The notes under the pieces were generated by a model that was given only the letters and a program-made list of their open reading frames with translations, ran no database searches and was not told where the DNA came from. DNA of 64,000 nt. Origin: Selaginella moellendorffii (Eukaryota; Plantae; Lycopodiophyta). The stretch covers positions 1,844,672 through 1,908,671 of the forward strand of contig NW_003314268.1 in NCBI RefSeq assembly GCF_000143415.4, given 5' to 3'. The position numbers and the translations under genes were made by a program. The stretch's first letter is position 1. The number at the start of each line of letters is the position of its first letter. Of this stretch, positions 1 to 64,000 are shown piece after piece.

Positions 1-1290
1 AAAAAAGCTAGTGTACTGCCTGTTCATCGGCCTTATGACTGTCCTATTGATTTATAGGAACGAGCGTCACCTCCGTGGGGGCCTATCTACAGGTTATACC
101 CGTCCGAGCTTAAGGCCCTCAAAGAGTACGTGGATGAGAACCTTGCCTCGGGGTACATTCAGCATTCGCAATCCCCGGCTGGAGTGCCTGTCTTCTTTGT
201 CAAGAAGAAGGATGGGAGTTTGCAGCTAGTCATCGACTACCGAGGTTTGAACAAGGTGACTGTTCAGAACCATTATCCGCTGCCGCTGATCTCGGACCTG
301 TTGGAGTGCCTCAGCGGTGCCCGCTGGACAGTCTGGACAGATCATAAAAATCAGACAACAACAGTCTGGACAACAGTCTGGACAGATCATAAAAATCTCG
401 AATACTTTGCCACTTCCCGAGTTTTGAGCCGTCGTCAAGCAAGGTGGGCACAATTCCTGAGTCGGTTTGACTTTGTTATCAAGTACAGACATGGAAAGCC
501 TCAAGGCCTTCCTGATGCTCTTTCAAGGCACTCCTATCTTAGTCTCAGGCCAAGTAATCCTACCTTCAATCAATAGGATCAAGTTATCCTTGGTCCTGAT
601 CAGCTTCAAGTTATGGCAATTTCTCTGGCCCCTCAAGACTCCTCCTTGATGGATGCGATCAGAAACAATCTTCAATCTGATGACCTTGCCAACGACATTT
701 TCCCCCATCTTCAGGCTGGACACTCAGTGACTCCTGATTGCCGGCGATTTGACGAGTTCGAGTTCTTAGATGGCTTGTTATATTGTGGGGAGCAGCTTTA
801 TGTTCCTGAAGGTGATGCTCGAAGGTTGGTCCTGATGACATGCCACGATAGCCCGACTGTTGGTCACTTCGGCATCGCAAAGACCTATGAGCTGGTTGCA
901 CAGGACTTTTGGTGGCCTCACATGGACAACTACATCAAAACTTTTGTTACCTCCTGTGACACTTGCGCCCAAAATAAGGTACCTCGCCACCTTCCTTCAG
1001 GTTTGCTTCGTTCCCTCCCGGTCCCTTCAGGTCCTTGGGAATCCATCTCCATGGATTTCTTGAGTGATCTTCCTAGTTCTGGAGGCTTCAACAGCATTTT
1101 AGTCGTGGTGGATCGCTTCACAAAGATGGCACACTTCCTGCCGTGTACCAAGGAGTTTTCGGGCGAGGACATGGCAAAACTGGTACCCAGGGAAATTTTC
1201 CGACTTTATGGGATTCCTGCAGATGTGGTTTCGGATTGGGGACCTCAGTTCATCTCTCATTTCTAGCAATGGTTTTTGTAGTTGCTTGGA
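1..1290 (+). pseudogene. Ty3/Gypsy pol fragment (RT N-terminus, deletion, RNase H end, integrase H2C2 and core), chromovirus/Tcn1-like
   Basis: ORF 130-576 has [27 protein letters not shown]...YPLPLI joined directly to [11 protein letters not shown]...RQARW. ORF 613-1266 has CHDSPTVGHFG...CDTC and PWESISMDF...VVVDRFTKMAHF. The RT core is missing. Confidence 0.9.
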
Positions 1291-2306
1291 GCAATCATCA
1301 TGATGATTCTCAATAGAAGGACTCCTTGAATGCTTGCGAGACTTATACTTATCATTATCAAGTTATTGAGTTGCATCAAAGAGCTCCTCTAAACTCTTTG
1401 AAGGTTGAGAATGACATATGTGTTGCCAAATACTCTCACTATAAGGCCATCAATGAAGTAGGATTTATTTTGATTTAGATCCTTTATTGGAATATAGCTA
1501 ATCAAACAAGTAAGCTTCTCAATATAATCCCCGAGTGTTATTTTTCCTTGCTGGAAATGTCAAAGTCCTGTGTGAGCATTCTCCATGTTATAATGAGGGG
1601 CAAAAAGTAAATAAAAAATAGCCTCAAACTCATCCATGGTAGACACTAATGGTTTTTTATCTACAACATGAGACTCCTCAAGTCAATTCCACCACTAAAG
1701 ACTTGCATCAAGCAAAACCATTGGAATAGCCACTAAAGCCTCTACATCTAGATTTCCTTTAGTAGCTAAAAACTTTTTTATATTGGCTAGCCAAGCTAGA
1801 CAGTTGTCCACACCAATCTTGAGTCGATCTACCAAGGAAGGTTTACTTGGAGCGCCACTATATCCAGCCTCGTGCCTCAACACACTCATGCATGATAGCC
1901 ATTTTGCCATGCATCTCATCTTGCATCTCTTGCTGATTTCAATTAAAAGCTTGCAACTCATGAACAACATTTTGAATAGTCCAAACCTCCATAGCTCCAT
2001 CAACACCATTATCAGCAACACCATCGATAATAAGATTTCAATATTCAACTTGGTCAGCCATCACAACAACTCCTCTGATACCAATGTTATGATTTAGTGC
2101 AAAAATACAAAGATCTAATCTCCCTAAACTTTGCTACACCACCTTTTAAGGTTCTTTATTGCCCAACCACCCCCAAGCTACCTCAAAAACTCCACTGTGC
2201 TGCCGCTCCTAGGGTAGGTTAAGTTTCTTACCCTAACATGCCTTTATGTGCCCTTGAACTTCCCTTTGACCCACATTGATCATGTGGTCAAAGCTGGTGC
2301 CTAACA
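1291..2306 (-). mobile_element. Degenerate 5' part (LTR 2085-2306, PBS, gag) of Gypsy family G1
   Basis: Reverse complement matches 8170-9200. PBS rc CTCTGATACCA at 2073-2083. ORF 1695-2048 shares APSKPSLVDRLKI with gag at 8427. Confidence 0.9.
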
Positions 2307-2377
2307 ATCTTGGACTCCTTGCATTTAGTCCCAACACTTCTATGTGTCACAACACTTGTCATATGTCAGTCCCTCTT

Positions 2378-5300
2378 TGTTAGGCAGTAGCTTTGACCAC
2401 ATGGTCAATATCAGTCAAAGGGAGACTCAAGGGTATATTAAGGCATGTTAGGGTAAGGGACTTAACCTACCCTAGAGCTCATAGTGGAGTGGTGGTGCAA
2501 TGGAGCTTTTGAGGTAGCTCGGGGGTAGTTGGGTGGTGAGGAATCTCAAGAGGTGGTGTAGCATTTTTTAGGGAGATTAGATCTTTGATTTTTGAGCCGG
2601 ATCATAACATTGGTATTAGAGGAGTTGGTTGCAATGGCCGATGAAGCTGAACGCTAGAATGACTCTATGGTGGCTAATTTGAATGCAAAAGGGTCAAAGA
2701 CAGAGGAGTTCTTTATAAAGAATTATACATAGGGTTGTCATCATTGTAGCAAGCTTGGACACTATAAGGTTGATTATCCACAGTTGAAGAATAAATAGTA
2801 AAGCAAAAAGAGTGACCAATTTTCTACTAATGGTAAGTCATATACTAAAAAGTTATAAACTTTGTAGTGTGAGGATGAAAGGGATGACCATTTCAGTCAG
2901 ACAAAGAGTCTTTCAATCATTGCCTGTCAACTCAACTATGTGTGGCACAAGATGGAGATTAAGGACACTCGTGCATCAACTTTAATACTGAAGGGCATGT
3001 TTCATAGTGGTTTAGTGGGGATTTTATTAGATAGTGGGAGTGATGACAACTTTGTTTTGGCAAAGTTTGTTGCAAAGCATGGCTTGGTCACATGAGGAGT
3101 TCTTCTATACACAGTGGAAAGTGTAGCTACCTCTGGTTAGCATTTCAATGCTTATGTAGAGAGGCTGGAAGTGTTGGTTAGCAAAACCGCACTTGTGGAA
3201 ATTTTTTATCTCGTGGATATCCATTGTGTGGATCTCATTCTTGGGATACTATGGTTGGTGAAGGTGGATCCGGAGATAAAGTGGAGTATTAAATGTGTCT
3301 CGCTGAAGTACAATAACATTAAAAATATGTGGTTTGGAAAGGGCCTGGCTTTTAGTTCTCTTTTGCTCTATCTTGCACTAACTTGACAAGAACCCTTGTA
3401 TATTGAGATTAGTCCCTCAATATTTCCGGATAATAGCTTACCGTGTCGGAGTTCAACCTCTAGTTGTTATACTCTCTACTGCATCTTTGAAAAGGGCTTG
3501 TCGTAACAGAAAAGCACTTTCAAGTTACTTGCTATTTGTTTGTGACTTTGGGGGACTAAGGCACGTGTGCGGAGAAGCCGCAGTACAGGATGTACTTGAT
3601 GAGTTTTATGATGTTTTTCCATTTGAACTTCCACATAGGTTGCCTTCATTATGAGGTGTGGAGCATGGGATTACATTGGAGCCAGAGATACGGCCAATTT
3701 ACCAATGTCCATTTTGGTTAAATTATGCAAAGGAGTAAAAAGTTCAATGATAAGTTAAGGAGTTACTTGAGTCTGGACATATTCAACCAAGTAAGTCTCC
3801 ATTTGGTGCTCCAGTCTTTCTCATGAAAAAGGATGGTTCAATGTAGATATGTATTGTCTACTATGTTTTAAACAAAAAGATAATGAAGGATAAGTGCCAA
3901 TGCTATATATGGATGATATCTTAGAAAAGTTTAGTGAGGCACGAGTGTTTACTAAGATTGATTTGAGGAGTGGATATCATCAAATTGCAATGGATGATGC
4001 ATCTATCTCTAAGACATCATTCAACATAAGCTTCGAACATTTTGAGTTTATAGTTATGCTATTTGGTTTAACAAATGTACCAGCTATAGTTATTCGGTTG
4101 ATGACGAAGGTATTATCCATTATTCACTACAGACTTAATCTATTGGGCTTTATCTAATGCCCTTATGATTCCAAACACCACTCCCTGGTGTTTTAGAGTG
4201 TTTAGGTGTCCCAATGATAGCTTTTTTTGACAATGAGCATTTCCTTTTACAACATTAACTTTTTATATCACAACATAAGGAATTTATCCGTCCAACAGAT
4301 ATATCTAACCTCTTTATCTAAATAAGAAGTCTTGGGAAGTTAACTTCTACCAATCCAATCAATTATGTTGCACCCTTTTGCTTAGTTGCCTCATAGTTAT
4401 CAAGTCGCACAACTCATTATTAGTGCTTCCACAACTCCATCATTATTTAGCTCACTACACTTGAATTGCATGACTTTTAATTTAGGTTATACTAATCCCA
4501 TTTCTATTTAGATTCTTTTGGTAAGGGGTTCTCATAAACCCACTTATTTGACCTCAAGGTATCACACTCTGGTACATTTGGGGTCTCCATCCCCTCTGCT
4601 ATATGAGCCTACTCTCATGACACTTTCCAATTGTGTTTAAACTCCATCTCAAACTCCATCTCAGGTCCATCTTTGATTCCATCTCAAGTCCATCTCAAAC
4701 TCCATCTCAGACTCCATCTCAGGTCCATCTCAGACTCCATCTCAAGTTAATCTCGGACTCCATCTCAGGTCCATCTCGAACTCTATCTTGGACTCCATCT
4801 TAGACTCCATCTCATTTTGCATCTCAAGTCCATCTTGGACTCCATTTTAACTCCATCTTGAATTCCATCTCGGGTCCATATCAGACTCCATCTTGAACTC
4901 CATCTCAAACTCCTTCTCAAACTCGTTCCTGACATATCAATGTGTCATGACACTTACCATGTGTCAGTCCTTCTGTGTCCCTTTTTCAGAGACTATTTCA
5001 CCTATTGCTTCATGCTTATCCCTCGAGCACTTCATTCAAAGTTCAACTCTCACTCTCAACTTTCCAAATTAGAGCCTTTGGTCAAAATATGTTATACTTG
5101 TTAGACTTCCACTTCGACCACTACCATGTGGCACCCTTTTTGCTCCACTTTTAGGGCTTAGGGATTTGTGTCTCACAATAAGGTGCATTTATGCAAGGTT
5201 TTTTTGTTATTACATGACAACAAATTTTATGAGAAGAAGAGCAAATATGAGTTTTCAAAGTTGAAAGTGGAATATCTAAGCCATATTGTGACATCTAAGG

Positions 5301-7180
5301 GTGTCAAGATCCAAGGAAAGTGGTTGTGGTGGACAATTGGCCTACACTAATTTTCGTGGCCGAGTTATGCAACTTATTTGGTATGAATAGTTACTACTGA
5401 CATTTCTAGCACAAGTTTATAGAAATGGCTATCCTTTGACACAGTTGTTGCACAAGAACATGCCATTTGAGTGGAAGAAGCCACATGAGGAGAGAATTGT
5501 AGCTTTGAAACAGTTGTTGAGAGAGGCTTTAATGCTTCACATTACTAATCCATCAAAACTTTATAAGGTGATATGTGATGTGAGTGGTCATATACTGGGA
5601 AGAGTTTTCATGCAAGAGGGATAGCCTATTGTATATGAAAGTTGAATTTTGAATTCTGCAAAACAATGCTTTTCCATATATGAGCAAGAGTTACTCTCTA
5701 TTGTTTATGCTTTATAGATGTTATAATATTTATGGTGTTAATAAATCTCAGACCTCTTGTGTATCTTTTCACACAAAAGGAGTTGAACACTTCGCAAACT
5801 CATTGGATAGTTAAACTCATAAAGTTTGGGGAATTTTTTATTGAGCATCATCTGGGAAAATATGGTGAGTTTGGGCAGTTGGTTGAGCATGCTTAGGCTT
5901 AAGATGCTAAGGTGGTCTCTTTACAAGTTCAGATGGAAGCACCTTTCTTATTGGTGGATGGGATTCTTTACTACAATGGTTGTGTATATTTACCATGGGT
6001 GGATGCATTAATTACTTGAGTTTTATTCCACTATCATGATCATTTAGAGGCCAATCATTTTGGGGGGGAGAAGACGTATAAGTTGATTAAGTGTAATTTT
6101 TATTGGAGGAATATAAAAGCTAATATCCTTGAGTATTGTAAATCATGCAATCTCTGTCAATAAGTGAAGGTGCTATGGGAGAAGTCGGGGGGACTTTTGC
6201 AACCTTTACTTATCCCTTAAAACCGTTGGTGTAGTATATTTATGGACTTCATCATTTATTTGCCATGAACATAAAGGCAAAAGGAGCAAGTATGGATCAT
6301 AGTGGATTAATTGACAAAGTATGTGTAGTTGTTGGCTCTTTGAAAGACTGTTATTGCTTCAGACTTGGTTGCGATCTACTTGGAGAGGGTTTTTCCTAAG
6401 TTCACTTTGCTGGAGGACATCATTAGTGATCGAGATTCAAAGTTCACTAATGAATTTTAGAAGAGTTTTGCAAAGGCTATGCAAGTGACTTTGAAACTCT
6501 CAAGTGGAGATCATCTTAAGATGAATGGGAAAACCAAACATGTGAATCAGGTGGTGGAAGATATGTTACGCTGTAGCATTGGTCAAAGGCAAGAATAGTG
6601 GGATGTATATCTATTGGTGCATTTTATTTATAACAATATCCAACATAGTGGAACCAAGCTAAATCCTTACTTTGCCATATTTGGAAGGCATCTCTAAATA
6701 GTGGTGCAATTGGGATTGCATTTGAGTAAGGATATTCAAGATAAACTTAGTTTTGAGATGACTGATTTAGCCACAAAACTTGATGAGATTTTGGTGGTGT
6801 ATAAATAAAATTTGCAGGCACCTCAGGATAGAGCGAAGAAGTTTGCTAATGAGCATTGCCAATTCTGGGAATATAAGGTGGGTGATCTTGTCTTTGAGCG
6901 AATGATCTTTCCATCAAGTGAGCAGTAGAACACCTTGGTGCATTGATAAAATGGGAAGAGTGATAAACTTTCTCATCAATATACTGGTCCATATGAAGTT
7001 TTAGAGCATATTGGTAGGTGGCTTATCAGGTACAATTGTCAGCTGAGGTGAAAATTCATCTAGTATTTATGTCAATCAGTTGAAAGGTGTACTATTTTAT
7101 AGTGAAAGGCCCAATGCTTCCTTGATGTATATGGCTGTGGAAGATGGACTAGGGATGCTAAGCAGCATTCCCAAGATATG
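2378..7180 (+). mobile_element. Old degenerate copy of Gypsy family G1 (5' LTR 2378-2609, PBS, deleted gag, PR, RT, RNase H, integrase)
   Basis: Colinear with 8170-12750 but with many stops. PBS TGGTATTAGAG at 2611. RT motif FTKIDLRSGYHQI in ORF 3894-4157. Interrupted at ~4094-5177. Confidence 0.9.
4620..5177 (-). repeat. Partial minisatellite-bearing LTR (family L2) inserted in G1 RT
   Basis: ACTCCATCTC arrays at 4640-4920 and terminus GTGTCTCACA, the reverse complement of the TGTGAGACAC start at 13621. Confidence 0.85.
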
Positions 7181-8403
7181 GTGATCACTTGTCGCAATGT
7201 GACCGTGGGTATCAAAAGTTGCTTATTGGCTAGTCCTTTTAGATATTCTTTCATAACAGCAAGAGGTTAGTATTGTTGGACCCTTTATCAGTCTCTACCT
7301 AAGCTAGTTGAGAAATTTGTCATCACATATGCACTTAGACTGAAAAGGCACTAAGTAAGGAAATCCTAAGTTGTCATTTAGTCAAGCATAGTTAACATAG
7401 AAACTCTTGTTGTTGACTTACTAATGTTGGGAACTTGCGTGATATTCAACTTGGTCTTTTAATATTTACTAGATGATAGCTTATAATGTTTGAAAAACAC
7501 TCTCACTATCATGCATCTTGTGTTAGTTACATTTAATCTCAATTGCTATTTATGGAAAGTGTCTAGATTTGCTAATTTGGCATATCTACGGAATATAGAG
7601 ATTGTCTTAAACACAATGGTGTTAGTCCGATATTTAAATTCACAACCTAGTGCCATTCTATTATTAGTAAGTTTCGAGTTAGTCCCAAAGACTAACTCTT
7701 GGTACTAAAGGTGACTAAGGGTAAAGTGTGCATTCCTCAAGTGGGGGGTTCCAAATGTATAAGGATAATGGGTAGGTCAAGCATGGCTAACCAACCTAAG
7801 GCATAGTCTAGCTCTTGCTTGTGTTTCTTTCTTTATTTTGCATCTAGCTTGGGTCTAAGCCCAAGTTCCACACCATGCTAGCTGGTGAAATACCTATATC
7901 CTTGCATTAGGCTACTAATATATTGAAATAGTGCAAGACTCCATTTGGCTTTGTTTTGCATACTGGTTCTGGCATTGGGATGCTAAATGCTTTAGAACTA
8001 TTCTAAATCGCTTCGTGCTCTTGGCACTTCACTATTTGGGCTATACACTCAAGAGTTGCTATGTGTTCCAATACCTTTGCTCTTTAGCTCTGTGCTTAGG
8101 AGTTTGGCTTTGTTCCTTCATTCAGTGGCCCAAGGTTTTGAAAATTAGGTTCTACTTTGCCATCCTTGGTGTTAAGCGCCAGCTTTGACTATGTGGTCAA
8201 CATCAGTCAAAGGGAGGCTCAAGGGTATATTAAGGCATGTTAGGGTAGGGGACTTAACCTACCCTAGGGCTCACGGTGGAGCGGTGGCACAGTGGAGCTT
8301 TTGAGGTAGCTCGGGGGTGGTTGGATGGTGAGGAACCTCAAGAGGTGGCGTAGCATAGTCTAGGGTGACTAAATCTCTATCTTTTTGCGCCGGATCATAA
8401 CAT

Positions 8404-8414
8404 TGGTATCAGAG
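8404..8414 (+). promoter_or_regulatory. Primer-binding site (tRNA-iMet)
   Basis: TGGTATCAGAG directly after the 5' LTR. Confidence 0.9.
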
Positions 8415-8426
8415 ACATTGGTTGCA

Positions 8427-9857
8427 ATGGCCGACCAAGCTGAACGCTGGAATCCTATTGTCGATGGTGGTGCCGACGATGGTGCCGACGAAGCTGCGGA
8501 AATTTGGACCATTCAAGATGTGGTTCATGAGCTGCGAGCCCTTAATAAAAATCAGCAAGAGATGCAAGACGAGATGCATGGCATGATGGATACCATGCGT
8601 GGGCGTGTTGAGGCACTCAAGGCTGGACGGGATAGCGCTCCAAGTAAGCCTTCTTTGGTAGATCGACTCAAGATTCCAACTTTTTCTGGTGATGGTGGTG
8701 TGGATGAGTGTCTCGCTTGGCTAGCCAATGTGAAGAAGTTCTTGGTTACTAGGGGAACTCCAGATGCAGAGGCTTTAGTGGCTATTCCGATGGTTTTGCG
8801 TGATGCGGATCTTCGATGGTGGAATTGGCTTGAGGAGTCCCGTGTTGCGGATAAGAAACCACCAGTGTCTACCATGGATGAGTTTGAGGCTGCTTTCCGT
8901 TTACGTTTTGCCCCTTATTACGACGTGGAGAATGCTCGTACAGAACTTCAACATTTCCAGCAAGGGAAAATGACGCTTGGGGACTATATTGAGAAGCTTA
9001 CTCGCTTGATTAGTCGTGTTCCAACGAAGGATCCAGATCAGAACAAGTCCTACTTCATTGATGGCCTACATAGTGAGAGCATGCGGCAACACTTGCGTCA
9101 TTCTCAGCCTACAAAAAGTTTGGAGGAGCTCTTTGATGCAGCTCGTCGACTTGACAATGACAAGCACAAGTCTCGCAAGCGTTCGCGGAGTCCTTCTGTC
9201 GAGAATCGTCGTGATGATCGCCGTGGACACAAGGATGGGAACAAGCATCACAAGTTGAAGTCAGTGGTGACTACTTCAGATGCAAAGGGGTCCAAGAAGC
9301 AGAAGTTCTTTGTGAAGAATTATAGACAAGGTTGTTATCATTGCGGCGAACTTGGACACTACAAGGCTGATTGTCCGCAGTTGAAGAACAAGCAGCAGGA
9401 CAAGAAGAATGGCCAATCTTCTTCTCACGGTAAGTCCGATACTAAAAAGTTGCAAACTTTGCAGCGTGAGGATGAGGAGAACAACCATTCTGGTCGGAGG
9501 AAGCGACTTTCGATCGTTGCTCGTCAGCTCAACTGTGTGTGGAACAAGATGGAGCTCGAGGATACGTGTGAATCAGCTTTAATGCTGGAGGGCGTGTTCC
9601 GTGGCGATCCAGTGCGGATTTTACTGGATAGTGGGAGCGATGACAACTTTGTTTCGGCAAAGTTTGTTGCGGAGCATGGCCTGGTCACACGTGGCATTCT
9701 TCCATACACAGTGGAAGGTGCAGCCACCTCTACTCAACATTTCGATGCTTGTGTCAAGGGGCTGGAAGTGTTGGTTGGCAAAACCACACTTGTGGAGACT
9801 TTTTATCTCGCGGATATTCATCATGTGGATCTCATTCTTGGGATGCATGGTTGGTGA
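8427..9857 (+). CDS. Gag plus aspartic protease (frameshifted near the 3' end)
   Basis: Retrotransposon gag core (WWNWLE...FRLRF, FQQGKMTLGDY), zinc knuckle CYHCGELGHYKADC, protease LLDSGSDDNFVS. Confidence 0.92.
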   Translation: MADQAERWNPIVDGGADDGADEAAEIWTIQDVVHELRALNKNQQEMQDEMHGMMDTMRGRVEALKAGRDSAPSKPSLVDRLKIPTFSGDGGVDECLAWLANVKKFLVTRGTPDAEALVAIPMVLRDADLRWWNWLEESRVADKKPPVSTMDEFEAAFRLRFAPYYDVENARTELQHFQQGKMTLGDYIEKLTRLISRVPTKDPDQNKSYFIDGLHSESMRQHLRHSQPTKSLEELFDAARRLDNDKHKSRKRSRSPSVENRRDDRRGHKDGNKHHKLKSVVTTSDAKGSKKQKFFVKNYRQGCYHCGELGHYKADCPQLKNKQQDKKNGQSSSHGKSDTKKLQTLQREDEENNHSGRRKRLSIVARQLNCVWNKMELEDTCESALMLEGVFRGDPVRILLDSGSDDNFVSAKFVAEHGLVTRGILPYTVEGAATSTQHFDACVKGLEVLVGKTTLVETFYLADIHHVDLILGMHGW

Positions 9858-12740
9858 AGGTGGATCTAGAGATAAAGTGGAGCATTAAACGTATCTCGCT
9901 GGAGTATGGTGGCGTTAAAGATGTGTGGTTTGGCGAGGGCGTTCAACCACCAGTTGTTATGCTCTCTGCTACATCTTTGAAGCGGGCTTGTCGTAATGGA
10001 AAAGCACTTTCGAGTTACTTGCTGTTTGTTCGTGACTTGGGGGACCAAGGCACGTGTGGGGGAGAAGCAGCAGTATGGGATGTACTTGACAAGTTTTCTG
10101 ATGTTTTTCCATCTGAACTTCCTCATGGATTACCTCCGTTACGAGGTGTGGAGCATGGGATTACATTGGAGCCGGGGACGCGGCCAATTTACCGGCGTCC
10201 ATTTTGGTTAAGTTATGCGGAGGAGCAAGAAGTTCAATGACAAGTCAAGGAGTTACTGTTAGGATCCTATCCCTTACACTCTAAGCCAACTGGCTAAAGG
10301 GGTGATCACTTGATTGTAGGGCCCTTTCCTTATCTTATTATCCTGACCTAGTGCCTAACAATCCTCCCCCTCGTCAGGGAATGATCGTCCGCGATCATAC
10401 TTAGGCCACCTTCCGGTCACCATGGTCCTTCTCTTAGGGTCTACCAAACCTTGGTTCTCCCTCTAGATCCACCATATTGAATATTCCTTTAGAATATTCC
10501 TGCCCCACTCGTCAGCCACGAGAATCGAACTGGGCTCCGATACCAATGTTAGGATCTTATCCCTTACACCCTAAGCCAACTGGCTAAAGGGGTGATCACT
10601 TGATTGTAGGGCCCTTTCCTTATCCTATTATCCTGACCTGGTGCCTAATAGTTACTTGAGTTTGGATTTATTCAGCCAAGTAAATCTCCGTTTGGTGCTC
10701 TGGTCTTGCTTGTGAAGAAGAAGGACGGTTCAATGCGGATGTGTATTGACTACCGTGCTTGAAACAAGAAGACAGTGAAGGACAAGATGCCGATGCCATG
10801 TGTGGATGATATCCTGGACAAGCTTGGTGAAGCACGAGTGTTTACCAAGATTGATCTGAGGAGTGGATATCATCAGATTGCAATGGATGATGCATCTATC
10901 TCCAAGACGGCATTCAACACAAGCTTCGGACATTTTGAGTTTACCGTTATGCCGTTTGGTTTGACGAATGCACTGGCCACATTTACTAGGTTGATGACGG
11001 AGGTATTTGGGCGTTATCTTCATGAGTTTGTGGAGATTTTCTTGGACGATATTCTTGTTTTTAGCAAGAATATGGAGGAGCATAGGGTGCATTTGCGCAA
11101 GGTTCTTTTGTTACTTCGAGACAGCAAACTTTATGTGAAGAAGAGCAAATGTGAATTTGCAAAGTCGGAGGTGGAATATCTAGGCCATATTGTGACATCT
11201 AAGGGTGTCAAGACGGATCCAAGGAAGGTGGCTGTGGTGGAAAACTGGCCTACATCGACTACAGTGGCTGAGTTGCACAGTTTTCTTGGTATGGCTAGTT
11301 ACTACCGACATTTCCAGCATAAGTTTGCAGAGGTGGCTATTCCTTTGACGCGGTTGTTACGTAAGAATGTGCCCTTCAAGTGGAAGACGCCACAAGAGGA
11401 GAGTTTTGTGGCGCTGAAACGATTGTTGAGCGAGGCTCCAGTGCTTTGCATTGCTAATCTATCGAAACCTTACAAGGTGACATGTGATGCAAGTGGTTAT
11501 GCACTGGGAGGAGTTCTCATGCAAGAGGGACAGCCTATTGCATATGAGAGTCAAACTTTGAATTCTGTTGAGCAACGCTATTCCACATATGAGCAAGAGT
11601 TACTCTCTATTGTTCATGCTTTGCAGACGTGGCGGCACTATCTTTATGGTGCAGTGTTTGTGGTGTTGACAGATCACAAACCACTTGTGTATCTTATCAC
11701 ACAAAAGGAGTTGAACACTAGGCAAGCTCGTTGGATGGTCAAACTCATGGAGTTTGGGGAGTTTCCTATTGAGCATCGTCCGGGAAAATCAAATGTGGTG
11801 GCGGATGCTTTATCTCGTGTTCGTCATGTGACGACATTACGAACACGATTTTGTCATCATTTGAGTAAGGTGGTCAGCGAGTTTGGGCAATTGGTTGAGC
11901 ATGCTTAGGCTCAAGATGCTGAGGTCTGCCTCAGACTTGGCTGCGGTTTACTTGGAGAAGGTTTTTCTTGATTTTGGTTTGCCAGAGGACATCATTAGTG
12001 ATCGAGATTCAAAGTTCACCAGTGGATTTTGGAAAAGCTTTGCAAAGGCTATGCAAGTGATTTTGAAACTCTCAAGTGGAGATCATCCTCAGACGGATGG
12101 GCAAACCGAGCGTGTGAATCAGGTGGTGGAGGATATGCTACGTTGTAGCATTGGTCAAAGGCAAGGACAGTGGGATCTATATCTTCCGTTGGTGCAATTT
12201 GCTTACAACAATAGCCAACACAGTGGAACCAAGCTAAGTCCTTACTTTGCCATGTTTGGAAGGCATCCTCGAACAGTGGTGGAGTTGGGATTGCATTTGA
12301 GTAAGGACGTTCAAGATAAGCTTGATTCTGAGGCAACTGATCTGGCCACAGAACTTGATGAGATTCTGGTGGTGTGCAAACGGAATTTGCAAGCAGCTCA
12401 GGATAGAGCGAAGAAGTTTGCCAATGAGCATTGCCAATTCCGGGAATATAAGGTGGGTGATCTCGTCTTTGTGCGAGTGATCTTTCCGTCAAGTGAGCGG
12501 CGGAACACCTTGGTGCCTTTATAGACAGGGAAGAGTGATAAACTCTCCCATCGATATGCTGGTCCATATGAAGTGCTGGAGCGCATTGGTAAAGTGGCTT
12601 ATCGGGTGCGGCTGCCAGCTGGGGTGAAAATTCATCCGGTATTTTATGTCAGCCAGTTGAAAGGTGTACTATCTTGGAGTGACGGGCCCAATGCCTCCCT
12701 GATGTATACGGCTGTGGAAGATGGACCAGGAGCTTGAGCA
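9749..12740 (+). pseudogene. G1 pol (RT, RNase H, integrase), disrupted by TRIM insertion, stops and loss of the integrase Zn-binding region
   Basis: FLDDILVFS, CDASGYALGGVL, TDHKPL, SDRDSKFTS, HPQTDGQTERVN. About 450 bp present at ~5910-6355 in the older copy is absent at ~11923. Confidence 0.92.
10257..10650 (-). mobile_element. TRIM (terminal-repeat retrotransposon in miniature), 394 bp
   Basis: 104-bp direct repeats 10257-10360 and 10547-10650. TSD GTTAC at 10252-10256 and 10651-10655. Minus-strand PBS TGGTATCGGAGC (rc ~10534-10545) and PPT GAGGGGGAGGAT (rc 10361-10372). Non-coding interior. Confidence 0.95.
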
Positions 12741-12798
12741 GGATTCCCCAGAAAGAGTGATCACCAATACAACTCGTCCTTGGGACAAGGACTTTGTT

Positions 12799-12810
12799 GG
12801 GGGGGAAGAA
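12799..12810 (+). promoter_or_regulatory. Polypurine tract of G1
   Basis: GGGGGGGAAGAA just before the 3' LTR. Confidence 0.88.
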
Positions 12811-13620
12811 TTGTTAGGCACCAGCTTTGACTACCATGGTCAACGTCGGTCAAAGGGAGGCTCAAGGGTATATTAAGGCATGTTAGGGTAGGGGACTTAA
12901 CCTACCCTAGGGCTCACGGTGGAGCGGCGGCGTAGTGGAACTTTTGAGGTAGCTCGGGGGTGGTTGGGTGGTGAGGAACCTCAAGAGGTGGCGTAGCATA
13001 GTTTAGGGCGACTAAATCTCTGTCTTTTTGCACTGGATCATAACACTTGGACACGTGGCATATGGCACATTGCATGTGATATATGGCATATGAAGGGTTT
13101 AGGTTCTATTTCATGGTTATCTTATGATAAATCACTATAAGATACCACGCACGCTATTTTCAAGTTGGCTTCATAAGATTGAAACACTAAACTCATGCTA
13201 TCAAATCATATACTTATCCAACATAAATATAGTACCTCAGGTACAAACTTCGATACCAAATGTAGTGCACTTTATCTCTCTCCTCTTAAGCCAACTAGAA
13301 AAGAAGCAATTACCTAATGAGAGAACCTTTAGTGGTTATTTTATCCCTATTTATCCTTTATAAGCTCCTAAGTTTGGACTTCTTGGGATGTCATCCAACC
13401 CAGTACTATTCAAACCCAAGGACGCTTAACCCCAAATATCCCAAGACTCTTAACCAATTGGAAAAAAGAGTGCACTCTTATTCATGGGCCCTTTCCCTCT
13501 ATATTTGAACCCCATGGATCGTCTCTTAAGTTGTTCTCTTTAGTTGCTTACATCTCCTAAGATTCCAAGGATCCACAGTGATAATATATCCAAATCTCAT
13601 CTCATGATCAGATGTGTTAC

Positions 13621-14982
13621 TGTGAGACACAAAATCCCTAGGCCCCAAAGTGGAGCCGAAAGGGCGCCACGTGGTAGTGGCCAAAGCGAAAGCCAAACGA
13701 GCATAACACGTTTGGACTAAAAGCTCCAACTTGAAAAGGTCAAGAGTGGGAGTGGAACTCCCAATGAAGGGCTTGAGGAACAAGCACGAGGTGAGTCATG
13801 AGTGAGTCTCTAGAAAAAGGGACACAAGAGGACCAAAACATGACATGTGGAAGTATCCGAGATAAAGTCCGATGTGGAGTCCGAGATGGACCTGAGATGG
13901 ACTCAAGAAGGAGTCCGAGATGGAGTCCGAGATGGAGTCCAAGATGGACCCAAGATGGAGTCCGAGATGGAGTCTGAGATGAACCCGAGATGGAGTTTGA
14001 GATGGACCCGAGATGGAGTCCGAGATGGAGTCCGAGATGGAGTCTGAGATGAAGTCCAAAATGGACCAAGATGGAGTCCGAGATGGAGTCTGAGATGGAC
14101 CCAAAATGGAATCCGAGATGGAGTCCGAGAAGGACCCGAGATGGAGTCCGAAGTCGAGACCGAGACCAAGACCGAGACTGGGACCGAGACCGGGACCGAG
14201 ACTGAGACCGAGGCTGAGTCTGAGCCCGAGCCCGAGTCCGAGTTCGAGTCCGAGTCCGAGTCCGAGTCTGAGTCCGAGTCTGAGTTCGAGTCTGAGAGGG
14301 TGAAAGCCCAAAGCGTTCGTCTCCCAGACCCTGGGGGGTTTGGTGAGCTCCAAAAGTATAGTAGGGGGAGGACTCCAGTGGAGCCAGTCCGAAATGTTGT
14401 CCCAAAGTCCCAGACTATGGAAAGGAAGAGGAGTGGCCCTCTAGTGTAGTGACCAATGGTACGGTTATGTGGTGAGGAAGTCCCAGAGGACAGTGGGACT
14501 TAGTAGTTGGGTCTACAGGCCCTGTCCCAGTGGCAGTCTTGGCAAACACGGCCATGGACAGAAAAGGGACTTGGTGAGGACTGTAATAGGGATATTGGGG
14601 AAGGCTGTTCCCCATGTCTGTGGGCATTTTAAGGATGCTAAAGAGTGGATCTTGGATGGTCACTCCTGGACGGATGGCCCAGTCCTTAAAAGACGGGACT
14701 GCGATGTAGTTGGTGTTGGACCACCGGTGTGACCAAGCTGAAGGGGCATGGCCTTAGCGTAACAGGCTAGTATGTCAGTGGTACCTTGGGGTGTCGGTCT
14801 TGGGACTGGACACATGGAGCACTTGGACTAAGTGCAAGGGATGAGTGGCGTGGATGCTATTCTTGGGGATAGCAAGTCCCATGTCTTGAATTTGACTTAA
14901 GGAGGTTGTGAATGAGACTCCTCCAAGTGGTCGGAGGTGTGGTTAAGTGACTAAAGTAGAATGGAAAAATTAGTCGCTTATA
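13621..14982. mobile_element. Solo LTR of family L2 with internal minisatellite, TSD GTTAC
   Basis: TGTGAGACAC...GTCGCTTATA flanked by GTTAC at 13616-13620 and 14983-14987. Homologous to 31090-32703. Confidence 0.92.
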
Positions 14983-15199
14983 GTTACACACACCCCCCTT
15001 TCAAAGTTATCAATGTTCTAATTGATTATTAACTATTGACTAACAACCCCTATTAAGAAAAAGGGAACCAACACCTCTATTTCAGCACGGAATTTAATAA
15101 TCCTTTCATTTTGTAAATTAATTGTTCTATATGAGGTAACTAGTCATTCACAAGTATTATAATCCCACGGTGGATACTTTCCTCTGTAGATGCTCCATA

Positions 15200-15511
15200 A
15201 CAGGAATGTAATGCATCTGAATTTAGAGGCAAACTCTAAGCCCATTGTGCTACAAAATGAAGGTCTGATACACTCTCAATCCTATGAGCAAAAACTCCTT
15301 ATATCCAACACTTGCATGTAAATCGGTGTCAGATGGTGTTTAGCATGACTTTGGCATATTGGTGGCCTAACACAAAGAGAAGGGTACCCTACCAACTAGA
15401 GTAGTGTGGATCTTGGGCTTAGACCCAAGCCGGACACAAAACAAAGAGCGACACAGCCTAGTGAGAGCTAAATTAATATCTTGGGTGGTTGGTTATACAT
15501 TCCAAACATCA
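15200..15511 (-). repeat. Family L3 LTR fragment, continued at 26942-~27130 on the other side of the Helitron
   Basis: Reverse complement of ~30330-30650 and ~7770-8050. The adjacent consensus sequence resumes at 26942 (TTATCCCTATTACATTTGGAA). Confidence 0.75.
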
Positions 15512-16978
15512 TCATACTCATATATTTAAACAAAAGAGCCGGTATAATAATAGCATATACTGGGGACACTTATTCTGGGTATATGCTGAGATCTAACGGC
15601 CAAGATCTAATTGTCGAAGGTCATGTCGTTTCAAATCAGAGAAAAATTTTATGTGGCTTTTTAGGGCTGGAAAAAATGCGTTCAGCGACGGGAGAGGCAG
15701 TGGGCAGATGTACTCTCTCCTGGATTCTGTTCTTGCAGACTACTTATATTTTCCACTGGAGGTTAGAATTCGATGCCCGATTCTTCGCGGATTGGCATTT
15801 TCTCTTTTTGTTTCTCAATTTATATTTTTCTCTGCCTTCCACGGATTGGTAGGTAAATCTGGAAATATGAATGCTTCTTTTCTTAGCACCTCCAGCCAAG
15901 AGCAAGGAGAAGAAGAAGACGGTGCTGCATCCTCCGGTTATTATCCTCCAGTGATTCTCAAGGAGCCGCACCAAAAACTCTGGAAGAGGTTAGCAGTAGA
16001 ACTTCTCATCGATTAATGGGAGGCAACTCAATATACCTAACTATAAACCATGGAGGCACTCTTCTCGTAGCCCAGAAAAAATTCCAGAGAAGTGAAGAAC
16101 CAATCTGGGACGACAACCAGCTCCAGCATCTGAGTCATCTCCTCTGGTTCCTCAGACGATGAGCTGCTCAAGGTCTTGTTGCTCATTCTCATCAGGTAAT
16201 GTGCAGGTGTGCTACAAAACTGAAAACTCATGTAGAAAAGGTTTTGTGGACAGTGAGGGTGTGAAGATTGTTAATATTTCTGTGGAAGGTCTAAGTCAAG
16301 CTACTATACTATGTAGCACTAACTCTGTGATGAAGAGCGTGTCTACGAAACTAAGATGGGTACGACTTCTTGTTTGGAGGTAAATCACTTTTTTTAATTA
16401 ATCACGTATGTTACTAATCAAGTGGCATGGCAGGGTGCTGGAAAGACCTCCATAATATGCACTGTGGTGGCATGAACACTGATATCAACAATTTTTTTTC
16501 CAGACATCAAGTGTCATGAAAGCGTTTCATGCAGTGTAGGATACATAGATTCAGTAGGCGTTAACTTTCAGGTAAAAATTTCTTCCTTACTCTGCTTTGA
16601 ATGGTTTACCAATTGGTTCCATATAGGACCTATCATATGAAGAAGAGCAGCTGAAGAATGGTTTGTTGAGAGCAGATCCATATAAAGTTTTGACTTGGTG
16701 CACAATCTGGCTCACAAGAGTCCCAGGCTGCGACAACAGGCTGCCGATCACTCTCGACCAGCTCTTGGCACCCTCCTGGACGAGATCACTACTGCTGAGG
16801 TCCCTTTCGTTTTAGATCTTGCCATGAGTGCCGACTGGCATCAGCTTTCAAGCGTTACAGCCATGGACGTGTACAAGTCCACTCCCGACTTGACAAAGTC
16901 CCAGGAACTGCAGAGACTGGGACATCGTTGGAGGAAGGTTTCTTTTTTATATCGATTTTTTGTTTTCACCATTTTTGC

Positions 16979-17310
16979 AGAAAAAATTATTGGAGATGAT
17001 CCGGCGATTGATCGTCTGTAGTACCTCCAAGCATGACCTGGAAAGGGTGGTTAGTCTGAAGAGGTTAGAGTGAAATGTAACTTTGTTTTCCCAGCTAGCT
17101 TGGGTGGAGTATGGATTGATGAATTGGCTATCAGAAATATACAGAGCTATCCAAGGTTTACAGTTTGTCATGAAACTTGTTTTGCAGGTGCTGGCCCACG
17201 AGAATGGCTGGCAGCTCTTTATTCAGCGGGAGTTCCTTGTGCTGTTGCCTCCACAATGGATCAGATTAGCTGTTGGATGCACTCATAAGAATGGGTCTCG
17301 ACAAGAGTGA
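16979..17310 (+). pseudogene. Captured fragment of a plant HAD-superfamily phosphatase gene (At3g10970/PYRP2-like)
   Basis: Three exon pieces separated by short GT-AG introns: EMIRRLIVCSTSKHDLER / LAW...WLSEIY / GPREWLAALYSAGVPCAVASTMDQIS..DALIRMGLDK. Confidence 0.65.
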
Positions 17311-20300
17311 GGCCGTTAGGCACGTTGTGCATGGTTTTAATACAATAGTTGTTAACTCTAGGCAGTTGTCACAGAAGAGGATGGAATGGACTCCACCAAG
17401 GATTGGGAGCTGGATCCTTTGTCCTGGAGACCAGAGTGGCCGCGAGCTAGATCCTTTGTCCCAGAGACTAGAGTGGCCACGAGATGGAATGGTTAAGGCT
17501 AGGGTTTATGCAGAATGTGGTGGTGGTAACACATCACAGCCGAGCACCCCTCTCTGTTCGATCACTGGTCCGCAAAGATCTTGAGGAGATCCTTCCAGCA
17601 AACGATCTTATCGATATCAATATCGAGGAGCCACTGAAAAATAATCTAGAGTAACTTCAGCCAAAGAGATTGATTGAGCTCTCCAGTTGCCAAAGACCCG
17701 ACTACCATTGCTGTGGCAGCCTCTGCTCAAGATGTCCACTGGTGAATTCCAAATATCTTCACACGCAGCTCAATGAGCTAATCCAAGTGATGTGCCTCAC
17801 TCTCATGCTTTCCTGTTCATTAAAGTTCCTGTTTTTCCAGTTTTATTGTTAATCCAAAGTGGAAGTTTAGCTCTTTGTTTCACAGATTTATAAAGCTGAC
17901 CTACCCAAGAGAGTTCAAAAGTCAGAGTCACGTCTCCAAGTAGAGGCTTAAGTTCTGCAGCCTTGAAAACCCCAGGAAGCAATCTTCCACTTCCGCAGAG
18001 CCTATCACCTCCACTTCACAACCACGGCCTCATTGCTCACCTGGCCTCTTATTGTTTTTTTTACCTCTTCTTGTCCTTTTGGTAAGAGCAGCAGTAACAA
18101 AAGCAAGCTTCCGAAGGAAACATGTGCTCACTAGGGGAGGTCTTCTTAGCTGTTAGAGTAGAGCATAGGAAATTATACAAGGAAGGCAATCTCCAAGGAA
18201 GTATGGAGCAGTAGATGGAAGCTTTAGGCCCTTGATGTAGTTCTTTCTTATTTTTCCCAATTTTTAAGATATCACATTGCCTAGAGCTGGAATATTATAA
18301 AAGAAGGTAACAATTCATTTACAGCTAATGGATTTAAGTCCTTGCTCTGTTTTCTAGCTTTAACAGAACCCACTGATAAACTTTATAGTAATGCAAAACA
18401 TTAGGAGATTGCTGGGAACAATGATCTATTATCGAACCACCATGATCTATTGCTATAATATGACCAAAGTAGCCTGAGGCTGGTTATTGTCTTATGGTGA
18501 TTTTGCTCTGGTTGTGGGACATGCAATGGAATGGTATCCAAAGCTACTTGGTAGCTCTGAAGATCTGAAATATCAAAAAAGTATATATGAACAATAAAGA
18601 ATATGAGTTTCAACCTTTATTGTGATAATTGTGTTACTAAAAAACTGTTATGGCAAACACATATATAACATGAAATAACAGTGTGTTACATAGAGAAACA
18701 CTTAGTTTGCAAGATTAATCTTATTGTATATCAATTATTAGGTGGTAGAATAAACTAAAGTATACAATATGTATTTGGGAAAGTCTATAAATTCTAAACA
18801 CATTCCAAATCATTATTGTACTATTATATATTTTCAGACAAGAATGATAATATATTAATAAATACTTTATAATTTATGATTGATTAAGTATTATTTTAAT
18901 TCTTTAATAAAAGTGGGGTTTTTAGCTCATGATTCATCCATTAATTTTCTCCTTCTGCATATTATTAGAAAAGTAGATTAATTTTTAAAAAACTATGACT
19001 AATAATGTTAGCCTTTTGATAAAGGTTTCAGAAAAGTTTTTTATGCATGTTAAGATTAATATGAAATTTTTATATATAAATATGAATATAAATTTTTTAG
19101 AAATTACTAAATAACAGAAATGTACATGACACTCCCAGAAAATATATATTTGGAAACTTGTATAGCTAAAACTTCTGTATCTAACTATAAATAACTATGA
19201 TGCATCAAGAAGTGTTTGTAAAATATATATTTACTCTAGAGTAACTCAATCACAAAAATTATTATTAATGGTAATTGTGATCTTATATAATGATAATTAA
19301 TTCTCTATAATAGATTCATGACACATAAAAAGTTAGTTCTCAATATAATGAGTTGACCAATTTAGCATTTATACTGTGTATGAGAAATTATTGTAGCTAT
19401 TGTAGTATAAGTAGCTACAATAATGTAGCTGTATGAGATCTTTCTACTTATATTTCTATATCTCTATCTAATTTTTGATACTACATTATAAAAGTTAATT
19501 ACACTTGTATGATGAATGGTGATATATCCCAAATTGGCAGTCTTGTCCAAACCACTAAAGGTGCTAAATATCTCTGATGTGTGTTTTTATATTAGAATTG
19601 TTATGTATGTTATGATTAGTATGAACTTTTCAAATATAAAGATGAATATGAACTTTTCAGAATTACTAAATAACAAAAATGTACATGACACTCCCAGCAA
19701 AGCTGGGACTTGTGCCTTGGATGAGTGTGATTGAATATATTGCCAATAGCAGTAATTTTAGCATGTAGTGTTTGTTTCAGACATCTCTATTGACCATGCA
19801 TTCTAGGGTTGCTAGATCACAAGTTTTTGTGACAACTCATGTTAATCACTACAAGTAGTCAGTACCTTTCTCTTTGTTAGTCAATTATCAGATTCTTTGT
19901 TAATTTTTCTTTTTTTCTCTTGGCAGGATTTCTGGAAATAGCATAATCTAGCATATAATACAATGCTTGTGGAAAATGAGTATCCTCTAAGGCAGGCTTG
20001 CTCAAGAATATTTAACATAACATTAGCATAACCATAGAAGTTAACAAATGGTATGGTTAATTTTATGCAGGTTCAAACTTTAATTATAATCCTCTATATT
20101 TCATTGGCTATAACCTTTGTAAACCAAGCTCATATAAGTGTCATGATAAATAGTTATCTCAAACATGTTGTAAACTTTATAAAGACTCAATCCAATACAG
20201 CTCACTAATAAAATAAAAAACTAATATAAAATTTAATCTCCCTCAACCACATATTTTCCTTGTATAAGAATTAAATGTCCAATATAAAACCATTGGAGCT

Positions 20301-20399
20301 GTGAATTTTGTAGGAAATAAAAAAACTTTATACATGTTATGGCCCTTTTTTTTTCAGTAACATAACAAAGAAAACCTATTTTAGGTGTTGAACTTGCAC

Positions 20400-21030
20400 T
20401 ATTGATTCTTGGGTATGGGCATCAAGGAGAATGTGAGAGATACATTGAATAGAAGTAGGCAATGCTAGAGAATTGCTATAGCAAGAATGTCATGGCCAGG
20501 AGCAAATCAATGTCAAGAAAGCTAGGGCAATGATTAGGTAGGTAGCTTTTCTTTGAGGTTAATAGTACATGGAATGATCCATAATAATGGGTGGCGATGG
20601 TGATGAGATGAACAGTCTGCCTCTTGAATTCAGGGCAAATAGGTCCCTCAACCATGGCAACAACAACATTAATTCCTGTATTAGATGATGATGCTGGGTA
20701 CTGGTGCCTCTTGTGAGTGCCATTATCAACCCACGGGCAAATGCATAAAATGAACAGAGTGTGGAGGAATCTTGTCTCTAGTGCCAAGTTTCATGACAAT
20801 TGTTCTGTATAAGGATTGATTGAAGGTGTACTGGTGGTAACAGTGTTTCTCAAACATGGGAAAGAGGTCTTGATCATTCAATCCTAGAAGTGCCAAGAAA
20901 GTGTGGATGATTATAGTACATAGGAGAATTTGTGTGACAAGCTCTTGACAGAAAGTTCTATATTGATCTACACATGAATCGATGGAGTTCTTTGGCATCA
21001 ATGTTGTGTCCTTGAAAGTTGTGTGCATAT
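20400..21030 (-). pseudogene. Highly degenerate Pif1-like helicase C-terminal fragment
   Basis: MKLGTR...VDNGTH...GINVVVAMVEGP...QTVHL resembles LKVGAxVML...NGTRL...NVIxAxIxxG...VxIPRI. Frameshifted. Confidence 0.4.
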
Positions 21031-24000
21031 GTGGTTATGGATGGCCAACTCTATGTAGTGGGTGGTGCTTATATGGGGTTGCATCCAATAGCCAAGATAC
21101 GCAATCCAGTGGATGATCAATAGGATTCTCTACCATTGCTGATTTTATCCTACCCTTGTCAGCAATGACAATAAAATAATTATGAAAGATAGTGGTTGCT
21201 TCTTCAGATCAACATTTGTTTTATTAGCACAAGATTTGTCTTGGAAAGAGATGAATATAATTGCATTGCATGGGCGACACTGCTTTGTACACTTCAAACA
21301 ATTCTACAAGCCCAACATGTATGGATTGTTGAGGCAATAACATGTGGACATTGGCTCAACGTGGTGAACACTTCTCAAGCAGATAACTTCAAGCTAATGC
21401 TTTGCTCAACAAGCTGCTAGAAGAACATCTGGGCAATCTCAAGAAATTGTAAAGTTGTGTCAGTGATTCAAGATAATAGCACTGAACCAAAGTGATAGAT
21501 GTTTACAATCTTGATGTGCCATTGGTGAATACCAATGAAATTTCCTTCAAGGTTAATATAATTACAGAATATGTATTAAAATATCATGGTACAGAAAAGG
21601 CTCAAGTTCTTCTTACAATCAAGTGTGCTTTGCCATACCTTCACTTTCAAAACTTTTAACATACAACCTATTAAATCTCATGCTTGAATATCTTATATAT
21701 ATGTTTCTTAACTTTTTAAATATAAAGAAACAATAGAAATGAAAAGCCGAATAAGGAACTTTTCCAAATTACTAAACAACTCAAATGTATATGACACTCC
21801 CAGCTTCACTTCTGAGACTGAGATTTCTCTTTTTTCATATTATCAAAAAAAGTATATACAAATTTATATGACTATTAATACAATCATCAATGATTAAACA
21901 TATTGAGATTTCAATTGGCTCAGATGTAGTCTAAGATTTATGTAATATCATAAATTTTCTAACATTTTTTCTTACATTGTAATTATACATGACAAAAATA
22001 ATAAGGTATAAATATCATTCAGACAACATTAGTACAAGAACCATCTAAAGAAATGTGATTCATCATCAATTGAACTTTAATTATATTAAATCTATCTATA
22101 TACCATTTATGAATTTTCTGGTATATTATATTTTTAGAATAAAGAAAATTTTTATATATCATTATTACCTCAGTATAGAGTAAAACCTTGCCATTCATTT
22201 ATCATTATAAAATTTCATCCTTTATAATATTGTAATAAAGCCTTAATTTTAAATATAAATCCATGAAAATAGAGAGATAATAACTTATTTTACATTAGCA
22301 TTCTCTCTATTAAAAAACACATACAGAAATAATGTTAATGATATAAAGTAGAATACTTCTAATATTAAATATTACTCTCAAAATGTAAGAATATAAGTAT
22401 TAGGAATAAGGGAATATCAAAGATAAATATGTAAAATTTTGAAATTTTTCTAAAAAAATATAACACATAAAGGTAATTTCTATCACTTAGTATCATGCAA
22501 TTCCAAAACTTTCAGTCTAAAGAGATGAAAAATAAAACTCAATAAAAATGGTTATATTTTTTAATTTTATAAGATGTATATAGTTTAAGTGAGTTTTAAA
22601 TCTTTATTTTTGAAATCATTATATTTTAGTGTACTTAAGAAACAAATTTTTTCAAGAGGAAAAATTGTAGATCAATTATATGGAGATTTTAAATAAATAA
22701 AATAGTTACCAAGCCTCAATATTTAATTGACTCATCTGGCCATGGAATCCCACAGTGAAAAATTCCATTTATAGAAGATCATGTAGCACTCAGAGTTTTA
22801 AATGTTATATTATGTTATAAGTGAAATTTATTATATTATTTATTATGTTATATTTTTAAAATGGATTTTGAATATAAATATTATATTATGTTATGTTAAC
22901 CATGTATGTTATAATTATGATTATATTAAAATTATAATTATGATTTCAAATTTTTGAAATACTAAAACATTAAGAATAAACATGATGCTCCCAGCGTAGC
23001 TGGGACTTTTGCTAGTACTTCTTTATTTGAAAGTGCTATTGGCATCGGGGGATAGATATTCTCTTACCCTTAGATTTTTAGGATGGATGGCTTAGATGTA
23101 ACACTCTCTTAAAACAGTTATGGCTTTTCATATATCTAAGGGTTTTATGTTTGACTCTCATATATCATTGTGCAGCATTGGGAACGAGATTGTGAGCCCC
23201 TTGAAAATACCATTTTCCTCAATTTGGTACACAATTTTTTTGTTTCAGATACACTATGGTGGCTTGATTATTCACTTATGATAAGTTTCTTTCTCGCAGG
23301 TGGACACATTCGTATGATCCTGGCGCTTACAGGACAAAATACTTCTATGTTGGCAGCTTTTACAGCCATCCTTTTTCATTTCCTATTTCATGTTACAGGT
23401 AATTCGTAATCACAGCAGAAGCAGCAGTATCACCAGCAAGATGCACTCAAGGCTGTGCAAAAATTCTCCACCAGTATTTTGGGAATGTTTACATGTACGT
23501 AGTGGCAATGTCAAGGTTAGTGAGCAGGTTGGTGCGAGGTATAGGTGGTTGGTACAGGGATGAAGATCTCATGAGGGACAGGGAAAAAAGAGCTTGTGGG
23601 GTCGGCCATCACCCACGAGCAGTGGAATACGTTTTTAAGATATACTATGGTGGCTTAAATCTTCACTTATGGTAAGCTTCTTTCTTGCAGGTGGACACAT
23701 TCGTACAATTCTGGCACTTACAGATACCAAAATGCTTCTATGTTTGCAGCGTTTACAGCCATCCTTTCTTTGTGATTACATAGTGGGATATTTTTTTCAG
23801 ACAAAGTCAGTTATGATTTTGGGATACAGGAAATCATCGTGCTTTTTATGTTTTGCTATCAGAGCTGAAGTAAGTTCTTTGGTTGGGGTATGTTTTTGTG
23901 TTACAGATTTTAATTGTAGTATATTAATGGCAAGTATAGAACTGATTTTATGCTACAGGTAAGTCAGAAGAATCATGGCAACAATAGCAACATCACCAGT

Positions 24001-24354
24001 GAGATGCACTCAAAGCTGCACAAGAATTCTCCACCAGTATGAACGGTCACATGTACGTACATCAGTGAGCAGGTTGGTACAAGGGACAGGTATTGAAATC
24101 TCACAAGGGACAGGGAAAAAGATCTTGTGGTGTCAGTCACCGCCCATGAGCAATGGAATACGTTTTTCAAGCTTCATGAAGGAAGACTCAAGTCTGGAGA
24201 AAGAAGGTAAAAAACAATTTCTTTCAGAGGTGGAAGGATTGAAGAGGAATCTCATGAGCAAGGTTGCTAGCTTCAATCCAGCCCGATTGACAGTTATGAT
24301 GAAAATACACAAAGATATAAAAGGAAGAAGTTTGGTTTTGTTTGTTTCCATTTC

Positions 24355-24454
24355 NNNNNNNNNNNNNNNNNNNNNNNNNNNNNNNNNNNNNNNNNNNNNN
24401 NNNNNNNNNNNNNNNNNNNNNNNNNNNNNNNNNNNNNNNNNNNNNNNNNNNNNN
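24355..24454. other. Assembly gap (100 N)
   Basis: Run of N. Confidence 1.
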
Positions 24455-27400
24455 TCCAGTTTGAGCAGTTTGTGGTGGTTTAGTAGAGGAGGCTGAAGTA
24501 TCCTTACTGCCCTCCTCACATCACCAGAACAAAGGTATTGATTTATGTTATTCATAACTCTTTAGTATGATCTTTATTCTAAAATTATTTCTTGTGTTAG
24601 GAGTGTAAGAAGTTCTGTGTGGTTCTCCTCCCCGAAAGACAATACTTTGTTGCCAGAGAATTTCAAACTATTGGAAGTTCCATTGTTTGTTTGGCAGTTC
24701 CATTCTTTCTTTTTATTTTTTCTTATTTTCCTCTATTAACTTACTATGAGTGGCTCTTTATTGTTTCAAATGTTTTGTCGTTGATATGTAGATACACTCT
24801 CTCAGGTGTATAAAAGTGAAAGAGAAAGAGAGAAAAACAAACCTGCCAATGTACACTTATCAAAAGATCAATAGAATAGCCTCAATATGTACCAAGAAGA
24901 GTTGAGTATCAATGAACATTTGATAATTACCACCAGGAGAAAAAGCTTATAGTTTTCTTTTAATTTTCGTAAGTTGTGACTCTTTGTGCTCATTTTTAGA
25001 TTGAAATTTTGTGACTATGTGAGTGCCTACAACTGCACATAGCAATTCTAAATAGCTTCTACGAGTCTTCAAAAAAACCGTCTGCTTCATGTGCCTGCAA
25101 TGTAAAAAAAAAACTCTCATCTAGTCTGTTGCTCTCTCCCCAATGTTCACTGAGAAATGTGTACTCTTTCTTTTCCTTTCATGATCACTTGAATCCTTAT
25201 AGTTTAGTTTATAGAGCTTTTTGATACTGCTGGGTTTTCACTTAGCAATCTTCTGTGAAGAAAAAAGTGCTGAAGTACCTTCAATCATACATGAATGTGC
25301 ATGATGACTGTGATTTCGTGTCTCAAATTGGTCATGAGAAAAAAAAATCAGTGCAGGAGAGAAATGATTAAAATGAAATGTAGAATAAGGTAAAGCAGTA
25401 GAATGCATAGATTGCAATCAAAGCTGCAAGTTTTAGAAACAAACTATAGAATAAACATGCTAAGACTGGAGTAAAAGGCTGTCTCTGGTGACCAAAAACC
25501 AAAGCCTCAATAATCCAGAGGAGAAAATGGATAAAGTGAAAGGCCATGATGAACAAGAGCATTGGCAACATAAGTGGTCATTTCGGGCATGTAATCAAAC
25601 ACTTGCCTGGCTCTCCTCACAGAAAGCAATAAAACAGAAACAGATTGAACAATGCCAACGCCAAAGCCAATGCCATTCTCTGCTTCTCCTAGCGTAGCTG
25701 GGATCCTTGCAATTCTTTCTATGGAGTAAATGACATCCGAAATGACTCCTTTTATAAGAACCTACAGAGTTCTAAGATTTAGTATTTAAAAAACTCTGAT
25801 ACCTCAGACTTAACAGCCCTTACCACCGAGTTGAAACTTGAAGTCCCTCTAATCAACAGCTTATTCCCGTTTAGAAAGTTTTGTTAGAAAAAAAACAGTG
25901 TTTTTGTTTATACAAAACCATTGTTTACAGTGTTTAGTGTTTGGTCTTTGAGAAGCTGTTGTTGGTCCCACAACTAAAGCAAGCATATGCCAATGCATCT
26001 CTGGAACTTGCCTGGGAGCTTGGTTGCGGATCCACTCCACTAGGAACTCCTTGTCCTTTGCAATCAAACCAGCAGATGCAACTGTGTAGCATGCAGCGAT
26101 CTAACAAGTTGTTTCTTTTTTTTTTTTTTTTCCTATTTCAGTGTTCATTGAGAAGCATATAGCAAGCTCCAACTTCCAGGAATCCACCGAATCCTGTCTG
26201 CCATTACTGCTCCTCATTCCTATGCTTGTAGCTCTCCTTCCCATAAGGGCCGTCTTTGGTGCCACGGCCTTTACCGGTCCACACAAAAGTCTTTTAGCAG
26301 TTTCTTAACATCAAATGCTTTATGGCATGCAAGAAGTTCCTCTGTGAAAAGAACCCCCAGACTGCCTTTGGTGTGTTCCAACTGAACTCAATATCCATAT
26401 TGAGCAGAATAAAGCCACTTGGGTCCTCAATAAACTTCCACCACCTCTCTTCAATTTCTTCTTGCCACTTTACAGAAAGTCACTGAAAAAATCTAAGATT
26501 CTGTAGAACTTCATTGGTTAAAACTCGGACAAGAAATCTAGAAGAAAAAGCCAACTTTTGAATGCTTTTTTTTTTTTATCCTGGTCCTTTGATCTAAAAC
26601 CAAGTGGGTTATGTTAGAACACCTGAAACCTCCCTTGACATCAAGCTTTCAAGTAGATGTTGTAACTTTTGATTATGGATTTTTTTATGCTCCATCTCCA
26701 AGATGATGAATTTAGAATCTTGGAACTTTCTAAGTGGGCATTTGCTTTCATTTCAAGTACAAGACTTGCAAAATAAATGAAGCTAGCTTTTATTAATTAC
26801 AAAACCTTGCTTTCTAGAGTTCACAGCTATAACTTTCAACAGATTGTTTTAAAATGCTTACTCTTGATGCTAAAATGCTTGAAAATTTAATGTGCCCAAA
26901 ATATTTTGTCCTTCTCCCAGTAGAGCTGGGATCCTAGCTAGTTATCCCTATTACATTTGGAATCCCTCATAGCCCCCCCACTTGAGAAATACATACTTTG
27001 GGCTTTCACCCTTAGCATTCAGGAGTTAGTCTCTAGGACATGCATGAAAATTTACTAAATATAGAATAGTGTTAGATCACAAATCAAGGAGTAGAAACAA
27101 CACCATAAGGTTCAAGATACTCTCTACATTCTATAGATATGCCTCTTGGGTGGATCTAGGCACTTACAATAAATAGCATATAGATCCAAAATGGAACTAA
27201 CACATGAGGCATGATAACAAGTGTGTTTAATAGACACAATAAGCTATTATGTAATGATATTGAGGGACTAGACTTAGTATCATGGGAGTTCTTGCCAAGC
27301 CAGTGCAAGACAGAGCAAAAAAAAAACCAATAAGATGGGCTAAGCATGCTTGGCTAAATAGACTCTTAAAAATTCCTTCCTTATGCTCATTCAGCCAAAT

Positions 27401-27719
27401 ATAGATACTAAGTCCAGTTTACTAACACTTGGACAAAAGGGGCTGATAAAAGGAATTAGTAGTATCGATTTCTTGCCATCATGGCAGTAAGGAGAGAGTG
27501 TCTGTTTAGCAGTATTGATTTCTTGCCGTCATGGTAGTAAAGAGAGAGTATCTGTAAGTACTTGTCAACTAAAAGATACTTACAAACACTCTCTGATAGA
27601 AAGATACTTGTCGACCAATCTCTCTTACCAGAGAGACTAGTAAGGACTGGTTGACAAGTATTGTTGACTAGTAAGGATTGGTCGACAAGTATCTTTCAAT
27701 TCCCAAAGTCATATTCACG

Positions 27720-29925
27720 AAACTCTCCGCCCCTTGAGGAAGATCGACGTCCTCATTGATACATACCTGAATCTAGCAAATCGTCAAGGAAACAACTCCA
27801 AAAGTTAATAGAAAGCACACTATATGGGAAAGCACACCGACTTAACAACATTAAGACTCAGACACCCTTCGGCTGTCACTGATAAAGAAATGACTAATAG
27901 AGTTAGCCATCCATGCTACTTCAAGTAGCACTCAACTTACAAAAGAATGATACATCCTTGCCTATAGGGACATAAAGAGGGAGCTAGAGGCCTAACTCCC
28001 CTAAGCAAGAATCAACCCCGTTGAGAAGATTTAGATAATTATTATAAATTGGTAGATGAAATTGTTTACACAACCATGCCCCTTTTCAAAAATGAGTCAA
28101 TAAGAGAGAGGTGGGGCCTTGTGATCAATCTATAATAGTTATCCCCATGGTTATGGATTAAACCTGTGCACCAAAGTGTTAAAGTCAACTTGCCAAAACT
28201 GACCCAAGAGCTAATGAATGACAAAAACAAAACTTTGGATTTTATAGAGATATATTACTTTATTGTGTTGCAAGAGTTTTTACAAGATTTACAAATAACT
28301 ACTTTTTATTATGATTCTCATATTCCATGACAAGCTCACAGACATGTGTAAGGTGACTAAAAGGTTCCCAAGTAGATTCACACATTAGGTAACCCTTCCA
28401 CTTAACAAGATACTTTTGACATTTAGAAGGTTTAACCCAGTGTGTACCTAAAATAGCTTCCACTTCGTACTTAGTTTCACCATCAACAACATCTAGAGCT
28501 GGGCAAACATCCTTAGAGCGGCCAAAATCCTCATGATATGGGGCCAGTAAACTGACATGAAACACATTATAAAGTTGGATATCTCTTGTGGAATATCTAA
28601 CTAATCGAATACATCACCAATTTGCTTTAATACTCGATAGAGCCCAACATATTTTGGTAATAGCTTCTGAGACAAAGATCCTTGACATTCAAGTTTCAGA
28701 AAGATAGCCACACTTGATCTTTTATTTGATAGCATACATCCTAATAATGTTAATCCTTATCACGTTGATACTTATTTGGCGCTTTGCCCATCACCTCAGT
28801 AGCTCTAGACCAACCTTGGCGTAGCTGCTCCACATAAATCTCAACGGTCAGGACAAACACTTCGGACATTGGTTTCGGTATAACAATCTGTTAAAGAACC
28901 CCACAAGCATTCCCTTGCTGCATCTCCTATGGAGAACAGCCAATAGTGCTATGAAATGTGTTATTTTAATAGATTTCTACTATGTCTAAATGCTCAACCA
29001 AGTGGCATTGGTTTGCCACGACATAGTACTGCAGATAATCCTCAACTTTAGCATTCACACATTCAATCTGCCCATTAGTTTGAGGATGATAAATTGTACT
29101 AAACTTCAACTTAGTACTAAATAACTAGAATAATATGCCCCAAAACTTCCCTATAAATCTTGAATCTCTATCCAAGATCATCTCTTCAAAAAGACCACAA
29201 ACCTAGATTACTTCATGGAAAAAGAGCTTTACTGCTTGCTTTGCATTCACTATTTCCATAGTTGGATTGAAGTGTGCTATCTTCGACAATCGATCAACAA
29301 CCACCATCAAAGTATCATAACCCTTAGACTTTGGCAAGCAAGTGACAAAATCAAGTGTCACACTGTGAAATGGCCATGCCACTGCTGGAACACACTGCAA
29401 CTTTCTAGTCTATTTCTCAGTTCTTTGCTTACATTGCTAACATATAGGGCAAGAATAGATATAATCTACTATAATACTTCCATACCAAACCAGAAAAATC
29501 CTTTTTACAATAAAGCAAGAGTCTTTCATTTACCACTAGGTCCCACTACTGAAACATCATGATGTTCTCGCAGAAATAACTGTTGCATATCCTTGGATGG
29601 AAGATACACTCTTTTTTGCTTATAAAAAATAAGCCCATCTCAAACTAAAAAGTGAAGTTTCACATTAGCACGACTAGCAACTGTCACTTCTTTGTTATCA
29701 GAGTTCTACTTCACCAACTCCACATGGTGCAAGATTACCTTTGCCAACAAATCACTTCTATATAAAACCCAAATGTCCTCCAACCAATCTAAATTGATTG
29801 TTGATATTGCCCAGAACTGAGCTCAATGACTCAACACATCTAGAACAATATTGTCTTTACCAGGTTTATAGATGATTTCAATATCAAATCTAGCGAACTT
29901 CTCTTGCCAACAATTCTTTCCTTAC
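27720..29925 (-). mobile_element. Degenerate chromovirus (Gypsy) 3' part: RNase H end, integrase, chromodomain, PPT-like tract
   Basis: ORF 28299-28565 has FHVSLL...YEVEAILG...YLVKWKGY...STWEP (chromodomain). ORF 29203-29400 has TLDFVTCLP...VVVDRLSK. AAGGGCGGAGAG on the minus strand at ~27723-27734. Confidence 0.85.
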
Positions 29926-30849
29926 TGTTACAACGGCAGGAGGTTGGTATTGCTAAACCTTTTATTAGTCTCTGTCTAAGCTAATTAAAAAACTAGTCAT
30001 CATATGTGCACTTAGACTGGAAGGGCACTAAAGAAGGAAATCCTAAATTGTTATTTAGTCAAACATACTTGACACAGTGACGAGAAACTTATGTTGTTGG
30101 CTTGCACTTACTAGTGTTGGGAACCCCCGCAATATTGACCTTGGTCCCTTAATATTTGCTAGATGATAGCTAACTGTGTTTACCAAACACCCTCTTAATC
30201 ATGCACCCTCTCATTCAATCCCAATTGCTATTTATGGAAAGTGTCTAAATTTGCTAAGCCCAAAGCGTGTGTTCCTCATAGAGGAGGGGGCTATGAGGGG
30301 TTCCAAATGTATAGTAGGGATAGTGGGTACGTCAAGCATAGCCGACTAATCTGACTAACCTGAGGCATAGTCTAGCTCTCACTTGCGTGCTTGTCCTTGT
30401 TCTGTGTCTGGCTTGAGTCTAAGCCCAAGTTGCATACCATGTTAGTTGGTGAAGTACCCATGTCCTTGCATTAGGCCACTGGTATGCTGAAAAAGTGCCA
30501 AACTCCATTTGGCTCTGTTTTGTGTTTGGTCCTAGTATTGGGATATTAAATGCTTTAAGATTGTTCTAAATTGCTTTGTGCTCCTATCCCTTCACTCCTT
30601 GGGCTGTATGTTTGAGTCATTTCGTGCTCCAATGCCTTTGCTCATTGGTTCTATGTTTAGGAGTTTGGCTTTGTTCTTTTGTTCTGTGGCCTAATGCCCT
30701 GAAACTTAGATTCCACACCATTGTCCTTTGGACATATGGCATGTAGTATGTGGCACATTGAGGGTTTAGGTTCCACTTTGTGGTTCTCTTATGGTAAATC
30801 ACCATAGGATAAAGGGTAAAAACCACGTGTGATACATTTGGTATTAGAG
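29926..30849 (+). repeat. 5' LTR of family L3 (29926-30836) with PBS
   Basis: TGTTACAAC...GTGATACA followed by TGGTATTAGAG (30839-30849). Homologues at 7250, 15200 and 26942. Confidence 0.82.
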
Positions 30850-31089
30850 AATACATTTCAATGAGTGCTATCCAATAAGATTCAGCAACTAATCTCATTG
30901 CATATGTAGAGATAAAAATGATGATTTGAATAGGTACACATTTGGGTCCTAAGACTTTGCAATCGTTCCTGGGGTATAGATTTGGCTACCTTTCTATCCC
31001 ATATTATGTGAGCTTGCTCTTGGGCTCATAAGATGGAATGAGATGTTCCGTTTGCACAAGTTTGTGCTTGGGCTTATAAGTGAGGCACA

Positions 31090-32703
31090 TGTGAGACACA
31101 AATCCCTAAGCCCCAAAGTAGAGCCAAAAGGGTGCCACGTGGTAGTAGTTGAAGCTAAAGCCAAACGAGCGTAAGACATTTGGACTAAAAGCTCTGACTT
31201 GAAAAGTCGAGAATGGGAGTGGAACTCCCAACGAAGTGCTTGAAGAACAAGCACGAACCGAGCAATAAGTGAGTCTCTAGAAAAGGGATACAAAAGGACC
31301 AACACATGACATGTGGAAGTGTCCGAGATGGAGTCTAAAATGGACTTGAGATGGAGTCTGAAATGGGGTTTGAGATGGACCCGAAATGGAGTCCGAGATG
31401 GACCTGAGATGGAGTCTAAGATGGACCCGAGATGGAGTTCGAGATGGAGTTCGAGATGAACCCAAGATGGAGTCTGAGATGGACCCGAGATGGAGTCCGA
31501 AATGGAGTCTGAGATGGACCTGAAATGGAGTCCAAGATGGACTTGAGATGGAGTCTAAGATGGACCCGAAATGGAGTCCAAGATGGAAACGAGACCGAGA
31601 CTGAGACCGAGACCGAGTCCGAGTCTGAGGCCGAGACTGAGACCAAGTTCGAGTCCGAGTCCAAGTTCGAGTCCAAATACTAATAAAGGCTGTTAGGTGA
31701 AAGCCCAAAGCGATCGTCCCCCGGGGGGGGGAGGGGGCTGTGGGGGCCTCCAAAAGTATAGTAGGGAGAGTGTGGGGGTTGGAACCTCGTGGAGCTAGTT
31801 TGGCCAAGAAAGGCTAGTTTGGCCTAGGAAGGCCATACCCAATTGTTGGGTGATGGGATGACCACTGGGAAGTCCAAGGCTAGAGTGAATACGGGCTAAC
31901 AAGCGGGATAGCTTGGTGAACTGTTCAAGAGCCGACTCTAGTTCCCCTGGGAGATCGAATGGTCGATGCTCCCAATCCAAGTGTGGGTGGCACTACTTAC
32001 TTGGATACCTAGCATGGCTCAACAGAACCTCGCTCTAAGCCCATGGCTAGAGCACCCAAAGGCAGAAGGCAGGGAGAGTACCCACGAGACTCCTGTAGAG
32101 CCACGGTGTTCCAAATTGTTGTCCCAAAGTCCCAAACTATGGAAAGGAAGAAAAACAATCCTCTGATGTAATAACCAAGGATACGGTCATGTAGTGAGGA
32201 AGTCCCAGAGGACCGTGGGACTTAGTGGTTGGGCCTGAGGGCCTTGATCCAATGGCAGTGTTGGTGAACACGGCCATGGAAAGAAAGTTACTTAGTGGGG
32301 ACTGGAAAAACGATATTGAGGAAGGCTATCCCCCATGTCTGTAGGCATCCTAAGGATGCTAAGGAGCAGATCTGGGATGATCACTCATGGATGGATGGCC
32401 CAGTCTTTGAGATACAGGATTGTGATGCAAATGGTGTTAGACCACCGGTATGACCAAGGTGAAGGGGCATAGCTTTAGTGTAACAGGTTGATATCTCAGT
32501 GGTACCTTGGGGTGTCGATCATGGGATTGGACACATGGAGCACTTGGACCAAGTGCAAAGGTTAAGTGGCATAGATGCTATTCTCAGGGATAGCAAGCCC
32601 CAAATCTGGAATAAGACTTATGGAAGTTGTGAGTGAGACTCCTCCAAGTTTTCGGAGGTGTAGTTAAGTGACTAAAGTAGAATGGAAAATTTAGTCTCTT
32701 ACA
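31090..32703. mobile_element. Solo LTR of family L2, TSD GCACA
   Basis: TGTGAGACAC...CTCTTACA flanked by GCACA at 31085-31089 and 32704-32708. Confidence 0.93.
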
Positions 32704-33020
32704 GCACATTAGCAACTCAAGGTTACACTTTGAGTTGGCAGGATTAATATTAACCTATCGGTGGTTCCATGAGTTGTTCCATGTACTATTGGTAAAAGTA
32801 AACCTCCCCTAGATTTGCTATGAGTGGCAAATGAGCCCAGGTAGGTTTTGAGCTCATGAGCTCACAAATTGAGCTCATGACTTCTCAAACACAAGGAAAA
32901 CATTGGTTCGTCCTGAACTAACATCTTTTCATTTTTCAAATTTTGATTTAATCTATATTTCTAAGTAAATTCGACCAATAATATACAAATATAAATATAG
33001 ATTTGAACACTAAAAGCAAT

Positions 33021-33299
33021 CTAGAAACACTTCTCAAGCTCTATAATTGTAAGGCTTGCCTTATGGATATGGTGGTCGACCTTAAAATTTTGGTTTAGTT
33101 CCTGCATAAAAATGTAGATGTGCTTGTAAGCTAAATATACCTTTCCCCTGTACTCCCTCTGTGTAAAATTTAGACAGGTACAGGATGGACTTTCGCAAAT
33201 TCTGATAATGTAGCTCATACCCTTTGACAACTTTGTCGCAACAACAAAATCCTTACCCACGACACTGATGTAATTTATCCTTGTGATTGTGCACTTCAA
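33021..33299 (-). pseudogene. SWIM zinc-finger fragment, probably a DNA-transposon remnant
   Basis: YIIRICESPSCTCLNF...YKHIYIF matches YxVxIxxxPSCxCxDF...CKHI with the third Cys lost. Confidence 0.65.
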
Positions 33300-33585
33300 T
33301 GCCTTTGCTAGCTTGATCTTCTTTTGTGCACCTTTTGAAATGGAAGACCTATATTGTATAGCCTTCCCATTTCTAGCTGGTCATGTATGTCGGTTTATTG
33401 TTGACATTGGTGGCATAGCAGTATCAATAGCAATATTTGAGGAAGTCTTCAACTTGAAACCAACTCTCTCCAGACTTTCAATCTCTTCTTTCAAAAGATT
33501 GCAGCTTCACTCAACTAGCCACTCCTTTAGCACAAAATTTGGCTTTGAAATAATTGAGCTGTGGATCCTATTTGTATGAGTAATA

Positions 33586-34755
33586 TGTGAGACACAAAAT
33601 TCCTAGGCTCCAAAGTGGAGCCGAAAGGGTGCCACGTGGTAGTGGCCGAAGCGAAGGCCAAACAAACGTACACGTTTGGACTGAAAACTCTGACTTGAAA
33701 GGTCAAGAGCGGGAGTGGAACTCCCAACAAAATGCTTGAGGAACAAGCACGAAACGAGCAATAAGTGAGGCTCCAAAAAGGAACCCAAAAAGGACCAACA
33801 CATGACACGTGGAAGTGTCCGAGATGGAGTCCGAGATGGACCCGAGTTGAAGTCTGAGATGGAGTCCGAGATGGGCCGAGATGGAGCCCGAGATGAAGTC
33901 CGAGATGGACCGAGACGGAGTCCGAGATGGAGTCCGAGATGAAGTCCGAGATGGACCGAGACGGAGTCCGAGATGGAGTCCGAGATGGAGTCCAAGATGG
34001 AGTCCGAGATGGAGTCTGAGATGGAGTTTGAGATGGACCAAGACGGAGTCCGAGATGGAGTCCAAGAGGGATCCGAGATGGAGTCCGAGATGGACCCAAG
34101 ATGGAGTCCGAGATGGAGTCCAAGATGGACCGAGACGGAGTCTAAGATGGAGTTTGAGATGTACTTGAGATGGAATCCAAGATGGAGTTCGAGAGGGACC
34201 CAAGATGGAGTCCAAGGTCAAGACCGAGACCAGGACCAAGACCGAGCCCGAGCCTGAGTTCGAGTCCGAGTCCGAGTCCGAGTTCGAGTCTTAGAGGGTG
34301 AAAGCCCAAAATGTTCGTCTCCCAGACCCTGGGGGGTTTGGTGAGCTCCAAAAGTATAGTAAGGGGGAGGACTGCAGTGGAGCCAGTTTGGCTAGGAAAG
34401 GCTAGTTTGGCCCAGGAAGGCTGTACTCAGTGTTGGGTGATGAGCTGCCCACTGGGAAGTCCAAGACTAGAGTGAATACGGACCGACAAGCGGGGTAGCT
34501 TGGTGAAGTGTTCAAGAGCCGGCTCTAGTTCCCCCGGGAGATCGAATGGCCGATGCTCCCAATCCAAGTGTGGGTGGCACTACCTACTTGGATACCAAAC
34601 GTGGCTCAACGGAACCTCGCTCTAAGCCCATGGCTAGAGCACCTAAAGGTGGAAAGCGGGAAGAGTACCCATGAGGCTCGCGTAAGGCCACGGTGTTCCG
34701 AAATGTTGTCTCAAAGGTCCAGACTGTGGAAAGGAAGAGGAGTAGTCCTCTGGTA
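33586..34755. repeat. Family L2 LTR truncated at the terminus of element copy A
   Basis: TGTGAGACAC start, long minisatellite, colinear with 31090-~32165 until 34755. Confidence 0.9.
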
Positions 34756-35321
34756 AGCTCTATTTCGTTAAAGTGGGATTTATTCAGTAAAATGGGACTA
34801 GGTACAAATTTTCAAGTATTTGAAAATGACATGAAATTATATGTTTTTTGTCCAAGGGCTAGACATATCTGGGGCATGGTGACTAGCGCAGTGACTTTGT
34901 GTCCAGACTGAGTCCATCTGGTTGTATAATAAATCTCATTGTCAAGGTGAACAAGCCGAATCTGACAGACATATAACTTAATGGTGAGAACATTTAGATA
35001 TTATTCAATGTTATCTTTTTCTAACGAATCTAATTGTGAAGGTGTAGCAAGAGGCATTGCTAGTCTGGAGAAGTCATTTAACTCATTTGACCCTTAGTGT
35101 ATTTTCATGAAACTAAATAACATTCATATTATTAAGGAATTTCTCTAGTACCTTTTTTTTTACGACATAGAGGCTTGCATTTCTTTCAAAGGTGATTTAG
35201 TAAAAGGCCTGAGGGCACATGCCATTCTATTTCTCAGACCGGTATTAAGATATACTAATGCAAAGGGAAAAAGGTATTTGGTGATCAAGTAAATGGCATG
35301 AGGGCACACGCCATTATAAGC

Positions 35322-35579
35322 CTAAGCGCTAGTGGACACCTCCTTTTTGGTACTCTCAGCGGTACTATCATCCTTCTCCAGGTCAATTGTTTTGCTTTGG
35401 ATTGTTGTCTCTGACGTTACTGGGGCGTTTTCGATAGTTGTTAATGTTGCCGTTTGTTCAGAAAAATGATCACCTGGAGTATAGTACGGGGAGTTTGGAA
35501 GACTTATATATTCTACATCTTCACCTATCTCCTTCTCCGTCTCCTTTTCTGCCTCACTTACAGATTTTGTGCTTGCCAT
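35322..35579 (-). CDS. Small acidic Ser/Thr-rich ORF or exon (85 aa), unknown function
   Basis: Open in all three copies (35322, 49748, and 60497-60754 on +). Preceded by acceptor-like ATTTTAG. Confidence 0.4.
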   Translation of the reverse strand: MASTKSVSEAEKETEKEIGEDVEYISLPNSPYYTPGDHFSEQTATLTTIENAPVTSETTIQSKTIDLEKDDSTAESTKKEVSTSA

Positions 35580-36292
35580 GAGAACGCTCTTCACCCTAAA
35601 ATATGGAGTTCATTGTGTTATTAAAGGAAACCAACACACACGCTGCAAGGGAATGATGGTACATAAAGCACGTAAGCCCACAATATGGGTTTATGTGCCA
35701 TTAATATGGGCCACACGCCATATTATTAGATTTATGCACGTGAGATTGGTAAATGCATATGTCACATCATCTTTGTTTTACCTCACACACTATATCAGGC
35801 CTAATGAACCATATCACATGTGCGCACATGCTATATATATGGAGAAGTATTATGCAAGGATAGAAAAATTCAATGCATGATTGTGGAGAGCAATGGCATG
35901 AAGCCACATGCTAAATAACATTTTAGAGAAAGAATTAAAATAGAAACATGCAAACAGTACTGAGTGGACCAAGACTTAGAAGTGCACAATTGAATGAGGT
36001 ATTTCTAATAAATATTTCACTCACCTCATATAGGAATGGCTACCACTCTCAAATGGCGTATCGCCTCATGCCATCACCTTGCAATTTGTTATAACAATCC
36101 GATGAATTCATATTCGGCTTGTTCACCTTGAACTTTAAGTAAGATTTGCTAGAACAACTAAGAATTTATACTTGTTATTTGTATCATCTCACCTAGGAAT
36201 GGCATAAGGCCACATGCCATCACGCCTCCTCTGATTCAGATTCGGATTGTTCACCTTGAAATAAAATACATTAGAAACTTAGTAAAGGAATA

Positions 36293-39118
36293 TTAATGAA
36301 TCTCACCTTGAACCCGGGTTATGAATGCTCTTGCTGCATCTCTTGCATGGTCTGGCAAGGTGATGGTGGCACTCTGCTTCCGCATCCAACCATGCACAAC
36401 ATTATCCACCGATATGCTCACGCTGGGATCCCTTGGATTCAGCACCCATCTCTTTTCTAGGCAATCCTTCGTATATTCGGAACTTGGCTTGAACCACTCC
36501 ACAGTTACATTGAAGGAGTTAGTTTCCGCGTCCTCCTCTACATCAGTGATGCAGCGCCCCACCCATATCATTTGTTTTTTATTACTGGGTCTGACAAGCA
36601 CGACCATTCCTTTGCAGACCTGTACTAGATTGAATGCTGAATCTGGCTTCTTGTTCCTCGGCCCACAATAGTGATCCTCAACATCGTTATCTGTCACTGC
36701 ATTTCCAGAGGACATTGTTCTGCTACTATCTGGTGCTCTGGGTTCTGGCCAAAAGGACTCTTCCAATTCTTCATATACAACCGGCCCATTTTGGATAGCA
36801 GATATAATCTTCTCCCAGTATTCGAGCAAAGGCTTGCACCTCTTAAAATAGGATTCTCCACCAAACACCAACCCCCTCTTCCAGAAGGCAATATGCTGTC
36901 TAATCCCGGCCACTATACTTTCCTGGTCTTTGAGTCCATCCGGGTGCATCGGCCGTGGGGAACCCTGAGGAATCATAGGTTCCCCAGTTATGGGATCTCT
37001 CTTGAAGAGTTCAATGCCGTCCACTGGCAGCCACACTATGTCCCATTCTCTCATCTTGTACCCCATCACTGGAGCACCGTCACGCATGCTGAAATGAAAC
37101 TGAAGAGGCTTGGAGTGGCCAATCAGCGTTTCAGATCCGTCCCTAATGTAGCCTCTTACAAACCCCTTAAAGTCTGGAACCTCTGTCACAAGTGCAGCTT
37201 CAACAGTGCCTTTGATGCAATTTTGGAATTCATCGTAGAGTTGTGGGAGGGTGAGGACATTGGATCGCCGGAGGGACTCTGCTAGGTGACTGAACATGGC
37301 ATTGACGTCTTCATGAGTGTGCCCAACCATGAGAAAGCCAAGTGTAACCGTTTCAAATATGCCTTTGGCAACAAGCATCGCCAAGTACGCGAAGACGTAC
37401 ATGTTTTTGTTCTCACTGCCAGCATTGTCTGTTTGGAGCAGAAGATGGGGTGGAAGGCCACATCAGCCGCAAGAACTTCCTTGAGATTCTGCTTCGTTTG
37501 GATGAGGCTGTGCATTCACCGGGCGACCAGCCTCGTCGAAATGGCATGAGGCCTCACGTGATAACCCTACAATTTGACGGCCAACATATTCACTGGGATG
37601 GCATTGGGCCCCACGCGATACTGCAAGCCTTTGCTCCTCCTCCAGCTGAACCCTGTATGGGGTTCGATCGACAAGGGCCTTATGCAAGGGTTGGCCGTTC
37701 AGCTTAGTCTGCGCACTTTGCAGAGACCTTAAGTGTTTTGCTAGGGACGCAATCATCATGTTTGCACCCCCGCCACCCCATAGAGGTACAAAGAAGTTCC
37801 CATAGTTCTGGGCACTATGCCCATGAGCAATTATGCCAAACAGAGACACAGGCAGCTGCATGGATGAAGAGATTGCCTTGGGGGCAGGATTGAGTCAAGG
37901 TAAGCACGTCTTTTTCTGGTCCATTTTGTCGTGGATGATGCAGAGGTAAGAGTTAGGTCTCTCCATGGAGAGAATCCTGTTATGATAATATGCAGTTCTA
38001 CAGCTTCTCTGCTCGATGTTGTGGTCGAGCCGCCTTCTAACCAACATTTCTCGCTCTTGAGCGCTGCAAGAATTCTTCGACAAAGCCATTTTGATAGCAG
38101 TGCACTCGTCACACTTTGAAAAGCTGGAGTACTTTCCTATACTCACATCCCTGAACCTGTTGCTCCACAATCTACTAAATCTAGATTGGCTCAGCTTCCT
38201 GTAGCCATTACTCTGGAGTTCCCGATTCACATCTTCCAATATAGCCCCCTTGGTATACATGGAAGGGAGAACTCGTTGGGTGTCTCGTGTTCCATCTTCC
38301 AAGAGGCGGGTTTTATGTGGTTGCTGCTCGCTACATGTCTCGACAAACCTCTTGAAGATTGCCTCTCGATATACAACATGACCCCTGGTTTTGTGCGTAC
38401 CGTCATTCCCATGGACTGCCTGTTGAACCCTTTGTTCCTCGAACTCAGTTTTGATTCTGTAGAATGTGGTTCGAGGGACTCCATAAATGATTCTCCATGC
38501 CTTCATGCAGACCAAACCCCTCTGGAAGACCATGCCCCCCACCTGATGTTCTGAAGCATCAACAGATGACCGTAATGCCTCATACACAAAATTGCGAGCT
38601 GCCTTCCAGGACAATGTCTTGTATCTTGCTCTCTCCTCTTCAATAGCATCCCAATCAGCATGTTGATAGCACCTCCTCTTGCAACAAGCAACTGTCGAGA
38701 CCATTCGAACCTCCATCGCCATTTTCTACCTTTTCGGTTCGTTGCTCAGATCCCTTTAGCTGCACTTTAGGAAGGTGTACTTTCTTTTCCCATGAAGAGA
38801 TGTTCTGTCATTAGTTGTAGTGGTGTTTGATTGTGAATCCTTCACATTCTCAAACACTAAGTGCCTCAATTTCCACCGCACAATGCTTCCAATAGTCAGA
38901 CTGTTTTCTTCTGTGTCAACAACCTCTAAAATCGCAACTCCAATATCATCCCAGCCCAATTCTTGATTAGCAACCGCATCTCTTGGATCGACAACTGTGG
39001 CTAAGCCCTCAACTACCACCTCCCCCTCGGGGTTGTTTAGAAACACCTTTGCCTGAATCCATGTAGTATGGTTCTTAAGATCCATGGAGGGAACATGCGT
39101 CGCACTTGCGGAGGCCAT
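36293..39118 (-). pseudogene. Sola-like/DUF7869-type DDD transposase, copy A (3 nonsense codons, 243-bp in-frame N-terminal deletion)
   Basis: One frame across ORFs 38756-39118, 37895-38722, 37463-37861 and 36293-37402. Motifs CCKRRC, VCMKAW, FSKCDEC, IIHDKMDQKK, LQTDNAGSENKN, FLMVGHTHEDVN. Confidence 0.85.
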
Positions 39119-41209
39119 TCTGAAAGTGTAGAAAAGAAGTTAAGACCATATAAAAAATGATTGGAGAATGGCCTAAATCATAACATACCAAACAACCTCA
39201 ATAGCATGAGGCCACATGCCATTATTCAAACATGCTATTGACACCCACGTGAAATTTCACATTCACAAAATTGGCATGAGCCCTCATGCCATCTTGATAA
39301 ACACACAGCTACAGGCAAGTAAAGAAACTATTGGCAATATGCTAGTGATGAACTTGCAAGGCCCAAGATGGCATGAGCCCTCATACCATTAGTGGTATCG
39401 TAGCGCCGCTCGCACCACCGCAACTGCTCGTAGCGCCGCTTGCACAAACTGCCACTCGCATAAACTGCCGCTCGCAATGGCGCTCGCAATGCCGCAACCG
39501 CTCGTAGACACATAAACCACAGCTCACAATGCCGCTTACACAAGCAGCGCTCACTATGCTCAGCGGAACCAGCGGAACCATCGATCCAGCTGTGCCATGT
39601 TAGTGATTCGAACTTTGCCATGCCGTGTCAGCGATCTGCGCCAAGATTATTCGCCGTGTAAAGGAATAATTATGCTGTGTGTGTACATCCATTTATGGCA
39701 ATATAAGGCCACACGCCATTCAAAGAATAATGCTAGTCAAGCATTTTTTGGTGCATTTTTTGGTTCAAAATTGCATGAGCCCACACGCTATAAGTTTACC
39801 TGTACCAAAAATAGAAACAGCTTTATTTACTTGGGAATTTAAGTGGTTGAGGCATTTTTAAACTTACAAACACATGCCCTACTTACATTCCTTTGGTTGC
39901 TTAAAATTCAAAACTATTATAAACCTTTCTTTTTGCATTTTCAATGTTTTCAATTATGGTTTTTGATTTTTACAAGACCAGCCTAGTAATCTATTTGCAT
40001 CCCATCATGTTTATAGCTAGCTTTCGTTTGTCCCCTTCGCTAGCCTGAGATACATCTACTCGACATCTGCCTCTTACAGCATTTGCCCAGAAAGGGCATC
40101 TTTCTTCACGCAGCATTTGCCACATATTTAAGGAGGGTTTAGGGTTTAGCAATTCAGTAGCTTGATAAACATGCAAATACAGAACTTGATGCAAAATCCT
40201 TTGATATGTCACAATGCCCCTAGGACCATAAACACATTTCAATAGAGAGGGTCCTTTCATTTCATAACTCCTTACGTAGATCTTGGTGAAACCAGAGTTA
40301 GTGAAGTTGGTTTTTTGTGATCCTGCATCTAATTGTGATGTCCCTTTGCAGTGTCGATGGAAAGGTCAATGTACAACAAACTGTAGAATCTTGGAGCAAA
40401 ATAACGGTCGGATCTATGGCAAATGCCCCTGAAACATTGTAAGGCTCGTGTGGTCTCATGTGGTGTCCGATCGAGATGCTTCTTTGCAGGGTCATCAAGA
40501 AGGACATTGTATACCATTCTTTATTTAGCTGAACATCTTGCATTTTTGGAAATACAAGATGCTTTGGAATATCCAATCATGCATGGTATAAATATAGCGA
40601 GGGTATTAAATGATATCCCAATCATGATCTTTCTTTTGGATTTCGCGTGCATGCAGTCCGAGGAATGATGACGTTGCGGATTTCTTTTGGATTTCACGTG
40701 CATGCATGCGCGCGGCGATCCAGAAATTAATGGTGGCGCCCAAGTCCAAGGAATAATGACGTGGTGGGATTACCAACCGTCGTGACATTTCGCGCGTATG
40801 AGGTTAGGTTTTGCATTTTGCTTCGTACTCACGCTCGCATCGCGCTCCCACTCGCGATCACGCTCACATTCGCGCTCATCTACCTTCTCTACAGGTTTCT
40901 CGTGTGCATCGGCGTCCACTCGCGCTTGCATCACACTCGCGCTCGCATCGCGCTCGTGTGCATCGGCATCCACTTCAAGACACACCCAGTTTGTAACTTC
41001 GCCGCCAACTCCGCCGCCCACTCCGCCACCCACATGCAGCCCACTTGGCGTCCCGGGAGATTTCAGTGCCACTCTCCAACTGTAAGTGGCAGAGTAGCCT
41101 TGCTGCTACGATCCGCTGCACACATAGTGCACATTTGCCAGCGAGTCCGGCCTCGATTGTTACGCCTCCATTTGGCTTCAAATGGTAAGTCTTTTAGGCC
41201 AAGTAGAAA

Positions 41210-41231
41210 ATGGCATGAGGCCACATGCCAT
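41210..41231. repeat. Type copy of the dispersed 22-bp palindrome ATGGCATGAGGCCACATGCCAT
   Basis: Further copies in copy A near 35204, 35293, 35706, 35893, 36053, 36199, 37541, 37598, 39201, 39271, 39369, 39700, 39771, 41288, 41347, 42624, 42943, 44020, 44095, 45331, 45486, 45622, 45880, 46016, 46111, 46216 and 46357. Orthologous sites occur in B and C. Confidence 0.95.
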
Positions 41232-41423
41232 TCAGTAGCAACATTGGCATGCACCGATTGGGCTCTCGAGTGCAGTCCGGTTACAGATGGCGTGTAGCCT
41301 CACGCCATCTTAGGATGCAGCCTCAAGACATCTGATGCAGTGGTGAATGGCGTGTGGCCTCACGTTATTTCCAGCTGCTAGCTTTTCATCTGTCAGCTCT
41401 AATTGTTGTGCATTTATGAACAG

Positions 41424-42780
41424 GCGAGGAATTGCGTTCTTCTTCCAGCCACTGTCAATGTGGATGCAGAGAAGGGGGAGGAGCTCACTAGTTGGACTTT
41501 CGGGATGGAAGGCGAGGATTTGAGGCTGTACAACACAGATGGTGGGAGAAAAGAATGCATGGGGATCCTCATCCAAGTGACAGACACTCCATGCAGTTCC
41601 ATGCAAGAATATGGACTGGCACTTGTGGTAGAGACAGCGTCCGCCTTCAAAATCCACCTTGCACATCGTAGCGGCTTCCCGGAGGGGGGCAACGGCTATG
41701 AGGAATTCCTAGAGGGAGCTAGGGAGAGGTTGTCCAGGAGGCCCACAATTTCAAAGATGCTGCGGGTCTATGAAGATCACATGGAATCCACGGACCTCAC
41801 CTACGGCGATATTCAAAAACTATATTCCAACATTGAGCCGTTGCGAGTGACTCCAGTTCGCGAAGCGAAGGGGAAGGGGGTCGATCTGGAAACTACCCCG
41901 AAGCAGAAAAGGGTGGTCAAGCTCAAGCCGACGTCCGACTCTCCTGCTCCAAAAAAGAAGCTACCCGGTGATGCCATTGCCTCGGGTTCGAACACTACAC
42001 CCACCAAAAACAAGAGCCGTAAAGAGCAGAAAGAGCAAGAAGAGGCAGCAAAAATCGTCACAGATAATAGTACTTGTTACTATTCCAACAAAGTATATAC
42101 AATCGACGTGAGCCACATTGACATCCAAAGCAAATACAACCACAGGCTTGTATCTGATGAGTGGGTGGAGAAACTGAAGCAGAAGATGCTGGCAAGTCCA
42201 GTAACACCCGACATTGCAGACGTGATCCCCTACTACTGAACAATGAAGGGCGAGACGAGGTTTCCAGACTTGATCAATAGGAAGGTGTTGGACGATCAGA
42301 ACATCCGGTTCTATGCCGTCTCCAGGCAGCATTTTAGCTTGGCGATGCAAGAGATAGTTGTGGATATTATGGTGGGCGAGGAGGTGAAGAAAGTCTTCAA
42401 GACAAGAGTTGTCCACCTGATAAAAGGCAACTCGCCCCTCCGATCTATCATATACATCTCCCACACGCAGAATGTCAAGCAAGAAACGTGCTACAAATTG
42501 GGTTTACACGAGACATTGGCACGAACACGGAAGCTCTGGGTTCAACTGAAGAAGCCACAAAAACCAGGACAAGGACGTGCACTAGAAACTAGCGCCTGGC
42601 AGGTAAGCCTCGTTGCATGTGGCATAGCATGTGGCCTCACGCCATTTCCATTGCAGGAATTCTCGAGTCTTCTCTCGAAAACACTGAGGGTCAATGACAC
42701 ACTCAGCATCCATAACATTCTACTCGCGACAAAAGTTGTTTTTGACAAATGGGTAGATGTGCTGAGGAGGTACCATGACA
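41424..42780 (+). pseudogene. Multi-domain gene, 5' half (contains the ParB/Srx-like domain), copy A
   Basis: IDVSHIDIQSKYNHRLVSDEWVEKLKQKM...FYAVSRQHFSLA resembles the ParB N-terminal R-x-x-D/E-x-x-V-x-x-L and Y-x-I-D-G-x-H-R boxes. Intron 42603-42656. TGA at 42237 where copy C has CGA. True start codon uncertain. Confidence 0.6.
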
Positions 42781-42998
42781 ATATTGGCTCAGTTGCTCCG
42801 AGTCTAGATGGAGCCCAAGTCCCCATTCAATCTTTACTTTCCCCTTATTAATAAAACAACTTCGTAGACTTCCAATAATATGTTGTAACACTTCTAGTAT
42901 AATGCAAATCCTTTCAAAGAATTGTCTTTTAATATTAATACAATGGCATGGAACCCCATGCCATAATAAGTTACATTTTTAACTAAATACATGCCATC

Positions 42999-45900
42999 TC
43001 AGACTGTTATTTTTTGCCTCCAACGCCTATACAATAATCTTGGAATTTCATCACTCTCCACACTATCAGGATTTAAACCCAATAGTAATGCCATCTCTTC
43101 TCTAATACATCCACGCTCATGTTCAGTGATCGAAGAACCCATCCAGTTGAGCAGATTATGGAGATGCGGATAGTGCTTGGCTAGACAATATACATGCCAT
43201 AAATGATGACTGGTGTCTGTCCGATCAAATGGCTTCTGATATACCGTTCCATCTGCCATTTGGTTGATTTCTGCTGCCACCTCCTGGACTGGCCGGTTCT
43301 CTATCACCATCGCTCCAAGCCGTTTTGCAAGGTCCCCCAGAACATACGGTTTCTTCTCCCTAGTTTCCATACTGCAAGAGATGGGGTGCACTGCATATGT
43401 GTGCGTGTTCGCTGCAGTTTTAATCAGCGAGTCATCGATGATGAGGATTTCACTTGACCTAGCAATCCGGTTCATCACTACAGCCTCTAGCTTGACGAAG
43501 ATGGGCTTGCTACCCCTCACATGGACCATAGTCAAGCAATCCTCCTACGTTAGGAGAAAGTCAAATGGTAATATTACTTGCGTCTGATTGTGCATCATCT
43601 GTAGCAACGTTAATGCATTGTGGCGCATCATGGATGTCCAAACTCCCAATTGCAAATTGAACCCAGCCCTCTGTTTTAAGTGTCGCATGGTCATTATTAG
43701 ATCCCGCAGTTTCTCCCGTGTGATTAATGTGAATCTGTCTCTTTTGACCAACTTGCGACCGCAGGCTTTGGAGGGTGCAGTGACATTCGAGGACGAGCCA
43801 CGCTCATGGGAGAAAAGGACACCGTTCAGATCAATAATGATACAGTACCTTTGCCGTGACTCTGAAATGAAATGCGTCAGCATAAAAAATGGTACAAGTC
43901 AATTTTACCATCTACAATATTAGCGAATGGTGCTCCCGATGGTCGTTGAGAGGGTTTTGGTCGAGGAAACGTGAAGGGCGCAAATACTCTCCTCTGCAAT
44001 GTGGGGTCAATCGCATCCGATGGCGTGTGGGCACATGCCATTTCAGCTGTAGACTCTGGTACAACTGGCTCAATAGTGGCATGGGGTGGTTCTGATGGCG
44101 TGTGATCACACGCCATTTCAGTTGGTGCCTCCGTTGGCAAAGTGGACATGACCGAACAGGCAGCAAGGGCGGTGTAGGGAGGTTCCAACGGCGCATAGTC
44201 AGACGATTGGGCACACGTTGAGTCCGTTGGAAATGAGGATACGACCGGCTCGACGGCTGGGGCGGCCTCATGCGGGTCCAATGGCGCCTGGTCACCGTCA
44301 GTTGGATACGTGGACAAGATTGACTCAGTGGTATGGGCAGCATCAAGTGGAGCGTGGTCAGCTTGCTTGGCGTTGATATGGATAGTAGCCTCCACCAGTT
44401 CTGATGACTCTTGCAGGCAAGTAGAGTCCACTGGCGGATCCATATGCATGTCCAAATATCTCCCTTCGATTGAGATGGTATCCTCCCGTGCTACTAAAAA
44501 CAAACTCATTAGCACATTGAATTGACTATACTGTATTTACCATCAACTGCTATTGAGGAACTAGGACCAATATCACTTGGGTGCACTACTGATTCTAAAG
44601 GATTGAACATACGTTTCGACCCTTGCTTGGCACTATCCTTCCTCGACACTAAAGGCTAGAGTTTGTATCTTAATTCAACTGAATAATCTCTACTTACCAT
44701 TTGCTCTGCGACCTACATGGACAATGTTAGAAATGGTAAAAGGTTAGGAATGGATGTACTATTATTTACCTGATGGTTTGTCTTGTATGACCTTCCTCCG
44801 CTGCTCTTTGGCCACCTCAGGCTGGCCATCGTCGTCATCATCGTCGTCGTCGTTATTGTGATCGTCACCATTGTGAGGACCATCCAAGTCCTCTTCGTCC
44901 TCCTCTTCTTCGTCCTCCTCTTCTTTGTCCTCCTCTTCGTCCTTCTGCTCTTCCTGCTCATTATCTTTCTCTGGCTCCTTATCCCCCTCCTACATTTCTT
45001 CCATAGGCTGCTCAGGCTGGATGGCTTGTTCTTCCAGGACCATCTTGGGAAAATCATCTGGCCCAATCTCCATCTCAAAATACAAGACATCCATAGCCTG
45101 TTTTAGTGCGTGACCTAGGACCATATCCTCACCCGACTGTCTTAACATGGTTTCTGCACGTTCTTGCACCCTTCGAAGACGACGAGATGAGAAAAACGTG
45201 GCCCTGACTTGAAAAGCATCCCTCATCCATTGTACCTCTCCATTGAGATTGGGGAAGGGGAGTCCACCATAGGAATCTGAGTCAGGAGGTGGTGACTGGC
45301 TGCTTTCACTCAGCCCTTGATCTGCAATGAATGGCATGAGCACACACGCCATAACCGTGAGGCATTACCTATCATCTTTTCATTGCCCTTCTTCCTTTTC
45401 GAATCAAACGCCTCTGATCCCGACGACTGTCCAACGTGCTTTCGCTTTTTATGACCACTGTCAGTTTGAGCTTGATCTGCAAGAAATGGCATGAGGACCC
45501 ACGCAATAACCATGACGCTTTACTTCCCGTCCTTGGAGGCTCTGTCGTGCCTTCGGCATCCTCAGGTGCCTGCTCCTCAATTCCCTTTCGCTTTCGTTTT
45601 TTATGCACCCGTTCTACAGAAATAGCATGAGGACATACGCGATAAGCATACAAATGCTTTTACCCTTCCTCCTCTGCCCTGGTCGGTTGTCCATCTCTTT
45701 GTCTACAGCGTCTGAAAGTTGTTTTGTAGGTAGCCTAATTCAAGGTTCACGACATCTCCTTGGCACTTGAACTGTATATTATTGCATCAACACATGCAAC
45801 ATCCCATAATATTTTTAAGTTACCTTTCATAAAGTTTTCCATTGGTTCAACTCGTTCCCCTGAAATACAAACTTAGATAAGTGCATAGGGCCATATGTCA

Positions 45901-47720
45901 TGATCGTACCTGTTTCGGAACTCTCCTTATCACTCTTCGAGGCCTCCCCCTCCTCCACTGGAGGCACGTTGTTCCGTTCGATTTCCTCGATGCGATCTGC
46001 AAGAACATTAGTTAATTGAGTGGGGCCACACGCCATCAAACCTTCAGGTTCTTGTCGTGAGGTCTGCGCTGCTTGCCTTAGTCTCTTTGGAATTTGAGCT
46101 GCAAGAAGCAATGGCATGAGAATTCACGTATAACAAAAATGATTGGTACCTCTCGTCCGTTGTACTTGGCTGGTGCTTGCTTGTTTTGCCTTTGAAGAAG
46201 TGTCTCCTGCAAGGAATGGCATGAGACCACACGCCATTGCAAATATAATTTGTACCTCCTTTTTTCCTATTGCTTGTCTGTTTGTCCTTCTTCGATGCGC
46301 CACCAGTGCGCTTTTCAGTCCTCGTGTCTGAATATTCACAACGATCTATAATCAAAATGGCGTGAGGCCTCACGTGACCTTACCTTGTGCAAGTTGTGAG
46401 CTCGGCCCAACATGGGTATCTTCAACAGTAGCTGTTAACACCGTTTCAGCATCTGGGGGTGGCCACACTCCTGCATACAGAGCTTGTGAGATAACATTTA
46501 AACTTAAAGTGCGTACTCACTAGGTTCGCAGAGAAGATACTATTTTTCTTTGGCAACTGTAATTATATGCTCCATTGAAGTCACCTCTTCAATGGAGTTT
46601 GTCACCGCAACACACGGGACACCCTTGAGTAGTGCGGCTTGAAACAATAGTCCGCCGCAGTTGTACTCGACAACGCATTTGCCCTTGGAGTCGGAAGCAG
46701 GTGACCCACCCACTATTGCGTTGAAGACCCAGTTGAGCATTTCCCATGCTGCACCTGGAGCTTTCTCTGGATTCGAAAGCTCCATAGCCGTCTTCAGTTC
46801 CTCAGGCACGGGTAAATTGACCTCCCTCAGATCAATTCGATCGGCCTTGTCGAATGAAGCTGGGAAGTCACTCCAGTCCCACTCTGCTGCAGGACCAATA
46901 ACAAGGGCGAGTGTGAAGATGCGGACATTCGTCGGTATCTTCTTCTTAGCCATTATCCCATGGATCTCCCGCATCTCTTTGCCTTTCAACCGAGCCTTCA
47001 CCTCGTTCAAGGCCTTCCAGAACTTGTGATAGGATTCGGAGTCATAGATCATATAGTGGACTGAAGATTCCACCTCTACAAGTCCCACCATTAAGTCAAT
47101 GATGGAGCTGACTTCGTCTGCATGAGTGATCTCCTCGTTTGTGAAGTCCATCACACAAAAGATGTTCTTGACCTGCTCATCTCCGCGGGAAACGATGCTC
47201 CTCCACCTTTGATCCTCATCTGAATTCACGTATACCCAGTAAGGTTCTCGATAAGCCTCTGCTGCGGGGTTGAGCTGTTTCTGAAGCCGGCGGTCGACAT
47301 CCCTCTTAATGAAATTTGGATACTGATCCAACTTCTCAGCTTTACTTTTCGTGGCATCCCGCAGCAGATCGATGAACTTGGGGGCCCCCTTCACGTACTT
47401 GTCGATGTCTTCATTTGACAACTCCAGCTCTTCCATCATCTCTTGCGTGGTGTCGATCCTCACCCTCTCCACGGCCACTTGCTCGAAGATCCAATCCTTC
47501 AATAGTGCACGAGCTCTCAGAGTCGTGCACAAGTCCTCGTATGTCATAATATGGCCGGGAGTCATTTTGGTCTTGTTGAAGACTACCTCACCACGTAGAA
47601 GAGCATTAGCCACTGTCAGAAGGTCGTCGTCGTCTAGAGACCGCGAGAAACGCAAGGCGTTGAGCTTCAAATCATTGGGCTTCCGGCCGTCCTCCACACC
47701 CATTGAGTTTAGCAACTCCC
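42999..47720 (-). pseudogene. Multi-domain gene, 3' half (helical region, degenerate amino-MTase-like domain, multi-exon linker, FCP1/NIF HAD phosphatase), copy A, inverted
   Basis: Copy C shows YHD|RELLN contiguous. Phase-1 GT-AG introns keep one frame from ~46520 to 43862. C-terminal IIIDLNGVL...GVWTS...KPIFVK...LIIDDSLIK...HP motifs. Confidence 0.7.
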
Positions 47721-48484
47721 CATTGTCGATGGTGGTGCTGAAGATGGTGCTAGTGGAGCTGTAAAGGTTTGGACCATTCAAGATGTTGTTCATAAGCTAC
47801 GAGCCCTTAACTGAGGTATTTGAGTGTTATCTTCATGAGTTTATGGAGATTTTCTTAGACGATATTCTTGTTTTCAGCAAGAATATGGAGGAGCATAAGA
47901 TGCATTTGCGTAAGGTTCTTTTGTTACTCCGTGACAACAGACTTTATGCGAAGAAGAGTAAATATGACTTTGCAAAGTCAGAGGTGGAATATTTAGGCTA
48001 TATTATGACATCTAAGGGTGTCAAGATGAATTCAAGGAAGGTGGCTGTGATGGAGAATTGGCCTACACCAACTTTAATGGCCGAGTTATGCAACTTTTTT
48101 AGTATGGCTAGTTACTATTAATGTTTCCATCATAAGTTTGCAGAGGTTGTTATTCCTTTGACACGGTTGTTATGCAAGAACATGCCATTTGAGTAGAAAA
48201 AACCACAAGAGGAGAGCTATGTGGTGTTGAAATGATTGTTGAGCAAGGCTCTAGTGCTTCGCATTGCTGATCCATTAAAACCTTATAAGGTGACATGCCA
48301 TGCGAGTGGTTATGCACTCAGAGGAGTTCTCTACAAGAGGGATAACCTATTGCATATGAGAGTCAAACTTTAAATCCTATAGAACAACGCTATTCCACAT
48401 ATAAGCAAGAGTTACTCTCTATTATTCATGCTTTGCAAATGTGGTGACACTATTTTTATGGTGCAGTGTTTATGGTGTTGACAG
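47721..48484 (+). pseudogene. G1 Gypsy fragment (gag start fused to RT-RNase H)
   Basis: 47721-47810 matches ~8456-8545, then jumps to sequence matching ~11000-11670 (FLDDILVFS). Confidence 0.88.
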
Positions 48485-49088
48485 TGTGAGACACAAAACC
48501 CTAAGCTCCAAAGTGGAGCCAAAAGGGTGCCACGTGGGAGTGGCCGAAGCGAAAGCCAAATGAGCGTAACACGTTTCAACTAAAAGGCTCCGACTTGAAA
48601 ATTCGAGAGCGGGAGTGGAACTCCTAATGAAGTGCTCAAGAAACGAGCATGAAGTGAGCAATAAAAGAGTCTCTAGAAAAAGGACACTAGATGGAGTCTG
48701 AAATGGAGTCTGAGATGGACCCGAGATGGAGTCCGAGATGGATCCAAGATGGAGTCCGAGATGGAGTCCGAGATAGACCCGAGATGGAGTCCGAGATGGA
48801 CCTGAGATGGAGTCCGAGATGGACCCGAGATGGAGTCCGAGATGGACCTGAGATGGAATCCGAGATGGACCCAAGATAGAGTTCGAGATGGACCTGAGAT
48901 GGAGTCTGAGATGGAATCTGAGATGGAGTCCGAGAAGGACCAAGACCGAGACCGGGACCGAGACCGAAACCGAGACCGGGACCGAGACCGAGACCAAGGC
49001 CAAGGCCGAGACCGAGCCCAAAGCCCAAGTCCAAGTCCGAGTCCAAGTCTGAGTCCAAGTTTGAGTTTGAGAAGGTAAAAGCCCAAAA
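48485..49088. repeat. Family L2 LTR truncated at the terminus of element copy B
   Basis: TGTGAGACAC start plus minisatellite, ending at AAAGCCCAAAA. Confidence 0.9.
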
Positions 49089-50718
49089 AGCTCTATTTCG
49101 TTAAAGTGGGATTTATTCAGTAAAATGGGACTAGGTACAAATTTTCAAGTATTTGAAAATGACGTGAAATTATATGTTTTTTGTCCAGGGGCTAGACATA
49201 TCTGGGGCATGGTGACTAGCGCGGTGACTTTGTGTCCAGACTGAGTCCATCTGGTTGTATAATAAATCTCATTGTCAAGGTGAACAAGCCGAATCTGAAG
49301 CTAAAGAAGAGCGATGGCATGCGCGCACACACTATTTGTTTGTTCATTGAGCATGTGGTGAGCTTTCCAAGATGAACGTCATTCCTATTAGCCAGACATA
49401 TAACTTAATGGTGAGAACATTTAGATATTATTCAATGTTATCTTTTTCTAACGAATCTAATTGTGAAGGTGTAGCAAGAGGCATTGCTAGTCTGGAGAAG
49501 TCATTTAACTCATTTGACCCTTAGTGTATTTTCATGAAACTAAATAACATTCATATTATTAAGGAATTTCTCTAGTACCTTTTTTTTACGACATAGAGGC
49601 TTGCATTTCTTTCAAAGGTGATTTAGTAAAAGGCCTGAGGGCACATGCCATTCTATTTCTCAGACCGGTATTAAGATATACTAGTGCAAAGGGAAAAAGG
49701 TATTTGGTGATCAAGTAAATGGCATGAGGGCACACGCCATTATAAGCCTAAGCGCTAGTGGACACCTCCTTTTTGGTACTCTCAGCAGTACTATCATCCT
49801 TCTCCGGGTCAGTTGTTTTGCTTTGGATTGTTGTTTTTGACGTTACTGGGGCGTTCTCGATAGTTGTTAATGTTGTCGTTTGTTCAGAAAAATGATCACC
49901 TGGAGTATAGTACGGGGAGTTTGGAAGACTTATATATTCTACATCTTCACCTATCTCCTTCTCCGTCTCCTTTTCTGCCTCACTTACAGATTTTGTGCTT
50001 GCCATGAGAACGCTCTTCACCCTAAAATATGGAGTTCATTGTGTTATTAAAGGAAACCAACACACACGCTGCAAGGGAAATATGGTACATAAAGCACGTA
50101 AGCCCACAATATGGGTTTATGTGCCATTAATATGGGCCACACGCCATATTATTAGATTTATGCATGTGTGATTGGTAAATGCATATGTCACATCATCTTT
50201 GTTTTACCTCACACACTATATCAGGCCTAATGAACCATATCACATGTGTGCACATGCTATATATATGGAGAAGTATTATGCAAGGATAGAAAAATTCAAT
50301 GCATGATTGTGGAGAGCAATGGCATGAAGCCACATGCTAAATAACATTTTAGAGAAAGAATTAAAATAGAAACATGCAAACAGTACTGAGTGGACCAAGA
50401 CTTAGAAGTGCACAATTGAATGAGGTATTTCTAATAAATATTTCACTCACCTCATATAAGAATGGCTACCACTCTCAAATGGCATATCGCATCATGCCAT
50501 CACCTTGCAATTTGTTATAACAATCCGATGAATTCATATTCGGCTTGTTCACCTTGAACTTTAAGTAAGATTTGCTAGAACAACTAAGAATTTATACTTG
50601 TTATTTGTATCATCTCACCTAGGAATGGCATAAGGCCACATGCCATCACGCCTCCTCTGATTCAGATTCGGATTGTTCACCTTGAAATAAAATACATTAG
50701 AAACTTAGTAAAGGAATA

Positions 50719-53700
50719 TTAATGAATCTCACCTTGAACTCGGGTTATGAATGCTCTTGCTGCATCTCTTGCATGGTCTGGCAAGGTGATGGTGGCACTC
50801 TACTTCCGCATCCAACCATGCACAACATTATCCACCGATATGCTCATGCTGGGATCCCTTGGATTCAGCACCCATCTCTTTTCTAGGCAATCCTTCGTAT
50901 ATCCGGAACTTGGCTTGAACCACTCCACAGTTACATTGAAGGAGTTAGCTTCCGCGTCCTCCTCTGCATCAATGATGCAGCGGCCCACCCATATCATTTG
51001 TTTTTTATTACTGGGTCTGACAAACACGACCATTCCTTTGCAGACCTGTACTGGATTGAATGCTGAATCCAGCTTCTTGTTCCTCGGCCCACAATAGTGA
51101 TCCTCAACATCGTTATCTGTCACTGCATTTCCAGAGGACATTATTCTGCTACTATCTGGTGCTCTGGGTTCTGGCCAAAAGGACTCTTCCAATTCTTCAT
51201 ATACAACCGGCCCATTTTGGATAGCAGATATAATCTTCTCCCAGTATTCGAGCAAAGGCTTGCACCTCTTAAAATAGGATTCTCCACTAAACACCAACCC
51301 CCTCTTCCAGAAGGCAATATGCTGTCTAATCCCGGCCACTATACTTTCCTGGTCTTTGAGTCCATCCGGGTGCATCGGCCGTGGGGAACCCTGAGGAATC
51401 ATAGGTTCCCCAGTTATGGGATCTCTCTTGAAGAGTTCAATGCCATCCACTGGCAGCCACACTATGTCCCATTCTCTCATCTTGTACCCCATCACTGGAG
51501 CACCGTCACGCATGCTGAAATGAAACTGAAGAGGCTTGGAGTGGCCAATCAGCATTTCGGATCCGCCCCTGATGTAGCCTCTTACAAACCCCTTAAAGTC
51601 TGGAACCTCTGTCACAAGTGCAGCTTCAACAGTGCCTTTGATGCAATTTTGGAATTCATCGTAGAGTTGTGGGAGGGTGAGGACATTGGATTGCCGGAGG
51701 GACTCTGCTAGGTGACTGAACATGGCATCGACGTCTTCATGAGTGTGCCCAACCATGAGAAAGCCAAGTGTAACCGTTTCAAATATGCCTTTGGCAACAA
51801 GCATCGCCAAGTACGCGAAGACGTACATGTTTTTGTTCTCACTGCCAGCATTGTCTGTTTGGAGCAGAAGATGGGGTGGAAGGCCACATCGGCCGCAAGA
51901 ACTTCCTTGAGATTCTGCTTCGTTTGGATGAGGCTGTGCATTCACCGGGCGACCAGCCTCGTCGGAATGGCATGAGGCCTCACGTGATAACCCTACAATC
52001 TGACGGCCAACATATTCACTGGGATGGCATGGGGCCCCACGCGATACTGCAAGCCTTTGCTCCTCCTCCAGCTGAACCCTGTATGGGGTTCGATCGACAA
52101 GGGCCTTATGCAAGGGTTGGCCGTTCAGCTTAGTCTGCGCACTTTGCAGAGACCTTAAGTGTTTTGCTAGGGACGCAATCATCATGTTTGCACCCCCGCC
52201 ACCCCATAGAGGTACAAAGAAGTTCCCATAGTTCTGGGCACCATGCCCATGAGCGATTATGCCAAACAGAGACACAGGCAGCTGCATGGATGAAGAGATT
52301 GCCTTGGGGGCAGGATTGAGTCGAGGTAAGCACGTCTTTTTCTGGTCCATTTTATCGTGGATGATGCAGAGGTAAGAGTCAGGTCTCTCCATGGAGAGAA
52401 TCCTGTTATGATAATATGCAGTCCTGCAGCTTCTCTGCTCGATGTTGTGGTCGAGCCGCCTTCTAACCAACGTCTCTCACTCTTGAGCGCTGCAAGAATT
52501 CTTCGACAAAGCCATTTTGATAGCAGTGCACTCGTCACACTTTGAAAAGCTAGAGTACTTTCCTATACTCACATCCCTGAACCTATTGCTCCACAATCTA
52601 CTAAATCTAGATTGGCTCAGCTTCCTGTAGCCATTACTCTGGAGTTGCCGATTCACATCTTCCAATATGGCCCCCTTGGTATACATGGAAGGGAGAACTC
52701 ATTGGGTGTCTCGTGTTCCATCTTCCAAGAGGCGGGTTTTATGTGGTTGCTGCTCGCTATATGTCTCGACAAACCTCTTGAAGATTGCCTCTCCATATAC
52801 AACATGACCCTTGGTTTTGTGCGTACCGTCATTCCCATGGACTGCCTGTTGAACCCTTTGTTCCTCGAACTCAGTTTTGATTCTGTAGAATGTGGTTCGA
52901 GGGACTCCATAAATGATTCTCCATGCCTTCATGCAGACCAAACCCCTCTGGAAGACCATGCCCCCCACCTGATGTTCTGAAGCATCAACAGATGACCGTA
53001 ATGCCTCATACACAAAATTGCGAGCTGCCTTCCAGGACAATGTCTTGTATCTTGCTCTCTCCTCTTCAATAGCATCCTAATCAGCATGTTGACAGCACCT
53101 CCTCTTGCAACAAGCAACTGTCGAGACCATTCGAACCTCCATCGCCATTTTCTGCCTTTTCGGTTCGTTGCTCAGATCCCTTTGGCTGCGCTTTAGGAAG
53201 GTGTACTTTCTTTTCCCATGAAGAGATGTTCTGTCATTAGTTGTAGTGGTGTTTGATTGTGAATCCTTCACATTCTCAAACACTAAGTGCCTCAATTTCC
53301 ACTGCACAATGCTTCCAATAGTCAGACTGTTTTCTTCTGTGTCAACAACCTCTAAAATCGCAACTCCAATATCATCCCAGCCCAATTCTTGATTAGCAAC
53401 TGCATCTCTTGGATCGACAACTGTGGCTAAGCCCTCAGCTACCACCTCCCCCTCAGGGTTGTTTAGAAACACCTTTGCTTGAATCCATTTAGCACGGTTC
53501 TTAAGATCCACGGAGGGAACATGCATCACACTTGCGCTGTCCCCAACATCTGCTTTCTTCTGAAGATTTTTCAAGGCAACAACAACATTTACCCCGACAA
53601 CCATCTCTCCTCGTTCAATAGCGACCACATTCCCATCGAAGACAGTCTCTACTGATACAGCAGCATTGCCTTCCCCAAGCCTTTGACAGTGTATAACAAA

Positions 53701-53787
53701 GTTCCGATCCATAGACACAAGGGTCCCTTTTGCAACTCTCTTCCCACCATTCAAAATGTAAACCTTTTCCCCAACCCTGAAGGCCAT
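50719..53787 (-). pseudogene. Sola-like/DUF7869-type DDD transposase, copy B, 1022 codons with 4 nonsense codons
   Basis: ORFs 53077-53787, 52699-53040, 52477-52686 and 50800-52470 are in one frame. Candidate triad HDKMD / TDN / GHTHEDVD. Two tandem N-terminal VAxG...LG...V repeats. Confidence 0.88.
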
Positions 53788-55051
53788 TCTGAAAGTGCAG
53801 AAAAGAAGTTAAGACCATACAAAAAATGATTGGAGAATGGCCTAAATCATAACATACCAAACAACCTCAATAGCATTAGGCCACATGCCATTATTCAAAC
53901 ATGCTATTGACACCCACGTGAAATTTCGCATTCACAAAATTGGCATGAGGCCTCATGCCATCTTGATATACACACAGCTGCAGGCAAGTAAAAACATACA
54001 TGACAATACGCTAGCCATGAAATTGCAAGGGCCCAAGATGGCATGTGGCCTCATGCCATTTCTAAATGTGGTCGTAAGCCATTCCATGGTGAACATACCA
54101 GGAAGCACAAGTGCCGAATATCAAGAGGAAGCGGTAGCCACACCAAAGACAGTGCCGCTCGCAACACCGCAACTGCTCGTAGCGCCACTCGCACAAACTG
54201 CCACTCGCATAAACTGCAGCTCGCAATGGCGCTCACAATGCCGCAACCACTTGTAGACGCATAAACCACAGCTCACAACGTCGCTTACACAAGCAGCGCT
54301 CACTGCACTCAGCGGAACCAAGAACACGGCGCACAAAAATGATAGACCTAGGAATGAGTTCGAGAAGTCAAAAATAACACACGCTTGAACGTCACATCAA
54401 ATCCTCTGACAAACCAGATCTTATGATTCCTCTGACAAATTTCAAACTGAGTAGCTTCTAGACTTTGCTATCGGAGGTTGAACTTTGTCACATCATGTCC
54501 TTGCCTCGATCCAGCTGTGCCATGTTAGTGATTCGAACTTTGCCATGCCGTGTCAGCGATCTGCACCAAGATTATTCGCCGTGTAAAGGAATAATTATGC
54601 TGTGTGTGTACATCCATTTATGGCAATATAAGGCCACACGCCATTCAAAGAATAATGCTAGTCAAGCATTTTTTGGTGCATTTTTTGGTTCAAAATTGCA
54701 TGAGCCCACACGCTATAAGTTTACCTGTACCAAAAATAGAAACAGCTTTATTTACTTGGGAATTTAAGTGGTTGAGGCATTTTTAAACTTACAAACACAT
54801 GCCCTACTTACATTCCTTTGGTTGCTTAAAATTCAAAAATATTATAAACCTTTCTTTTTGCATTTTCAATGTTTTCAATTATGGTTTTTGATTTTCGCAG
54901 GACCAACCTAGTAATCTATTTGCATCCCGTCATGTTTATAGCTAGCTTTCATTTGTCCCCTTCGCTAGCCTGAGATACATCTGCTCGGCATCTACCTCTT
55001 ACAACATTTGCCCAGAAAGGGCATCTTTCTTCACGTAGCATTTGCCACATG

Positions 55052-55077
55052 TTTAGGGTTTAGGGTTTAGGGTTTAG
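55052..55077. repeat. Interstitial plant telomeric repeat / telo-box (TTTAGGG)x3.7
   Basis: TTTAGGGTTTAGGGTTTAGGGTTTAG. Shorter version at ~40134-40149 in copy A. Confidence 0.8.
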
Positions 55078-56549
55078 CAATTCAGTAGCTTGATAAACAT
55101 GCAAATACAGAACTTGATGCAAAATCCTTTGATATGTCACAATGCTCCTAGGACCATAAACACATTTCAATAGAGAAGGTCCTTTTATTTCATAACTCTT
55201 TACGTAGATCTTGGTGAAACCAGAGTTAGTGAAGTTAGTTTCTTGTGATCCCGCATCTGATTGTGATGTCCCTTTGCAGTGTCGATGGAAAGGTCAATGC
55301 ACATCAAACTATAAAATCTTGGAGCAAAATAACGGTCGGATCTATGGCAAATGCCCCTGAAACATTATAAAGCTCGTGTGGTCTCATGTGGTGTCCGATC
55401 GAGATGCTTCTTTGCAGGGTCATCAAGAAGGACATTGTATACCATTCTTTATTTAGCTGAACATCTTGCATTTTTGGAATTACAAGATGCTTTGGAATAT
55501 CCAATCATGCATGGTATAAATATAGCGAGGGTATTAAATGATATCCCAATCATGATCTTTCTTTTGGATTTCGCGTGCATGCAGTCCGAGGAATGATGAC
55601 GTTGCGGATTTCTTTTGGATTTCACGTGCATGCATGCGCGCGGCGATCCAGAAATTAATGGTGGCGCCCAAGTCCGAGGAATGATGACGTGGCGGGATTA
55701 CCAACCGTCGTGACATTTCGCGCGTGTGAGGTTAGGTTTTGCATTTTGCTTCATATTCGCGCTCGCACACTCGCGCTCGCATCGTGCTCCCACTCGCGAT
55801 CACGCTCACATTCGCGCTCATCTACCTTCTCTACAGGTTTCTCGTGTGCATCGGCGTCCACTCGCGCTTGGATCACACTCGCGCTCGCATCGCGCTTGCA
55901 TCGCACTCGTGTGCATCAGCGTCCACTTCAAGACACACCCAGTTTGTAACTTCGCCGCCAACTCCGCCGCCCACTCCGCCACCCACACGCAGCCCACTTG
56001 GCGTCCCGGGAGATTTCAGTGCCACTCTCCAACTGTAAGTGGCAGAGTAGCCTTGCTGCTACGATCCGCTGCACACACAGTGCACATTTGCCAGCGAGTC
56101 CGGCCTCGATTGTCATGCCTCCATTCGGCTTCAAATGGTAAGTCTTTTAGGCCAAGTAGAAAATGGCATGAGGCCACATGCCATTCAGTAGCAACATTGG
56201 CATGCACCGATTGGGCTCTCGAGTGTAGTCCGGTTACAGATGGCGTGTAGCCTCACGCCATCTTAGGATGCAGCCTCAAGACATCTGATGCAGTGGTGAA
56301 TGGCGTGTGGCCTCACGTTATTTCCAGCTGCTAGCTTTTCATCTGTCAGCTCTAATTGTTGTGCATTTATGAACAGGCGAGGAATTGCGTTCTTCTTCCA
56401 GCCACTGTCAATGTGGATGCAGAGAAGGGGGAGGAGCTCACTAGTTGGACTTTCGGGATGGAAGGCGAGGATCTGAGGCTGTACAACACAGATGGTGGGA
56501 GAAAAGAATGCATGGGGATCCTCATCCAAGTGACAGACACTCCATCCAG

Positions 56550-58766
56550 TGGGAAGTCACTCCAGTCCCACTCTGCTGCAGGACCAATAACAAGGGCGAG
56601 TGTGAAGATGCGGACATTCGTCGGTACCTTCTTCTTAGCCATTATCCCATGGATCTCCCGCATCTCCTTGCCTTTCAACCGAGCCTTCACCTCGTTCAAG
56701 GCCTTCCAGAACTTGTGATAGGATTCGGAGTCATAGATCATATAGTGGATTGAAGATTCCACCTCCGCAAGTCCCACCATTAAGTCAATGATGGAGCTGA
56801 CTTCGTCTGCATGAGTGATCTCCTCGTTTGTGAAGTCCATCACACAAAAGATGTTCTTGACCTACTCATCTCCGCGGGAAACGATGCTCCTCCACCTTTG
56901 ATCCTCATCCGAATTCACATATACCTGGTAAGGTTCTCGATAGGCCTCTTCTGCGGGGTGGAGCTGTTTCTGAAGCCGGCGGTCGACATCCCTCTTAATG
57001 AAATTTGGATACTGATCCAACTTCTCAGCTTTACTTTTCGTGGCATCCCGCAGCAGATCGATGAACTTGGGAGCCCGCCTCAGATCCTCGTCAATGTCTT
57101 CATTTGACAACTCCAGCGCTTCCATCATCTCTTGCGTGGTGTCGATGCTCACCCTCTCCACAGCCACTTGCTCAAAGATCCAATCCTTCAATAGCGCACG
57201 AGCTCTCAGAGTCGTACACAAGTCCTCGTATGTCACAATATGGCCGGGAGTCATTTTGGTCTTGTTGAAGACTACCTCACCACGTAGAAGAGCATTAGCC
57301 ACTGTCAGAAGGTCGTCATCGTCTAGAGACCGCGAGAAACGCAAGGCGTTGAGCTTCAAATCATTGGGCTTCCGGCCGTCCTCCACACCCATTGAGTTTA
57401 GTAACTCCCTGTCATGGTACCTCCTCAGCACATCTACCCATTTGTCAAAAACAACTTTTGTCGCGAGTAGAATGTTATGGATGCTAAGTGTGTCATTGAC
57501 CCCCAGTGTTTTCGAGAGAAGACTCGAGAATTCCTACAATGGAAATGGCGTGAGGCCACATGCTATGCCACATGCAACGAGGCTTACCTGCCAGGCGCTA
57601 GTTGCTAGTGCACGTCCTTGTCCTAGTTTTTGTGGCTTCTTCAGTTGAACCCAGAGCTTCCGTGTTCATGCCAATGTCTCGTGCAAACCCGATTTGTAGC
57701 ATGTTTCTTGCTTGACATTCTGCACGTGGGAGATGTATATGATAGATCGGAGGGGCGAGTTGCCTTTTATCAGGCGGACAACTCTTGTCTTGAAGACTTT
57801 CTTCACCTCCTCGCCCACCATAATATCCACAACTATCTCTTGCATCGCCAAGCTAAAATGCTGCCTAGAGACGGCATAGAACCGGATGTTCTGATCGTCC
57901 AACACCTTCCTATTGATCAAGTCTGGAAACCTCGTCTCGCCCTTCATTGTTCGGTAGTAGGGGATCACGTCTGGGATGTCGGGTGTTACTGGACTTGCCA
58001 GCATCTTCTGCTTCAGTTTCTCCACCCACTCATCAGATACAAGCCTGTGGTTGTATTTGCTTTGGATGTCGATATGGCTCACGTCGATTGTATATACTTT
58101 TTTGGAATAGTAACAAGTACTATTATCTGTGACGATTTTTGCTGCCTCTTCTTGCTCTTTCTGCTCTTTGCGGCTCTTCTTTTTGGTGGGTGTAGTGTTC
58201 GAACCCGAGGCAATGGCATCACCGAGTAGCTTCTTTTTTGGAGCAGGAGAGTCGGACGTCGGCTTGAGCTTGACCACCCTTTTCTGCTTCGGAGTAGTTT
58301 CCAGATCGACCCCCTTCCCCTTCGCTTCGCGAACTGGAGGCACTCTCAACAGCTCAATGTTGGAATATAGTTTTTGAACATCGCCATAGGTGAGGTCCGT
58401 GGATTCCATGTGATCTTCATAGACCCGCAGCGTCTTTGAAATTGTGGGCCTCCTGGACAACCTCTCCCTAGCTCCCTCTAGGAATTCCTCATAGCCGTTG
58501 CCCCCCTCCGGGAAGCCGCTAGGATGTGCAAGGTGGATCTTGAAGGCGGACGCTGTCTCTACCACAAGTGCCAGTCCATATTCTTGCATGGAACTGCATG
58601 GAGTGTCTATCACTTGGATGAGGATCCCCATGCATTCTTTTCTCCCACCATCTGTGTTGTACAGCCTCAGAACCTCGCCTTCCATCCCGAAAGTCCAACT
58701 GGTGAGCTCCTCCCCCTTCTCTGCATCCACATTGACAGTGGCTGGAAGAAGAATGCAATTCCTCGC
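56550..58766 (-). pseudogene. Multi-domain gene in copy C (ParB-like domain through part of the MTase-like domain, 3' truncated)
   Basis: ORFs 57666-58787, 56862-57431 and part of 56367-56843. Uninterrupted across the point where copy A is broken. Confidence 0.7.
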
Positions 58767-61413
58767 CTGTTCAGAAATGCACAACAATTAGAGCTGACAG
58801 ATGAAAAGCTAGCAGCTGGAAATAACGTGAGGCCACACGCCATTCACCACTGCATCAGATGTCTTGAGGCTGCATCCTAAGATGGCGTGAGGCTACACGC
58901 CATCTGTAACCGGACTGCACTCGAGAGCCCAATCGGTGCATGCCAATGTTGCTACTGAATGGCATGTGGCCTCATGCCATTTTCTACTTGGCCTAAAAGA
59001 CTTATCATTTGAAGCCGAATGGAGGCATGACAATCGAGGCCGGACTCGCTGGCAAATGTGCACTGTGTGTGTAGCGGATCGTAGCAGCAAGGCTACTCTG
59101 CCACTTACAGTTGGAGAGTGGCGCTGAAATCTCCCAGGACACCAAGTGTGGGTGGCAGAGTGGGCGGCGGAGTTGGCGGCGCAATTACAAACTGGGTGTA
59201 TCTTGAAGTGGACGCCGATGCACACGAGCGCGATGCAAGCGCGAGTGTGATGCAAGCACGAGTGGACGCTGATGCACACGAGAAACCTGTAGAGAAGGTA
59301 GATGAGCGCGAATGTGAGCGTGATCGCGAGTGGGAGCGCGATGCGAGCACGAGTGTGCGAGCGCGAGTACGAAGCAAAATGCAAAACCTAACCTCACACG
59401 CGCGAAATGTCACGACGGTTGGTAATCCCGCCATGTCATCATTCCTCGGACTTGGGCGCCACCATTAATTTCTGGATCGCCGCGCGCATGCATGCACGTG
59501 AAATCCAAAAGAAATCCGCAACGTCATCATTCCTCGGACTGCATGCACGTGAAATCCAAAAGAAAGATCATGATTGGGATATCATTTAATACCCTCGCTA
59601 TATTTATACCATGCATGATTGGATATTCCAAAGCATCTTGTATTTCCAAAAATGCAAGATGTTCAGCTAAATAAAGAATGGTATACAATGTCCTTCTTGA
59701 TGACCCTGCAAAGAAGCATCTCAATCAGACACCACATGAGACCACACGAGCCTTATAATGTTTCAGGGGCATTTGCCATAGATCCGACCGTTATTTTGCT
59801 CCAAGATTATTTTGCTTCAAGGTGAACAATCTGAATCTGAATCAGAGGAGGCGTGATGGCATGTGGCCTTACGCCATTCCTAGGTGAGATGATACAAATA
59901 ACAAGTATAAATTCTTAGTTGTTCTAGCAAATCTTACTTAAAGTTCAAGGTGAACAAGCCGAATATGAATTCATCGGATTGTTATAACAAATTGCGAGGT
60001 GATGGCATGAGGCGATACACCATTTGAGAGTGGTAGCCATTCCTATATGAGGTGAGTGAAATATTTATTAGAAATACCTCATTCAATTGTGCACTTCTAA
60101 GTCTTGGTCCACTCAGTACTGTTTGCATGTTTCTATTTTAATTCTTTCTCTAAAATGTTATTTAGCATGTGGCTTCATGCCATTGCTCTCCACAATCATG
60201 CATTGAATTTTTCTATCCTTGCATAATACTTCTCCATATATATAGCATGTGCGCACATGTGATATGGTTCATTAGGCCTGATATAGTGTATGAGGTAAAA
60301 CAAAGATGATGTGACATATGCATTTACCAATCACACATGCATAAATCTAATAATATGGCGTGTGGCCCATATTAATGGCACATAAACCCATATTGTGGGC
60401 TTACGTGCTTTATGTACCATCATTCCCTTGCAGCGTGTGTGTTGGTTTCCTTTTATAACACAACGAACTCCATATTTTAGGGTGAAGAGCGTTCTCATGG
60501 CAAGCACAAAATCTGTAAGTGAGGCAGAAAAGGAGACGGAGAAGGAGATAGGTGAAGATGTAGAATATATAAGTCTTCCAAACTCCCCGTACTATACTCC
60601 AGGTGATCATTTTTCTGAACAAATGGCAACATTAACAACTATCGAGAACGCCCCAGTAACGTCAGAGACAACAATCCAAAGCAAAACAACTGACCCGGAG
60701 AAGGATGATAGTACCACTGAGAGTACCAAAAAGGAGGTGTCCACTAGCGCTTAGGCTTATAATGGCGTGTGCCCTCATGCCATTTACTTGATCACCAAAT
60801 ACCTTTTTCCCTTTGCACTAGTATATCTTAATACCGGTCTGAGAAATAGAATGGCATGTGCCCTCAGGCCTTTTACTAAATCACCTTTGAAAGAAATGCA
60901 AGCCTCTATGTCGTAAAAAAAAGGTACTAGAGAAATTCCTTAATAATATGAATATTATTTAGTTTCATGAAAATGCACTAAGGGTCAAATGAGTTAAATG
61001 ACTTCTCCAGACTAGCAATGCCTCTTGCTACACCTTCACAATTAGATTCGTTAGAAAAAGATAACATTGAATAATATCTAAATGTTCTCACCATTAAGTT
61101 ATATGTCTGGCTAATAGGAATGACGTTCATCTTGGAAAGCTCACCACACGCTCAATGAACAAACAAATAGTGTGTGCGCGCATGCCATCACTCTTCTTTA
61201 GCTTCAGATTCGGCTTGTTCACCTTGACAATGAGATTTATTATACAACTAGATGGACTCAGTCTGGACACAAAGTCACCGCGCTAGTCACCATGCCCCAG
61301 ATATGTCTAGCCCCTGGACAAAAAATATATAATTTCAAGTCATTTTCAAATACTTGAAAATTTGTACCTAGTCCCATTTTACTGAATAAATCCCACTTTA
61401 ACGAAATAGAGCT
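56550..61413 (-). mobile_element. Large DNA transposon, copy C (inverted, transposase deleted at ~59808-59816)
   Basis: 59817-61413 is the reverse complement of 49089-50686. 58598-59807 is the reverse complement of ~55316-56545. 56550-57409 matches 46861-47720. Confidence 0.9.
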
Positions 61414-62833
61414 TAAAAGGCTTCGACTTGAAAGGTCGAGAGCGAGAGTGAAACTCCCAATGGAGTGCTCAAGGAACGAGCATGAAGTGAGCAATAAGAG
61501 AGTCTCTAGAAAAGGGACACAAGAGGACCAACACATGACATTTGGTGGAGTCCGAGATGGACCTAAGATGGAGTCCGAGATGGACCCAAGATGGAGTCCG
61601 AGATGGACCCAAGATGGAGTTCGAGATGGACCCGAAATGGAGTCTGAGATAGACCCGAGATGGAGTCCGAGATGGAGTCCGAAAAGGACCCAAGATGGAG
61701 GTTGAGACCAAGACCGAGACCGAGACTAAGACTGGGACCAGGACCGAGACCAAGGCCGAGGCCGAAACCAAGTCCAAGGGTGAAAGCCCAAAGTGTTCGT
61801 CTCCCAAACCCTAGGGGGTTTGGTGAGCTCCAAAAGTATAGTAGGACTTCAGTGGAGCCAATTTGGCCAGAAAAGGCTAGTTTGGCCCAGAAAGGTCGTA
61901 CCCAGGTGTTGGGTGATGGGATAACCACTGGGAAGTCCAAAGCTAGAGTGAACATGGACTGACAAACGGGGTAGCTTGGTGAAGTGTTCAAAAGCTGGCT
62001 CTAGTTCCCCTGGGAGATCGAATGGTTGATGATCCCAATCCAAGTGTGGGTGGCACTACCTACTTGGATACCTTGTATGGCTCAATGGAACCTCACTTTA
62101 AGCCCATGGCTAGAGCACCAAAAGGTGGAAAGTGGGGAGAGTACCTATGAGGCTCGCGTAGGGCCACAGTGTTCCAAAATATTGTCCTAATGTCCCAAAC
62201 TGTGGAAAGGAAGAGGAGTAGTCCTCTAAGGTAGTGACTAAAGATACGGTCACATGGTGAGGAAGTCCAAGAGGACAATAGGACTTAGTGGTTCGGCCTG
62301 TGGGCCTTGATCTAGTGGCAGTGGTGGTGAAACACGACCATGGATAGGACAGGACTTGGTGGGGACTGAAAGAAGGATATTGGGGAAAGCTGTTCCCCTT
62401 GTCTATGGGCATTCTAAGGATGCTAAGGAGTGGATCTGGGATGACCACTCATGGATGGATGGCCCAGTCTCAAAGGGACAGGACTATGATGCAGATGGTA
62501 TTGGACCACCAGTGCGGCCAAGGTGATTGGGCAGGGCCTTAGCATAATAGGCTGCTATGTTGGTGGTACCGTTGAGTGTCGGTCATGGGATTGGACATGT
62601 GGAGCACTTGGACCAAGTGCAAAAGTTGAGTGGTAGAGATGCCATTCTCGGGGCTAGCCAGCCCCAAGTCCGGAATAGGACTTATGGAGGTTGCGAGTGA
62701 GACTCCTCCAAGTGGTTGGAGGTGTGGTTAAGTGACTAAAGTAGAATGTAAAATTTAATCGCTTACACAAGGCCCAAGTGGTTGGAGGTGTGGTTAAGTG
62801 ACTAAAGCAAAATGGAAAAATTAATCGCTTACA
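61414..62833. repeat. Family L2 LTR lacking its first ~95 bp, ending at 62767, with a tandem duplicate of its last ~60 bp (62774-62833)
   Basis: Colinear with ~31190-32703. Two ...AATCGCTTACA ends. Confidence 0.88.
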
Positions 62834-62913
62834 AATGCCTCTATATTTGTAAAGCATGAATAATGGAAAGTAACTCTTGCTTCGTGGAATATTATTACTC
62901 TATAGAATTTAAT

Positions 62914-63340
62914 TGTGAGACACAAAATCCCTAGGCTCCAAAGGGGAGCCAAAAGGGTGCCACATGGTAGTGGTGGAGGCAAAAGCTAAATGAGCGTAAC
63001 ACATTTGGACTAAAAGCTCCAACTTGAAAAGTCGAGAGTGGGAGTGAAACTCCCAATGAAGGACTCGAGGAACGAGCATGAAATAATCAATAAGTGAGTC
63101 TCCAAAAAAGGGACACAAAAGGACCAATATATGACACATGAAAGTGTCCAAGATGGAATCTAAGATGGACCCGAAATGGAGTCTGAGATGGACCCGAGAT
63201 GGAGTCCGAAATGGAGTCCGAGATAGACCTGATATGGAGTCTGAGATAGACCCGAGATGGAGTCCAAGATGGACCTGAAACCAAGACCAAGACTGAGTCC
63301 GAGTCCGAAACCGGGACCAAGACCAAGTCCGAGTCTTGGA
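62914..63340. repeat. Truncated family L2 LTR
   Basis: TGTGAGACAC start plus a short minisatellite. Confidence 0.85.
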
Positions 63341-63437
63341 CTTCATCACTCATTTGCCATGGACACAGAGGCAAAAGAAGCAAGTATGAGTCATAGTGGA
63401 TTCGTTGACGAAGTATGTGCAGTTATTAGCTCTTCGT

Positions 63438-64000
63438 AAGACTGTCACTACCTAAGACTTAGCTGCGGTCTACTTGGAGAAGGTTTTTCCTGATTTGGGT
63501 TTGCCAGAGGACATCATTAGTGATTGAGATTCAAAGTTCACAAGTGGATTTTGGAAGAGCTTTGCAAAAGCTATACAAGTGACTTTGAAACTCTCGAGTG
63601 GAGATCATCCTCAGACAGATGGGCAAACCGAGCGTGTGAATCAGGTGGTGGAGGATATGCTATGTTGTAGTGTTGGTCAAAGGTAAGAATAGTGGGATTT
63701 ATATCTTCCGTTGGTAAAATTTACTTACAACAATAGCCAACACAGTAGAATCAAGCTAAGTCCTTACTTTGCCATGTTTGGAAGGCATCCCTAAACAATG
63801 GTGGAGTTGAGATTGCATTTGAGTAAGGACTTTCAAGATAAGCTTGATTCAGAGGCAATTGATCTGGCCACAAAACTTGATGAGATTCTGGTAGTGTGCA
63901 AATAGAATTTGCAAGCAACTCAGGATAGAGCAAAAAGATTTGCTAATGAGCATTGCTAATTCTAGGAATATAAGGTGGGTGATCTTGTCTTCGTGTGAAT
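63438..64000 (+). pseudogene. G1 Gypsy integrase fragment
   Basis: Matches ~11925-12480 (HPQTDGQTERVNQ) with stops. Confidence 0.9.

Follow-up and report, generated by a model that had tools for sequence, protein, structure and literature searches.

Does the segment between positions 41,424 and 47,720 hold the remains of one long gene or of two, and to what kind of genetic element does it belong? A preliminary description of this DNA, from Selaginella moellendorffii, had rebuilt a single gene here with a ParB-like part, a pseudo-methyltransferase (MTase), a disordered linker and an FCP1-like phosphatase. We analysed the whole 64-kb stretch (hereafter the window), which is repeat-rich eukaryotic DNA with LTR-retroelement debris. 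With a probability of about 0.55, we read the locus as a copy, now decayed and in part inverted, of a Sola1-like transposon's accessory gene, likely a single spliced gene whose product would bind palindromes and regulate its own element. The status of transposon accessory gene and the palindromes go beyond the preliminary description.

Element copies and the inverted segment

Self-alignment revealed three pieces of one element in the window (copies A, B and C, Table 1), with 96-98% identity over most segments and 92% in two short ones. In this repeated element, the accessory gene lies head-to-head with a gene encoding a DUF7869 transposase, which is probably of the Sola1 type. The motifs HDKMD, TDNAGSENKN and GHTHEDVD are found in this transposase; at the third presumed catalytic Asp, copy A (36293-37462) reads EDVNAMF, versus EDVDAMF in copy B. 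A search of metagenomes detected transposase relatives at four loci (45-60% identity), and a viral scan with the transposase returned 0 loci. The accessory gene is absent from all four related loci (L079-L082).

The left ends of the three copies, at 34755 (+), 49088 (+) and 61415 (-), all start with AGCTC, and the 4-mers before them (GGTA, AAAA and TTTA) are all A-terminal. Neither a right end nor a TIR partner was found within the window, and a target duplication is thus invisible there. All three left ends abut one family of LTR-like repeats, which contain tandem arrays of 11/12 bp and 6 bp (13850-14300, 31300-31680, 33800-34300, 48690-49075, 61500-61780 and 63100-63340). Joined at 56550, copies B and C make up a composite in inverted arrangement (49088-61415) whose two left ends face inward; it is reminiscent of what alternative transposition yields, or of a misassembly. 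A 100-N assembly gap lies at 24355-24454.

Table 1. Location in the window of the element copies and of the parts of the transposase and accessory genes
Feature	Position	Strand	Details
Copy A	34755-47720		Self-alignment; transposase on -, accessory gene partly inverted
Left end of element, copy A	34755..34800	+	Begins AGCTC; sits in LTR-like repeat after a 4-mer ending in A
22-bp palindrome, dispersed	35204..46378		ATGGCRTG-WGSSCW-CAYGCCAT; 22 sites in copy A at <=2 mismatches
DUF7869 (Sola1-like) DDD transposase, copy A	36293..39139	-	Decayed; Pfam PF25273, E 1.6e-38
Start ATG and phase-0 intron	ATG 41182-84; intron 41185-41423	+	Likely, from sequence; three palindromes in intron
Exon: N-terminal domain, K-rich spacer, ParB-like domain	41424..42602	+	Stop TGA 42237-39
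54-nt phase-0 intron	42603..42656	+	Contains a palindrome
Exon part ending VLRRYHD at inversion breakpoint	42657..42780	+
Last exon: NIF/FCP1-like HAD domain and helical tail	42999..43861	-	Stop TAG 43547-45
Low-complexity linker	43862..46520	-	14 exons of 9-585 nt, 15 phase-1 introns; stops 45742-40, 44992-90
694-nt stretch missing in other copies	45471..46164		4-nt CAAG microhomology; joint and depth drop in X1
Helical region and N6/N4-MTase-like region after breakpoint	46521..47720	-	Stop TAG 46542-40
Copy B	49088..56550	+	Left end, transposase, first 400 nt of accessory gene; tail-to-tail with copy C
DUF7869 transposase, copy B	50800-53808		Less broken than copy A; Pfam PF25273, E 2.5e-42
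Copy C	56550..61415	-	Left end, transposase deleted, accessory gene uninverted to 46861 equivalent

The rebuilt gene depends on a join between VLRRYHD (42780, +) and RELLNS (47720, -), which the preliminary description had obtained by undoing an inversion. This join was read directly in copy C, where VLRRYHD-RELLNS runs uninterrupted, and in eight contigs of the DNA run X1, which connect 42779 to 47721 on opposite strands. The letters of these contigs at the join give D-G-ELLN, with one base different and the frame unchanged, while the 42781 end continues with other letters in 15 X1 contigs. As X1 may come from the window's own sample, its contigs inform on other copies of the element and not on an independent genome. 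From these contig joins, the stretch 42781-47720 is flipped in copy A as assembled and the far end of the element has been lost. About 90 nt (47721-47809) extend from the inversion breakpoint to a reverse-transcriptase fragment.

Gene model, in-frame stops and number of genes

With the two parts joined, one frame is kept by a spliced model of 1,755 aa, where ~1800 aa had been announced. Judging from the sequence, the gene probably starts at a spliced ATG at 41182. Two phase-0 introns are followed by 15 phase-1 GT-AG introns of 45-63 nt. Phase, splice sites and the single frame down to 42999 thus agree with the preliminary description, but its count of 13 phase-1 introns does not, because one 204-nt intron of that count is split here by two micro-exons of 36 and 9 nt. 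Both score weakly (acceptors -2.1 and -1.4). The 15-nt micro-exon proposed earlier was recovered at 44712-44698 (-), and the peptide YLLCEP does follow TAG 46542-40 in frame, ahead of a GTGAGT donor at 46520.

From 46520 to 43862, each of the 14 internal exons has a length divisible by 3. Approximate generic weights were used in a blind dynamic-programming splice search, which scored the real strand at +58.8, i.e. about 8 SD above 60 dinucleotide shuffles, every one of which scored lower (-86±18, max -49.5); the opposite strand reached -121 or lower. Depending on which of six parameter sets was used, this search recovered exactly 11 to 13 of the 15 model introns. The composition of the linker also differs between introns (38% GC, 36% T) and exons (51% GC, 17% T). 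The two inserted micro-exons, the choice between the acceptors 46346 and 46328, and the stop-free 54- and 45-nt introns are uncertain; the intron at 42603-42656, which is in frame and free of stops, could be retained. A stop-free splice path, obtained under a high stop penalty, was rejected: it requires three to four additional weak introns, in differing phases, and is no longer found once the penalty is lowered. Splicing is proposed here from sequence features only, since no junction read was found in the RNA runs X23 (6 reads in ~12% of the run, none with a splice junction) and X24 (0 reads in ~12% of the run, which makes it no test of splicing). Contigs of a further run, X20 (guessed to be RNA, may be DNA), traverse the introns 45368-45322 and 43908-43862 unspliced. 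The linker, previously described as K/R-rich, acidic and Pro-rich, is indeed of low complexity by residue composition, with 12-28% of order-promoting residues over aa 801-1500 versus 34-43% in the domains.

We then considered the stops that interrupt this frame. The four named earlier (46540, ~45740, 44990 and 43545) are TAG, TGA, TAG and TAG, but the total is five: a further in-frame TGA at 42237-39 of copy A corresponds to CGA in copy C, and this one is due to decay. Each of the five could have arisen by a single C-to-T change at a CG or CHG codon, and none is TAA. Between copy A and the other copies, run X1 gave 77 differences, 53 of which are T-for-C or A-for-G; the 28 such changes listed with their context (12 CG, 6 CHG and 10 CHH) are enriched in CG/CHG, a bias that suggests a plant-like genome. 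The five stops compare with 2.3 expected from the decay rate (P about 0.08). We infer that the in-frame stops result from C-to-T decay.

Does the TAG at 46540 nevertheless separate two genes? A single gene is the best reading, and we hold it with good confidence. The alternative is a tandem of two genes, the first encoding an 828-aa protein with the ParB-like and MTase-like regions and ending at this TAG, the second encoding the linker and the NIF domain. It would agree with a stop placed where the MTase-like region has its natural limit and where a beta-class MTase domain usually ends, with a stop count slightly high for decay, and with the known Ectocarpus protein, for which only ParB and MTase domains are named in the available part of its description. 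We consider it unlikely. A phase-1 donor is found just 20 nt beyond the stop, and the next six exons (87, 72, 57, 57, 87 and 36 nt) keep the same frame and leave no space for a promoter. The frame stays open for 133 codons beyond the stop until the first Met, and that Met is gone in the deleted form of the gene. These six frame-keeping exons and the 133 codons devoid of in-frame Met are the main argument for one gene. The Pfam NIF match, which extends across the stop at 43545, was also counted toward it.

The deleted form was seen in X1, whose contigs join 45470 to 46165 and whose summed depth is ~60-fold lower over 45580-46027, depth being no measure of copy number. The 694-nt deletion takes out 399 exonic nt, i.e. 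exactly 133 codons, in frame, an outcome that has a 1-in-3 chance by itself. The locus would therefore encode one transcript and one protein of 1,755 aa, shorter by 133 aa in the deleted form.

That such a protein never functioned seems highly improbable to us. A host NIF fragment might have been captured behind a ParB gene, as in Pack-MULEs, giving a chimeric relic, with the rearrangements of copies A, B and C perhaps partly assembly artefacts; no expression was seen in the RNA runs (about 12% of each), no homologous fused protein was found in the databases searched, and none of the contigs listed spans copy A's own breakpoints. However, the frame is kept through 15 introns plus an in-frame deletion, and X1 depth is even over all domains, which indicates that these domains travel together in the element family.

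Predicted domains

The name ParB-like received good support: for the copy C equivalent of this region (about aa 220-365), ESM Atlas gave 0.96 to DUF3723-type eukaryotic clusters (191 of 256 features) and 0.91 to ParB_N. No match to this region was obtained in Pfam, PHROGs or PADLOC, and a look-up of DUF3723 in E. coli gave nothing informative. The CTP-binding box of the ParB CTPase clamp is GxxRxxA; in copy A it is missing its canonical form and reads VSRQHFSLA.

The pseudo-methyltransferase of the preliminary description stands as a lead only. In its favour, ESM Atlas scored the middle region 0.86, with N6_N4_Mtase as all ten of its ten best families, and the order of the motifs fits. Two profile tests were negative, however. 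An HMM of 37 MTase sequences failed on this region (its score was equalled or exceeded by 41 of 250 shuffles), and hhalign against the MTase profile gave no match. Of 38 YhdJ relatives selected for the HMM, 37 were used and one was dropped for an internal stop; the set was drawn from 75 loci after near-duplicates and partial or split matches had been set aside. Neither PF01555 nor any other Pfam family matched the middle region, and a metagenome scan with this domain found 0 relatives among 60 stretches. Beta-class MTases carry the motifs DPPY and DPFxGSG. Here both are degenerate, with MDFTN (identical in copy C) where DPPY is presumed and EYNCGG where DPFxGSG is presumed; the catalytic (D/S/N)PP(Y/F) and the SAM-binding FxGxG are absent from these presumed places.

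The C-terminus matched Pfam PF03031 (NIF) over residues 5-153, the query being a decayed copy with one X (E 3.2e-4). Its FCP1/NIF-like naming thus has moderate support, but the 20.9 bits fall just under the curated Pfam cut-off of 21.8. The HAD motifs of the last exon (DLNGVL, KPIF and IIDDS) follow the order DxxG...K...DDS of FCP1/SCP phosphatases. Unlike in these enzymes, DxDx(T/V) is not matched, since copy A reads DLNGV, with Asn as the second Asp, and the domain forms part of a transposon protein. Of 80 differences from the other copies, the 40 listed include none at this Asn.

Single-sequence AlphaFold models of the ParB-like and MTase-like regions reached a pLDDT of 34 and gave no usable fold. 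Word-index searches returned no protein relatives longer than the query. The two matches found in a representative protein library were both spurious repeat proteins and were discarded. Nothing useful came from PDB sequence searches, phage tblastn, NCBIfam, PHROGs or PADLOC.

Palindromes and possible role of the protein

The 22-bp palindrome is confined to the element. At <=2 mismatches, 47 sites were counted, 22 in copy A and 25 in copies B and C, and 0 in the other 38.7 kb of the window; at <=3 mismatches, copy A has 25 sites versus a mean of 0.19 in shuffles (max 2 of 100), the consensus being derived from the element itself. Within the gene, 11 of 13 sites (<=4 mismatches) are intronic, though introns make up only ~17% of its length. 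Seven of the 15 linker introns hold a palindrome, and the distance from palindrome end to acceptor is 8-12 nt at six intronic sites. This position suggests a duplication of exon/intron units, which would explain the uniform phase: the linker would have grown by duplicating phase-1 units, each with its palindrome. The Pro-rich exon contains two perfect palindromes (44020-44116), translated as the peptide repeat EMACxHTPS, and two further ones are found in the transposase region (37541 and 37598).

A different 22-bp palindrome is present in ten copies at one of the related loci, L082 (45% identity over the transposase core). These copies, at 18-356, 672, 2834 and 2917, form a 47-bp tandem array upstream of the transposase and otherwise occupy likely introns. 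No palindrome family was found at the other three related loci, two of which are AT-rich and near-alike.

These sites might serve the transposase instead, as binding or end-assembly sites, or be structural elements of the introns, and the protein of the same accessory gene might aid transposition or targeting. We regard this as possible but improbable. The array of L082 does lie upstream of the transposase, on a 3-kb contig that carries no accessory gene, the catalytic box of the ParB-like domain is non-canonical, and the six sites near acceptors may merely have been copied with their introns. On the other hand, the palindromes are spread across 11 kb of the element interior, with no clustering at the one visible end, and ParB-family proteins are described in the sources consulted as binding inverted repeats.

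A palindrome-binding self-regulator, the reading that we favour, could work as follows. The predicted ParB-like domain and the helical half would load on the palindromes in the manner of ParB at parS, and the MTase-like fold, possibly inactive, would bind without methylating. On its long flexible tether, the NIF domain would act on, or trap, a phosphorylated protein, for instance the CTD of Pol II. Both the MTase-like fold and the FCP1-like domain would thereby be brought to the element's own chromatin. Overall, the protein would, in trans, regulate its own element sequence-specifically or counteract its silencing, much as VANC acts for VANDAL.

Several known systems resemble parts of this arrangement. 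The Sola1-1_Ec32 transposon of Ectocarpus carries an opposite-strand gene for a 1,104-aa ParB and N4/N6-MTase protein, for which self-binding was proposed and an active MTase predicted; its 4-bp target-site duplication is biased toward a final A (PMC12477816). It shares with the present element a large DNA transposon host, an opposite-strand gene and the ParB-like region, perhaps also the N4/N6-MTase-type region; the 4-mers before the three left ends here likewise end in A. Set against what is described of it, rather than against its sequence, the protein studied here differs by its 1,755 aa, the lack of DPPY, the micro-exon linker, the NIF/FCP1-like tail and the intronic palindromes. VANDAL elements, in turn, are Mutator-like. 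In Arabidopsis, the sites recognised by VANC21 are family-specific motifs located in the introns and the intergenic DNA of its element (PMC5735166). The likeness concerns layout only, i.e. an accessory gene with variable exon/intron repeats and family-specific intron and intergenic motifs, whereas the VANC motif is 9 bp long and non-palindromic, and binding and demethylation were shown experimentally (PMC5735166).

In Bostrychia, Plavaka elements (accessory genes PAG2 and PAG3) encode ParB-oxygenase and MTase-SET proteins beside inverted repeats, and PAG3 has a ParB domain (bioRxiv 10.1101/2025.02.11.637652). There too, transposon cargo bears a ParB-like domain or PF01555, and inverted repeats are proposed as ParB targets. 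In contrast with the element studied here, the host is of the EnSpm/Plavaka type, ParB is combined with a 2OG oxygenase and the MTase with SET, and the repeats described form tandem arrays beside the gene, with none reported as dispersed in introns in the text available. ParB-MTase pairs derive from phage loci, and eukaryotic ParB-HTH/Dam fusions are known (PMC4738411). The ParB and amino-MTase pairing of phage terminase loci probably gave rise to the N-terminal half, although those described are active enzymes with no phosphatase and no introns (PMC4738411). A Repbase review, in its available part, only lists Sola1-3 (PMC4455052). In the openly accessible literature searched, we found no ParB-MTase-phosphatase fusion in a transposon and no such palindromes in Sola elements. 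A ParB and MTase gene opposite a Sola1 transposase was thus already known; the phosphatase-like tail, the degenerate MTase and the intronic palindromes appear to be new.

A broader proposal, which we advance only tentatively, is that Sola1-like transposons run a ParB/parS-style self-recognition. A family-specific 22-bp palindrome would be multiplied as micro-exon/intron units are duplicated in the gene encoding its own reader, and a dead MTase fold together with a CTD-phosphatase-like domain would shield or reactivate the element via Pol II phosphorylation rather than DNA modification. This would make a second anti-silencing system, unrelated to VANDAL/VANC.

Annotation at the level of open reading frames misses such cargo, which has no relative in the protein databases searched. 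The algal papers, in the parts available, proposed that ParB-bearing accessory proteins bind and modify their own element and named no defined Sola1 site. The present element puts forward a precise candidate sequence, has a relative whose site differs, and offers a domain swap in which MTase motifs would have been lost and a phosphatase-like domain gained. The idea of self-binding thus becomes directly testable.
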